DNA of 60,273 nt from IMG/VR virus record IMGVR_UViG_2778261541_000006, positions 1 to 60,273 of that record, one strand, 5' to 3'. The notes below the pieces were generated by a model. It was not told the DNA's origin. It worked only from the letters and a program-made list of their open reading frames with translations, and made no database searches. Position 1 is the first letter of the stretch; every line of letters begins with the position of its first letter. Both the position numbers and the translations under genes were made by a program. Origin of the DNA: a virus. Taxonomy: Duplodnaviria > Heunggongvirae > Uroviricota > Caudoviricetes. Positions 1 through 60,273 of the stretch are shown here, piece by piece.

Positions 1-362
1 CCATCAGCAAAAGGGGATGATAAGTTTATCACCACCGACTATTTGCAACAGTGCCTTTTTAACCCAGGGCGTTCAGCCTTTTTGCCGCTCGCCTTGTCCT
101 CAAAAATTAGCTCACATCCTGCGCTTTCAAGGGCATTTCGTTGTAAAGCAGTGTTTTGTTCATTTGTTGATACGCGTACATAGCCAATTAGCATATTTTC
201 TGCTCACCATAGTTATTCATAGCAAGCTGCGGATTTTAATTAACAGAAACCAGTGTGTGTGGAAATCACAAAGTGCATACCGTGCCCCAATGATGTTTTA
301 TTGAAAAGCGGGGTTACTTTAATGTTGATTTAACCATATTTTTTATAACCATCCTTGGAGGC

Positions 363-602
363 GTGCATTCGTTTCTGAATGGGGTTCGTGAAAAACGTTA
401 CGAAGCGTCATGCAGGCAATTGATGGCCGAGTGTATTGCTGCCGTACTTGCAGGCTTTATAGGCATGTATTTCGCGGAATATAAGGGTATGGATGAAAGT
501 CTTCAGAATTGCGTGACTATTATTTGCAGCATCAATAACAGGCTCATTCTTGAAAAGTTACAAAGGATTATCGATTCGTACCTCAGTAGCAATGCCTCTT
601 AA
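363..602 (+). CDS. small hydrophobic protein upstream of lydA, possible holin-like lysis protein
   Basis: 79-aa ORF with a central hydrophobic stretch (AAVLAGFIGMYF), same strand and immediately upstream of the holin gene; assignment by position only. Confidence 0.3.
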   Translation: MHSFLNGVREKRYEASCRQLMAECIAAVLAGFIGMYFAEYKGMDESLQNCVTIICSINNRLILEKLQRIIDSYLSSNAS

Positions 603-669
603 GCAACAAATGACCGGTTGAGAAGTTACTTTGCATACCATTACCTCCTGACAACGTAGGAGGGTACTT

Positions 670-999
670 GTGCTTGACACACAGGAATTAGCTCCAGTTG
701 CTATTGCGCTCCTGCTTTCAGTAATTGGTGGGATAGGCACGTTCCTGATGGATGTCCGAGACGGTCGCCAGTCTGGCAATTTGTTGGGATTGGTTACGGA
801 GATCTTTGTTGCAGTGACAGCTGGCGCGGTGGCGTACCTATTGGGGCAACACGAGGGCTGGGAGTTATCAATTACGTACTTAATGGTAACGATAGCCAGC
901 AATAACGGTCATGAGGTGATTTCAGGGATGAAACGAGTGAATATCGATAGCATTCTGAATGTTCTTACAAGTTTGGTGAAAAAGGGAGGCGGGAAATGA
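670..999 (+). CDS. lydA: holin LydA
   Basis: 109-aa ORF with two hydrophobic TM-like segments, 4-nt overlap with the next ORF; matches my recollection of P1 LydA heading the darA operon. Confidence 0.6.
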   Translation: MLDTQELAPVAIALLLSVIGGIGTFLMDVRDGRQSGNLLGLVTEIFVAVTAGAVAYLLGQHEGWELSITYLMVTIASNNGHEVISGMKRVNIDSILNVLTSLVKKGGGK

Positions 1000-1439
1000 T
1001 TGGCTGGGGTGTATGCGTTCTTGCGTTAGCCTTAGCCGATCGCTATTTGCTAAAACGCAAGGACATCACGCATTTAGAACTTGGTGATGTGGAAATTAAA
1101 CCGGGTTTCATCCGGGTGCCGTTCAAATACCGGTCTAAATTCCCGTTTTTGCGCGGCGCAACGGTCAGATATTGGATCCGCGATGTTCAGAAGCCGACGA
1201 CAGTGATTGAAGGCGAACAACGTTGTCTGACGTCGGCTGAACAGGGCGAAAACAGTGAATGGTTGTACATACCCACTGAATATATGGGTAAAGGAGAGCG
1301 ACTGTGGCATTTCAACGTCATGGTTACGCATGGCGACTCGTTCATTAACCCGTTGTATCGGATTTTCCCTGTTACTCAGCAAATCCGCAGAAGTTACGTA
1401 ATAAATCTCGCACAGGATGTGTCAGATGACGAAAAATAA
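996..1439 (+). CDS. lydB: antiholin LydB
   Basis: 147-aa ORF with N-terminal hydrophobic segment, translationally coupled to lydA; position and size fit P1 LydB. Confidence 0.5.
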   Translation: MIGWGVCVLALALADRYLLKRKDITHLELGDVEIKPGFIRVPFKYRSKFPFLRGATVRYWIRDVQKPTTVIEGEQRCLTSAEQGENSEWLYIPTEYMGKGERLWHFNVMVTHGDSFINPLYRIFPVTQQIRRSYVINLAQDVSDDEK

Positions 1440-2028
1440 GTATGCAACGGTCGATTTTGACCAGGTTAATGAAAAGGGGCTGAAATCCCTTATCGCGGTG
1501 CTCAATAAAACCGGTGTTACGGTAATTGAGGTTGACTCCAGCAACCGCGCAACAACGAAAGATGGCGTTAAAGTTAAAACCGCAAAGCTGGTTCTTAACG
1601 ACGGACAAATTCTTGCCATACAGGTAAACGATACTGGCGATATATCGTCTGTGAAGCTGAATGGAAAAGCTATTCCTAACGCTCAGTCGCCGGATATCAA
1701 GACGCTTGGTACCGTCATGGGACAGGCGGCCCGCAAAAACTCCGCAAAATTCCAGAAATCACTGATCGCCAAAGCGAAGCGTGTTGCCAATCCGGTAGAC
1801 AAGAAACCGGCAGTTAAATCCAACTTTCAGCGCCTGCAAGAAGCAAAACAGCGGAATGCTCAGGTGGTTGCCGCTTATAAGTCCGCGCAGAATTCGGTGT
1901 CTTTCAATCAACAGCAGATCACTGATTTGCGGGCGAAGCTGGATAAGGAGACGGGCCGACTCAATAACGAGAAGGCACGGAATGGCGAACTCAAACGTCG
2001 TCTTAAGCAACTGAAAGCAGGAAATTAA
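1417..2028 (+). CDS. hdf: Hdf, dar-operon protein
   Basis: 203-aa basic/coiled-coil protein directly upstream of darA; size and position match recalled P1 hdf. Confidence 0.5.
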   Translation: MCQMTKNKYATVDFDQVNEKGLKSLIAVLNKTGVTVIEVDSSNRATTKDGVKVKTAKLVLNDGQILAIQVNDTGDISSVKLNGKAIPNAQSPDIKTLGTVMGQAARKNSAKFQKSLIAKAKRVANPVDKKPAVKSNFQRLQEAKQRNAQVVAAYKSAQNSVSFNQQQITDLRAKLDKETGRLNNEKARNGELKRRLKQLKAGN

Positions 2029-2029
2029 C

Positions 2030-3949
2030 ATGGAACAGTTCAATATCAATAAAGGGGTGACGATCAAGCCTGGGCTTGACGTGCTTCCCCCGCCAGTGAC
2101 TGATGATGAATATCGCGCATTAATGGCCGGTGAAGACCGCTATCTGATGACGGAATCCAACACCCTGGAGGAAATCGAGGCTACGTTCTTCTATGACACG
2201 CCGATCCACTGGTGTGCTACGGATTTACTGGAGGCGATTAGTTCTACTCGTTTGCAGTTACACCGGACCATGCATGCATTTGTCCGGGCATTGAACCAGA
2301 AGCTGAATGGTACCGGAATCTCTGCGGGGAGTGATAAAACGGGGGATGTGGCCCAGAGCGGCGCGCGCGCGATCGGCGGCGCTGAAATTGGCCGGGCACG
2401 TAACGTTAACGGGCTGCCAGTCCTGCCAGCCATTATTCCGCTCAGTGATGGTCAGACTATCAGCATTCTGTTTCATAGCCCGACAGCGGAAAACCGGATC
2501 ACCAATAGCGATACGCTGGTTGCTTTCCAGTTCTTACTGAATAAAAAAGACGTTACTCACACCGTTGCTCCGATGAGTGGACGTGATATGACGCTGGCGC
2601 AGGTCACCATGAAACTTGCCAACCTTGCAGAGAAAAACTCGGCAAAATTCCAGCGTGCGCAGAAGAAGAAAAAAGCCCTTGTTGATGAAATAACCCAACT
2701 ACAGATTGACAGTGACCAGAAAGAGGATGCCATGAGCGACCTCGCGGATCAGGTGGCAGCGGTAGAAGGGCAGAAGGCAGATCTGGAGCAGAAAATTAAC
2801 GCTGTTGCATCGGAAGCGGATTCTCTTTATGAAGAGAATGAGCGTTTGCAGGGGGAGATTGATCGGCTCAATCGCACTGGTGGGCGCGATACCATTGCCC
2901 CTGCGGGGATGACTGGTGGGCACTCTCGCGCGCTGACGGATCGCCTTGCCAGTATCAAAAATCGTATGCATATGGACGGGGAAGCGACGCTCAGTAATGG
3001 TGCATCAATGAAGCAATTCATTGGGGATGGCGAAGGGTATATCCAGTTAACCGATCCGGATGGCAGCGTATACATGATCAAGGCTAAATCCATACAGGGT
3101 GTGGACATGGCAGATGCGATCGGCAAGCTGTTTAAAGCCTATAAAGCGGGTAATGTATCGGAATATCTGGTCCAACCAGAAGAACATAAACCGGAAAACG
3201 TCGAACCTGAACCAGCGGAGGATACCGGTAGCTCTTCGCCTGAACCAGAAGTCTCTGTAGGTGCATATCGATATGCCCTGCAAATGCGTCCGGCGGCCCC
3301 TGGCGCAATACCTGAAGGTAACAAAGCAATTCTGCCGCGCCCTGATGAAGGTGACCCGTATTATGAATATGCACGCTACGGCATTGCTACTTACGATACC
3401 CCGCTTTCTGATCAGCAAATGAGTGAGTACGACCTGAAGTTATTGCCTCGCGAGGATTCTTTCGACTTCCTGGCGAAGACACTTACTAATGGTCCGTTTG
3501 GCAAATATGCACAAAAAGCTATGGAGCTGGCCACCAGCTCACCAGACGAGTTCCGCGTAATGCTGAAAACTCAGTTTCAAAAAACTTTCCCCAATATTGC
3601 GTTTCCGGGTGGCGCTGGCACCGAGAAAATGGTGCAGAGCATGATCAATGCATTGCAGGCCGAAGTCGGTGAGATTACTCAGCCAGAACTGGCCCCGGCA
3701 CAGCCTGATGAAACGGTTAGCGAAGCAGATGCAGAGGCTAATAAAGCCATTGAATATCTCAATAACGTGATGGATATGCAAAGCACTGACATGGCGGAGA
3801 TCCGTAACGCCCGGGGCAATGTCCGGGAAGCGATTGCAGCCCTTCAGGCTGCCGGACGTTTTGAGGAAAACGAAGAGCTGGTTAATGGCGCTGCTCGCCA
3901 CCTGGCTGATCTGCTGGTAGCAATCCAGAAAGCGGGGGTAGCGGCATGA
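2030..3949 (+). CDS. darA: DarA antirestriction capsid-internal protein
   Basis: 639-aa ORF, same size as P1 DarA; lies in a lydA-lydB-hdf-darA-ddrA-ddrB arrangement. Confidence 0.65.
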   Translation: MEQFNINKGVTIKPGLDVLPPPVTDDEYRALMAGEDRYLMTESNTLEEIEATFFYDTPIHWCATDLLEAISSTRLQLHRTMHAFVRALNQKLNGTGISAGSDKTGDVAQSGARAIGGAEIGRARNVNGLPVLPAIIPLSDGQTISILFHSPTAENRITNSDTLVAFQFLLNKKDVTHTVAPMSGRDMTLAQVTMKLANLAEKNSAKFQRAQKKKKALVDEITQLQIDSDQKEDAMSDLADQVAAVEGQKADLEQKINAVASEADSLYEENERLQGEIDRLNRTGGRDTIAPAGMTGGHSRALTDRLASIKNRMHMDGEATLSNGASMKQFIGDGEGYIQLTDPDGSVYMIKAKSIQGVDMADAIGKLFKAYKAGNVSEYLVQPEEHKPENVEPEPAEDTGSSSPEPEVSVGAYRYALQMRPAAPGAIPEGNKAILPRPDEGDPYYEYARYGIATYDTPLSDQQMSEYDLKLLPREDSFDFLAKTLTNGPFGKYAQKAMELATSSPDEFRVMLKTQFQKTFPNIAFPGGAGTEKMVQSMINALQAEVGEITQPELAPAQPDETVSEADAEANKAIEYLNNVMDMQSTDMAEIRNARGNVREAIAALQAAGRFEENEELVNGAARHLADLLVAIQKAGVAA

Positions 3950-4311
3950 CACTATCAGCTATTGAGTTAATGGATCTCAGCGATAAGTTGGATGCTCTGA
4001 TGTCCAAAGCGGCTACCGCGAGTGGCATGGAGTTGCTGGATATCAGCGATGAAATTGACCAGATCATGCAACAGATGGGGTACGGCGCGTCCGGCGGCGG
4101 TAGTGGCGAGGAAAAACAACCTTCGGTACATGATGGTGTGCCAAAACTGGTTGCTGATTTCCTGGCTGATAAATTCGTCGATCAGAGCACCGATGCATTT
4201 ATCGGTACGTTGCAGGACTTGAGTCAATATGTTGGCACATACATCGATCTGGACCAGGTTAAACAGCACACGGCGGCATGGATAGCCGCCAACATTAAAG
4301 AGGCAGCATAA
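3946..4311 (+). CDS. ddrA: DdrA
   Basis: 121-aa acidic ORF overlapping darA stop by 4 nt; position matches P1 ddrA. Confidence 0.45.
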   Translation: MTLSAIELMDLSDKLDALMSKAATASGMELLDISDEIDQIMQQMGYGASGGGSGEEKQPSVHDGVPKLVADFLADKFVDQSTDAFIGTLQDLSQYVGTYIDLDQVKQHTAAWIAANIKEAA

Positions 4312-4323
4312 GGCGTAACAGGG

Positions 4324-7311
4324 ATGAGCTTAAGCGATCAGGTGGTGATGGCCACCAGCATAGAAACGCTGATCGAGCTGCTAAAAAACCTGCCCGATTA
4401 CGGGCGGGTTTCGTATGTGGTGACAGCGAAGGGAGACGAGGTAAAAACAGCGTTTGATATCGTCGATGCCTCAGCTCTTTTGGTATCCAATACTCTGGAC
4501 GGGAAAATTAATCCGGACTATCCCCAGGAACTTCAGCCGCGCGACCGGACCCGTGCATCCAGCCTTCTTCAGGTTAACCAGATATCCAAGGATTTGCGGC
4601 CTGCTCAGCTTACCGACTCCGGTTTATCCAGCCATGGAGCGCCGATAATTGGTGAGGACAATGCCGTTGAGTCAGGTAATGGACGGACTATGGGAATCAT
4701 TAAAGCCTATCAGGACGGCAATGCGGATCGGTATCGGGAGTATCTGATTGAACATGCGACCGAATTCGGCATACGGCCTGAAAAGGTTGAATCAATGACG
4801 GCTCCGGTACTGGTGCGCCGCCGGTTAACGAAGGTTGACCGTGTTCAGTTTGCCAAGGACTCAAATATTTCTGATCTCCAGGAAATGGCAGCCAGTGAAA
4901 AGGCTTTTGTTGATGCCGACAGCATAACACCGGCGATGATAGCGTTGTTTAACCCGTCAGAAAGCGGAGATCTGCTTAGCCGCAGTAATGACGCGTTTAT
5001 TCGCGGATTCATGACGCAAGTTGGTGCCACACAGGCTGCTGGCCTTGTAACGGAAGATGGGCGACCAACACGGCAACTTGTAGACCGTATACAAAACGCG
5101 ATCTTTGCCAAGGCATATAAGGATGCGCGCCTGGTAAGGATGGTTGCAGAAGAACCTGATCCGGATATGCGTAATGTTCTGACGGCGCTTAATGCGGCAG
5201 CCAATGATTTTGTCCAGATGCAGGCTTTATCAGGAGAAGCGCACAAGCAGGCTGTGACAACTATTGTTGATGGCATTGAGACAGCGGATAGCCTCGATAA
5301 AAAGGCGCTGGCGGCATTGAAAGATGCGGTAGACCTGGTAAGGCAATCGAAGGAGTCAGGCCAGCATATTACCGATGTTATTGCTCAGGGGGATATGTTC
5401 AGCGAAACGGCCCCGGAAGTGAAAGCACTCGCGTTGTTCATCGTCGCGAATAACCGTAGCGCGAAGCGTATGGCCACCGCCTTTAAGTTGATGGCTCAAC
5501 GTATCAATGATGAGTTACAGCACCAGGGCCAGGCGCTGGGGGATATGTTTGGCGGCGGCGATGTGTCGTTACAGGATATCCTTCGCCAGGTGTCTCAGGA
5601 ACTGGAATACGAAGGCATGCAAGGGATATCCGGCGGTCTTTTCGAGTCCGTTTCCGGCGGTAGTTACAACGGTGTTGCTCCGTATACCAGTTTGCTATTA
5701 CATCGGGCATCCGGCATCAAAGACATTATTCATCTGATCAGGCTGCTTTCCCGCACAGATCCCCAGGATGAACAGCTTGTACAAGTGCTTGCGCATTTTG
5801 TTCGAATGCCTGTTGCCGACGTGAAAAAATGGTGCCGATTATTCGGTATCAGCAATTCGTTACTTCGCGGCTTGTTAAATCACGCATCCTCCCTTGGGCG
5901 CGATGGCTTTGACGAGATAGCGCAGGCGATAAAAAACGGAGATATGCCACCAGCTATTGACTGGTTTTCCATTCGCCCAACCAGGGTGAAAGCATTCCTT
6001 AGCGCGGCGCATTCGGCATCACCATTGGCAGAAATGGTTCAGAGGTTGTCGCTCATATTCACAGACCATACCGCGTTGGGTGATCTGACTCTGGACGAGA
6101 TGAAAGAAGCCTCCATTCAGTGGGCCGATCAACAAAATGAGGTTAACTCAGACTTCTTGCCAGCATTCAGGAAGGCCGTTAGTAAAGCGGATGATGCCCG
6201 TGGAATTCTGAAGGCATTTAAGGCATTGCAAAGTCGTGTTAATAAACATGTCGGTGATATCGATGGGGTAACGGCGGAAGGCCGGGATATCCTTAAAGAG
6301 CACGGCATAACGCCAGAGTTTATTGATGAGATCAGGACTGATATGCAGCGTGAGGTCGTATCGTCCCTGCAAATCGTAGCCAGAGCGTTGGCGGATGCTA
6401 ATCCGAAGAGTGCGGCCATTGTTAACCGGGTTATTGGTGATATTGAAGCATCGGAGGGCATGGGGGCGCTGAAACTCTTCCTTTCGCGAGCGTTTAATCC
6501 TAACGGCAATATTCTCCCTGGCATTATTGGTGAGGCTAAAAAGTATGTCAGTGAAGAAGAACTTGAGCATATTGACCAACTACTTAAGCGATTCTCATAT
6601 AACCCGCAGACACGCTGGCAAATGAATCAGCAAAGTATGGGGTCGGTCTATGAGAAAGTGTTATCTGCCATGAACAGTGCGATCGCAAACTCATCCGTAT
6701 CTGAAGAAAAAGCTCTTGAGTGGGCCGACTCTTTTATCACAGAAGAAGTGGAAGAAGTCCGCGCTGGACAGAATGGTGGGATAGACCTGCGCAAGGAACT
6801 TGCTGATATTTATCGCCTGACCGGCGGGAAAATCTCGACCTTATCAAAGGTAGTTCACCACCAGGGAAGGGCATATGCAAATCTTAATGGTGTTGTTGCT
6901 GTCAATTTGAACGATGAAAATGCAAGTGCACTGTGGCACGAGCTGGGTCATCATCTTGAGTACAGTAACCCTGGTTTGTTAGAGAAAGCCCGGTCATTCC
7001 TGAAGGCCAATGTTGAAGGGGATAAGCCATCTTTCGTCAATATCGGTGGGCGTGGCAAGCCTGAATGGTGCTTCAGATCTCGATTGAGTAATATTTATAT
7101 GGCGAAGGTATACCCGCCAGCCTCAGTAAGTAACACCGGGAAAATTCGGCAGAAATCACCGACTATTTCCAAAACGTCAGCAACGGAAGTATTCTCTATG
7201 GCTCTTCAGTTGTATCATGACAAAGAGGCCGCTGCCGCATCACTGATGAATGGTGACGGATTGCTGGAACTGTTATTAGGTGTGGCAAAGGAGCTAAATA
7301 ATGCAGATTAA
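4324..7311 (+). CDS. ddrB: DdrB
   Basis: 995-aa ORF downstream of ddrA in the dar operon; size matches recalled P1 DdrB. Confidence 0.55.
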   Translation: MSLSDQVVMATSIETLIELLKNLPDYGRVSYVVTAKGDEVKTAFDIVDASALLVSNTLDGKINPDYPQELQPRDRTRASSLLQVNQISKDLRPAQLTDSGLSSHGAPIIGEDNAVESGNGRTMGIIKAYQDGNADRYREYLIEHATEFGIRPEKVESMTAPVLVRRRLTKVDRVQFAKDSNISDLQEMAASEKAFVDADSITPAMIALFNPSESGDLLSRSNDAFIRGFMTQVGATQAAGLVTEDGRPTRQLVDRIQNAIFAKAYKDARLVRMVAEEPDPDMRNVLTALNAAANDFVQMQALSGEAHKQAVTTIVDGIETADSLDKKALAALKDAVDLVRQSKESGQHITDVIAQGDMFSETAPEVKALALFIVANNRSAKRMATAFKLMAQRINDELQHQGQALGDMFGGGDVSLQDILRQVSQELEYEGMQGISGGLFESVSGGSYNGVAPYTSLLLHRASGIKDIIHLIRLLSRTDPQDEQLVQVLAHFVRMPVADVKKWCRLFGISNSLLRGLLNHASSLGRDGFDEIAQAIKNGDMPPAIDWFSIRPTRVKAFLSAAHSASPLAEMVQRLSLIFTDHTALGDLTLDEMKEASIQWADQQNEVNSDFLPAFRKAVSKADDARGILKAFKALQSRVNKHVGDIDGVTAEGRDILKEHGITPEFIDEIRTDMQREVVSSLQIVARALADANPKSAAIVNRVIGDIEASEGMGALKLFLSRAFNPNGNILPGIIGEAKKYVSEEELEHIDQLLKRFSYNPQTRWQMNQQSMGSVYEKVLSAMNSAIANSSVSEEKALEWADSFITEEVEEVRAGQNGGIDLRKELADIYRLTGGKISTLSKVVHHQGRAYANLNGVVAVNLNDENASALWHELGHHLEYSNPGLLEKARSFLKANVEGDKPSFVNIGGRGKPEWCFRSRLSNIYMAKVYPPASVSNTGKIRQKSPTISKTSATEVFSMALQLYHDKEAAAASLMNGDGLLELLLGVAKELNNAD

Positions 7312-7609
7312 AATCGCAGCGCCATTAGGTGGAGATGCCATTATCGAATTTGATGATAATGAAGAAGTTTCCGGGCGTTTAAGCATTATCTCCGGTGACA
7401 TTACCGAGGACATGATCGCTGAAGCCATAGCTGGAGCAAATCCCAATAGCTATATGGGATTCGTTAACACCCTTGATGCTCCCGCAAGTGATGTTCTCCG
7501 AACGCTGCATCTTTACGCTGGCTGGTTTGTTGATTGGCCAGCAGTAGATGGTGGCGATGAGGACGACGACGATGATTTGGGTGATCATGTGGATCAGTTT
7601 GTATATTAG
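7301..7609 (+). CDS. acidic hypothetical protein (iddB-like position)
   Basis: 102-aa ORF overlapping ddrB stop, aspartate-rich C-terminus (DGGDEDDDDDLGD). Confidence 0.35.
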   Translation: MQIKIAAPLGGDAIIEFDDNEEVSGRLSIISGDITEDMIAEAIAGANPNSYMGFVNTLDAPASDVLRTLHLYAGWFVDWPAVDGGDEDDDDDLGDHVDQFVY

Positions 7610-7815
7610 ATACTAACAGATCGTCTATGTGGCTAGAATCGTTCGAGTTTAGCGATTAAACGGAAGTTCTGGTCGATTATGATTAGTGCATATTCATGCA
7701 CAGGCACACAAAATCTGGAGATATTGATCAGCGTTTATGTATAGTTTGTAATATAAAATCGCCTTGAACGGAGTTTGTGCGTTATGAGAATCAATCTTAA
7801 CTCTGGAGTAAGATA

Positions 7816-8184
7816 GTGGACGCTTTGTCTGAGGTTTTCGTTAATAATTGGCTTCCTGGTATCTGCACATTTTTTTTAGGTATCTTTTATTCTAATATTG
7901 TTGAAAAAAAGAAACTTAAACAGAAGTTAAAGAATGATATTCTTGAGATATTCATTCCTGTATTTAACGCCGGAAATGAAATCACCATTGAAATTGCTGA
8001 GAATGCTTACAGGAATATGAATGGTACGTTTCAGTTGTACAAGAGAATATATCCAGGTATGTTCAACAAAGAAGCAGAGCGTGAGCTAGACCGACTACTA
8101 AAAGACGGTTTCCTCATAAATGGAGAGGTTAATAAGCATTACTTTGAACCAACTAATATTGAGAGCCTGATTAAAAGATTATAA
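7816..8184 (+). CDS. hypothetical small protein with N-terminal hydrophobic segment
   Basis: 122-aa ORF in a strongly AT-rich stretch (about 7610-8400); N-terminal hydrophobic helix (WLPGICTFFLGIFYSNIV). Confidence 0.4.
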   Translation: MDALSEVFVNNWLPGICTFFLGIFYSNIVEKKKLKQKLKNDILEIFIPVFNAGNEITIEIAENAYRNMNGTFQLYKRIYPGMFNKEAERELDRLLKDGFLINGEVNKHYFEPTNIESLIKRL

Positions 8185-8390
8185 CTCATTTACCACAGTT
8201 AAAACCCCGCTTCATTGCGGGGTTTGCATCATGCGCCAATAAAAGCTATTTATTCTGCGTCAAGTTGTAACATCTAATCCACTATTATATATCGTTATGT
8301 TTGGCATATAACAGATAATTAAATGAATTATATCCAGATCTAATTTTATGCGGTTCTGGAACCCGGCTGCGTACTATATAATAGAAAAAA

Positions 8391-9746
8391 TCAGAGTCTA
8401 TCAAAAATAGAGCCTTTTCTCGGTACAAATATTTTCTCATACAGTCGAGTAGCGTAATCATCTGTCATGCCTGAAACATAGTCGCAAATGACGCGCATTT
8501 TTTTATCATCACCTTTTGCTTCCTCTTGATTATATTTCTTTCGAGTTTCTGTCGGGAGAAAACGTATTGGGTCATTTGCCAGTACATTGAATAGTTCCAC
8601 AATCAGTTTCTGACCTTTGAACTCTAATAGTTGGACGTTTTCGTGCTGAATAACTTTGTTCCTAACCAGCTCAAAAATGGCTTTACGTAACTCTTCTACC
8701 GCGGCAGGAAGTGCCACTTTATAGCGTAAAATTTTACTTTTGAAATCAGAGTTCTGCACTTCAAGCTTAACGCTAGTGATCATCAGATGAACAAGTGTCC
8801 CTATGCACTCCTTGCGTAGATAACTTTCGCCGAACAGTTTTTCAGCTACATCATCGGCTTTTAGATTAAACGAGTCGCATTGGCAAGCTGCAAATAAATG
8901 GGATTTGTCCTCGAAGTGCTCCTCCCACATTTTTTTGTCGATCATCTTCAGAGAAATTGCGTCTTCAAGATCATGGAGTGAGTAGGATATCTCATCAGCC
9001 AAGTCCATAATCGTTGTATCCAGTGCTTTATATATTGTTTCCTTGTGCTTATTCAACGCGGTAGTTTTTACCGTTTTGAATAACTTAACATCATCACTAT
9101 CAAAAGGTTGGAGTGCGAATCTAACAGTGTTCTCCTCAGAGTCCAGGTAACATTTCGGGGGCTTAAATTCGGATGATTTAAACAACCACTCATTGCTTCT
9201 TGGCTGTAACTGGCTGTAAGCCCTCTCATTGACGACCTCTGAATAGCTTGCTGGATATTTCAGTACGCCTAAAATAAGTCTACGGGTGGGATCCAGCCCA
9301 TTGGTTTCGGTGTACTTATCCAGTTTGGAGAGTATACGCAGTGTCTGCCCGTTACCTTCAAAGCCGCCATAGGATCTCATGCAGTAGTTTAGTGCGACCT
9401 CACCACCATGACCGAAGGGGGGATGTCCTATATCATGAGCAAGGCAGATAGCCTGCATCAGGCTTGGGTCAGGTAAGAATTTACCCCCCTCATCTGTATC
9501 GCGCTTAGACAACTGAGACAAGATACCGCCGCCAATTTGCGCTACTTCCATAGAGTGAGTTAGCCGCGTACGGTAGAAATCGCTTTCGCCCAATCCCAAC
9601 ACCTGCGTCTTCGATTGTAATCTCCTAAAAGCGGAAGAGTGGATTAACCGGGAAAGATCACGTTCATACTCCGACCTTATCTCATTCGGGCGGGTGGTAT
9701 TGTACCCTTGACGCTCATACCAAGTATTTTCTTTGCAGTGTGTCAT
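8391..9746 (-). CDS. dGTP triphosphohydrolase-like HD-domain protein (Dgt family)
   Basis: Translation has the HD phosphohydrolase signature (RLTHSMEVAQIGG ... LAHDIGHPPFGHGGE) and an N-terminal RLIHSSAFRRLQSKTQV motif typical of Dgt-like dGTPases; start placed at Met34 of the track ORF (8391..9845), which has an AAAGGA RBS. Confidence 0.7.
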   Translation of the reverse strand: MTHCKENTWYERQGYNTTRPNEIRSEYERDLSRLIHSSAFRRLQSKTQVLGLGESDFYRTRLTHSMEVAQIGGGILSQLSKRDTDEGGKFLPDPSLMQAICLAHDIGHPPFGHGGEVALNYCMRSYGGFEGNGQTLRILSKLDKYTETNGLDPTRRLILGVLKYPASYSEVVNERAYSQLQPRSNEWLFKSSEFKPPKCYLDSEENTVRFALQPFDSDDVKLFKTVKTTALNKHKETIYKALDTTIMDLADEISYSLHDLEDAISLKMIDKKMWEEHFEDKSHLFAACQCDSFNLKADDVAEKLFGESYLRKECIGTLVHLMITSVKLEVQNSDFKSKILRYKVALPAAVEELRKAIFELVRNKVIQHENVQLLEFKGQKLIVELFNVLANDPIRFLPTETRKKYNQEEAKGDDKKMRVICDYVSGMTDDYATRLYEKIFVPRKGSIFDRL

Positions 9747-9924
9747 ACGTGTTCCTTTGGGCAGGATAGAGCAAGTCGCCTGCTTAATTGCTGAAGAAAG
9801 AAATACAAATTTGTAACGCTGTGGATCTTCTTTATGCGTCCACAATCAGTAAATATTGGATACTTGCAAGGTGCGCGAAACACTAAAGATTGTCAATTAA
9901 TAATTAACACCTCTTATAGTTACT

Positions 9925-9955
9925 AGAAATAAAAATCCCCTGTATTAACAGGGGC
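9925..9955 (-). terminator. rho-independent terminator downstream of ssb
   Basis: On the minus strand: hairpin CCCCTGTTAATACAGGGG followed by a T-rich run; lies between ssb and the dGTPase gene. Confidence 0.4.
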
Positions 9956-9994
9956 CTGTGTATGAACTATTTACAAATAACTCACAAGTTAACT

Positions 9995-10483
9995 CTAAAA
10001 CGGAATATCGTCGTCAAAGTCCATTGGAGGTTCGTTATTGGCGCTGCTCTGAGGTTTGCCGCCACCGCTGTATTGCTGGTGGTTTTGAGGTTGGTTTGAT
10101 TGCCCCCAGCCATTTGAGGACTGTGAATCGTCGCGGCGGGCGCCGATCATTTGCATAGTTCCGCCCTGGCTGACGATAATTTCCGTCGTGTAACGTTCTA
10201 CACCGGCGTCATCTGTCCACTTACGGGTTTTAAGTTTCCCTTCGATGTAGACCTGAGAACCTTTTCGTAAATACTCACTCGCAATTTCAGCAAGTTTCCC
10301 GAACAAAACGACTCTATGCCATTCTGTTTGCTCTTTCTGTTGGCCCGTTTGCTTGTCGCGCCATGATTCATTTGTTGCGATGCTTAGTCTTCCGACCGCT
10401 CCGCCATTTGGTATATACCTGATATCTGGGTCTTGCCCCAGGGTACCAATCAGGATGACTTTGTTTACACCGCGTTGTGCCAC
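9995..10483 (-). CDS. ssb: single-stranded DNA-binding protein
   Basis: Strong identity to the bacterial SSB fold ([16 protein letters not shown] ... acidic tail [11 protein letters not shown]); probable GTG start giving MAQRGVNKV, the track ORF extends to 10504. Confidence 0.85.
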
Positions 10484-10651
10484 TTTTCTTACCCAATAAA
10501 ACAAATTAATTAGAGCAATAATGTATATCTTTGAAACGTAGCTAACAAGTGATTTGCATTATCCTGTGCCTTCTAAAGGGATCGAGTCAGTCGGTATTGG
10601 CTGTGAATGGGTGTTTGTCCTGGAGCGTAAAAATTCGCTTATGAGGTCTTT

Positions 10652-11208
10652 ATGAAGGGAAAAACAGCCGCAGGAGGCGGTGCAATTTGCGCTATCGCGG
10701 TGATGATTACCATCGTGATGGGTAATGGCAATGTGCGAACCAACCAGGCGGGGCTTGAGCTTATCGGAAACGCTGAAGGTTGCCGACGTGATCCATACAT
10801 GTGCCCGGCGGGGTATGGACTGATGGGATCGGTAATACACACGGGGTAACGCCGGGTGTGCGAAAAACCGACCAGCAAATCGCCGCTGATTGGGAAAAGA
10901 ATATCCTGATCGCTGAACGCTGTATTAATCAGCACTTCCGGGGCAAAGACATGCCCGATAATGCCTTCAGTGCAATGACAAGCGCGGCATTCAATATGGG
11001 ATGCAATAGCTTACGGACCTACTACAGCAAAGCGCGAGGCATGCGAGTAGAAACGTCCATCCACAAGTGGGCGCAGAAAGAGGAATGGGTGAATATGTGT
11101 AACCATCTCCCTGATTTCGTGAACAGTAACGGCGTGCCCCTGCGAGGTTTAAAGATTCGCCGTGAAAAAGAACGCCAGCTTTGCCTGACGGGGCTGATCA
11201 ATGAATAA
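10652..11208 (+). pseudogene. lyz: SAR endolysin Lyz, interrupted by a -1 frameshift
   Basis: Two ORFs in different frames (10652..10849 and 10801..11208) together reproduce the P1 Lyz sequence as I recall it (SAR domain, Cys13, Glu42, Cys44, Cys51); the frame breaks inside a G run near 10809-10813. Confidence 0.7.
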
Positions 11209-11455
11209 ACTCCGGCAGCTCCGCCGACTTTCGACAATGAAGTTATCGCTGGCGGCGATAGTTTTCGACTCGATTTTCATGGCGGTATATGTGCTCAATG
11301 AGACGTGGCCACTGGAACCGCTATTATATGCCGGGCTTCGGCTGTGCCTGACATTTTTGAGCATGGCTGCGAGATTGATGCAGCAGAAAGAAACCGCTTC
11401 AGATTGTCCACGCCGCGCGGTGCGCAAATATATGGCACGCAGGCGAAGGCGATAA
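11201..11455 (+). CDS. small membrane protein downstream of lyz (LydD-like position)
   Basis: 84-aa ORF with a hydrophobic segment and basic C-terminus, overlapping the lyz stop. Confidence 0.35.
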   Translation: MNKLRQLRRLSTMKLSLAAIVFDSIFMAVYVLNETWPLEPLLYAGLRLCLTFLSMAARLMQQKETASDCPRRAVRKYMARRRRR

Positions 11456-11468
11456 TAGTTAACGATAA

Positions 11469-11496
11469 CCCCGGCAGCCGCCGGGGTTATTTTTGG
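11469..11496 (+). terminator. rho-independent terminator after the lyz cluster
   Basis: Hairpin CCCCGGC-AGCC-GCCGGGG followed by TTATTTTTGG. Confidence 0.5.
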
Positions 11497-11499
11497 TGG

Positions 11500-12835
11500 T
11501 TATCCGGTGCGCCGTAAAATCCCGTCCTTCAGGGAGGGGATATAAGGCGTGGTTTTCCACCTAACTGTTTTTGTTTAAAATAGTGGGATGAAGCGACTAC
11601 AAGCATTTAAATTCCAGTTAAGACCCGGTGGTCAACAGGAGCGTCAAATGAGGCTCTTTGCCGGAGCTTGTCGTTTCGTTTTCAATCGTGCACTGGCACT
11701 TCAGAATGAGAATTATGAGGCCGGGAATAAATACATCCCTTACACGAAAATGGCTTCCTGGTTGGTTGAGTGGAAAAAAGACACTGAAACCGAATGGCTT
11801 AAAGATTCTCCCTCACAGCCATTGCAGCAGTCACTGAAAGACCTTGAGCGGGCCTACAAAAATTTCTTCCAGAAGCGGGCGGCTTTTCCCCGATTCAAAA
11901 AGCGGGGACAGAATGATGCATTCCGCTACCCGCAGGGTGTTAAGCTCGACCAGGAAAACAGCCGTATTTTTCTGCCGAAACTTGGCTGGATGCGCTACCG
12001 TAACAGCCGGCAGGTCACGGGGATTGTGAAAAATGTCACTGTCAGCCAGTCCTGCGGTAAATGGTACATCAGTATTCAGACAGAAAGTGAAGTATCCACT
12101 CCTGTTCACCCTTCAGCATCAATGGTCGGACTGGATGCTGGCGTGGCCAGGCTCGCCACGCTGTCAGATGGCACAGTCTTTGAGCCTGTAAACAGTTTCC
12201 AGAAAAACCAGAAAAAGCTGGCGAGACTTCAGCGCCAGTTAAGCCGCAAGGTCAGATTCAGCAACAACTGGCAGAAGCAGAAACGCAAAATACAGCAACT
12301 GCACTCCCGTATCGCAAATATCCGCAGAGACTACCTTCATAAAGTCACAACGATCATCAGCAAAAACCACGCAATGATTGTCATTGAGGATTTGAAGGTT
12401 AAACACATGTCAAAGTCAGCGGCGGGTACGATAAGTCAGCCGGGTCGCAATGTCCGGGCAAAATCAGGTTTAAACCGTTCGATACTGGATCAGGGCTGGT
12501 ATGAAATGCGCCGCCAGCTTGAGTACAAGCAGCTCTGGCGTGGCGGTCAGGTGCTTGCTGTTCCGCCAGCGTACACAAGCCAGCGTTGCGCGTGCTGTGG
12601 TCATACAGCGAAAGAAAATCGCCTGTCACAAAGTAAATTCAGATGCCAGGTATGTGGATATACAGCGAACGCCGATGTAAACGGCGCTCGTAACATTTTA
12701 GCGGCGGGGCACGCCGTTCTTGCCTGTGGAGGGATGGTGCAGTCAGGCCGCCCGTTGAAGCAGGAACCCACCGAAATGATTCAGGCGACAGCCTGAACGT
12801 AGCAGGAATCCACGCCCGTCAGGGCGTGGAGGGTG

Positions 12836-12860
<25 letters not shown>
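11500..12860 (+). mobile_element. IS200/IS605-family element (IS609/InsQ-like), tnpB only
   Basis: Contains a full-length TnpB ORF; no tnpA (Y1 HUH transposase) ORF adjacent; imperfect palindrome CCACGCCCGTCAGGGCGTGG just 3' of tnpB is typical of a right-end hairpin; boundaries approximate. Confidence 0.5.
11588..12796 (+). CDS. tnpB: TnpB (InsQ-like) RuvC/zinc-finger nuclease of IS200/IS605 family
   Basis: 402-aa translation is near-identical, from memory, to E. coli InsQ (IS609 OrfB); C-terminal CxxC...CxxC zinc finger (CACCGH...CQVCGY). Confidence 0.85.
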
Positions 12861-15566
<2,706 letters not shown>

Positions 15567-15632
15567 TTAATTAGAATAATTCGCATCGTGTTTGAACGGA
15601 ATTTAACACTAGTCACTTGTTAAGGATTACCA

Positions 15633-18600
15633 ATGAACAAGCTATCTATGTGGGTGTTTCGCTGTTCAAGTGTCAGCGAAATATTAAAATACATTAGGGC
15701 AATAACATCTCACCGAGCGCCGATTAAATACGGCGTGGAAAAGGTGGAAGGCAAAAGCTATGACCGACTGCGCCGGGAGGCGAATCAGAAGGCGATAGAT
15801 TTGCTTAATTCGCTGGTGGACGGCGCGACACTGACAGATGAACAGCGCCAGATCCTGGCTGGGTACACCGGTGAAGGCGGCATTGGCGGGTCCGTCTCCG
15901 AATATTACACACCAAAGCCGATCGCTGAAGGTGTCTGGGAGATCATGAAGCTCTACGGCGCGGACGTAGGTAACACTCTGGAACCATCGGCGGGAACCGG
16001 CGTTTTTAATGAGACAAAGCCGGTTGGTACGGTGATGACCGCGACTGAGATCAGCAGTGTTTCCGGTCGTATAAACCAGTTGTTACACCCGGAAGACAGC
16101 GTACAGATTTCCCCGTTCGAACAGCTGGCTGTAAGCACGCCTAACGATTCATTCGACCATGTTGTGGGTAACGTTCCGTTCGGTGGTCGTGATAACACAC
16201 GCAACATCGATAAGCCTTACGCAGAAGAAACGGACATGGGTTCTTACTTCATGCTCCGCATGCTGGACAAGATAAAGCCTAGCGGATTCATGTGTGTGAT
16301 TGTGCCGCCGTCCATTGTTTCAGGTTCAAACATGAAGCGGTTACGCCTGCGCCTATCCCGTAAAGCTGAATTTCTTGGCGCTCACCGCTTGCCTACCGGT
16401 ACTTTTGACGCAAACGGGACCAGTACGGTCGTTGACGTGGTGCTGATGCGCAAACATCCGGCGGAGATGGCTGAGAAAATCCCCCTGGTGGATGAAGGCA
16501 CTCTTGAATCGGCAAATGTGCTTTGGCCAACGTTTATTTCTGGCAAGTGGTTTGAAAAGGATGGCCGCCGGTTTGTTCATGGCACCCAGGAAAAGGGCTT
16601 CCAGGGGCGTATTGAGGTTCGTGCCGACGGGCAGATTGATAACCAGGCTCTTAAAGCGAAGCTGATTCATCGTTTCGAAAGTCGTATCGACTGGTCTTTG
16701 CTCGATATGGCTGAACCGTCACCGACCGCAGATGTTGTTGATGAAGGGGAAATGCGCCTGATTAATGGCGTATGGCAAAAATATGCTGGTGGTCGCTGGA
16801 TTGAAGCTGATGCCGGTAAGGCGCTTAAGATTGATGCTGCCAGTTATGGCGCGGATAGCTGGGAGGCTCTTCAGCGTAACCTGACTACAACAGAAGGCCG
16901 TCTCGGTATGACATTTACCCAGATGGCAAATGTCCGCGATAAGTACACCACATCAATCAGCGACGATATGGTGCAGCTGGTGGACTGGATTAACAGCCAG
17001 CCTGAAAAATACCGTGAACGCTTGTATCGTGGGGCGATGATTGGCCGGATGTTAATTGAATATCAGGATATGAAGGCCGCCGGGCATAGTGCTGAACAAA
17101 TCGAACAGCAGCGCCTTTCTCTGGTATCCCGTTTGCAGGCAGAGATTGACCGTTTTGGTAACCCCGGTCGCGGTCCGATAGCTAAATTATCAGGAAGCGG
17201 TGCGCGCGCCTGGTTTGCTTTCCGTGGTGCAATTAAGCTGGATGGCACTATTTCTGACGAGCTGACAGGAAAGCTGGTTACGCATGATTCCAGCGCCAGT
17301 TATGACTCCACCAGCTATCAGGACACCCTGCGTTATCTCTATAGCGATCTTACCCGCGATCCAATCCAGCTCGATGATTTCCGCCTTGCGTTTACCGGCG
17401 AACTGCCAGCCAGTGATGAAGAGTTGCTTAATTTATTGGCCAGCACCCCTGGTATTGCGGTTTCACCGTATGGCGGGATTGTTCCGTTCGCCCGCGCCAC
17501 CAGCGGCGACATTAACGAGATAGTGGCTCCAAAACAGGAATTTCTTGCCACACTCCCCGACGGTCCAGTAAAGAACAACGTCCTTAATCAGCTGGCAGCG
17601 ATCGAAGAGAAGCGCATCAAGACGCCAGCAGAGAATATCCGCTTTAAGCTCAATAGCCGTTGGTTCGACCGCTCCGTCATTCTGGAGTTTTTGCAGGAAA
17701 ACGGCTATCCGGATCTGCGCTATGTGCAGTCAGTGCAGCTGGAAGGCGACGAAATGGTTTCTGACACCTATCACGGTGGTGATGGTCTGTTCGTCGGGCA
17801 CCGATACGGTGTCGTCCAGCGCAAGGATAAAGAAACAGGCGAGATCCGCTACGAGTGGGACCGTAAATCAGGTGAAAACGCGACCGGGTTCCCGGCACAG
17901 CTGGAAAAGTATCTCAATGGTGCGCGTATCGGTGGCAAAGATAGCGCGACGGCGAACGGCTACCGCGAGCAGATGGCACTGCTTGAGGACCAGTTCAATA
18001 AGTGGATCAAGACGCACGATCGCTACGATGAGCTGGTTGCCAAATACAACGATGTGTTCAATAGCAATATCCCGTATGAACACTCTGGCGATCCGCTTGG
18101 GTTGAAGGGATTAAGCGGTAAGCGCCAGCCATTTGATTACCAGAATAGCGAGGTGCGCCGACTGTCCGAAGATGGGCGCGGCATCCTGGGCTTCGGCACC
18201 GGGCTGGGTAAAACGACGACCGCGCTGGCGCTTGAGGCGTTCAACTATGAGAACGGTCGCTCCACCCGTACTGCTTATGTAGTGCCTAAATCAGTGCTGG
18301 AAAACTGGTATTACGAAGCAAAAGAGTTCCTGAGTGAAGAGGCATTCAGTAACTACCTGTTCGTCGGTCTTGATGTGCTGATGGATGGCGATCAGATTCG
18401 CCAGGTGCCGGTGCTCAATGAGAACGGTAAACCTGTTCTTGGTACTGATGGCACTCCAGTTATGCGCGATGCTCTTAAGCTGGCAGATGAAGCCACTATC
18501 ACGGCGCGGATGAACGCGATCCCGCACTCAAACTACCGTGCAGTCGTGTTTACCAAAGAACAATACGCCCGCATTCCGCTACGTGATGACACCGTAGATG

Positions 18601-21600
18601 AGCATGCACAAGACATGCTTTATGACTTCGTTGCTGCCGGGCGTGTGGCCAGCGCAATGGACTCCGATTCCCATCGCAAAGAGGCGGCGCGTCGCCGGGT
18701 ATTGTCGGAGTATTCAGATACCGGTACCGAAAAAGCAGAGAAGTATCCGTACTTTGAGGATATGGGCTTCGACAGCGTGATTGCTGACGAAGGCCACAAC
18801 TACCGCAATAGCTATAAAAATGGTCGCGAAGCGTCACAGCTGGCCTATCTGCCCACCAGCGCGGTGGCGCAATCGGCGCGAGATATGGCAATCAAAAACG
18901 CGTACCTGATGAAAAAGAATGGCGGGCGCGGACCGGTTCTCCTGACTGCAACGCCAGTCGTTAACACCCCGATCGATGCATACAACATGCTTTCTCATGT
19001 TCTGCCGAAGGAATACTGGCAGAAGATGGGGATCTACAGTCCTGATGACTTCGTTAAATTCTTCGGCAAGACCAGGCTGGAAACGGTACAGAAAATCAGC
19101 GGCGAAGTTGAAGAAAAAATGGCGCTGGTGGGTTTTGAAAACCTTGATGCGCTGCGCGGCATATTCCATCGCTGGACAACGCTTAAAACGGCGGAAGACG
19201 TTAAGGATACCGTGGAGATCCCGGAACTGGACGAACACCAGCAGGATGCACCACTTACTGAAGAACAACTGGCGGCGTATGAAGAATTGCGTCAGCAGGC
19301 GGAAGCGGCAGCAAAAGCCAACAATGGCGTAACGACCTCGGTCAATGAAGACGGCGTGATTGAGCACGAGAAAGCCAGTCCGATCTTCTCAATAATCAGG
19401 GATATGGACCGCGTATGTACTGACATGGACCTGTACTATCGCCGGATCACCTATCGTTTCCTGCCGGAGTACGCCGATGCGGTGCAGCAGCTGGCGGACA
19501 GTTTGCCTAAACAAGCCACCAGCGAAGACGACGACAGTGATGATTCAATCACGCAGCAATCGCAATACTCCCTGATAGATAAGGGCGAGTTTATTCAGTT
19601 GCAGGTTCCGGAAGCGTTCGAGCAGGAAGTGAATAAGCGCCTGGCCAAGTTTGGCATTGACGAACAGACCGTAACTCACCCCGTTACACCCAAATACGCG
19701 AAGCTGATCGCCACGCTGAAGGAGTTTTTCCCGGAAGGTAAGCAAATCATCTTCACCGATGAAAAAACGCAGCACCAGAAGCTCAAGCGCATTATCTGCA
19801 ATGCTCTTAACCTTGAACCTTCAAAGGTGGGGATCCTGAATGCTCAGACGGTTGCCGAGGCAGGTAAAACCGGTAAGAAACTGAAAGCGGTTAAACCGCC
19901 GAAAGAGTTACCGGATGAACCAACAGATGCACAGATAGCGAAATACAACGAGCAAATGGTTCTGTATGACGCCTATATCGCGCAGCAAAATGAAATGTCG
20001 TTGGGCGGTCTGGAAAAGATTGCAGCCGACTTCCAGGAGGGCCGGACTCCGATCATCATCTGCAACAAAAAGGCAGAGGTGGGTATCAACCTGCATCGAG
20101 GAACGACTGACATCCATCATCTGACGTTGCCATGGACACCAGCCAGTATCGCACAGCGTAACGGTCGCGGTGCCCGAGTTGGCTCCAACCGTGCAAGCGT
20201 TCGCGTTCATTACTACTGCGGCAAGGGTTCTTTCGATGAATACCGACTGAAGACGCTGAAACGTAAAGCAGGCTGGATCTCCGATATCCTCCGTTCAGAT
20301 AAGTCAGAAATGGAGAACGCCGACGCCAACGATATGATCGAAATGCAGATGTATACCGCTAAGGATGATGGCGAACGTCTGGCAATGATGCAGGTTCAAA
20401 TGGATAAGGCGAAAGCCGCGCAACGCGCTCGCCAGAAAGAACAGGCTACTATCGACCTTCAGAACTACATCAAGGCGCAGCACGCAGCTGGCGAGGATGT
20501 GGAGGTACTTACCGCTGAATTAGAGCGAAGCAAAGCGGAACTTGAAAAGACCTCCGCCGAGGTAGCTAAATTCAAACAGGCGGTAATGGCCAAAGCAGCT
20601 GATAACGCAGACTGGAAGGCCCGCTGGGGTAGCGTCCATCACACAGACCGTACGTTGTTAGCACAGTATCGCGCGTCGTTGAAAAGCGCCATTCAGCGCA
20701 AGGCTAATATCTCTCAAGCCATCTCCCGCTATGAGAAATTATTGAACCGTACTCAGAAGGCCGCGACGGATATCAAACGCCTGCGCCCGCTGGTGGAGGA
20801 TGCAATAAATAAAGGCATTCTGGATGTTGATCCTGACCTGGTTAACCATGCGAGTGAGTTCCTTGTTATCGGCGATCGCTCATGGCGTGTAGGCCAATAC
20901 TACGATTGTGCCGGTGATATCGTTCGCATTAAGTCGCTGGACTTCGACAGCCAGCGCGCAGACGTGGAGATCATCTTTACCTTAAGAGGCACCAAATCGG
21001 GTAACTGGGATGTGAAGACGCTGGATAAACAGGTGGATGTAACTCCCGATGAAGATGCTGTTATGCAGAAAATCAGTGGTGGCGTCTCCATCGCCGGGAT
21101 TAACGACATCATTTCCTGTGACGATTTCTACCGTTTCCAGCAGCGCGGCATGATCAAAATCACTGACTCATACGGCGTTCAGACTACAGAGTCAGGCTAT
21201 AGCATTGATTTTGTTGGTACCTATACGGACCCACTGAAGCATGCGGTTTACCCGGATCGCCGTGACGGCGCGCTGAAGTCGTCAATTGCAAAATGGGTGC
21301 TTGGTATGATGTCGGAAGGGAATAACCGCCAGATCCGTTCGGCAGAAACATTCCTGGTTGAATTGTTTGGCTCCAATTATGGCGATGTAATCGCGTCATA
21401 CGGAGATACGCTATCCCCTGAAGCAATTCAGGAGAAAATAGCGGATGCGATCGCAAAAATGCCGGAGAAAACAAGCCAGGGGGCTACTCGTAACGGGGAT
21501 TCTGAACTTGAGGTCACCAATGCCATTTTCGGTACCCATGAGTTCCGGGCGTCAGATTATGAGATCACCACAGCACAGTTTGGCACCATTGGCATTTACA

Positions 21601-22400
21601 GCAATAAAGCCGAGATCAAGCAGGCAATGGACGCAGCAAACGCGCGCATCGCAGCAGAACGGGAAGCCAATCTGAATCATGCAGTCGCCGCACTGACTCA
21701 ATCGTGGGTAACAGCAATCAGGGAGGCCGCCACCACAGGGAAAATCACACCTGCAATTGCGGATGTCGTAAACGCCGGCTCTAAATTTATGGATGCCTAT
21801 CAAATGGATGCGGTGCAGTTGCCATCAGCCTATGGCCAACTCAGCTATCGCATGACCTACAACCTGGTATCAATGTTTTCCGACCTTGCCATCCTTGGGC
21901 TGGTGGATCTTAACGAGGTTACGCCGGAATTGCTCAGCATGCGCAAGAATCATGTGGAGATATTGCAGAGAATTAACACGGTTCTTGCCGGGCGCACCGA
22001 TGAAGAGAAACAGGCCGACGCTGATCGGATAAACCTGGCCCTTGGCAACATCACGGAGGAAGAAATTGCCGCCAGAAACGAGAAACAAGAAGAGTTATCA
22101 TCAATACAGGGTGATGCCACCAGCATAGCTCAGTCTCTTGGTCTGAATTATCGCGTATCCACCGCCGACCTGAAGATGATGTACGCACCGAAATTCGCCG
22201 CTGGCGAGGTATTTGGGCTTCAGGAAGCCTCAGGCATGAAAGGCGTTCTTTTCCGTGCGAAAGACGCAATCAAGGCGAAATTCGGCGCTCGCTGGCTGCC
22301 AGCGAAGGCGAAGAACAGCGATTTCCCGGGTAACTGGTGGATTATCGAGACAAAACACAACGTGGCGGACGTTCTGGCCGTCATCCAACAATACGCATAA
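15633..22400 (+). CDS. darB: DarB antirestriction protein (N6-adenine methyltransferase plus helicase domains)
   Basis: 2255-aa ORF, the size of P1 DarB; N-terminal MTase-like region (NVPFGG) and helicase motifs (GFGTGLGKTT, DEGHNYRN). Confidence 0.9.
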   Translation: MNKLSMWVFRCSSVSEILKYIRAITSHRAPIKYGVEKVEGKSYDRLRREANQKAIDLLNSLVDGATLTDEQRQILAGYTGEGGIGGSVSEYYTPKPIAEGVWEIMKLYGADVGNTLEPSAGTGVFNETKPVGTVMTATEISSVSGRINQLLHPEDSVQISPFEQLAVSTPNDSFDHVVGNVPFGGRDNTRNIDKPYAEETDMGSYFMLRMLDKIKPSGFMCVIVPPSIVSGSNMKRLRLRLSRKAEFLGAHRLPTGTFDANGTSTVVDVVLMRKHPAEMAEKIPLVDEGTLESANVLWPTFISGKWFEKDGRRFVHGTQEKGFQGRIEVRADGQIDNQALKAKLIHRFESRIDWSLLDMAEPSPTADVVDEGEMRLINGVWQKYAGGRWIEADAGKALKIDAASYGADSWEALQRNLTTTEGRLGMTFTQMANVRDKYTTSISDDMVQLVDWINSQPEKYRERLYRGAMIGRMLIEYQDMKAAGHSAEQIEQQRLSLVSRLQAEIDRFGNPGRGPIAKLSGSGARAWFAFRGAIKLDGTISDELTGKLVTHDSSASYDSTSYQDTLRYLYSDLTRDPIQLDDFRLAFTGELPASDEELLNLLASTPGIAVSPYGGIVPFARATSGDINEIVAPKQEFLATLPDGPVKNNVLNQLAAIEEKRIKTPAENIRFKLNSRWFDRSVILEFLQENGYPDLRYVQSVQLEGDEMVSDTYHGGDGLFVGHRYGVVQRKDKETGEIRYEWDRKSGENATGFPAQLEKYLNGARIGGKDSATANGYREQMALLEDQFNKWIKTHDRYDELVAKYNDVFNSNIPYEHSGDPLGLKGLSGKRQPFDYQNSEVRRLSEDGRGILGFGTGLGKTTTALALEAFNYENGRSTRTAYVVPKSVLENWYYEAKEFLSEEAFSNYLFVGLDVLMDGDQIRQVPVLNENGKPVLGTDGTPVMRDALKLADEATITARMNAIPHSNYRAVVFTKEQYARIPLRDDTVDEHAQDMLYDFVAAGRVASAMDSDSHRKEAARRRVLSEYSDTGTEKAEKYPYFEDMGFDSVIADEGHNYRNSYKNGREASQLAYLPTSAVAQSARDMAIKNAYLMKKNGGRGPVLLTATPVVNTPIDAYNMLSHVLPKEYWQKMGIYSPDDFVKFFGKTRLETVQKISGEVEEKMALVGFENLDALRGIFHRWTTLKTAEDVKDTVEIPELDEHQQDAPLTEEQLAAYEELRQQAEAAAKANNGVTTSVNEDGVIEHEKASPIFSIIRDMDRVCTDMDLYYRRITYRFLPEYADAVQQLADSLPKQATSEDDDSDDSITQQSQYSLIDKGEFIQLQVPEAFEQEVNKRLAKFGIDEQTVTHPVTPKYAKLIATLKEFFPEGKQIIFTDEKTQHQKLKRIICNALNLEPSKVGILNAQTVAEAGKTGKKLKAVKPPKELPDEPTDAQIAKYNEQMVLYDAYIAQQNEMSLGGLEKIAADFQEGRTPIIICNKKAEVGINLHRGTTDIHHLTLPWTPASIAQRNGRGARVGSNRASVRVHYYCGKGSFDEYRLKTLKRKAGWISDILRSDKSEMENADANDMIEMQMYTAKDDGERLAMMQVQMDKAKAAQRARQKEQATIDLQNYIKAQHAAGEDVEVLTAELERSKAELEKTSAEVAKFKQAVMAKAADNADWKARWGSVHHTDRTLLAQYRASLKSAIQRKANISQAISRYEKLLNRTQKAATDIKRLRPLVEDAINKGILDVDPDLVNHASEFLVIGDRSWRVGQYYDCAGDIVRIKSLDFDSQRADVEIIFTLRGTKSGNWDVKTLDKQVDVTPDEDAVMQKISGGVSIAGINDIISCDDFYRFQQRGMIKITDSYGVQTTESGYSIDFVGTYTDPLKHAVYPDRRDGALKSSIAKWVLGMMSEGNNRQIRSAETFLVELFGSNYGDVIASYGDTLSPEAIQEKIADAIAKMPEKTSQGATRNGDSELEVTNAIFGTHEFRASDYEITTAQFGTIGIYSNKAEIKQAMDAANARIAAEREANLNHAVAALTQSWVTAIREAATTGKITPAIADVVNAGSKFMDAYQMDAVQLPSAYGQLSYRMTYNLVSMFSDLAILGLVDLNEVTPELLSMRKNHVEILQRINTVLAGRTDEEKQADADRINLALGNITEEEIAARNEKQEELSSIQGDATSIAQSLGLNYRVSTADLKMMYAPKFAAGEVFGLQEASGMKGVLFRAKDAIKAKFGARWLPAKAKNSDFPGNWWIIETKHNVADVLAVIQQYA

Positions 22401-22433
22401 CAGGAGCGCCCGGTTCGCCGGGCGTCGCATAAT

Positions 22434-22874
22434 ATGGCCACACTATCTGATACAATAAAACCGAATAAAACATATCTTGAGGCGGTACTCCGTACAGCGT
22501 TGTTAGGAAAGACAGAAGACGAATACGTTGATTTCTTCCTGTCAGGGCTACGCGGGCTATTACTGAAAAATCCCCGCCTGTACCGCAGCTATGGTCCATA
22601 CTGGCCGGAAATTAAAAAATTATTACTGGAGCGCGGTTATGGTAATTTCGGTCGTCTCGTTGACCGTGACGTTCGCAAAATTTACCGTTATGACCGCCCG
22701 GCGCTGACGCTCATAGCCGCGACGCTCTACAGCCAGGAGCGTTTTGATAATGGTCAGATATACTCAGCCTGGCATTTACTGCCAGTGCCTGAAGAGGTTG
22801 ACGACCAGGACTATGAGTTTGAGTCTTACGATTTGGAAGTTGAAGCCTTGGCACAGGCTGGAGAGAAAACTTGA
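22434..22874 (+). CDS. ulx: Ulx
   Basis: 146-aa ORF immediately downstream of darB; size and position match P1 ulx. Confidence 0.55.
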   Translation: MATLSDTIKPNKTYLEAVLRTALLGKTEDEYVDFFLSGLRGLLLKNPRLYRSYGPYWPEIKKLLLERGYGNFGRLVDRDVRKIYRYDRPALTLIAATLYSQERFDNGQIYSAWHLLPVPEEVDDQDYEFESYDLEVEALAQAGEKT

Positions 22875-23119
22875 AAAAGCGATACTACACAGTAAAGCAT
22901 GGGACGCTACGAGCATTACAAGAGTTTGCTGACAAGCACAACGTTGAGGTGCGCAGGGAAGGGGGAAGTAAAGCTCTGCGCATGTACCGCCCGGACGGGA
23001 AATGGCGGACGGTCGTCGATTTCAAAACTAACAGTGTTCCCCAAGGTGTCCGCGACCGGGCATTCGAAGAATGGGAGCAGATCATCATAGATAACGCATT
23101 GCTTCTGAATGCTGATTAA
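22871..23119 (+). CDS. lxc: Lxc/Bof, C1 co-repressor
   Basis: 82-aa ORF overlapping ulx stop; P1 Bof/Lxc is 82 aa at this position. Confidence 0.5.
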   Translation: MKKRYYTVKHGTLRALQEFADKHNVEVRREGGSKALRMYRPDGKWRTVVDFKTNSVPQGVRDRAFEEWEQIIIDNALLLNAD

Positions 23120-23122
23120 GAA

Positions 23123-23152
23123 CTCTCCGGCCTAGGGAGATTAGGCCGGAGA
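23123..23152. terminator. bidirectional hairpin between lxc and the SIR2 gene
   Basis: Inverted repeat TCTCCGGCCTAG / TAGGCCGGAGA flanked by AT-rich sequence between convergent genes. Confidence 0.4.
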
Positions 23153-23160
23153 TAAATATA

Positions 23161-24465
23161 CTATATAAACTTAGATATAATATCGTGAATCTGTTGTAGC
23201 GGGATATCTTCCATCTCATTCTTAATAAGAGAGCGGTTAGATGCTGTCAGTGAAGGCCATTTTGTTTTCCAGGCTAGATATGCTCGCCATGAGCAGCCTG
23301 TTTCGTAAGGTTTATTCATATTAGTCATTGAGTGCTCAACCGCATGTATGTATTTTTTCTCAAAATTGGTTCCTTTTACTTCAAATAAACTACCGAAATA
23401 AATAAGCCATTTTGCCAAGTGTTCATACTGCTCCCATGCGCCAGGCTTTTTAGTAAGTTCTATTTTTTTATCTATTATATTACAAAAAACATTTAATACA
23501 TTTTCATTATTCCAGCTATATCCAGATGATGAAATGGAGGAAATGATATGATAAAAAGAATCCTCTAGCTTCAAGAACTCTATTTTATACTCTCTTCCGT
23601 TTTTTATTACCGATTTGATTGAGTGCCTCAATTTGTCTTTTATTTTTTTTGCTTCTGGAATTTTATCGTTAAGTTTTCTAAAGAAATCAGATACTTCTGT
23701 TTTATCTATAACCCTAACCCCATAGCAGGAAAAATAGTAATCTTTAATAGGTTGCAATAGTTCCCCTCGGGAAACAAGGAAAATATTGGAGGACATTACG
23801 TTGTCCCGTGAAAATACCTTATATTCATTTATAATAGCCTTTAGGTTCGCGTCACTTAGAGAATAGCCAAGGATAACAATAGTGTTTTCATGTAGAACTG
23901 TGCTTAGTTTATTAGAAAAGTAAGAATTACCATTTATAAATCTGAAATAATCCTCGCTAGTAACAACCATGTCTGATGGGGAGTCTATAGAACCGTGAAC
24001 ATGGTAGACTTTAACCTCACAATTATATTTTGGAATTGGCAGGCCGGGGGTGATTGTACACGTTCGATTCTCTCCAGCCAGCTTTTCTGCTAACTTGTCA
24101 TAATTTGTCGTAATTACTTTAAATGTGTTTTCTTTGAAAAAGTCTTGAATATATTCAATTGATGGATCAAGTTCGATTGAGGCTATGATTTTCTCAATCT
24201 CTTGGTAAATATTTTTCCCCGAAAGTATAAATTTTAGTGCAATAACCTGAGCAGCTTCTTCAAGGCTAAGGTCTTTTGCTTTTCCATCAGGAAATAATTC
24301 CTCTTTGAGTGAGTCACCATCCTTCAATAAACCGCACAGTTGCTCCAATAAAGATTGCCAACTTGGGGCTTTATCATCAGAAACAGCCTTTGAAAATCCA
24401 GTGCCTGTAAGAAAGCACAGCCTATGTGTAGCCGCTGCATAGGCAATTTCTATATACTCGCTCAT
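23161..24465 (-). CDS. SIR2-family protein (ThsA-like SIR2 domain) with uncharacterised C-terminal domain
   Basis: 434-aa ORF in a very AT-rich block; N-terminal half carries SIR2-type motifs in the same order as Thoeris ThsA (FLTGTGFS, TTNYDKL, HVHGS, ILGYSLSD); C-terminal 200 aa unrecognised. Confidence 0.7.
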   Translation of the reverse strand: MSEYIEIAYAAATHRLCFLTGTGFSKAVSDDKAPSWQSLLEQLCGLLKDGDSLKEELFPDGKAKDLSLEEAAQVIALKFILSGKNIYQEIEKIIASIELDPSIEYIQDFFKENTFKVITTNYDKLAEKLAGENRTCTITPGLPIPKYNCEVKVYHVHGSIDSPSDMVVTSEDYFRFINGNSYFSNKLSTVLHENTIVILGYSLSDANLKAIINEYKVFSRDNVMSSNIFLVSRGELLQPIKDYYFSCYGVRVIDKTEVSDFFRKLNDKIPEAKKIKDKLRHSIKSVIKNGREYKIEFLKLEDSFYHIISSISSSGYSWNNENVLNVFCNIIDKKIELTKKPGAWEQYEHLAKWLIYFGSLFEVKGTNFEKKYIHAVEHSMTNMNKPYETGCSWRAYLAWKTKWPSLTASNRSLIKNEMEDIPLQQIHDIISKFI

Positions 24466-24521
24466 TACTTACTCCATTTACTTATAGTTCTACGGAGAAG
24501 TATACCCTAATGCATTGACGT

Positions 24522-25163
24522 TTATAGATAATTTCCTTTTCCTGTTAATACTCCCTTAGGCACCTGTTTTTGTGCCAGCGTTTGGGTGCCGCGAATTATG
24601 TTAATCAGAGGGCTTAGTAACGATGGTTCCTGGCGTGCCTCAACTTCTCCAGCCATTGCACTGATGTAGTCGGCGCTGGCAACGTTGTTGTATTCCGTCG
24701 CAAAGCAACATAGTAACGTCAGAACATGCTCTGTCGTTATTTCGCTCCAGTTGATGTTGAAAAATTCATCGCCTTTTTTATCGTGTTCGGAATCGAAGAT
24801 GCTTTGGTGGAGGATGTATTTGCCGGATTCCTTGCGCGGTAACTTGATTGCTTTCTGGCGTTCCAGCTCCTTATAAATCTGCATTGCCTCAATTAGTACC
24901 GGCCTGCCGTTCATGAAGGGATCGCGCAACCTTACACGCTGGCCAACTCGACCAGTAATAAAGCTGTTTTCCTCTTCCACCAGCACGATAAAACCTTTTT
25001 CCTCTTTCTCACGCAATTCGCGCAGCAACTGGAGTTCCATATCGCGGCGGCGTTCAGGGTAGCTGGTCCGCTCAGCCATTATCAGCTCGTTGTTGATCCA
25101 TGCAGCAGTCATTGACGCCGGTTTGCCGACGCTCATCGAAACAACGCATATTTTCTTATCCAT
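24522..25163 (-). CDS. hypothetical protein
   Basis: 213-aa ORF from Met50 of the track ORF (24522..25310), preceded by a GGGGG RBS; higher GC than the SIR2 gene; no recognisable domain. Confidence 0.45.
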   Translation of the reverse strand: MDKKICVVSMSVGKPASMTAAWINNELIMAERTSYPERRRDMELQLLRELREKEEKGFIVLVEEENSFITGRVGQRVRLRDPFMNGRPVLIEAMQIYKELERQKAIKLPRKESGKYILHQSIFDSEHDKKGDEFFNINWSEITTEHVLTLLCCFATEYNNVASADYISAMAGEVEARQEPSLLSPLINIIRGTQTLAQKQVPKGVLTGKGNYL

Positions 25164-25423
25164 AGCGCCCCCTACAAAAAAGAAAAGCCACCAGCGGCGG
25201 CTTAGCAATACAACTGAAGGTAGCGCCCGGTACTCAGACTGTGCCGTCCATGGAATATTTGAAAAGGGATCCATCCGTACCGGGCGTGTGATGATTCTGA
25301 CTGAAGTCACTTGTCAGTTGTCAATTATTTATTATTAAAAATAATATATTTATTAGTGCATACAAATAAGGCACTAAGTGTGCACATTGCAACCTCAGAG
25401 AGGAAACATTCAACTAGATTGTT

Positions 25424-25457
25424 ATTGCTCTAATAAATTTGATTTATTAGAGCAAAT
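25424..25457. promoter_or_regulatory. C1 operator pair upstream of icd-ant module 1
   Basis: ATTGCTCTAATAAATTT followed head-to-head by an inverted near-copy (ATTTATTAGAGCAAAT); matches the asymmetric 17-bp P1 C1 operator consensus. Confidence 0.6.
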
Positions 25458-25619
25458 AAACTACTATTGGACGCCAGACTATTGATCTTCCTGTTGTTCA
25501 GGCTTATAGTTCCTACGTCGTAGCAAATTCTGCGACCGGGTTTAGCAGCCTGAATGTACATGCGGACAACCGCAGATTTCCGATATTGCGGTATTTTTAT
25601 GTCCGTAAAACCGCGTTAC

Positions 25620-25700
25620 GCCCGAATTATGGTGGGGCGTGATGGGGAGGCTTCGGCCTGCTGGTTTCATGTACGCCAGTCTGCTAACCCCGTCACGTCC
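25620..25700 (+). ncRNA. candidate c4-like antisense RNA
   Basis: Segment containing CATGTAC and CTGCTAA, complementary to two copies each of GTACATG and TTAGCAG upstream (25542-25561) and at the icd RBS (25710-25749); extent approximate. Confidence 0.35.
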
Positions 25701-25757
25701 TGCCACCCGTTTAGCAGCGGGTAGCAGGTTGTTAAACCTGTACATGAGGCCGTAACT

Positions 25758-25979
25758 ATGGTTAATGCCAATCCTTGCGCACGCCCTGAATTTATCTGGC
25801 GCTTTTACTCCTGCCAGAAACGTCACTATCACTTCGTTATCGCACCAACAGAAGATGAGGCACGTTCTCAGCTTCCGGATGCTCCCTGTATTTTCTCTGC
25901 CCGCTTTTCTACCGATTTGCGCAATTCTCTCAGTTACTGGTGCCTCCCTGTTAACGCTTCTGCTCAGGAGGGGCTATGA
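25758..25979 (+). CDS. Icd-like small protein, translationally coupled to ant
   Basis: 73-aa ORF overlapping the downstream antirepressor start by 4 nt, the arrangement of P1 icd-ant1. Confidence 0.5.
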   Translation: MVNANPCARPEFIWRFYSCQKRHYHFVIAPTEDEARSQLPDAPCIFSARFSTDLRNSLSYWCLPVNASAQEGL

Positions 25980-27088
25980 GAACGTCATTAGTCACCCGTG
26001 AAGAGATGATCGAGGCAATTGAACAGCACACTGCCTGTATCAGTACCAGGGATATACCAGGCGTTATTGCCAACTACTTCATGATCACCAAACAACTTTA
26101 CCGGAGAAAGGACAAGAACGCGGTTCACCGCATTCTTCTAACTGATATCCGTGAATACCTGCTCGAACAGGGTCGTCTTGATTATGCAACCGTAACCGCC
26201 GAAGCACGCAAGGAGGCACACAGAATGAAAGCAACTAACGTTAAATCAGAAAAAATTCATGCACCTTCAGTTCAGGAATCGGAGCTGGTGGTTGTTCAAA
26301 ATCAGCCGGATGAAATTCCCGTTCTGGAATGGCAGGGAGTACGTGTCGTAACAACCGAAACTCTTGCTAAGGGGTACGGAACCGATGAAGGCAATATTCG
26401 TAAAAATTTGTCTTGCAACTCCGATCGCTTTGAAGAAGGTAAACACTACTTTCTTTTAACTGGTTCAAAATTAAGAGAATTTAAGAACAGAGTTACTTTT
26501 AGTAACTCTGTTGGTAAGAACGCCAGAAACCTCACTCTCTGGACGGAACGCGGCGCAGCCCGCCACGCTAAAATGATCGAAACCGATCAGGCATGGGCAT
26601 TCTTTGAAAAACTGGAAGACAGCTACTTCCGGCAAAAAGAACAGCAACCGGTCGCAATCCCTCAGACGCTTCCCGAAGCTCTGCGCCTGGCTGCCGAGCT
26701 GGCTGAACAAAAGCAACTTCTGGAACAGAAAGCCCACCAGCTAAATCAGCAGCTGGTGGCCGCAGCCCCTAAGGTCGATTTTGCCGACCGGGTATCAGTG
26801 GCTAAGGGGATCCTGATTGGGAATTTTGCAAAGGTTGTTGGACTTAAGCAAAATGCGCTGTTTGCCTGGTTACGGGAGAACGGCATCCTGATTGCGTCCG
26901 GCGGACGTAAAAATGTACCGTTTCAGCAGTACATAAACGCCGGATATTTCACAGTGAAAGAAGTGGTGCTGGATGATGAAGATGGCTATCAGATACGGCT
27001 GACGCCTCAATTAACGGGTAAAGGCCAGCAGTGGTTGACGCGTAAACTGCTCGATGCTGGCTTGTTAAAACCGGTGGCGGCTGAATGA
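25976..27088 (+). CDS. phage antirepressor (ORF6N N-domain plus KilA-C/Ant C-domain), copy 1
   Basis: 370-aa ORF; central motif IPVLEWQGVRVVTTETLAKGYG and C-terminal region VSVAKGILIGNFAKVVGLKQNALFAWLRENGIL are characteristic of antirepressor families. Confidence 0.65.
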   Translation: MRTSLVTREEMIEAIEQHTACISTRDIPGVIANYFMITKQLYRRKDKNAVHRILLTDIREYLLEQGRLDYATVTAEARKEAHRMKATNVKSEKIHAPSVQESELVVVQNQPDEIPVLEWQGVRVVTTETLAKGYGTDEGNIRKNLSCNSDRFEEGKHYFLLTGSKLREFKNRVTFSNSVGKNARNLTLWTERGAARHAKMIETDQAWAFFEKLEDSYFRQKEQQPVAIPQTLPEALRLAAELAEQKQLLEQKAHQLNQQLVAAAPKVDFADRVSVAKGILIGNFAKVVGLKQNALFAWLRENGILIASGGRKNVPFQQYINAGYFTVKEVVLDDEDGYQIRLTPQLTGKGQQWLTRKLLDAGLLKPVAAE

Positions 27089-27092
27089 TTAA

Positions 27093-27115
27093 AAAAGGCG
27101 GCCTTTCGGCCGCCA
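27093..27115 (-). terminator. terminator for the cre-side transcript
   Basis: Hairpin GGCGGCC-TTTC-GGCCGCC preceded on the plus strand by an A run, i.e. followed by a T run on the minus strand. Confidence 0.4.
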
Positions 27116-27329
27116 ATGATGTCAAGGAGTTAAGTAATGGCTCGTCTTCGTAGTTGACAAAAACCGCGGCTCAATTATAGCAATAAATTAGAGCAATGGT
27201 AGATATTTTGTTTATCGCGAATCATATTTTTTCACTTCAGTACCAGTGTGCTATACTCCTTCTTGATTGATTGGATGCGGAATACAAACCCGCTCTTTTG
27301 TGCAGCCTGGCTCCTTGCCAGGCTTTTTT

Positions 27330-27641
27330 TTACTTCATCATGGAAGCTGTTAACGCTTTGGACCTTGCTGAACTGATTGAAAGGACATTGTTAACCTTAC
27401 CCAAGAGTTCGCCAAACTCAGACATCACTTTAGCAAAACCGCGCCGTGCTTCTTCCTCGGTGGCATTCATCACGAAATGTTCAGCACTACGCATACTTTT
27501 GACAGGGAACGCAACGGATATTGAGTCAATATCAGGCATCCTGTCGCTCAACTTTACAGTGACAATGACGGCTGGCGACTGAATATTAGTGCTTACAGAC
27601 AGCACTACATATTTTCCGTCGATGTTGAAATCCTTTCTCAT
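27330..27641 (-). CDS. hypothetical protein downstream of cre (cra-like position)
   Basis: 103-aa ORF co-directional with and just downstream of cre; competes with an overlapping plus-strand ORF (27271..27582); position-based call only. Confidence 0.3.
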   Translation of the reverse strand: MRKDFNIDGKYVVLSVSTNIQSPAVIVTVKLSDRMPDIDSISVAFPVKSMRSAEHFVMNATEEEARRGFAKVMSEFGELLGKVNNVLSISSARSKALTASMMK

Positions 27642-27691
27642 ATGTCACCATAAATATCAAAGAATCAGAGCAATCCTTTGCGCGTTAATGG

Positions 27692-28723
27692 CTAATCGCC
27701 ATCTTCCAGCAGGCGCACCATTGCCCCCGTTTCACTATCCAGGTTACGAATGTAGTTCATGACAATATTTACGTTGGTCCAGCCACCAGCTTGCATGATC
27801 TCCGGTATTGAAACTCCGGCGCGGGCCATATCTCGCGCGGCACCGACACGGGCACTGTGTCCAGACCAGGCCAGGTATCTCTGGCCAGAGTCATCCTTAG
27901 CGCCGTAAATCAATCGATGAGTTGCTTCAAAAATCCCTTCCAGGGCGCGAGTTGATAGCTGGCTGGTGGCAGATGGCGCGGCAACACCATTTTTTCTGAC
28001 ACGGCAAAACAAGTAGTTATTCGGATCATCAGCCACACCAGAGACAGAAATCCATCGCTCGACCAGTTTAGTTACCCCCAGGCTAAGTGCCTTCTCTACA
28101 CCTGCGGTGCTAACCAGCGTTTTCGTTCTGCCAATATGGATTAACATTCTCCCACCGTCAGTACGTGAGATATCTTTAACCCTGATCCTGGCAATTTCGG
28201 CTATACGTAACAGGGTGTTATAAGCAATCCCCAGAAATGCCAGATTACGTATATCCTGGCAGCGATCGCTATTTTCCATGAGTGAACGAACCTGGTCGAA
28301 ATCAGTGCGTTCGAACGCCAGTGCCTGTTTTGCACGTTCACCGGCATCAACGTTTTCTTTTCGGATCCGTCGCATGACCAGTGAAACAGCATTACTGTCA
28401 CTTGGTCGTGGCAGCCCGGACCGACGATGAAGCATGTTTAGCTGGCCCAAATGTTGCTGGATAGTTTTTACTGCCAGACCGCGCGCCTGAAGATATAGAA
28501 GATAATCGCGAACATCTTCAGGTTCTGCGGGAAACCATTTCCGGTTATTCAACTTGCACCATGCCGCCCACGACCGGCAAACGGACAGAAGCATTTTCCA
28601 GGTATGCTCAGAAAACGCCTGGCGATCCCTGAACATGTCCATCAGGTTCTTGCGAACCTCATCACTCGTTGCATCGACCGGTAATGCAGGCAAATTTTGG
28701 TGTACGGTCAGTAAATTGGACAT
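27692..28723 (-). CDS. cre: Cre tyrosine site-specific recombinase
   Basis: 343-aa translation (MSNLLTVHQNLPALPVDATSDEVRKNLMDMFRDRQAFSEHTWK ... MVRLLEDGD) matches P1 Cre as I recall it. Confidence 0.97.
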   Translation of the reverse strand: MSNLLTVHQNLPALPVDATSDEVRKNLMDMFRDRQAFSEHTWKMLLSVCRSWAAWCKLNNRKWFPAEPEDVRDYLLYLQARGLAVKTIQQHLGQLNMLHRRSGLPRPSDSNAVSLVMRRIRKENVDAGERAKQALAFERTDFDQVRSLMENSDRCQDIRNLAFLGIAYNTLLRIAEIARIRVKDISRTDGGRMLIHIGRTKTLVSTAGVEKALSLGVTKLVERWISVSGVADDPNNYLFCRVRKNGVAAPSATSQLSTRALEGIFEATHRLIYGAKDDSGQRYLAWSGHSARVGAARDMARAGVSIPEIMQAGGWTNVNIVMNYIRNLDSETGAMVRLLEDGD

Positions 28724-29141
28724 TTAACACTCAGATAATGGTTTTAAGTAAAGTGTACAGGATTGGCTCTGCCTTTACCTGTTTATGGTTCTCGTCATAG
28801 AAACGCCAGCGACCGCGCGTGCGTTCTATTTTCTCTTCACCGCGCGATAATGACAGTTGGCAACTATCACGATCAAACCATTTTGCCCGCCAGTAACCAC
28901 GGTTTTTCTCAAGCTCAAGATGAGTGGACACTTTAGCAGCTGAATATCCCAGTTTTCACCTCTGATTGATTGGTGGTGCTAAGTGCGCTACGCGAAATCT
29001 GGAGCACTAACACTGCCAACATTTCGCAGATTTTACGTAGCGCAACCTTGATCAAATGATCAAGTGATCACTATTTGACCTGATAAGGTATTGAACTGTA
29101 TGGATTTACAGGTAAATTAATCATGTTCAATAACCCTTAAG

Positions 29142-29175
29142 ATAACTTCGTATAATGTATGCTATACGAAGTTAT
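29142..29175. other. loxP: loxP recombination site
   Basis: Exact 34-bp ATAACTTCGTATA-ATGTATGC-TATACGAAGTTAT, upstream of cre. Confidence 0.97.
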
Positions 29176-29220
29176 CAGGTCCGAAGAGGAGTTTACGTCC
29201 AGCTGCGCACAAAAATCAAG

Positions 29221-29318
29221 AATTATTAGAGCAATAATTTTTGAGAGAAAAATCCCACTCCACCAGCCAAAAACTGGATTGTTTTTCATAGTTGTTTGAC
29301 AATTGCTCTAATAAATTA
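29221..29318. promoter_or_regulatory. C1 operators in the coi-c1 control region
   Basis: AATTATTAGAGCAAT (29221-29235, reverse orientation) and ATTGCTCTAATAAATTA (29302-29318) between loxP and coi. Confidence 0.6.
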
Positions 29319-29556
29319 TAGTTTTGCCGCCGTTTCGTAATACGACTTTGGATTCACTATTTAATGTGTCTTCAGCGTTGTAGAGCGGCTCAGAAGGAAA
29401 TGAGCAAACAGGGAAACCTTATACAACGGCATTACAGCTATGCATTGCTCATCTTACACACAGCGCAATGTTGTTAGATTACCCCAGCATGGATCATGGG
29501 TGAAACAGTAGGTCAGAGCTTCAGGCTCTGTGTTGTCAATACAGTGAGGCATAATT

Positions 29557-29766
29557 ATGGCTTTCATTCAACCAACCATCGACGACGTTAGACATTGCTC
29601 TAACGCTTTATCTGTAGACCCTGCCGAAACCGACGCTGCCCGCGCCATTGCTGAACACTACTCAAAGATATCCAATCAGGAGTACCGCATCACCCAAGAC
29701 GACCTGGATGACCTCACTGACACAATCGAATATCTCATGGCAACTAACCAGTTAGACTCACAATAA
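29557..29766 (+). CDS. coi: Coi, C1 inactivator
   Basis: 69-aa ORF immediately upstream of c1 on the same strand; size and position match P1 Coi. Confidence 0.85.
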   Translation: MAFIQPTIDDVRHCSNALSVDPAETDAARAIAEHYSKISNQEYRITQDDLDDLTDTIEYLMATNQLDSQ

Positions 29767-29876
29767 ATGCACTAATAAATCTATTATTTTTGTTTGATCC
29801 CTCTATAATATAGGTCAGTAATGACCGGTTTTCTCAGCCGGGCGTTATTGACCATGTCAATTCTGGAGGAGGATCA

Positions 29877-30728
29877 ATGATAAATTATGTCTACGGCGAA
29901 CAACTGTACCAGGAGTTCGTCAGCTTCAGGGATCTCTTTCTAAAAAAAGCTGTTGCACGCGCCCAACACGTTGATGCCGCCAGCGACGGTCGTCCTGTAC
30001 GCCCGGTTGTCGTTCTACCGTTCAAAGAAACAGACAGCATTCAGGCTGAAATTGATAAATGGACTTTAATGGCGCGGGAACTGGAACAGTACCCAGACCT
30101 CAATATCCCAAAGACTATTTTATATCCTGTGCCTAACATCCTTCGCGGTGTGCGTAAGGTTACGACTTATCAGACAGAAGCTGTGAACAGCGTCAACATG
30201 ACCGCTGGCCGCATTATTCATCTGATTGATAAGGACATTCGCATCCAAAAAAGCGCGGGGATCAATGAGCACAGTGCGAAATACATAGAGAACCTGGAAG
30301 CAACAAAAGAGCTAATGAAGCAGTACCCAGAGGATGAAAAATTCCGTATGCGCGTACACGGCTTTAGCGAAACAATGCTGCGCGTCCACTACATTTCCAG
30401 TAGCCCTAACTACAATGATGGTAAATCAGTTAGTTACCATGTGCCACTGTGTGGCGTGTTTATCTGCGATGAAACTCTCCGTGATGGAATTATCATCAAC
30501 GGTGAATTCGAAAAAGCAAAATTTAGCCTTTATGACTCCATAGAACCGATCATCTGCGACCGCTGGCCGCAAGCAAAAATATATCGCCTGGCAGATATTG
30601 AAAATGTAAAAAAACAAATTGCCATCACTCGCGAAGAGAAAAAGGTTAAGTCAGCCGCATCAGTTACGCGCAGCCGTAAAACCAAGAAGGGGCAGCCAGT
30701 AAACGACAACCCCGAAAGCGCGCAATAA
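29877..30728 (+). CDS. c1: C1 repressor of lysis
   Basis: 283-aa translation beginning MINYVYGEQLYQEFVSFRDLFLKKAVARAQ, matching P1 C1 as I recall it. Confidence 0.95.
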   Translation: MINYVYGEQLYQEFVSFRDLFLKKAVARAQHVDAASDGRPVRPVVVLPFKETDSIQAEIDKWTLMARELEQYPDLNIPKTILYPVPNILRGVRKVTTYQTEAVNSVNMTAGRIIHLIDKDIRIQKSAGINEHSAKYIENLEATKELMKQYPEDEKFRMRVHGFSETMLRVHYISSSPNYNDGKSVSYHVPLCGVFICDETLRDGIIINGEFEKAKFSLYDSIEPIICDRWPQAKIYRLADIENVKKQIAITREEKKVKSAASVTRSRKTKKGQPVNDNPESAQ

Positions 30729-30760
30729 ATTATGCCCGGCATCAACCGGGCATTCTTCCA

Positions 30761-31855
30761 TTATTCAGCCGCCACCGGTTTTAACAAGCCAGCATCGAGC
30801 AGTTTACGCGTCAACCACTGCTGGCCTTTACCCGTTAATTGAGGCGTCAACCGTATCTGGTAGCCATCTTCATCATCCAGCACCACTTCTTTCACCGTGA
30901 AATACCCCGCGTTGATGTACTGCTGGAACGGCACATTTTTACGTCCACCGGACGCTATCAGGATGCCGTTCTCCCGTAACCAGACAAACAGCGCGTTTTG
31001 CTTAAGTCCAACAACCTTTGCAAAATTCCCAATCAGGATCCCTTTAGCTACTGATACCCGGTCGGCAAAATCGACCTTAGGAGCGGCGGCCACCAGCTGC
31101 TGATTTAGCTGGTGGGCTTTCTGTTCCAGAAGCTGCTTTTGTTCAGCCAGTTCGGCAGCCAGGCGTAGGGCTTCTGGTAATGTTTGGGGGATTGTGATCG
31201 GTTGCTGTTCTTTTTGTCGGAAGTAGCTGTCTTCCAGTTTTTCAAAGAATGCCCATGCTTCATTTGTGTCCACGATCTTAGACATGCGTGCAGCACCGCG
31301 TTCGGCCCAGAGAATTACCTGACTTGTATATTTGCTAACCAAGTGACTAATAGTCACTAGCCTTTTAAATTCCTTTAACTTTGAACCGGTTAAGAGATAG
31401 TAATGCTTACCTTCTTCAAAGCGATCGGAGTTGCGAGACAAATTTTTACGAATATTGGCTTCATCGGTACCATACCCTCTAGCAAGAGTCTCGGTTGTTA
31501 CGACACGTACTCCCTGCCATTCCAGAACGGGAATTTCATCCAGCTGACTTTGAACAACCACCAGCCCGGATTCCTGAATTTCTGATTTAACGTTAGTTGC
31601 TTTCATTCTGTGTGCCTCCTTGCGTGCTTCGGCGGTTACGGTTGCATAATCAAGACGACCCTGTTCGAGCAGGTATTCACGGATATCAGTTAGAAGAATG
31701 CGGTGAACCGCGTTCTTGTCCTTTCTCCGGTAAAGTTGTTTGGTGATCATGAAGTAGTTGGCAATAACGCCTGGTATATCCCTGGTACTGATACAGGCAG
31801 TGTGCTGTTCAATTGCCTCGATCATCTCTTCACGGGTGACTAATGACGTTCTCAT
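30761..31855 (-). CDS. phage antirepressor (ORF6N plus KilA-C), copy 2
   Basis: 364-aa ORF; N-terminal about 88 aa and C-terminal about 185 aa identical or nearly so to copy 1, central segment diverged. Confidence 0.65.
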   Translation of the reverse strand: MRTSLVTREEMIEAIEQHTACISTRDIPGVIANYFMITKQLYRRKDKNAVHRILLTDIREYLLEQGRLDYATVTAEARKEAHRMKATNVKSEIQESGLVVVQSQLDEIPVLEWQGVRVVTTETLARGYGTDEANIRKNLSRNSDRFEEGKHYYLLTGSKLKEFKRLVTISHLVSKYTSQVILWAERGAARMSKIVDTNEAWAFFEKLEDSYFRQKEQQPITIPQTLPEALRLAAELAEQKQLLEQKAHQLNQQLVAAAPKVDFADRVSVAKGILIGNFAKVVGLKQNALFVWLRENGILIASGGRKNVPFQQYINAGYFTVKEVVLDDEDGYQIRLTPQLTGKGQQWLTRKLLDAGLLKPVAAE

Positions 31856-32073
31856 AGTCCCTCCTGAGCAGAAGCGTTAACAGGGAGGCACCAGTAACTG
31901 AGAGAATTGCGTGAATCAGTGGAAAAACGGGCAGAGAAAATACATGGGGCGTCAGGAAGCTGAGTGCGGGCCTCATCTTCTGTTGGTGCAATAACGAAGT
32001 GATAGTGACGTTTTTGGCAGGAGTAAAAGCGCCAGATAAATTCAGGATGAGTTGGGGTAGGGATAGTAGCCAT
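31852..32073 (-). CDS. Icd-like small protein, copy 2
   Basis: 73-aa ORF (MATIPTPTHPEFIWRFYSCQKRHYHF...) with AAGGAGG RBS, overlapping the copy-2 antirepressor start by 4 nt; N-terminus differs from copy 1. Confidence 0.5.
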   Translation of the reverse strand: MATIPTPTHPEFIWRFYSCQKRHYHFVIAPTEDEARTQLPDAPCIFSARFSTDSRNSLSYWCLPVNASAQEGL

Positions 32074-32393
32074 ATTGGCAGCCTCCTTAGACGTTGGTAT
32101 GTAACCACCGCAGAAGAGACCAATCTTGCTGGCGGTGGACTGTACGGAGTTGGCCTTACTGGCGTCCAAGGTAACCAGCCTACCCGAAGGTAGCCCCATA
32201 CAGCCCACCATTGTAGATGGTGTGCGTGTACGCCGATACAAAAAAAGACGCGAGCGGCGTCTGTATCGCCTTAGACTTAAGCGGGAGGCCAATCCCGGCA
32301 CCCGTTTTAATGAGGTGCCTGATAAGCATAAACCGAAAATGCCTCAAGGCGCAAGAGGTCAGGTTCAATGTAACATCGGTAGCTAAAAAACAC

Positions 32394-32410
32394 AATTTAT
32401 TAGAGCAAAT
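32394..32410. promoter_or_regulatory. C1 operator upstream of icd-ant module 2
   Basis: AATTTATTAGAGCAAAT immediately beyond the pacB stop, at the head of the minus-strand module. Confidence 0.55.
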
Positions 32411-32412
32411 AT

Positions 32413-33897
32413 TCATTCATTAAGCCATGCCAGAGCTTCATCAACCTGCGCTTCGTCTTCGACGCTAAGCACTTCGTCCTGGGGAACATAATCCGCCAGC
32501 ATAGCGAAACAATATGTATCCCAATGGTCTGGTGAGTGCAGATTGAGTTTTTTCTTCATATCCTCCTTACTCATCACCTTCCATTGACCTGCGGAGTTAA
32601 TACCTACAGGTATTTTAGACGCTTCCTCAATGGTTGCATTACCCTTATCCAGTCTCATACGACCAGATTTTACGGCCTCTGCGGCTTGAACGTTGGCATA
32701 AGCACGTTTATCAAAGTACAGGCTCTTATCTTCACGGCTATGCATCTTTTTACCCCAGCGTATACGCTGTACGGTAATACCATAATACTCGTACATCAGA
32801 TCCGCCGTTGCTTTACCCAGCCCATCGCCGTCTATCGCTATGGTGATATTTGGGAATCGCTCAGGATTACATTCTGCGAAAATTTTGGCGGCAAGCTGCG
32901 TTTCTGTAACGTCTGTGTATTCCAGCATTCGATAGTTGATTACACGGCGTTTATTTCGCTGGCCGGACACCATCATGATATTGATAACGGACTTATCCCG
33001 TCCCGTACCACCAGCAACGTCCACACATGCAAGCCAGCCCCATCCTTTGGCAATCTTGACTTTCCGCCGCGTTGCACGTTCAACCTCATCACGTCCAAGA
33101 AGGAAGCCATCCTGTGATTTAGGGAATAGGCCGCGCACCTTAATCATGTACATAGGGTTATCACGCCCGCCGTACTCCGCCAGCTTCATTTTGATAAATG
33201 CTGGCGTTACCAGCGGTGATTCCTCACTGTTAAGCGTGATCGCCGTATAAACGCCATCAGGGTTACCAGGACGCTTGGCCAGTTTATGGTGTGTATCGTA
33301 GAAATAGCCGCTTGGGCGTGTAGGCTGTGACAGTAATAAGATGCGGTTATCCTGTCCGGTAAGAGCACCGGTGATGATACCGAAAGCTCTATCACTGACA
33401 CCGGAGGCTTCATCGATAATATACAGAAGATGATCTGCGTGTTCACCGGCGAGAGCTTCTTCACTTCCCAGACGAAAGCCCTTCGGTACTACAGTCCATA
33501 CACCTTTACCTGTAACCTCATAGAAAGCGGTTTCTGTCAGAACAAAATAATCAGCAAGCCATGGGAAACGGCTGGTGGCAGTAGCCCAGTTTATCTTGAT
33601 GTACTTGAATATACCGGTCATTACCTGCTGAATTTTGTTCGCAACGATAATGGCGCGGGCACCGGGATACATGATTATGAACAACATGATCATGATAGAA
33701 GTCATGTCTGATTTCCCGGTACCGTGACCAGACGAAACAGATGTCTTGCTACCCTGTTCCTGCACAGACTCAATAATCAGATCCTGCTGCCAGGTAGGTG
33801 TTTTGCCGAACAAAACATCAGCGGCAGCAATCCAGTCATAACGATATAGCGCCACCAGCTCGCGCCAACGTGGATCCGTTACGCAACTTCTGGCCAT
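32413..33897 (-). CDS. pacB: terminase large subunit PacB
   Basis: 494-aa ORF overlapping pacA stop by 1 nt; ATPase-like motifs ([19 protein letters not shown]). Confidence 0.9.
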
Positions 33898-35090
33898 TAA
33901 TCATCATCCCCGTATAGCTTGCGGGTAACTTCTTCGTCTTCCTCCTCGTCTTCGTCCAGGTCTTGTTCCAGCCATGGGTCGTTTGATACACCTTCAGTAT
34001 CAACATCTCCATAACCGCCTGTATCAACGATATCGGCGATTTCTTCCCTACGCTGCTCAATCCACAATGCGGCATCGGCGCGGCGGTTGGCGGCCCGTTC
34101 TCGCGCAACTTTGTCCAGATCTTCAAGAGAAGGGCCACCGACGGCTGTTTGCCTTTCCTCATCATCGGTATTGGTCTTAGGAGCACGCAGATCGGCTTTG
34201 ATTTGCTCCAGCATCAGGGGCGGCACTTTCCCGCCATGCGCCTCGATGAATTCAGCTGCTTCCAGCACTGACCAGTTATTTTCACGCTTTCGTTCGTATG
34301 CCAGCTTAACAATGCCAGCTTGCCCCATAGACAAAGCGTGCTTTTCCGCCTCCCGGCTTTCTTTTCGATAGTTATTCCGGATGCTGTAAATGGTGTTGAT
34401 CAGACTGCTTATCTGCGCGGAACAGCTGTTTAGCATGCTCGCGATACGGTATTCAGGCGGAGTACCTTCATCATCGTCTTTTTGCTGATCGCGCATTTCC
34501 TGCACCAAGCGAATACACGTATCCCTGGCGTTCTCCAGCATAAGGAGATGAGAAAGAGACTTTTCCAGAAGAGTGGTTTCCAGAACATCGGCCCCGGACC
34601 GACGCAACATAGCGCGCGCGGCCTTCCGCGCTTCAACGTTATCTATCAGGTAATCGCCAGCTTCGAATTCAAAGCGTTCACCATCATCATCCAGGGTGTC
34701 GCGTTCCAGGCGATCACGTAAGGTACGGTGGGCGCGGGTGATCACGTCATGATCATCAGAGCGATCATTTATGCGCTTATTTTGGCGCTTAGCGTTCTCG
34801 ACTGCGGCACTGACAACAGCATTAACTCTTTGTTTTTCAGCCATTTCAGTCGCAATGTGATCACCCGCACGTTGATCATTAGCGTGATCAATGATCATGC
34901 TTTTTAGTGGTTTCCTGACAGGCTTATTTGGCTTACGACTGTCCGCTGTTCCGGTGTCTTCTTTGAATGCACGGAGATAACGACGTGCGGTGTTTGGGTT
35001 GAGATTAAACTCGGCGGCATATTGTGCGATGGTGTAACCACCCTCTCGCGCCAGGCGAGCAAAATTCTTCTTGTGATCGTCCCAGGTCAC
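33897..35090 (-). CDS. pacA: terminase small subunit PacA
   Basis: 397-aa ORF with N-terminal HTH-like region and acidic C-terminus; contains the pac site in its 5' part. Confidence 0.9.
34741..34905 (-). other. pac: pac packaging site with TGATCA/G hexamer clusters
   Basis: Two clusters of GATC-containing hexamers (TGATCA, TGATCAT...) about 100 bp apart inside pacA; matches the P1 pac architecture. Confidence 0.7.
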
Positions 35091-35176
35091 TTATGCTTCC
35101 TTTCGTATAAAACTCTTTTTGACGCGAGGGTAACGAAAGTCACATGTCAAAAGGCCCGGAACGGGCAAGCAATCAA

Positions 35177-35629
35177 TCAGATACGTGCGGATGTGGCATT
35201 ACCGTAATGACGGTGCTGACGGACCACCTTATTGAAAAGTTGACGCGCCATCACCCAAGGCTGGTGCTCCCGGCGTTCCTTTTCGTCCTGCGTCATATAG
35301 AGTTCGTTCTGGAGTTTTTCATCAAACCGGCGCGGAGCGCGGCTGCGGCGAAAGAATTCAGGATTCAGAGAGTGGATCTGAAATCTACGTGGGCGTGTAC
35401 TGTCATCAATCAAAACAGACGAATACTTAGACACAGCGATAGCCTTTAAGCGCAGATAAACATCGCGCTTATCGACATCCAGATGCGGGTATTCCTTTTC
35501 AAGAATTGCTGCGAGTTCTTTCGCTGATAGAAGAGATTTAGTGCGGATCATGTAATCCGCAATCTCGTACGATGTTATTCGTGAGTGATTTATTTCCATG
35601 AAGTGGCGTCCCTGCCAGTTAAGTAACAT
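35177..35629 (-). CDS. lpa: Lpa late promoter activator (gp10)
   Basis: 150-aa ORF directly upstream of pacA; size and position match P1 Lpa. Confidence 0.8.
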   Translation of the reverse strand: MLLNWQGRHFMEINHSRITSYEIADYMIRTKSLLSAKELAAILEKEYPHLDVDKRDVYLRLKAIAVSKYSSVLIDDSTRPRRFQIHSLNPEFFRRSRAPRRFDEKLQNELYMTQDEKERREHQPWVMARQLFNKVVRQHRHYGNATSARI

Positions 35630-35704
35630 CCTGTCACCTACTGATTAGCCCATGTCAACTAATCAACGTCGAATATAATACCCTCGATTAAAGAAATAGC
35701 AATA

Positions 35705-35716
35705 CACTAGAGCAAT
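35705..35716. promoter_or_regulatory. degenerate C1 operator-like site upstream of lpa
   Basis: CACTAGAGCAAT partial match to the operator core. Confidence 0.3.
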
Positions 35717-35717
35717 T

Positions 35718-36761
35718 TTATCTAACACTAGACGAATGACTTGTGATAGCGCCGACTCCAAGCGCGTAATCAAAGAACAATCGTTGATGCATCGCCAGCC
35801 TACCGTGCGTCTTCTCCCAATTATCGCGGTCACGCTCAATATCACGCTGGCATGACTGGCACAGAGGAATAGCATAAATGTCATGCGCGCATAATCGACT
35901 ATGACGAACGATATAAGGCGTAATGTGAGCGCCAGCTCCCGCAGCTCCACAGCCACAGCATGGACGGGAAGCCACAAAGTCCATGTACTCGGGCAATTTT
36001 AGCGATTGAAGTTTTGGTATTTTGAAATGCGCCATACCTGGGTCGGAGTCAACATCCACAGGGCATACTTTTGCACGCATCGGCGCGGCGCGTTCTTCCA
36101 TCATCTGAACATATGCTGTAGCGCGATCGTCATACGGGCGAATATCCGCCTCTTTCAGAGGTCCGCTATCCTGCGGAGTAGCCTTCATCTTATTTATTGA
36201 TATGCGGCAGACTTCTTCCGGCATCAGGTGCATCATGTTGCGCATGAAAGCCCACCAGCACAGCTCCTGAATACTTAAATCATGGCTATTTGAAAGGCCC
36301 ATTTCCTGACGGGCGACATCCAGTATCCAGTTAACGCGATTATTGTGCAGCGTTTCTTTCAGCTCATTAAAACCACGCATCCGGTAATGGTTATCGTGAT
36401 GCCAGCACAACAACACCGCGCTATTGTCTCGTTCAGCGTGGACAATATGGTTGTCACACCAACTACGATCTGCGGCCTGGCATTGCCCCTCTTTCCTACG
36501 CAACCACGCCACCAGCGCGTCAATTCCACCAATACGGCGAAACAGTTCATCGCTGTTAAAAAACGGCTGCAACGCCTCATTTGTTGCCATAGTTTGCTCG
36601 GAAACAACGAGGCCGTCGTCCATGTGCTCGATTAACTCACGCGGCACCGGCTCCATAATAAATTTACGGCCAGCCTCCACCAGCTTTCTGACTTCCTGAT
36701 CCACTTTGAATGTGGCGACGCCAAGCTCTTTTTGTACAAAGGGAGTAATTACGGCTTTCAC
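35718..36761 (-). CDS. PdcB-like protein (post-doc position), cysteine-rich C-terminus
   Basis: 347-aa ORF downstream of doc; C-terminal Cys/His cluster (PCCGCG ... HITPY ... PLCQSCQ) suggests an HNH-like zinc-binding fold. Confidence 0.4.
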
Positions 36762-36788
36762 ATCACACCTTTCATCACTGATTGGGCT

Positions 36789-36989
36789 TTATCTGCTGCC
36801 CGGCATTCTCTGTTTAAGCACAACCATTTCCTGACGGCATAACACAGCAATAGCGGTCCTAGCACCAATTTGCTTACCAACCAGGTATTGCTTTACCTCG
36901 CGGCGACTCACGCCATCAAGAAGCATCTTTAACGCTTCACGGGACAATTTGTTGTATTTACGTGCCATTAATCTACTCCGCAGAACCAT
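36789..36989 (-). CDS. small basic protein (pdcA-like position)
   Basis: 66-aa ORF overlapping the doc stop region. Confidence 0.3.
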
Positions 36990-37353
36990 ATAATCTACGT
37001 AACGTGTCGGCGACAGAAGATACAGATATCTCGCCAGTCGCAGCGCCTACAGTAAGGTCTGCCAGTTCAGGTGAATCAAATACCTGCACCCCGTTACGGC
37101 GTAGAAATAACAGCGCACTGTTTAGCGCGGTACGCTTATTGGCATCATTGAATATATGCCCTCTCGCAGTAGCCACCAGGTAGGTTGCGGAGACTTCGAA
37201 AAGGTCGGTAATCTCTTCGTACACAACTCTGGCCTGGACTCTCCCGATAATGGCCTCTGCCCTGCCCGGATCTGACATTCCCGGCAGGCCGCCGTAGCGG
37301 TTTATATTCGCATCATGAAGCGCAATAAGTTCTTCCGGTGATATATGCCTCAT
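36973..37353 (-). CDS. doc: Doc toxin (Fic-family kinase)
   Basis: 126-aa translation [25 protein letters not shown] ... matches P1 Doc as I recall it. Confidence 0.95.
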
Positions 37354-37574
37354 TATCGGTTAACCAGTTCCTTGTTGGTGGAGTCCAGGGTGTCGAACAG
37401 GGATGCAAATTCAGCATCCAGCGCCGCTTTTTTGTAGGCTTCGAAAGTAGCCTTACTGACAATTACTGCTGGCTCACGGCCTCTGCGGGTGATTTCAACC
37501 TCTTCCCCGGCTTCAACATTGTTGAGCACTTCAGAAAGGTTGCCGCGCGCGGTACGGAAGTTAATAGATTGCAT
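37353..37574 (-). CDS. phd: Phd antitoxin
   Basis: 73-aa product [40 protein letters not shown] ... matches P1 Phd; stop overlaps doc start by 1 nt. Confidence 0.95.
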
Positions 37575-37740
37575 AAACACCTCGTGTACTCGTTATGTGT
37601 ACACAATTATAAACTTCACAGGCATAAAGCACCAGCACTTTGCGGCTTAACAAACCTCTAGGCAGGTCATTCGTAGGAACTGCTAAAGCATCCAAGTTGC
37701 TGTAGAATCACCGCCAATTACATAAGCCTGAAAGAAGTGG

Positions 37741-39303
37741 ATGAAAATGACAAGTATTCAACAACGTGCAGAGCTTCATCGTCAAATCTGGCAAATTGCT
37801 AACGATGTCAGGGGTTCGGTCGATGGATGGGATTTTAAGCAATACGTTCTGGGCGCACTTTTCTACCGTTTTATCAGCGAAAATTTTTCCAGTTATATTG
37901 AAGCCGGTGATGACAGTATCTGTTATGCGAAACTGAATGACAGCGTAATTACTGATGACATTAAAGACGATGCCATCAAAACCAAAGGTTACTTCATCTA
38001 CCCCAGTCAGCTTTTCTGCAACGTAGCTGCGAAAGCAAATACCAATGACAGACTGAATGCGGATTTAAACAGCATCTTCGTTGCTATCGAAAGTTCTGCT
38101 TACGGTTACCCTTCAGAAGCTGACATCAAAGGTTTGTTTGCTGATTTCGATACTACCAGTAACCGCCTGGGTAACACCGTTAAAGATAAAAATGCCCGCC
38201 TGGCTGCGGTTCTGAAAGGAGTTGAAGGGCTAAAACTTGGTGACTTCCACGAACATCAGATTGACCTGTTCGGTGACGCCTATGAGTTCCTGATTTCTAA
38301 CTATGCGGCAAATGCCGGTAAGTCAGGCGGTGAGTTCTTTACACCGCAGCACGTCTCCAAGCTGATTGCACAACTGGCTATGCACGGGCAGACCAACGTT
38401 AACAAAATCTACGACCCGGCAGCAGGTTCCGGCTCACTGTTGTTGCAGGCTAAAAAGCAGTTTGATAACCATATCATTGAAGAAGGCTTTTTCGGACAGG
38501 AAATCAACCATACGACCTATAACCTGGCACGTATGAACATGTTTTTGCACAACATCAACTACGACAAGTTTGATATCAAGCTGGGCAATACGCTGACTGA
38601 GCCGCACTTCAGAGATGAAAAACCGTTTGATGCCATCGTTTCTAACCCGCCGTATTCGGTGAAATGGATTGGCAGCGATGACCCGACGCTGATTAACGAT
38701 GAACGTTTTGCCCCGGCTGGCGTCCTGGCCCCCAAATCCAAAGCTGACTTCGCCTTTGTACTACATGCGCTGAACTATCTTTCGGCCAAAGGTCGCGCTG
38801 CGATTGTTTGCTTCCCGGGTATTTTTTACCGTGGCGGCGCAGAGCAGAAAATCCGTCAGTATCTGGTCGACAATAACTATGTCGAAACCGTGATTTCACT
38901 GGCACCGAACCTGTTCTTTGGCACCACCATTGCCGTAAACATTCTGGTTCTGTCTAAACATAAAACGGATACCAACGTTCAGTTTATTGACGCCAGCGAA
39001 CTGTTCAAAAAAGAGACTAACAACAATATCCTGACCGATGCCCATATCGAACAGATTATGCAGGTATTTTCCAGCAAGGAAGATGTTGCTCATCTGGCAA
39101 AATCTGTCACGTTTGAGGCCGTTGTCGCTAATGACTATAACCTGTCGGTAAGCAGCTATGTGGAAGCGAAAGATAACCGCGAAATTATCGATATCGGTGA
39201 GCTGAATGCTGAGCTGAAAACCACGGTCAGCAAAATCGACCAGTTGCGTAAAGATATTGATGCAATTGTGGCTGAAATTGAAGGCTGCGAGGTGCAGAAA
39301 TGA
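37741..39303 (+). CDS. hsdM: type I restriction-modification methyltransferase subunit HsdM
   Basis: 520-aa ORF with N6-adenine MTase motifs (NPPYS at [10 protein letters not shown]; AdoMet-binding [10 protein letters not shown]). Confidence 0.9.
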
Positions 39304-40508
39304 GCGAGCTGAGCTATCTGGAAAAACTGTTGGATGGGGTTGAGGTTGAGTGGGCAACATTGGGTTCTATGGCAGATATCGGTACTGGAAGCTCAAATCG
39401 TCAGGATGAAAGCGAAAATGGAATTTATCCATTCTATGTTCGCTCAAAGAATATCTTGAAGTCAGATACCTTTGAATTTGATGAGGTAGCAATAGTCATT
39501 CCTGGTGAAGGTGGAATTGGCGACATATTTCACTATGTTGAGGGGAAATATGCTCTACATCAAAGGGCGTATAGAATTCGTATCACAACTAATGCCGTAG
39601 ACACGAAGTTTTTGTATTACTTCATGTCATCTAGCTTTAAGCAGTACATCTTGACAAAAAGTGTGGGTGCTACCGCCATTTCGATAAGAAAACCCATGCT
39701 GGAAGGATTTAAAGTTCCCATTCCTAGCCCGGACAACCCGGAAAAGTCCCTAGCCATCCAGTCTGAAATCGTTCGGATTCTGGATAAGTTTACTGCACTT
39801 ACCGCTGAGCTAACCGCTGAGCTAACCGCTGAGCTTAACATGCGTAAAAAACAGTACAACTTCTATCGTGACCAGTTGTTGAGTTTTAAAGAGGGGGAGG
39901 TTGAGTGGAAAAGTCTGGAAGATATTGCTTTATTTAGACGGGGTTCATTTCCACAGCCATATGGAAATAGTGAATGGTATGATGGAGAAGGTTGCATGCC
40001 TTTTGTTCAGGTAGCTGATGTGGCTGATTCAGGATTTACATTACACACAAAAACCAAACAACAGATTTCTAAGATTGCACAAAGCAAGAGCGTTTTTGTT
40101 GAGGCTGGAACAATTGTTGTGACACTGCAAGGTACTATTGGTCGAGTAGCAATAACACAGTACGATTGTTATGTGGATAGAACTCTTGCAATATTTACTA
40201 ACTTTAAAGTAAAAATAAACAAAAAATACTTTGCTTATCAACTAAAAGCTAAATTCGATTCAGAGAAAGAATTTGCAAGAGGAAGTACTTTGAAGACAAT
40301 TACAAAAGAAGAGTTTTCTAAGTTCCAATTACCTCTTCCCTCAATAAACGAACAAAATCGTATAGTATCACTATTGGATAAGTTCGATACACTGGCTCAT
40401 TCAATAAAACAAGGTCTCCCGCGTGAAATCGAGTTGCGCCAGAAACAATACGAGTACTATCGTGATTTACTGTTCAGTTTCCCGAAACCTGAAACTGTCA
40501 GTAATTAA
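39300..40508 (+). CDS. hsdS: type I R-M specificity subunit HsdS, type IC (EcoR124-like)
   Basis: 402-aa ORF overlapping hsdM stop by 4 nt; two target-recognition domains separated by a central [12 protein letters not shown] repeat region. Confidence 0.85.
39800..39835 (+). repeat. 3 x 12-bp tandem repeat (ACCGCTGAGCTA) encoding TAEL x3 in the hsdS central conserved region
   Basis: Three direct copies, the third with one substitution; in-frame within hsdS. Confidence 0.8.
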
Positions 40509-40629
40509 TTGACCGTTGCTACCGACCGGGCCACCTTAACATCCGGTCTGTATATAGACTATTTTTTACGTGCCGGAAGTCACTCTTAACGCCCTTCCGA
40601 CCCTTGCCAGACGGCACAAAGGATGCGCT

Positions 40630-43600
40630 ATGACTCATCAAACACACACCATTGCTGAATCCAATAACTTTATCGTTCTTGATAAGTACATCAAAGCTGA
40701 GCAAACAGGCAACAGCTATCAGAGCGAATCGGACCTGGAACAGGAACTGATTCAGGACCTGCGAAATCAGGGCTATGAATTTATATCCGTAAAATCTCAG
40801 TCGGCGATGCTGGCCAATGTTCGACAACAGCTTCAGAGCCTCAATGGTGTGGTGTTTAATGACAGCGAGTGGCGGCGTTTCACGGAGCAGTATCTGGACA
40901 ACCCGAGCGATGGAATTCTGGATAAGACCCGTAAAATCCATATCGACTATATTTGCGACTTTATTTTTGATGACGAGCGACTTGAGAACATCTATTTGAT
41001 AGATAAAAAGAATCTCATGCGCAATAAGGTGCAGATTATCCAGCAGTTTGAACAGACGGGTTCTCATGCTAACCGTTATGACGTCACGATCCTGGTTAAT
41101 GGTTTACCGCTGGTGCAAATCGAACTAAAAAAACGCGGGGTGGCGATTCGTGAGGCTTTCAACCAGATACATCGTTACAGTAAAGAGAGTTTTAACAGCG
41201 AAAATTCCCTGTTTAAGTATCTGCAACTGTTTGTCATTTCTAACGGCACCGATACCCGTTATTTTGCCAACACGACAAAGCGCGATAAAAACAGTTTTGA
41301 CTTCACCATGAACTGGGCTAAAGCAGACAATACACTGATTAAAGACCTCAAAGACTTTACCGCTACCTTTTTCCAGAAACATACTCTGCTTAATGTTCTG
41401 GTGAACTACAGCGTTTTTGACAGCAGTCAGACACTACTGGTAATGCGACCGTACCAGATTGCCGCCACCGAGCGCATTCTGTGGAAAATTAAGAGTTCCT
41501 TTACAGCGAAGAACTGGTCAAAACCGGAAAGCGGTGGGTATATCTGGCACACTACCGGTTCTGGTAAAACCCTCACCAGCTTTAAAGCCGCGCGTCTGGC
41601 AACAGAGCTGGACTTTATTGATAAAGTCTTCTTCGTGGTCGACAGGAAAGACCTCGATTACCAGACCATGAAGGAATATCAGCGTTTTTCGCCAGACAGC
41701 GTCAACGGCTCGGAAAATACCGCAGGACTTAAACGAAATCTGGACAAGGACGATAACAAAATTATCGTCACTACTATTCAGAAACTCAATAACCTGATGA
41801 AAGCAGAAAGCGACCTGCCTGTATATAATCAGCAAGTGGTGTTTATATTTGATGAATGCCACCGCAGCCAGTTTGGAGAAGCGCAGAAAAACCTGAAGAA
41901 GAAATTCAAACGCTATTATCAGTTTGGTTTTACCGGCACACCTATTTTCCCGGAAAACGCCTTAGGCTCAGAAACGACCGCCAGCGTATTTGGTCGTGAA
42001 TTGCATTCGTATGTAATTACCGATGCGATTCGTGATGAAAAAGTGCTCAAATTCAAGGTGGACTACAACGATGTGCGGCCACAGTTTAAGTCTTTAGAGA
42101 CAGAAACTGACGAGAAAAAACTAAGTGCGGCTGAAAATCAGCAGGCGTTTCTTCATCCCATGCGTATACAGGAAATTACGCAATATATTCTGAATAACTT
42201 CCGCCAGAAGACGCACCGTACTTTCCCTAGCGCAAAAGGTTTTAATGCTATGTTGGCAGTGAGCAGCGTGGATGCTGCAAAAGCCTATTACGCGGCGTTT
42301 AAACGGTTACAAGAGGAAGCCGCTAATAAATCTGCAACTTATAAACCGCTGCGTGTTGCGACAATCTTCTCCTTTGCCGCTAATGAAGAACAAAATGCCA
42401 TTGGTGAAATTTCCGATGAAACTTTTGATACCAGCGCAATGGACAGCAGTGCTAAAGAGTTTCTTGACGCTGCAATTCGTGAGTATAACAGCTATTTTAA
42501 AACTAACTTCAGCACCGACAGTAACGGTTTTCAGAACTACTATCGCGATTTAGCCCAACGGGTTAAAAATCAGGATATCGATCTGTTAATTGTCGTGGGG
42601 ATGTTTTTAACTGGCTTCGATGCTCCAACATTGAACACGCTATTCGTCGATAAAAACCTGCGTTTTCACGGCTTGATGCAGGCATTTTCCCGCACCAACC
42701 GTATTTATGATGGAACTAAAACCTTCGGTAATATCGTCACTTTCCGGGATCTGGAACGCTCAACTATTGATGCCATAACGCTGTTTGGTGACAAAAACAC
42801 CAAAAATGTGGTTTTAGAAAAGAGTTATGCAGAGTATATGGAAGGCTTTACTGATGCTGCCACTGGTGAAGCTAAGCGCGGCTTTATGGCAGTAGTTTCA
42901 GAACTGGAACAACGGTTCCCTGACCCTGCCAGTATTGAAAGTGAAAAAGAGAAGAAAGACTTCGTTAAACTGTTTGGTGAATACCTGCGTGCCGAGAACA
43001 TCCTGCAAAACTATGATGAATTTGCCACGCTGAAAGCCCTGCAACAAATCGATCTTAGCGATCCTGTTGCGGTAGAAAAATTCAAAGAAGAACATTATGT
43101 GGATGATGAAAAGTTCGCTGAATTGCAAACGATTCGTCTCCCTGCTGAACGCAAGATTCAGGATTATCGTTCTGCCTATAACGATATTCGTGACTGGCAG
43201 CGCCGCGAGAAAGAAGCTGATAAAAAAGAAAAATCAACCACTGACTGGGATGACGTGGTTTTTGAGGTCGATTTGCTGAAGTCTCAGGAAATAAACCTGG
43301 ATTATATCCTTGGACTGATTTTCGAACACAACAGACAAAATAAAGGCAAGGGCGAAATGATCGAAGAGGTCAAACGCTTAATTCGTTCAAGCCTGGGGAA
43401 CCGGGCGAAAGAGGGCCTGGTGGTCGATTTTATTCAGCAAACGAACCTGGATGATTTACCAGACAAAGCCAGTATCATTGAGGCATTCTTTACGTTTGCT
43501 CAACGCGAACAGCAACGTGAAGCAGAAGCATTGATAAAAGAAGAAAATCTCAATGAAGATGCAGCAAAACGCTATATTCGCACGTCTTTAAAACGCGAAT

Positions 43601-43746
43601 ACGCCACCGAAAATGGCACAGAATTAAACGAAACATTACCAAAACTTAGTCCGTTGAATCCGCAATATAAAACGAAAAAACAGGCAGTTTTCCAGAAAAT
43701 CGTCTCGTTTATTGAGAAGTTTAAAGGCGTAGGCGGAAAAATATAG
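40630..43746 (+). CDS. hsdR: type I R-M restriction subunit HsdR (EcoR124-family)
   Basis: Start at internal Met ([14 protein letters not shown]) with AAAGGA RBS; helicase motifs (TGSGKT, DECHRSQ) and PD-(D/E)xK region; N-terminus matches my recollection of EcoR124I HsdR. Confidence 0.9.
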
Positions 43747-43765
43747 CCCAATTCGTGTTTTTCTT

Positions 43766-43794
43766 GCGGGTTCTTAATTAAACCCGCAAGAGCT
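43766..43794. terminator. hairpin terminator after hsdR
   Basis: Inverted repeat CTTGCGGGTT-CTTAATTAA-ACCCGCAAG just after the hsdR stop. Confidence 0.4.
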
Positions 43795-43998
43795 CGTGGG
43801 GTTCCAAATGGCTAATATACTCCCCTTACCCATGCGCGACGATGCCGCCAAAAGTGATAGAGAACAGCCAGAAATAGATCGCGGTCATAATGATTTTGAA
43901 TGCCGTGTTCATATCTTCAGCTCCTGTGATTGATTGGATATATGCCGCGCCCCTTGCGGCATGTTTTTATTTTCACACACTCTGTTTTAAAAATCAAG

Positions 43999-44013
43999 AT
44001 TTATTAGAGCAAT
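43999..44013. promoter_or_regulatory. C1 operator
   Basis: ATTTATTAGAGCAAT, reverse-orientation operator motif. Confidence 0.5.
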
Positions 44014-44519
44014 TATTGTTGATGAAGAAGCGCATTTTCATACTCCCTGACCATTAACGTAAGTACGCCGTGACTCCTGAAAACACGCGCCACTTCAATC
44101 TTATCTTCCAGCGCGAACGCAATTTTACTTATACCAATTTTCTTCAGGAGATCAATCTTTGCTGGACCGTCATTTCTGTCATCGGTGGCAGGACGCATAG
44201 ATAGCAAAGGCTCAGCCCCATTTGTTACGTGCTTACGCAACCAGGCTCGTGTTTTATCCCTGGCTATCTCACAGCGCCCGGTTACAAACCAGAGGGTGTA
44301 AATGCCGGACAACTGGCGCACCATATCAATAACTGGAGTGATGGGAGCATCAGTGTCACAGGCAAGGTTAAACTCGTTCCAGTGCTCTGTTAATGCACCT
44401 TTGCCAGGTGGTGGAAGTAAATGCAGCCTGTCTTCCGTTGCCTCTGATATCGTCCCATCAATATCAACTATGACGATGTACGGACGTTCCTGGTGTGCGT
44501 GTTTATTGAAAATACTCAA
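44013..44519 (-). CDS. HAD-superfamily hydrolase-like protein
   Basis: 168-aa ORF with N-terminal DxDGT motif (IVDIDGTI) typical of HAD phosphatases and polynucleotide 3'-phosphatases. Confidence 0.45.
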   Translation of the reverse strand: MSIFNKHAHQERPYIVIVDIDGTISEATEDRLHLLPPPGKGALTEHWNEFNLACDTDAPITPVIDMVRQLSGIYTLWFVTGRCEIARDKTRAWLRKHVTNGAEPLLSMRPATDDRNDGPAKIDLLKKIGISKIAFALEDKIEVARVFRSHGVLTLMVREYENALLHQQ

Positions 44520-44591
44520 ATGCCCTCCTCATTGGACGAAAAAAATGCTGGTGGGAGCACTCCACCAGCATTAAAAGTGACACTGTAACTA

Positions 44592-57401: not shown

Positions 57402-58229
57402 TTATTTCACCGGAACAAACGGAACAGCGGTATTACTGGTCATATACTGCGGTAATGTACCGTTCCATTTGTTGATCGCTTCCAACTCCATAACACCGGG
57501 GTTCTGGCGCAGAGCTTCACCACGTAAACGAATGGCATCAGCTTCGGCCTGGGCTTTTGTGCGAATAGCATCAGCCTGTCCGGCAGCTTCCGCGCGCAGC
57601 ATGTTGGCCTCTGCTTCACGTTGTTTGACCTCTTGCTCGCGTTGCAGGGTTTTTTGGTTTGCCGTGACTTTGGCGTTAATACTGTCAATAACTGTTGGCG
57701 GGTATTCTGGCTTACCTACATAAGAGAGGCTCATCACCTGAATGCCGATTGGCGTCATTTCTTCCTGAATGTCTTTAAGGGCTGCATCAAGCAATTCAGA
57801 TTTGCCACCGTCGATAAATTTGTCGGTGGTCATTTTGCTGGCTAACCGGTTCAGAGCATCTGCAACCTTCTGGCGTAGATCGGTATCAGTAATATCATCT
57901 ACACCTTTGCGATAGGTCTGAAATACCGTTGTGACTTTTGCTGGATCAACCTTGTAGGCTACGCCGATGTGGTAACCAATGGTTGTTCCGTCGCTCATCT
58001 GGAAGCTGAACGGCTCATCGTATGTCTTCATTTGCTTAAAGGTCGGGAAGATATAAACTTCAGTATTCAAGCCTGTCCAGTAGCGACCAACGCCAACTAC
58101 TTCACCGATACCTTTATCATCCCCCAGCTTATTTACTTTGATCCCTACGTTACCTGGCTCTACCCGATCGCATCCGGTCAGACATAAAGAACCCAAAATA
58201 ATCGCTGCACTAATCAACGTTTTTTTCAT
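57402..58229 (-). CDS. plp: SPFH/band-7 lipoprotein Plp
   Basis: 275-aa ORF with lipoprotein signal (LISAAIILGSLCLTGC) and SPFH-like coiled-coil C-terminus. Confidence 0.65.
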   Translation of the reverse strand: MKKTLISAAIILGSLCLTGCDRVEPGNVGIKVNKLGDDKGIGEVVGVGRYWTGLNTEVYIFPTFKQMKTYDEPFSFQMSDGTTIGYHIGVAYKVDPAKVTTVFQTYRKGVDDITDTDLRQKVADALNRLASKMTTDKFIDGGKSELLDAALKDIQEEMTPIGIQVMSLSYVGKPEYPPTVIDSINAKVTANQKTLQREQEVKQREAEANMLRAEAAGQADAIRTKAQAEADAIRLRGEALRQNPGVMELEAINKWNGTLPQYMTSNTAVPFVPVK

Positions 58230-58446
58230 TAATTAATTTCCTGGTTTTTTCACGAAAAAAGACTACTGCGAAAGCCGGGTAAATGAGCGCGAGAAGGACT
58301 CCCAACAATACAAGTATTGTGCTGTTAGATGAGATCATATTTGGCAAAAGCCAAACATACAGAACCAGTGACACAATCAAACAGAGGACGGCATAAATAT
58401 ATAACCGCACCCATAGCGTTCGACATTTGTTCGGATTGTTCTGCAT
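58210..58446 (-). CDS. upl: small membrane protein upstream of plp (Upl)
   Basis: 78-aa ORF with two hydrophobic helices, overlapping plp start. Confidence 0.4.
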   Translation of the reverse strand: MQNNPNKCRTLWVRLYIYAVLCLIVSLVLYVWLLPNMISSNSTILVLLGVLLALIYPAFAVVFFREKTRKLINEKNVD

Positions 58447-59099
58447 CCTCTCACTCCATTATTTAACGAATAAAAAAACTGCGGTGCCGGGTGCCTCCCG
58501 GTGTCCTTTGGCTGGTTATCCACCGTGGACGGGGAAACAAGGAGAAATGAATGGACTGATATAACCATTTCCCCGCGTGCGCTTAGCCGCATTCACCGCA
58601 ACGGAAAGAGCATTCTTGGTGGACCTGTAGATTGGGATATGAACCCGTTACAGGAGAATGCTCTTACCTGTTACGTGCTCCGTTTCGTGGAGCTAACGGC
58701 GGGTGATCGGGCCGCACCAGGCTGGACTTATTTCAGCGTTATGCTCATGCCAGAGAATCAAACTGTGATGGTCGGTGCTGAACTCCGACACAGGGTTGTA
58801 GCAAGCCCCGCAAAGCGCGCACTACTGTAGTTGCGGCACATCAGCCTGTGCATTCACCACAATGTTGAGAACACTGGTTGTCACGCTGCAACGCAACATT
58901 TATTCATAGATTGGGATATGACCCCGTTACGCCAGTGTTCTCAACGTTGTAGTGCCGGTTACGGTTCCGGCCAGGCCTCTTCCTCAACGGGTTGTTCTCC
59001 ATACGGACTACCGTTTATTGGTCGTTCCTGCGGTTTATGTTGTGAAGCCAGATGCTTATCTTCTGGTTGCTTCAAAGAGCTGCACTTCATCACAACGGT

Positions 59100-59170
59100 A
59101 AGGGTACTTCGTAGGGATTCGAACCCTCTGCCAAGCTCGGCGATCTCCGACGTCGCAAAATACCCTTACC
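59100..59170 (-). other. degenerate tRNA-like element
   Basis: 10-bp terminal stem (GGTAAGGGTA / TACCCTTACC) and a T-arm-like AGGGTTCGAATCCCT, but no D-arm, anticodon arm or CCA. Confidence 0.25.
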
Positions 59171-59178
59171 TGTTGTGC

Positions 59179-59254
59179 TGGTGCCGATTAACGGACTCGA
59201 ACCGCTGACATCCTGCTTACAAGGCAGGCGCTCTACCAACTGAGCTAAACCGGC
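59179..59254 (-). tRNA. tRNA-Thr (UGU)
   Basis: Minus-strand 76-nt cloverleaf GCCGGTT-TAGCTCAGTTGGTAGAGC-CCTGC-CTTGTAA-GCAGG-...-GGTTCGAGTCC-...-CCA. Confidence 0.85.
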
Positions 59255-59256
59255 AT

Positions 59257-59332
59257 TGGCGATGGTGGATGGATTTGAACCATCGACCCGTTGATTAACA
59301 GTCAACCGCTCTAACCGCTGAGCTACACCATC
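59257..59332 (-). tRNA. tRNA-Asn (GUU)
   Basis: Minus-strand 76-nt cloverleaf GATGGTG-TAGCTCAGCGGTTAGAGC-GGTTGA-CTGTTAA-TCAAC-...-GGTTCAAATCC-...-G-CCA. Confidence 0.85.
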
Positions 59333-59989
59333 ACTTGCCGGGTACGTCTCCGGCGAGGGCTTCCACCTCCGTATGCTTTTCGGCGCACCGCGCCCTGGCT
59401 GCAATTCGGTAACAGGGGATGCATAACCCTGGCTTCCAGCGTGATTAGCGCTTTCAGCATGACGGGATATACCCGTAAATTCGTGGAACTGTACCCAAAG
59501 TGCTGTTAAGCACCGCTGTTACGCTGAAAAGAAGACGCAACAGGAAAGGACGCTGACCAACAGATGGCCCCTTCTCGTTCATCTGGTTAATCACACCAGC
59601 GCCCTTACCTGTTGTGCCTCCCCGCTCCCTAATACACAGACGGGGACACTCTGCGGTCGATTTTTTGACGGGGGACGACTCATACCCCGTGGCGTCTGGC
59701 TTCTTAGGCCGCTACCATCATCAGATCATCGTTTGCATTTACTTTAATGGTCAGTTTCTAAACCGCCGCAAAGTCGCTAACCATGACGAAAACCCTGAAA
59801 AAAACGCCCACCCGAAGATGGGCAAACTGGAAGCTCGTAACGCACTTCGGTGTTGCCACTTAGGCGTATGGTCAACCTGGCAACTCGGCGTCATGAGGGG
59901 GAAGGAGTCACTACCCCGCCATACTTGCCGCCGCGCCTGTCGCGGCTAACAGCTAAATCGCTCTATAAATCACGATTCATTGAGGCGAT

Positions 59990-60017
59990 ATTACACTAAT
60001 AAATTTATTAGAGCAAT
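59990..60017. promoter_or_regulatory. overlapping C1 operator pair
   Basis: ATTACACTAATAAATTT (degenerate) overlapping AAATTTATTAGAGCAAT (perfect reverse consensus). Confidence 0.5.
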
Positions 60018-60176
60018 ATTGCTATAACGTCATGAGCAACACCACGAGTGTCTCCCTTACAAGACACAGAACGTCTGGCAAAAAGAGGTTCCACTCTGAA
60101 GCCACTGTCCTGATAAAGTTCTCTGATGTTTGGCGCGCCACTGTTAGTAATGAGAACCTTTGCACCTCGGCGATGA

Positions 60177-60273
<97 letters not shown>

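What the first reader, a model, noticed from the sequence alone, without database searches (positions are those of the whole stretch)
25540..25760. Candidate c4-like antisense RNA with duplicated target sites overlapping the icd RBS (module 1 only)
Seen in sequence: TTAGCAG and GTACATG each occur twice on the plus strand (about 25542-25561 and 25710-25746, the second pair ending at the GAGG RBS of the 73-aa ORF), while between them (about 25664-25690) lies CATGTAC ... CTGCTAA, the exact complements. Established: P1 c4 is a processed antisense RNA whose two short elements pair with target sites upstream of icd to block translation of icd and, by coupling, ant; P1 and P7 differ in these elements, giving heteroimmunity. 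Inference: module 1 encodes its own c4-like repressor RNA; the copy-2 upstream region has a different sequence (a hairpin CCACCGC...GCGGTGG abutting the RBS), suggesting a different specificity or regulatory logic.
Basis: partly seen in the sequence, partly recalled or inferred. Interest (0 to 1): 0.6.

Follow-up and report, generated by a model that had tools for sequence, protein, structure and literature searches.

The report
P1-type c4 antisense RNA, new specificity
This is the well-known c4 antisense RNA switch of phage P1/P7, which blocks translation of the icd-ant antirepressor genes; it sits in an extra cassette of a P1-like phage-plasmid, carries an uncharacterised but widespread recognition sequence, and the second cassette in the window has its own c4 RNA too.

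Summary
TTAGCAG (25542, 25711) and GTACATG (25556, 25740) each occur twice, flanking their exact complements CATGTAC (25668) and CTGCTAA (25681). Rfam scores 25625-25710 as C4 antisense RNA (71.7 bits, cut-off 45) and 25504-25556 as its a1/b1 target leader (53.2 bits, cut-off 46.7). The layout matches annotated P1 immI element for element: C1 operator, promoter, a1, b1, c4, a2, b2 on the icd Shine-Dalgarno, then icd overlapping ant.

The a element equals P7's. The b element differs from both P1 and P7, and it changes coordinately in all three places.

Across 167 C4 copies next to icd genes I found 19 (b',a') classes. In every class the RNA's own loops match its own upstream and RBS sites (about 7-9 paired bases, against about 4.8 for non-cognate pairs).

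"Module 1 only" is wrong. Module 2 (32128-32215, minus strand) scores higher as C4 (75.9 bits) and has its own matched sites.

Verdict: a known family with an uncharacterised specificity allele, present in 21 complete E. coli replicons at 99% identity or more. Modest interest.

The parts
25424..25456 (+). C1 repressor operator(s) upstream of module 1. A perfect 17-mer ATTGCTCTAATAAATTT lies at 25424-25440 (+), with an overlapping inverted copy at 25440-25456 (-, 3 mismatches). Positional equivalent of P1 Oc4/Op51.
   Evidence: Pattern search: 15 matches in the window against 0.3 expected. Aligned with the annotated P1 operator.
25482..25510 (+). Sigma-70 promoter TTGATC-17-TATAGT, equivalent to P1 promoter P1c4 (former P51b: TTGACC / TATAGT).
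   Evidence: Promoter scan. Correspondence to the annotated P1 hexamers, with the same 32-nt distance from -10 to a1.
25504..25598 (+). 5' leader RNA carrying a1 and b1. It has hairpin 1, then hairpin 2 presenting a1, then single-stranded b1, then a terminator-like hairpin (ACCGCAG 25569-25575 / TGCGGT 25587-25592) followed by a U-run. An alternative hairpin lies at 25561-25574.
   Evidence: Rfam c4-a1b1 at 53.2 bits (cut-off 46.7) over 25504-25556. The isrK model scores 46.4 bits (cut-off 50) over 25517-25598. Folds; coordinates.
25542..25548 (+). a1 target site TTAGCAG (same as P7 a1).
25555..25562 (+). b1 target site (T)GTACATG.
25625..25710 (+). C4 antisense RNA gene. The predicted mature 77-nt RNA is 25631-25707, by alignment to the annotated P1 c4. 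A long closing stem carries two internal hairpins.
   Evidence: Rfam RF01695 at 71.7 bits (cut-off 45). My own model scores it 101.2 bits. MFE -44.9 kcal/mol, z = -4.9, 0 of 200 shuffles as stable. Stems covary across loci.
25668..25675 (+). b' recognition element CATGTAC(G) in the loop of the second hairpin of C4.
25681..25687 (+). a' recognition element CTGCTAA in the single-stranded junction of C4.
25711..25717 (+). a2 target site TTAGCAG, 4 nt after the predicted 3' end of C4, presented in the loop of a hairpin (25705-25722).
25739..25749 (+). b2 target site TGTACATG, continuing into the icd Shine-Dalgarno GAGG (25746-25749). The C4 loop UUUCAUGUACG can pair with all 11 nt (3 G:U).
25758..25979 (+). 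icd (73 aa), the directly repressed ORF. Its stop overlaps the ant start (ATGA at 25976-25979).
   Evidence: Annotated as an Icd-like protein in the plasmid record that is 100% identical over the 231-nt leader query.
25976..27088 (+). ant (370 aa; ORF6N + KilAC antirepressor domains), with a conserved internal Ant2 start (AAGGAGG...ATG, 26210-26227). It is 56% identical to P1 Ant1 and 90% identical to the module-2 Ant.
32393..32409 (-). Module 2: C1 operator TTTGCTCTAATAAATTG.
   Evidence: aligned with P1 Oc4.
32241..32318 (-). Module 2: a1/b1 leader (IsrK-type) with a1 TTGGCCT (32286-32292), b1 GTCTAAGG (32269-32276) and an intrinsic terminator (32262-32246 plus a T-run).
   Evidence: Rfam isrK at 60.8 bits (cut-off 50); terminator scan.
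32128..32215 (-). Module 2: C4 antisense RNA with b' CCTTGGACG (32163-32171) and a' AGGCCAA (32150-32156).
   Evidence: Rfam C4 at 75.9 bits. MFE -41.8 kcal/mol, z = -4.6..
32082..32123 (-). Module 2: a2 TTGGTCT (32117-32123), in the loop of the CCACCGC/GCGGTGG hairpin, and b2 CGTCTAAGGAGG (32082-32093), covering the icd Shine-Dalgarno.
30761..32073 (-). Module 2: icd (31852-32073) and ant (30761-31855), overlapping by ATGA.

Best explanation
Window 25424-27088 is a complete P1-type immI cassette. The window itself is a P1-like (Punavirus) phage-plasmid. A C1-controlled sigma-70 promoter drives one transcript that contains, in order: a structured leader with target sites a1 and b1, the c4 RNA, target sites a2 and b2, icd, and the translationally coupled ant. 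By homology with P1/P7, the roughly 77-nt C4 RNA (25631-25707) is cut out of this transcript. Its hairpin loop (b', CAUGUAC) and junction (a', CUGCUAA) pair with a2 and b2 on icd-ant mRNA made by the same element or by an incoming relative. The b2 pairing covers the icd Shine-Dalgarno, so icd is not translated, and ant, which depends on icd translation, is not made. C1 repression, and with it lysogeny and superinfection immunity, is thereby protected from antirepressor. The specificity is new relative to the two characterised phages: a' equals P7's, and b' differs from both P1 and P7. Module 2 (32409-30761, minus strand) is a second cassette of the same kind with a fully different address. Its predicted pairing energies with the other module's sites are weak, so orthogonality is inferred from that. 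Shown here: family membership, architecture, complementarity and covariation. Inferred from P1/P7 knowledge: processing, translational block, coupling and the immunity phenotype.
For: (1) Rfam gives C4 at 71.7 bits and c4-a1b1 at 53.2 bits, both above the curated cut-offs.

(2) Base-by-base alignment with P1 and P7, whose records annotate Oc4, the P1c4 and P2c4 promoters, a1, b1, c4, a2, b2, icd and ant1/ant2, shows the same order and spacing.

(3) Three-way compensatory change at b1, b' and b2:
- P1: GTTAGTG / CACTAAC
- P7: GATTGTG / CACAATC
- This module: GTACATG / CATGTAC

(4) Among 167 C4 copies found next to icd in 160 independently fetched loci plus references, there are 19 (b',a') classes. 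In every class the cognate sites pair over at least 7.5-8 nt (b1, b2) and about 7 nt (a1, a2), against a non-cognate mean of about 4.8.

(5) Loop-only duplex energies sum to -37.8 kcal/mol for the cognate pairing, against -9.8 to -24.8 for P1, P7 or module-2 targets.

(6) G:U wobbles in module 2 (C4 G opposite target U) work only for RNA-RNA pairing between transcripts of the same strand.

(7) The C4 fold has z = -4.9. Of its 28 stem pairs, 14 show compensatory changes and 98.5% of cells are paired, with 0 of 500 shuffles reaching that.

(8) icd and ant overlap by ATGA, the internal Ant2 start is conserved, and Ant has KilAC and ORF6N domains.

(9) The exact 231-nt leader is conserved at 99% identity or more in 21 records of complete E. 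coli genomes and 11 PLSDB plasmids.
Against: No expression, processing or repression data exist for this allele; everything functional is by homology.

The cassette is not at the canonical immI position between sim and kilA-repL. It replaces ref, between mat and c8, so its role in the immunity circuit could differ quantitatively.

Its Ant is only 56% identical to P1 Ant1, with a different middle domain. Its ability to inactivate this element's C1 is therefore assumed, not shown.

The short leader hairpins are not individually more stable than shuffled sequence (z about -1 to -2).
Confidence: 0.9

Rival explanations
1. The a1/b1 leader is not just a spare target but an active counter-regulator. 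It terminates at its own hairpin and U-run to give a short IsrK-like RNA, which titrates C4 or remodels the long mRNA and so switches icd-ant translation on. Under this reading the cassette is a two-RNA toggle rather than a simple antisense repressor. This would add to the best explanation rather than replace it.
For: The isrK model overlaps the c4-a1b1 model on the same leader in both modules (46.4 and 60.8 bits). Module 2 has a clear intrinsic terminator between b1 and C4, and module 1 has a terminator-like hairpin plus U-run with a competing alternative hairpin. In Gifsy-1, IsrK given in trans raises anrP translation about 140-fold, and a processed RNA of about 80 nt (STnc1160), complementary to IsrK, lies just downstream, positioned like C4 (PMC4825925). 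a1/b1 covary with C4 as tightly as a2/b2 in all 19 classes, so they are under selection.
Against: The P1 record calls a1/b1 only 'putative' targets. Module 1 scores below the isrK gathering cut-off. The terminator in module 1 was not called by the consensus scan. In the Gifsy-1 study, co-expression of STnc1160 did not counteract IsrK.
Confidence: 0.3
2. Module 1 is not a fully separate immunity type. Because its a element is identical to P7's, its C4 partly cross-represses P7-type cassettes and vice versa, so the b difference only weakens the interaction.
For: a1, a' and a2 are identical to P7. Summed loop energies for mod1 to P7 (-24.8) and P7 to mod1 (-21.3 kcal/mol) lie between the cognate value (about -37) and fully heterologous values (-7 to -15).
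Against: The b element is the one that covers the Shine-Dalgarno, and its heterologous energies are weak (-3.2 against -11.9 kcal/mol at b2). In nature, cassettes that share only a (L013/L020) or only b (L029/L036) co-reside on one contig, and 26 of 27 co-resident pairs differ in at least one element. That is what would be expected if one differing element suffices for orthogonality.
Confidence: 0.25
3. The cassette is an inert relic of a duplication or recombination event, and the repeats are merely inherited sequence with no present function.
For: It lies outside the canonical immI position, and its coding part is 97% identical to the other cassette, which shows recent exchange.
Against: All parts are intact: operator with 0 mismatches, promoter, full-length C4 model match, both target pairs, and complete icd and ant ORFs with their coupling overlap. 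The 231-nt leader is 100% conserved in at least 12 complete replicons from different hosts and countries. The same b allele occurs with two different a alleles, always with matched targets.
Confidence: 0.04
4. The repeated 7-mers are DNA-level protein-binding sites, such as iterons or operators, rather than RNA pairing partners.
For: They are short repeats near a C1 operator.
Against: The middle copies are reverse complements embedded in the unpaired loops of a strongly structured, covarying RNA. Across 19 allele classes what is kept is complementarity, not sequence, including G:U wobbles that are mismatches at the DNA level. The C1 operator consensus is a different sequence.
Confidence: 0.01

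Closest known systems
c4 antisense RNA of phage P7 (immI; AF503408 / NC_050152, misc_RNA c4)
   Same: Same backbone, about 88% DNA identity over c4-icd. Identical a1, a' and a2 (TTAGCAG / CTGCTAA). Same operator, promoter, spacing, icd and ant1/ant2 organisation.
   Different: The b element is GTACATG/CATGTAC instead of GATTGTG/CACAATC at all three positions. The location differs: it replaces ref near cre instead of lying between the tail genes and kilA-repL. Ant has an ORF6N middle domain.
c4 antisense RNA of phage P1 (immI; NC_005856, features a1, b1, c4, a2, b2 annotated)
   Same: Same family and architecture. All annotated P1 features have a positional counterpart here. The predicted mature RNA has the same 77-nt length and the same GGUGGGG...CCUGCCACC ends.
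   Different: Both a (P1: TTGACAG/CTGTCAA) and b (P1: GTTAGTG/CACTAAC) differ. P1 has a single cassette, and P1 has nothing between pacB and c1 (pacB ends at 93206 and c1 at 93231).
Unannotated identical copy in Escherichia phage vB_EcoM-Ro157c2YLVW (NC_050153) and plasmids such as NZ_CP027590
   Same: The query 25380-26000 is 97% identical to the phage copy, and the 231-nt leader is 100% identical to the plasmid copy. The a/b alleles are the same. CP027590 has the same two-cassette arrangement flanking cre-c1.
   Different: In those records only icd and ant are annotated, and no c4 RNA or target sites are marked. The genes upstream differ: the SIR2 gene is present here.
IsrK / STnc1160 / orf45-anrP locus of Salmonella prophage Gifsy-1 (Rfam RF01394; PMC4825925), with homologues upstream of Rha/antirepressor genes in Stx-converting phages
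   Same: Module 2's leader passes the isrK model (60.8 bits) and is about 80% identical to the Stx-phage copies. In both, a leader with a terminator is followed by a processed RNA of about 80 nt complementary to it, then a small ORF translationally coupled to an antirepressor.
   Different: The published IsrK model describes activation by the short leader RNA through mRNA refolding, and likens the system to P4 CI/seqA rather than to P1 c4. Here the downstream small ORF is icd, not orf45.
Extra icd-ant insertions described in P1-like plasmids (RCS47; pTZ20_1P between pacB and c1; pSvP1 RD-1) - Venturini et al. 2019, PMC6906374
   Same: The same two insertion sites as modules 2 and 1.
   Different: That paper reports the ORFs only. 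In the passages retrieved by my term search, c4 is named only as part of canonical ImmI, and no c4 RNA or specificity is assigned to the extra cassettes.

Membership tests
C4 antisense RNA (Rfam RF01695; P1/P7 immI c4) | Match to the family covariance model above the curated gathering score | tested here: met
   71.7 bits against a cut-off of 45, full-length match 1-87 of 87, at 25625-25710 (+). Module 2 scores 75.9 bits.
C4 antisense RNA (Rfam RF01695; P1/P7 immI c4) | Long closing stem enclosing two hairpins, with b' in the loop of the second hairpin and a' in the single-stranded junction 3' of it | tested here: met
   The MFE equals the centroid structure, -44.9 kcal/mol, z = -4.9. CATGTAC lies in the 9-nt loop and CTGCTAA in the 7-nt junction. 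14 of 28 pairs covary across loci.
C4 antisense RNA (Rfam RF01695; P1/P7 immI c4) | Two recognition elements complementary to two pairs of sites on the same transcript: a1/b1 upstream and a2/b2 downstream | tested here: met
   Exact 7-8-mers at 25542, 25555, 25711 and 25739. This holds in all 19 natural allele classes, with cognate pairing far above non-cognate.
C4 antisense RNA (Rfam RF01695; P1/P7 immI c4) | b2 overlaps the ribosome-binding site of icd, and icd is translationally coupled to ant | tested here: met
   b2 at 25739-25746 runs into GAGG at 25746-25749, with the ATG at 25758. The icd stop and ant start overlap as ATGA at 25976-25979.
C4 antisense RNA (Rfam RF01695; P1/P7 immI c4) | Transcribed from a C1-operator-controlled sigma-70 promoter (Op51 / P51) | tested here: met
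   A perfect operator at 25424-25440 and a TTGATC-17-TATAGT promoter at 25482-25510, both aligned to the annotated P1 features. This is sequence evidence only.
C4 antisense RNA (Rfam RF01695; P1/P7 immI c4) | Mature RNA of about 77 nt released from the precursor by processing (RNase P at the 5' end, by my recollection of the P1 literature) and stable in lysogens | not testable with these tools
   Only the conserved ends GGUGGGG...GCCACC, identical to the annotated P1 c4 ends, can be shown.
C4 antisense RNA (Rfam RF01695; P1/P7 immI c4) | Represses icd/ant translation in trans and determines immI heteroimmunity | not testable with these tools
   Predicted only. Loop duplex energies are -37.8 kcal/mol for the cognate pairing, against -18.3 (P1), -24.8 (P7) and -9.8 (module 2).
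C4 antisense RNA (Rfam RF01695; P1/P7 immI c4) | Canonical genomic position (sim - c4 - icd - ant - kilA - repL). This is typical of P1/P7 and not strictly defining. | tested here: not met
   Module 1 replaces ref, between mat and c8. Module 2 lies between pacB and c1. The canonical position is outside the window.
c4-a1b1 leader (Rfam RF03163) | Match above the gathering score, with two hairpins and a1 in the loop of the second | tested here: met
   53.2 bits against a cut-off of 46.7 at 25504-25556. Module 2 reaches only 20.5 bits with this model.
isrK Hfq-binding RNA (Rfam RF01394) | Match above the gathering score, including the 3' intrinsic terminator | tested here: inconclusive
   Module 1 scores 46.4 bits against a cut-off of 50 over 25517-25598, full model length. 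Module 2 scores 60.8 bits, which passes. Hfq binding is not testable.

The most novel reading that the evidence does not exclude
P1-like phage-plasmids may use a combinatorial two-element RNA address code. At least 9 b alleles combine with 2-3 a alleles on the P1 backbone, and there is a second backbone with its own alleles. They stack up to three or more c4-icd-ant cassettes of differing specificity at fixed hot spots: the canonical immI site, the ref site and the pacB|c1 site. Each extra cassette would be both a shield and a weapon. As a shield, its C4 silences the matching antirepressor of an incoming relative. As a weapon, its Ant escapes any resident that lacks the matching C4. Recombination would reshuffle addresses, because the coding parts are nearly identical (97%) while the RNA parts are only about 48% identical. 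The a1/b1 leader, which is homologous to IsrK, would act as a decoy that sets the threshold of the switch. This would tie the P1 c4 and Gifsy-1 IsrK/STnc1160 literatures into one mechanism.
Probability: 0.4. Interest if true: 0.55.

Novelty: new member of a known kind. Interest (0 to 1): 0.3.

Why it matters
The c4 system is one of the earliest described trans-acting antisense RNA repressors, and it is the basis of P1/P7 heteroimmunity. This cassette shows that the two characterised specificities are only a small sample. Among 167 C4 copies next to icd there are 19 address combinations, all with perfectly co-varying targets. About one in ten complete E. coli genomes carries this type of leader, often in several copies with differing specificities.

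For annotation, the practical point is that extra icd-ant cassettes in P1-like resistance and STEC plasmids each bring their own unannotated c4 RNA. These RNAs probably decide which related phage-plasmids can coexist with, exclude or induce one another. The natural allele series is also a ready-made set of candidate orthogonal antisense/target pairs for synthetic biology.

None of this changes the known mechanism, so the finding itself is of modest interest.

Tried and rejected
- **Exact-pattern scans.** I scanned viral contigs and genome contigs for the P1 c4 backbone with N-masked loops. They gave only 4 and 1 loci, too few for an allele survey. I replaced this with Icd-anchored locus retrieval.
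- **duplexfold on long segments.** Including the stem sequence gave inflated, uninformative energies. I redid it with loop-only sequences.
- **Consensus terminator scan.** It found no terminator in the module-1 leader.
- **Unavailable or silent papers.** The P1 genome paper (PMC523184) is not held. The pUTAK-22 preprint says nothing on c4. Three literature or paper-lookup calls failed on terms that were too short.
- **The 262-aa ORF at 24522-25310.** I first considered that it and the 434-aa ORF formed a two-gene defence pair. The 262-aa ORF is P1 mat (93.7% DNA identity), so that idea is rejected. The 434-aa gene is a SIR2_2-domain protein.
- **The module-2 hairpin.** I considered that CCACCGC/GCGGTGG marked a different, structure-only control. 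This is rejected because P1 and module 1 have a hairpin at the same position presenting a2, and a full C4 lies immediately upstream.
- **mir-1231 hit.** This hit at 25627-25709 (23.8 bits against a cut-off of 80) is a chance match to the C4 stem.
Full report
**What the window is.** The window encodes Cre (27692-28723, minus strand), C1 (29877-30728), PacB and PacA (32413-35090, minus strand) and three tRNAs. It aligns at 92-98% identity with most of phage P1, running antiparallel to the P1 map from about P1 31.8 kb through lox (0/94.8 kb) to about 68.5 kb. It is therefore a P1-like (Punavirus) phage-plasmid. Over the c4-icd region, the nearest phage record is Escherichia phage vB_EcoM-Ro157c2YLVW (97% identity). 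E. coli plasmids such as NZ_CP027590 are 100% identical over the 231-nt leader.

**The observation.**
- TTAGCAG at 25542 and 25711
- GTACATG at 25556 and 25740
- CATGTAC at 25668
- CTGCTAA at 25681

Each 7-mer is expected about 0.016 times in 250 nt. The 8-mer TGTACATG occurs only at these two places in the whole window. The second GTACATG runs into GAGG (25746-25749), 8 nt upstream of the ATG of the 73-aa ORF.

**Identity.** Rfam scores 25625-25710 (+) as C4 antisense RNA (RF01695) at 71.7 bits against a gathering score of 45. It scores 25504-25556 as the c4-a1b1 target leader (RF03163) at 53.2 bits against 46.7. The P1 reference record annotates every element of the immI control region: operator Oc4, promoters P2c4 and P1c4, a1, b1, the 77-nt c4 RNA, a2, b2, icd and ant1/ant2. 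Each one has a positional counterpart here:
- A perfect C1 operator lies at 25424-25440.
- The promoter is TTGATC-17-TATAGT at 25482-25510, against P1's TTGACC/TATAGT.
- The distance from -10 to a1 is 32 nt, the same as in P1.
- The predicted mature RNA, 25631-25707, has the same ends as P1 c4.

This RNA folds into the family structure with b' in a hairpin loop and a' in the junction. The MFE is -44.9 kcal/mol, z = -4.9, and none of 200 shuffles is as stable. The icd stop overlaps the ant start (ATGA, 25976-25979). The internal Ant2 start is conserved. Ant carries ORF6N and KilAC antirepressor domains.

**Specificity.** The alignment of P1, P7 and this module is the most informative single result.

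| Source | a target / a' | b target / b' |
|---|---|---|
| P1 | TTGACAG / CTGTCAA | GTTAGTG / CACTAAC |
| P7 | TTAGCAG / CTGCTAA | GATTGTG / CACAATC |
| Module 1 | TTAGCAG / CTGCTAA | GTACATG / CATGTAC |

Module 1's a element equals P7's. Its b element differs from both, and the change appears coordinately at b1, b' and b2. Loop-only duplex energies sum to -37.8 kcal/mol for the cognate pairing. They are -18.3 with P1 targets, -24.8 with P7 targets (the shared a element) and -9.8 with module-2 targets.

**A test by natural variation.** I fetched 160 loci that encode an Icd relative, 80 from IMG/VR and 80 from metagenomes. I built a covariance model from seven diverse C4 sequences. It found a C4 directly upstream of icd in essentially every locus: 167 hits including the references.

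The loops fall into 19 (b',a') classes. In every class the RNA's own loops find at least 7.5-8 paired bases at b1 and b2, and about 7 at a1 and a2. Non-cognate combinations average about 4.8. The b2 pairing regularly extends into the Shine-Dalgarno. Some classes use G:U wobbles, which makes sense only for RNA-RNA pairing between transcripts of the same strand.

The C4 stems covary as well. Of 28 pairs, 14 show changes on both sides, and 98.5% of cells are paired. No shuffle of 500 reached the observed values, and the slid-partner controls were far lower. This amounts to a natural compensatory-mutation experiment. It strongly supports the antisense mechanism for this allele, although it is not an expression assay.

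**How common the allele is.** The CATGTAC b' allele is not rare. In this sample it occurs with a' CTGCTAA in 9 copies and with a' CTGTCAA in 14. The sample is biased towards Icd proteins similar to the query. The exact 231-nt leader is at least 99% identical in 11 PLSDB plasmids and in 21 records of complete E. coli genomes. Leaders of this type occur in 575 plasmids and in 536 of 5426 complete E. coli genomes, with up to five places per genome.

**Module 2 and the claim 'module 1 only'.** On the minus strand, 32215-32128 is a C4 with a higher Rfam score (75.9 bits). It is preceded by a leader that passes the isrK model (60.8 bits, 32318-32241) and by a C1 operator (32409-32393). Its elements are:
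- a1 TTGGCCT
- b1 GTCTAAGG
- b' CCTTGGAC(G)
- a' AGGCCAA
- a2 TTGGTCT
- b2 CGTCTAAGG, running into the GGAGG Shine-Dalgarno

Module 1 and P1 have a hairpin at the same position. This class is the most frequent in my sample (41 copies). It occurs in 103 PLSDB plasmids with the full leader, and at about 80% identity upstream of Rha/antirepressor genes in many Stx-converting phages.

**Genomic placement.** Neither cassette is at the canonical immI site, which lies outside the window. Module 1 replaces P1 ref, between mat and c8. Module 2 is inserted between pacB and c1, where P1 has only 24 bp. Both sites are already recorded as places where P1-like plasmids carry extra icd-ant or ant genes: pSvP1 RD-1, and pTZ20_1P and RCS47 (PMC6906374; RCS47 annotation). 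The passages retrieved from that paper name c4 only as part of canonical ImmI, and the public records do not annotate c4 RNAs in the extra cassettes.

The two cassettes are inverted repeats. They are 97% identical from about codon 10 of icd into ant, and 89% identical over the rest of ant. Across the RNA-regulatory part they are only about 48% identical. Among 27 pairs of cassettes that share a contig, 26 differ in at least one recognition element.

**The leader and IsrK.** The isrK and c4-a1b1 models overlap on the same leader in both modules. The two Rfam families therefore appear to describe one homologous element: two hairpins (a1 in the second loop), single-stranded b1, and a terminator. 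In Gifsy-1, IsrK supplied in trans activates translation of a small ORF coupled to an antirepressor. A processed RNA of about 80 nt (STnc1160), complementary to IsrK, lies where C4 would be. The authors compared this with P4 CI/seqA rather than with P1 c4 (PMC4825925). A 2025 review lists IsrK and c4 as unrelated entries (PMC12197685). The leader here may therefore act as a decoy or counter-regulator of C4. I rate that at about 0.3, as an additional layer and not as an alternative.

**Mechanism, with what is shown and what is inferred.**
- Shown by sequence analysis: family membership, architecture, complementarity, covariation, and intactness of all parts.
- Inferred from established P1/P7 knowledge: this covers processing of C4 from the operon transcript, the block of icd translation by pairing at a2/b2, loss of ant expression through translational coupling, and the resulting immunity specificity. 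The sources are the record annotations, the review PMC12197685, and my recollection of the work of Citron, Schuster and colleagues, which I could not read here.

**Verdict.** This is a real, intact c4-type antisense regulator of a known family with an uncharacterised specificity. It is one of two cassettes in the window with different predicted specificities. The novelty is a new member of a known kind, and the interest is modest (0.3). The combinatorial address code and the multi-cassette arrangement are the more interesting lead.

Noticed in passing
window 23161-24465 (-): A 434-aa SIR2_2-domain protein sits where P1 carries the EcoPI res-mod genes. It is a candidate anti-phage defence cargo in the known variable region RD-1. 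The same SIR2 gene occurs next to either ref or an icd-ant cassette in other P1-like plasmids.
   Followed up: partly
window 25785-27099 and 30750-32046: The two icd-ant cassettes form inverted repeats (468 nt at 97% and 829 nt at 89%) flanking c8-cre-lox-imcAB-coi-c1. Homologous recombination between them could invert the whole immC/lox segment. High identity starts about 27 nt into icd, while the RNA-regulatory part is only about 48% identical, so the specificity part and the coding part have separate histories.
   Followed up: partly
window 25424-25456: Module 1 has two overlapping, oppositely oriented C1-operator matches (0 and 3 mismatches). P1 annotates a single monovalent operator Oc4 at this position, so repression by C1 may be tighter or cooperative here.
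   Followed up: no
window 25517-25598 and 32241-32318 (-): The Rfam families isrK (RF01394) and c4-a1b1 (RF03163) hit the same leader element in both cassettes. IsrK of Gifsy-1 thus appears homologous to the a1/b1 leader of P1-type immI operons, and the downstream processed RNA STnc1160 is positioned like C4. In the papers I read, the two are treated as unrelated.
   Followed up: partly
window 37650-43822: About 6 kb between the humD-side and pap-side P1 homology has no counterpart in P1 (no blastn match at E <= 1e-20). Its content was not examined.
   Followed up: no
L008 3532-3617 (JBEBWV010000114.1, MAG labelled Achromobacter deleyi): This contig carries a c4 on the P1-type backbone with its own alleles (b' CTTTTAC, a' CTGCAAA) and perfectly matched a1/b1/a2/b2 sites. 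It is either a c4 cassette outside Enterobacterales or a binning contaminant.
   Followed up: no
L015/L084/L085, L030/L033/L042, L093/L094/L098 (three loci per contig): Several viral and metagenomic contigs carry three c4-icd cassettes, each with a different (b',a') address. Complete E. coli genomes have up to five places matching the leader.
   Followed up: partly
window 57302-57374, 59182-59254, 59260-59332 (-): Three tRNA genes, corresponding to the tRNA cluster near ban in P1 (trnA, trnT, trnI region).
   Followed up: no

Follow-up and report, generated by a model that had tools for sequence, protein, structure and literature searches.

A type IC restriction-modification cassette in the variable slot between phd-doc and pap of a P1-like genome

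Genes of the hsdMSR cassette

The stretch of DNA analyzed here (the window, 60,273 nucleotides) contains a type IC hsd cassette of 6171 bp on the + strand (37651–43821, delimited by blastn and alignment against P1), situated between P1-derived flanks that carry doc and phd on the left and pap on the right; its extent is close to the span of the original prediction (37590–43800). The cassette has a GC content of 43.5%, versus 48% in the flanks. PADLOC identified MTase_I, Specificity_I and REase_I, and Pfam assigned the M, S and R subunits to separate genes, each with its own characteristic domains; no Rfam families were found within the cassette. The first gene, hsdM (37741–39303, + strand), encodes the N6-adenine methyltransferase subunit of 520 aa (Pfam HsdM_N and N6_Mtase), with the motifs DPAAGSG at residue 225 and NPPY at residue 302. 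It is followed by hsdS (39300–40508, + strand), encoding the specificity subunit of 402 aa (Pfam Methylase_S twice), the start of which overlaps the end of hsdM by 4 nt (ATGA). The ORF list bears out the predicted sizes, coordinates and overlap of both genes.

The third gene, hsdR (40630–43746, + strand), encodes the translocase/endonuclease subunit of 1038 aa (Pfam HSDR_N, SWI2_SNF2/ResIII, T1R_D3-like and EcoR124_C), with the nuclease motif D-x13-ExK, QxxxY (QIHRY), GSGKT at 310 and DECH at 408. As predicted, it has its own ribosome-binding site and starts at ATG 40630, 121 nt after the hsdS stop codon and 6 nt after AAAGGA. A GTG at 40570 opens a longer, mechanical ORF of 1058 aa; ATG 40630 is taken as the true start because the solved EcoR124I HsdR shares that methionine and also has 1038 aa. 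The 121-bp hsdS–hsdR spacer (40509–40629, + strand) holds this ribosome-binding site and a candidate promoter, identified by consensus match only, in the form of a weak sigma-70-like sequence (TTAACA-18-TATTTT, 40536–40565, 9/12 consensus). The spacer has no prrC-like insert and is all that lies between the two genes, in contrast to the EcoprrI locus, which contains the anticodon nuclease gene prrC. In EcoR124 the genes are ordered hsdM-hsdS-hsdR, with hsdR set apart and served by a separate promoter. The same order is found both in the window, where hsdR lies 121 bp beyond hsdS, and in the type IC prototypes EcoR124I and EcoR124II (plasmids R124 and R124/3).

Sequence, complementation and antibody cross-reaction are the criteria that separate the type I families (PMC3874165). 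By sequence, the window locus belongs to type IC, the family to which it had been assigned: HsdR and HsdM are ∼98% identical to the EcoR124I/II subunits over their full length, with all catalytic motifs intact, and the conserved regions of HsdS, including the TAEL array, are identical to those of EcoR124 HsdS. HsdM differs from EcoR124II HsdM (7bst_D) at 7/520 residues and aligns with it at 1152 bits over residues 1–520, versus only 67 bits for the type IA EcoKI M subunit. HsdR aligns with EcoR124I HsdR (2w00_A) at 2267 bits over residues 1–1038, with ∼22 differences from EcoR124I/II among the 968 of 1038 residues displayed. The exact HsdM sequence had no match in a 15-billion-protein collection. 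The exact HsdR sequence (WP_089637552.1) is present on 8 contigs and falls in a 12,681-member cluster (90% identity), a sign of purifying selection on HsdR.

Junctions and retained P1 signals

Both genes of the addiction module lie immediately to the left of the cassette on the opposite strand (ORFs and Pfam), confirming the predicted position beside phd-doc. The toxin gene doc (36973–37353, − strand, 126 aa, Pfam Fic/DOC) is collinear with P1 doc, and the antitoxin gene phd (37353–37574, − strand, Pfam PhdYeFM_antitox and P1 annotation) encodes 73 aa from the ATG, its mechanical ORF extending to a GTG at 37580. The P1-derived Pphd promoter region follows (37575–37650, placed by the blastn map, a three-way alignment and the P1 features), and P1 homology ends at 37650, equivalent to P1 87970, at the humD stop codon. 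The cassette stands in place of P1 84483–87969, a 3487-bp block comprising pmgT, pmgU, pmgV, upfM/N/O, hot, lxr and humD; either hsd or the humD block may have been the incoming segment. Both junctions are sharp, one at the humD stop codon and the other 5 nt before the pmgT start. Transposition was considered as an insertion route and rejected, because the junctions have no direct or inverted repeats of at least 7 nt and there is no IS in the cassette. Recombination is the probable route of arrival, whether it took place in the conserved flanks or in the conserved hsd genes.

A hairpin with an 11-bp stem (43762–43791, ∼−25 kcal/mol, z −3.4) lies 16 nt after the hsdR stop codon. The hairpin is thus present where a terminator had been proposed but, as a correction to that reading, a U-tract is absent on both strands. 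Downstream of hsdR, the earliest canonical site resembling an intrinsic terminator is a hairpin plus T-run (43940–43974, + strand, z −3.9) inside P1-derived DNA. The right flank also contains an unannotated small hydrophobic ORF of 28 codons (MNTAFKIIMTAIYFWLFSITFGGIVAHG, 43826–43912, − strand) with AGGAG upstream, and the junction falls 4 nt past its stop codon. This ORF had no PHROG match; with 1–2 aa changes, it recurs in P1 and in each of four further P1-like loci that were compared (L002, L003, L005 and L006). Beyond it lie the P1/P2pmgT promoters and the C1 operator OpmgT (Op88) (43969–44013, − strand), mapped from the P1 annotation via the alignment, with the operator reading AATTGCTCTAATAAATC on the − strand, and then pap (44013–44519, − strand), which encodes a HAD/PNKP-type phosphatase of 168 aa and forms the right conserved flank. 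PpmgT/Op88 is retained, and is oriented toward the small ORF and, beyond it, the hsdR 3′ end.

The placement of these signals raises the speculative and rather improbable idea that PpmgT, convergent into the 3′ end of hsdR, lowers HsdR upon induction while hsdM-hsdS stay on. In such a scheme, the cassette would always be placed so that C1-repressed PpmgT faces hsdR with no U-tract terminator between them, and inactivation of C1 at prophage induction would release antisense or convergent PpmgT transcription and reduce HsdR. If true, restriction, and not modification, would be coupled to the lysis-lysogeny switch. The same signals bear on an alternative that we consider unlikely, namely a system that has intact genes yet is silent or acts as a methyltransferase only, with hsdR poorly expressed or opposed by PpmgT. 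Neither hsdM nor hsdR has a strong promoter consensus upstream (for hsdM, the consensus scan used as the promoter search found no convincing candidate), PpmgT/Op88 is kept and aimed at the hsdR 3′ end across a hairpin that lacks a U-tract, and the annotation of the deposited relative vB_EcoM-673R5 splits hsdM and hsdR into fragments. Against this, all of the catalytic motifs are intact, HsdR is identical on the 8 contigs and belongs to the large cluster described above, and, according to the P1 annotation, PpmgT should be under C1 repression in the lysogen. The window locus is best described as an intact and, with high probability, active type IC restriction-modification system, carried as accessory cargo in the known P1-like variable slot between phd-doc and pap; expression, methylation and restriction by hsdMSR are predicted here from sequence.

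The P1-like backbone and the distribution of the hsd allele

The window was mapped with blastn against P1 (NC_005856), which gave 13 blocks covering most of its length. Approximately 51 kb of the 60 kb is collinear with P1, at 92–98% identity in the main blocks, this backbone being that of the 60-kb window, with the replication, partition and most structural genes lying beyond it. The collinear content includes the tail, lysis, dar, cre-lox, c1, pac, lpa, late-operon and tRNA regions, and collinearity breaks only at published variable regions (PMC9603915). The replaced block corresponds to the "variable region 8" defined for P1-like plasmids (PMC9603915), and every gene of this block in P1 is non-essential (PMC10695390). 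In comparison with the P1 reference, the window thus shares the collinear backbone, phd-doc, pap, PpmgT/Op88, the small ORF and the dar genes, but has hsdMSR where P1 has pmgT-pmgU-pmgV-upfMNO-hot-lxr-humD in the phd-doc slot. It also differs in the other slot, where P1 encodes EcoP1I (res-mod) and the window carries a SIR2-like gene on a 1.4-kb segment. The P1 record has res/mod at 3.5–9.7 kb and no hsd, in agreement with the statement that canonical P1 encodes EcoP1I and no type I system. The proposal of a second hotspot at which cargo was exchanged or gained is likewise upheld, with hsd in place of pmgT…humD and the res-mod slot separately changed.

Type IC systems had been described in the original prediction as classically plasmid-borne; those plasmid loci themselves carry the same P1 flanks. 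The P1 record notes homologies to the flanks of EcoDXXI and R124/3 at 87969..88647 and 84263..84482, and the window junctions, at P1 87970 and 84482, coincide with the ends of these homologies. The EcoDXXI locus (plasmid pDXX1) is preceded by doc-phd DNA and followed by DNA of the pap-pmgT intergenic region, at 96–98% identity to P1, and its flanks end at the same P1 coordinates as those of the window (87969 and 84482); for R124/3, the P1 record notes P1 DNA downstream of hsdR. That P1 DNA flanks type IC loci was described by Tyndall et al. (1997, pmid 9157244), as cited in PMC12707154. EcoR124 differs in its carrier, which is a conjugative IncF-type plasmid, whereas the carrier of the window locus is a P1-like genome.

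The same layout of doc-phd, hsdMSR and pap is found in 471 PLSDB plasmids and in two deposited phages (vB_EcoM-673R5 and phi456). The PLSDB plasmids, the two phages and the Logan contigs L006 and L007 match the window in layout and junctions, with 96–99.5% identity outside the target-recognition domains (TRDs); these hsd-carrying P1-like elements have other TRD combinations, except for L006/L007, which have the same TRDs and two TAEL repeats. In PLSDB, the hsd layout (471 records) outnumbers the P1-reference layout (26). However, among 80 doc-linked loci in IMG/VR, hsd occupies the slot in 20/80 and mosaic humD-containing alleles that differ from P1 in 54/80. The suggestion that most elements have hsd in this slot was therefore rejected, and the claim was reduced to that of a common allele, present in roughly a quarter to a third. 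The arrangement is thus not peculiar to this element: the linkage of P1 flanks to type IC genes is established, and the allele is frequent. With this arrangement on record since 1997 and widespread among sequenced relatives, the locus is genuine but unremarkable; the new variant in it is the HsdS allele alone.

The existence of type IC loci with P1 flanks on other replicons suggests a further alternative, that the window represents a P1 fragment captured in another plasmid, as in R124, pDXX1 and p20171101CC-1, rather than a functional phage-plasmid. One such example is provided by L002, in which c1…doc-phd-hsdMSR-pap-pmgS is bounded by IS1 copies in the IncHI1B plasmid p20171101CC-1, and the PLSDB matches include 375 conjugative and 272 mobilizable plasmids. 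We regard capture as very unlikely, as collinearity with P1 extends over most of the 60 kb and is interrupted only at the published variable regions.

The HsdS allele and its implications

The N-terminal, central (TAEL) and C-terminal conserved regions of the window HsdS align to EcoR124 HsdS, whereas its TRDs do not. The N-terminal TRD spans aa 19–139 (39354–39716, + strand) and the C-terminal TRD aa 205–349 (39912–40346, + strand). Both are unrelated in sequence to the EcoR124 TRDs, so the half-sites are predicted to differ from those of EcoR124. Among the 120 nearest HsdS proteins, TRD1 alone is common to 55, TRD2 alone to 55 and both to 4, showing that TRDs are shuffled among relatives. 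No recognition sequence could be predicted by comparison with the sole solved type IC S subunit (EcoR124), to which the TRDs have no useful similarity; a large protein database gave only generic names, no characterized homologue was identified, and a literature search on methylomes of P1-like plasmids gave no usable specificity.

The central conserved region contains the TAEL array (39801–39836, + strand), three tandem 12-bp units (ACCGCTGAGCTA/T) encoding (TAEL)x3. EcoR124I recognizes GAA N6 RTCG and EcoR124II GAA N7 RTCG, with two and three TAEL repeats, respectively, and the same correspondence of two versus three repeats to N6 versus N7 is seen in engineered hybrids (PMC3874165). Three repeats, as in the window, are also present in the type IC systems EcoDXXI (plasmid pDXX1) and EcoprrI (chromosomal prr locus), which, like EcoR124II, are active (PMC3874165). 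The two-repeat allele is carried by the source strains of SRR31599384 and SRR31598644. The HsdS of L006/L007, the closest relatives, has two TAEL units and is otherwise identical to that of the window, within a context that is 99.1–99.5% identical and includes an identical HsdR; the change from L006/L007 to the window is thus the same as that from EcoR124I to EcoR124II. By this precedent, the three units predict that the window HsdS recognizes the same half-sites as the two-repeat allele, with a spacer one base longer, and the window HsdS is most likely a three-TAEL derivative of the two-TAEL allele of near-identical P1-like elements.

The exact 402-aa HsdS had no match in PLSDB, complete RefSeq E. 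coli genomes, 34 repeat-array IMG/VR loci or the 15-billion-protein collection, and the versions recovered all had two repeats, so there is no independent second sighting of the three-repeat form with these TRDs. This absence from the protein collection could indicate that the third repeat arose as an artefact of assembly or sequencing, or that the S subunit is non-functional, and that the real or working allele has two repeats, as do all four database proteins with the window TRD pair (4/4) and almost every one of the 120 nearest HsdS proteins. However, the additional repeat is a clean, in-frame 12-bp unit in an array of 36 bp, far below read length, and three-repeat alleles are common, occurring on 15 IMG/VR contigs as well as in the active EcoDXXI, EcoprrI and EcoR124II (PMC3874165). 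We therefore consider an artefact or a non-functional S subunit very unlikely.

By analogy with the type IC family, HsdS and two HsdM would form an M2S1 methyltransferase acting on a bipartite target, with N6-methylation of a single adenine per half and the two TRDs of HsdS setting the two half-sites. Addition of two HsdR would give R2M2S1, which would bind unmethylated targets on incoming DNA, hydrolyze ATP, pull in DNA and cut at distant sites. The lysogen would thereby be protected from foreign phages and plasmids, and the DNA of P1-like progeny would bear the matching methylation. Type IC restriction alleviation operates via assembly, and these systems transfer efficiently into naive cells (PMC12707154, PMC3874165). 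Assembly of the window complex would pass through the cleavage-incompetent R1M2S intermediate, a stage that would let the system enter an unmodified host and leave it alive, a property suited to an element transmitted by infection.

For the most part, the locus has little import beyond annotation. It confirms P1-like phage-plasmids as a main vehicle of type IC systems in Enterobacteriaceae, and the slot beside phd-doc as a recurrent exchange point; in host-range studies and plasmid epidemiology, this element should be scored for a type I restriction-modification system and a SIR2-like gene, not for the EcoP1I assumed from the reference. The window and L006/L007 constitute a natural, otherwise isogenic pair that is one TAEL repeat apart, and would allow a clean comparison of spacer-length switching in vivo. 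The pair would also bear on mutual restriction between sibling phage-plasmids, where TAEL expansion could, speculatively, act as an exclusion switch by which one P1-like lineage would restrict its near-identical, two-repeat siblings.

The hsdMSR genes and their family

Three same-strand genes (+) fill the cassette: hsdM (37741–39303, 520 aa), hsdS (39300–40508, 402 aa) and hsdR (40630–43746, 1038 aa). The ORF list agrees with the original prediction on the lengths of HsdM and HsdS and on their 4-nt overlap, an ATGA in which the hsdM TGA meets the hsdS ATG. The mechanical start of the hsdR ORF is GTG 40570; the real start is ATG 40630, which follows AAAGGA by 6 nt and the hsdS stop by 121 nt, in line with the predicted separate start and ribosome-binding site about 120 bp after hsdS. 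From this ATG the product matches the N-terminus of the solved EcoR124I HsdR chain, also 1038 residues long. There is no prrC-like gene in the hsdS–hsdR interval. As predicted, the system sits beside the addiction module, with phd (37353–37574, −) directly left of the cassette and doc (36973–37353, −) left of phd (ORF list and Pfam). The terminator hairpin proposed after hsdR held only in part: a strong hairpin lies 16 nt past the stop codon (43762–43791, −24.8 kcal/mol, z −3.4), but it has no U-run on either strand, and the first canonical terminator-like site downstream on the + strand is at 43940–43974.

In a search of solved structures, HsdR matched EcoR124I HsdR over residues 1–1038 (2267 bits, with 22 differences counted in the 968 displayed residues), and HsdM matched the EcoR124II M protein over 1–520 (1152 bits, 7 differences), against only 67 bits for the type IA EcoKI M protein. 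HsdS aligns end to end with EcoR124 HsdS and is near-identical in the N-terminal, central and C-terminal conserved regions, whereas both target-recognition domains (TRDs) are essentially unrelated. The Pfam domain sets are complete and include EcoR124_C, which is specific to this family; PADLOC assigned each subunit to type I. HsdM has intact AdoMet and NPPY motifs, and in HsdR the D-x13-ExK, QxxxY, GSGKT and DECH motifs are likewise present. Subunit alignment, proposed beforehand as the check for another type I family or for lesions, thus returned the claimed EcoR124 family with every motif present. On the strength of the full-length matches, domain sets and motifs, the locus is a complete type IC system with no visible lesion.

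Insertion into a P1-like backbone

The reference P1 genome was mapped against the window by local blastn. Relative to that reference, the window is a reversed P1-like genome, with main backbone blocks 92–98% identical to P1 covering most of the 60 kb; gaps without a P1 match total ~13 kb, and the remaining blocks are immI-like segments (70–82%). The homology extends to the P1 darB and darA/ddrA/ddrB/hdf regions. Window 32415–37650 corresponds to P1 93204–87970 and window 43822–57383 to P1 84482–70924; as the matches stop at 37650 and resume at 43822, the non-P1 insert is 37651–43821 (6171 bp), with a GC content of 43.5% versus 48% in the flanks. It takes the place of P1 84483–87969, a 3487-bp block with pmgT, pmgU, pmgV, upfM/N/O, hot, lxr and humD. 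Other non-P1 segments occur at 7609–9996, 11504–12699 and 57384–58479; the first and last lie within isaA-IS1-isaB and tciABC, both published as variable in P1-like plasmids.

In three-way alignments, the left junction coincides with the stop codon of humD, just past the Pphd promoter, and the right junction lies 5 nt ahead of the pmgT start codon, with no direct or inverted repeats at either. Chromosomal copies of the hsd genes share homology with the window only across 37735–43746, a stretch that opens 6 nt ahead of the hsdM ATG and closes with the hsdR stop codon. One such copy (E. coli chromosome GCA_964257875.1, 6435–12435) has the same TRD pair with two TAEL repeats, and its island neighbors are a YeeP-like GTPase, an Ag43-type autotransporter, DUF932 and an Antirestrict-family (anti-restriction) gene. 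Transposition was rejected as the route, given the repeat-free junctions and a cassette free of IS elements. With the chromosomal homology confined to the hsd genes, the sequences fit exchange of the cassette by recombination within conserved hsd genes or flanks.

The divergent phd and hsdM are 160 bp apart; the 84 bp before hsdM occur only in cassettes with P1 context, and a consensus scan found no clear promoter upstream of hsdM. At the other end, the P1/P2pmgT promoters and C1 operator Op88 (43969–44013, −) are retained from P1 and point through a 28-codon ORF at the hsdR 3′ end, with only the U-less hairpin between, so that convergent transcription toward the hsdR 3′ end may be possible on induction. 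This unannotated hydrophobic ORF (43826–43912, −; MNTAFKIIMTAIYFWLFSITFGGIVAHG) has an AGGAG ribosome-binding site and ends 4 nt from the cassette junction. Its P1 counterpart (5743–5829 of the fetched P1 locus, L001) lies between the C1-controlled PpmgT promoter and pmgT, and it is kept in every hsd-bearing relative examined. It has no PHROG match, and its one or two amino-acid changes across five loci are too few for a coding test.

Canonical P1 carries res-mod (EcoP1I) at 3.5–9.7 kb and no hsd, as the original prediction held. In the window, P1 3469–9749 is replaced by 23120–24521, whose sole gene (ORF 23161–24465, −) encodes a 434-aa SIR2_2-domain protein (Pfam SIR2_2, 2e-23; PADLOC PDC-S25, 2e-24, and ThsA-like, 8e-18) with a full-length match to PHROG 7567, annotated as function unknown. 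This gene is a candidate for stand-alone defence, sited at the other restriction hotspot. Because the res-mod segment is replaced, the element lacks EcoP1I at the canonical locus and carries a type I system in another variable slot, which bears out the proposed swap or addition of restriction cargo.

A 1.3-kb inverted repeat (arms 25785–27099 and 30750–32046, 89–97% complementary) brackets the ref-cre-lox-coi-c1 segment. Each arm carries a C4 antisense RNA (Rfam; 25625–25710, +, and 32128–32215, −), and the arms hold ant-like ORFs of 370 and 364 aa, 70–82% identical to P1 immI. In reference P1, by contrast, immI is single-copy and located elsewhere; with the geometry seen here, the cre/c1 segment could invert.

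The HsdS allele

The TAEL array (39801–39836) consists of three 12-bp units: ACCGCTGAGCTA, ACCGCTGAGCTA and ACCGCTGAGCTT. Neither the PLSDB plasmids nor the complete RefSeq E. coli genomes contain the two window TRDs together, and the exact 402-aa HsdS is absent from a 15-billion-sequence protein collection, where HsdR is identical to WP_089637552.1. Among the 120 nearest HsdS, 55 share the N-terminal TRD alone, 55 the C-terminal TRD alone and 4 both, which is the reshuffling of modules that type I families are expected to show. The four that share both have 398 aa and two TAEL repeats each. One (P0001) sits on Logan contigs L006 and L007 in the same P1-like context, 99.1–99.5% identical to the window over 11–16 kb, with identical HsdR and one residue different in HsdM. 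As its HsdS is identical save for one 12-bp unit fewer, the window allele carries a very recent in-frame repeat expansion. The same event separates EcoR124I (GAA N6 RTCG) from EcoR124II (GAA N7 RTCG), and in engineered EcoR124/EcoDXXI hybrids the spacer shifts with repeat number exactly as predicted (PMC3874165). Three repeats are not unusual among type IC alleles: 15 IMG/VR contigs matched the three-repeat pattern and 19 the strict two-repeat pattern, none with the window TRDs.

A mosaic slot and its type IC allele

The hsd arrangement beside phd-doc is long known and widespread. The P1 GenBank record gives P1 87969–88647 (doc-phd) as 98% identical to sequence upstream of the EcoDXXI hsd locus, 84263–84482 as 96% identical to sequence downstream of it, and, for 84399–84482, 98% identity to the part of plasmid R124/3 that follows hsdR. 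The cassette junctions in the window fall on these end points. Tyndall et al. (1997) reportedly described P1 DNA flanking type IC loci. That work is cited in PMC12707154, PMC2853133 and PMC3205389. A survey of 54 P1-like plasmids named the pmgT–humD block "variable region 8" and res-mod "region 1" (PMC9603915), and in a CRISPRi screen that left out upfM, the tested genes of the block were all non-essential for P1 (PMC10695390). The sole new item is the HsdS allele, with its unreported TRD pair and third TAEL repeat.

At ≥80% coverage, the doc-phd/hsdMSR/pap layout occurs in 471 PLSDB plasmids and the P1-reference layout in only 26; two deposited phages, vB_EcoM-673R5 and phi456, also have the former. 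In vB_EcoM-673R5 (ON470615.2, locus 2856–8807), hsdM and hsdR are annotated as several fragments, which stem either from frameshifts introduced in sequencing or from decay of this copy of the cassette. The majority status that the PLSDB counts gave hsd was overturned by 80 IMG/VR loci fetched through Doc and classified: 54 hold mosaic humD-containing alleles, mostly longer than the P1 version, 20 hold hsd (18 complete, with pap 5.9–9.3 kb from phd), 4 other content, and 2 are too short to classify. The humD-bearing alleles are mostly 7–9.5 kb; they vary in which of lxr, hot, pmgV and pmgT they hold, and they also carry hypothetical genes, Ea22-like ones among them. Just two of the 80 slots are of P1 length, and at least one (L091) combines hsdMSR with humD. 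The slot is thus highly mosaic, and the hsd cassette is one of its common alleles, with a share of about one quarter to one third.

In IncHI1B plasmid p20171101CC-1 (NZ_AP025221.1, locus 1–13768), a non-P1 plasmid, IS1 copies flank a P1 fragment running from coi and c1 through doc, phd, hsdMSR and pap to pmgS. This is a modern parallel to the way in which R124 and pDXX1 could have gained P1-flanked type IC loci.

Gene integrity, family membership, genomic position and repeat expansion are established; for methylation, cleavage and establishment we draw on the EcoR124 literature, by which M2S1 would methylate a bipartite target and R2M2S1 would translocate DNA and cut unmodified DNA at a distance. 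The cassette would be expected to establish safely in a naive host, since assembly of type IC enzymes passes through an R1 intermediate that is cleavage-incompetent and does not depend on ClpXP (PMC12707154, PMC3874165). A lysogen of this phage-plasmid would gain a barrier against other mobile DNA, and the progeny genomes would be marked.

Follow-up and report, generated by a model that had tools for sequence, protein, structure and literature searches.

The locus examined here raises the question of whether a short tandem repeat at the center of a phage-borne type I restriction–modification specificity gene (hsdS) is a fixed structural linker, or a module whose copy number changes and might alter the sequence recognized by the enzyme. 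The window, i.e., the whole stretch of DNA that was analyzed, comprises 60,273 nucleotides of a caudovirus (IMG/VR record IMGVR_UViG_2778261541_000006), and the hsdS gene within it codes for three consecutive copies of the tetrapeptide TAEL. We conclude, with a probability of about 0.88, that this array is the known (TAEL)n spacer-length module of the central helix of type IC HsdS proteins, with a copy number that changes by misalignment of the units. The mechanism is already textbook knowledge for EcoR124I/II, and the finding opens no new question; what is new here is the comparative evidence for a very recent repeat change in an uncharacterised allele.

The array lies in an operon with the gene order hsdM–hsdS–hsdR, wholly on the plus strand, in which the start codon of hsdS overlaps the stop codon of hsdM (ATGA); both the order and the translational overlap are those of type IC systems, as are the N-terminal, central and distal conserved regions of HsdS around two variable target-recognition domains (TRDs; Table 1). 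HsdM matches the EcoR124 M protein (7bst_D) with 1152 bits over residues 1–520, while HsdR matches EcoR124 HsdR (2w00_A) with 2267 bits over residues 1–1038 and contains the EcoR124_C domain (Pfam, 1.2e-71). These full-length scores are consistent with near-identity to the EcoR124 subunits. Type I families were originally defined operationally, by subunit complementation or antibody cross-reaction. Because of the full-length EcoR124 matches of HsdM and HsdR, the EcoR124_C domain and the conserved regions of HsdS, the operon is, as judged from its sequence, truly of type IC: its M and R subunits are of the EcoR124 type, and its specificity is a different one. With respect to gene starts, the hsdM product is called as 518 aa on related contigs; the longest hsdR ORF begins with a GTG at 40570 (1058 aa), and the end-to-end match to EcoR124 HsdR runs from the ATG at 40630 (1038 aa), which is also the start called on related contigs.

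Table 1. Features of the type IC operon and of its hsdS gene (window coordinates; identities refer to EcoR124 HsdS).
Feature	Position	Strand	Remarks
hsdM, N6-adenine methyltransferase subunit, 520 aa from ATG	37741..39303	+	Pfam N6_Mtase, HsdM_N
hsdS, specificity subunit, 402 aa	39300..40508	+	Pfam Methylase_S (PF01420) twice; alignment to EcoR124 HsdS
TRD1, aa 19–139	39354..39716	+	13% identity to EcoR124 TRD1; specifies one half-site
Central conserved region, aa 140–204, holds the TAEL array	39717..39911	+	59/65 aligned positions identical to EcoR124
TAEL array, variable-length module	39801..39836	+	three in-frame 12-bp units, HsdS residues 168–179
TRD2, aa 205–348	39912..40343	+	18% identity to EcoR124 TRD2; specifies the other half-site
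Distal (C-terminal) conserved region, coiled-coil partner helix	40344..40505	+	87% identity to EcoR124
hsdR, translocase/endonuclease subunit, 1038 aa	40630..43746	+	Pfam HSDR_N, SWI2_SNF2, T1R_D3-like, EcoR124_C

The operon adjoins phd/doc, pdcA/B, lpa and pacA/B on a P1-like backbone, and its carrier is a P1-like phage-plasmid. It differs in this from EcoR124, which resides on a conjugative plasmid (R124), whereas the window operon sits beside phd/doc. Type IC cassettes are found at the same site in other Punavirus genomes and in many E. coli plasmids. Those of the P1-like phages (Escherichia phage vB_EcoM-673R5 and phi456) and of E. coli plasmids share with the window the insertion between phd/doc and the pmgS side, the same hsdM and hsdR, and the conserved parts of HsdS, but combine other TRDs. 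Contig NJYI01000025.1 (assembly GCA_002459205.1) is 99.99% identical to the window over 21 kb. A comparison of window positions 32017–50516 with a contig from run SRR31599386 (L044) gave 164 differing positions in 18.5 kb. Because just 2 of these fall within hsdMSR as against about 160 in the flanks, where they are concentrated at 43.5–49 kb, the comparison suggests that the hsdMSR cassette was exchanged between P1-like backbones by recombination. A literature search found no publication on NJYI01, GCA_002459205 or SRR31599384/6.

HsdS aligns over residues 1–402 with the EcoR124 specificity protein (PDB 7bst_A, E = 2.6e-75). The likeness resides in the conserved regions: the N-terminal segment is 94% identical to its EcoR124 counterpart and the central region 91%, with the six differing positions of the latter made up of a four-residue TAEL gap and two substitutions. 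This gap is the sole indel in the central region, and the 12-bp TAEL unit occupies the same position in both proteins. In contrast, the two TRDs are unrelated to those of EcoR124 (Table 1), so the half-sites must differ; relatives of solved structure all have TRDs unrelated to those of the window HsdS. An AlphaFold2 model of HsdS (mean pLDDT 80) predicts a continuous helix at residues 147–194, with the repeats in its middle, and a partner helix at residues 349–391 formed by the distal conserved region. Within the gene, a 19-nt direct repeat (39781–39799 and 40375–40393, 79% identical) further encompasses the LDKF motif in both the central and the distal conserved region. Left over from the duplication that gave HsdS its two halves, this repeat might serve as a substrate for TRD-deleting recombination, a process that has been described in type IC enzymes.

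Read directly from the window, the array consists of the units ACCGCTGAGCTA, ACCGCTGAGCTA and ACCGCTGAGCTT, flanked by CACTT on the left and AACATG on the right, and is translated in frame as (TAEL)3. A preliminary description of this DNA had already recognized three 12-bp TAEL repeats in the central conserved region of HsdS, with a third copy ending in T; direct reading, together with the alignment to 7bst_A for the location, bears this out, and only its placement at 39800–39835 differs, by a single base at either end and without consequence. Tandem Repeats Finder reports 39801–39835 with a period of 12, 2.9 copies, 100% matches and a score of 70. The array is one of just three tandem arrays in the whole 60-kb window. 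Its 35-nt periodic run occurs a single time in the window, even with 3 mismatches tolerated, and in none of 100 dinucleotide-preserving shuffles.

What copy number does in this position is known from related enzymes. EcoR124I has two TAEL repeats and recognizes GAAN6RTCG, whereas EcoR124II has three and recognizes GAAN7RTCG, the change between them occurring via unequal crossing-over (PMC3874165, Loenen et al. 2014, ‘Gap length changes’); the preliminary description had quoted this rule correctly. EcoDXXI and EcoprrI, which have N7 spacers, resemble the window allele in their three TAEL repeats and in family architecture (PMC3874165). A plasmid gene annotated as EcoprrI-like (H46) matched the window in the conserved parts only, which suggests that the window TRDs differ from those of EcoprrI. 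It had also been proposed that TRDs unrelated to those of EcoR124 would put the window allele outside the spacer rule. The TRDs are indeed unrelated, but the rule is not refuted by this, because the repeat sits in the conserved helix and not in the TRDs, and EcoR124I/EcoDXXI hybrids with altered TAEL numbers changed their recognition as predicted (PMC3874165).

We infer the effect of repeat number in the window allele from this work on EcoR124I/II and EcoDXXI. HsdS would hold its two TRDs apart on two antiparallel conserved helices, and each added TAEL would extend the central helix by about one turn. The extra turn would move and rotate one TRD relative to the other by about 1 bp, lengthening the non-specific spacer by 1 bp. 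Accordingly phrased for the window allele, the methylated adenines are predicted to lie 8 nt apart for the three-copy enzyme and 7 nt apart for a two-copy sister, which would recognize the same half-sites one base pair closer together. If the half-sites are of 3 + 4 bp, as in characterised type IC enzymes, this would correspond to N7 and N6, respectively, figures that are extrapolated from EcoR124, only the increment of 1 bp per repeat being independent of the TRDs in the published hybrids. The copy number itself would change when identical 12-bp units are misaligned, by either unequal crossing-over or replication slippage. The consequences of such a change for defense have been documented: when one repeat was removed from cloned EcoR124II, converting it to EcoR124I, defense against T5-like phages was redirected in line with the sites that these phages contain (PMC10644984). 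Spacer-length variation of the TAEL kind was left to future work in a survey of phase-variable type I systems (PMC7383803).

Direct evidence for a change in copy number comes from sister alleles that are otherwise identical to that of the window. One HsdS (P0001) is the window protein with one TAEL fewer and is encoded on the same P1-like segment in two short-read assemblies, from runs SRR31599384 (L041) and SRR31598644 (L042). The three-repeat window protein is encoded on nine contigs, including those from runs SRR31599386 (L044) and SRR31599232 (L129) and from assembly GCA_002459205.1 (L043). Because their accessions differ little in number, the runs may stem from a single submission. When the two-copy contig of SRR31599384 is aligned with the three-copy contig of SRR31599386, 18,422 bp match with 0 mismatches and one 12-bp gap; the unit missing from both two-copy contigs is exactly ACCGCTGAGCTA, and the gap lies inside the array. 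The window allele has, to judge from these comparisons, changed its copy number recently, and a natural pair of alleles differing by one TAEL unit only is a further likeness to EcoR124I/II. The earlier proposal that the allele is in a three-repeat state and could switch thereby gains support, the same allele being present on a plasmid segment that differs solely in having two repeats; the comparison with related hsdS alleles that yielded these sisters had itself been suggested in the preliminary description.

These contigs also bear on the reading that the array is a fixed structural linker, with the two-copy contigs being assembly or sequencing artefacts or unrelated alleles and no real switching taking place. 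In its favor, the two-copy form of this exact allele comes solely from two automated short-read assemblies (Logan). However, it appears in two independent runs, and the three-copy form in several. At k = 31 the three-copy array contains no repeated k-mer, and the two-copy contig has 7 k-mers that are absent from the three-copy contig; hence, the two-copy contig is not a de Bruijn collapse of the three-copy one. More generally, at k ≥ 25 each copy state has private k-mers and none is repeated within the array, so that a graph collapse cannot interconvert the two states. The same 2/3 polymorphism is seen in four other groups of otherwise-identical alleles, obtained with other assemblers and from other collections. 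We therefore regard a fixed linker as extremely improbable.

The codons of the array point to the source of the third unit. The leucine codons of successive units are CTA, CTA and CTT in the three-copy form and CTA and CTT in the two-copy form; the use of CTA in units 1 and 2 also sets the window apart from EcoR124I/II. At these positions, CTA is found in 0 of the 120 type IC loci of the survey described below, nearly all of which have CTT; in P0002 and P0004, chromosomal alleles that share the window TRDs and lie beside an island with an Ag43-type autotransporter, the codons are CTT, CTT. In comparison with both sets, the synonymous CTA codon is restricted to the window lineage. Two CTA units side by side are accounted for most simply if a single such unit was duplicated, in which case the third copy arose in situ by misalignment rather than by import from another hsdS; this evidence is compatible with the present two-copy plasmids being either ancestral or revertant.

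Import deserves consideration in view of how freely the halves of these genes are recombined. In the phage, plasmid and complete E. coli genome collections, megablast found no record holding at least 80% of the window hsdS, and the sister alleles described above came instead from a look-up of contigs that encode the exact proteins. Plasmids NZ_CP079777 and NZ_CP060066 combine the window TRD1 with other TRD2s, and numerous E. coli plasmids and chromosomes combine the window TRD2 (97–98% nucleotide identity) with other TRD1s. Such separate occurrence of TRD1 and TRD2 is the usual mosaic pattern of the type IC family. Both plasmid genes with the window TRD1 are broken by insertion sequences (L002, NZ_CP079777.1, 3001–4501; L004, NZ_CP060066.1, 3001–5409): one has an IS1 just past the central region and three copies, and the other an internal ISKpn26 and two copies.

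The full TRD pair of the window is found in four HsdS proteins of the protein collection (P0001 to P0004), which are 398 aa long, 98–99% identical to the window protein and each shorter by exactly one TAEL. It is also found in a chromosomal type IC operon (L131–L138) with 98% amino acid identity, two repeats and CTT codons; this operon adjoins an Ag43-type autotransporter, a YeeP-like GTPase and an insertion sequence. As the same TRD pair is present on a chromosomal island and on a P1-like phage-plasmid, the specificity has moved between the two. The window allele itself represents an uncharacterised type IC specificity with a new TRD pair.

The copy-number difference might, on this background, have come from a different type IC hsdS through homologous recombination, rather than being produced by slippage or unequal crossing-over within the allele. 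Reassortment of TRDs across the central region is rampant, the survey loci combining 23 TRD1 clusters with 35 TRD2 clusters in 52 ways; each of the window TRDs is found with other partners; and one E. coli strain may have several type IC systems, at up to 6 places in its genome. Against this, the lineage-specific CTA codon is present in both copy states and the third unit is a second CTA unit, a form absent from the 120 survey loci and from the chromosomal alleles with the same TRDs. Further, there are zero mismatches in the 18.4 kb around the indel. Import is very unlikely on these grounds, and misalignment within the allele is the reading that we carry forward.

We surveyed copy number by scanning an exact 23-nt pattern (the left flank plus the first unit) against three public collections, which yielded 120 loci (36 viral, 5 genome and 79 metagenome). 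Counted at the protein level, and as loci rather than independent events, two TAEL copies are present in 71 of the 120 (59%), three in 47 (39%), four in 1 and six in 1. Three copies are no more common than two, and the remark in a review that three repeats are apparently the optimum (PMC3874165) must be qualified accordingly. Among the TRD pairs seen at least twice, 7 of 13 contain both two- and three-copy forms, and of the groups with exactly identical flanking halves, 4 of 8 are polymorphic for two versus three. Loci that a strict DNA regular expression scored as ‘1-copy’ proved at the protein level to have two or three copies with synonymous or T/S variants. A 2:3 ratio from a protein search was rejected, three repeats being found in none of the best 120 matches: the protein collection lacks the three-repeat HsdS in 5 of 5 cases (window, L018, L058, L080 and L093), and two-repeat sisters are present in 3 of 3. 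Since three-repeat HsdS is missing from that collection, the 2:3 counts were taken from the DNA-pattern loci only. The extremes of the range both come from metagenomes. The four-TAEL allele codes for an intact 434-aa HsdS (L082, OASQ01000144.1, 81–1383, matched-strand orientation), and the six-copy allele (L075, OATH01001096.1, 6856–7933, reverse complement of the stored locus) lies in a gene that is probably disrupted, its ORF having no conserved start.

The survey also informs the reading that, with these particular TRDs, a change in TAEL number would leave the enzyme relaxed, weakened or inactive instead of cleanly lengthening its spacer from N to N+1, so that one copy state would be a loss-of-function variant. 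Gubler and Bickle are said to have obtained relaxed recognition with non-natural repeat numbers in 1991. The distal partner helix is of constant length in the survey loci, without an indel that co-varies with TAEL copy number, i.e., there is no compensating change, and the six-copy gene is the apparently disrupted one. How the coiled coil accommodates the shift in register is, according to the review, not understood (PMC3874165). On the other side, two and three copies are both common, in intact hsdS ORFs with intact neighboring hsdM and hsdR, and full activity of both states is documented for EcoR124I/II as well as for EcoDXXI hybrids, whose TRDs differ (PMC3874165). A loss of function in one state is improbable, and a predicted change in spacer length between two working enzymes is what we retain.

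Other kinds of switching were considered as well. Like phasevarions and shufflons of the SpnD39III type, the window allele would undergo a repeat-mediated, heritable and reversible change of methyltransferase specificity. Unlike phasevarions, its unit of 12 bp always stays in frame and permits no on/off frameshift; as the frame is always kept, a change in copy number would be a specificity switch and not an on/off switch. A frameshifting simple-sequence-repeat switch was rejected, two-, three- and four-copy forms all being full-length ORFs. An inverting or multi-hsdS shufflon was likewise rejected: a tblastn search of the whole window with HsdS returns the gene itself and nothing else, 36900–44600 contains no inverted repeat longer than 24 nt, and no recombinase associated with the hsd locus was found.

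This small survey suggests that the TAEL switch is common in nature and faster than amino acid substitution in the same gene. We consider tentatively, at somewhat less than even odds, that TAEL copy number changes frequently and continues to do so, as a contingency mechanism, in type IC systems throughout the Enterobacteriaceae, those of P1-like phage-plasmids included, because about half of the repeatedly sampled identical alleles are 2/3 polymorphic and the window plasmid has a sister with 0 SNPs in the other copy state. If so, close isolates, possibly from one collection, would differ in restriction specificity without any other change. This would matter in interpreting why near-clonal E. 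coli isolates differ in their methylomes or resist the transfer of plasmids and phages from one another. The natural pair of two- and three-repeat alleles on an otherwise identical 18-kb segment is well suited to a test of the ‘+1 bp per TAEL’ rule with unrelated TRDs.

Beyond the operon, the 12-mer ACCGCTGAGCTA occurs one more time in the window, at 59314–59325 within a tRNA-Asn gene, where its match to the stem sequence appears to be fortuitous. The gene is one of three phage-borne tRNA genes on the minus strand (Met, Thr and Asn; 57299–57374, 59179–59254 and 59257–59332). The other two tandem arrays in the window are duplications of 30 bp at 24951–25006 (1.9 copies, 78% matches) and of 15 bp at 54827–54855 (1.9 copies, 92% matches).
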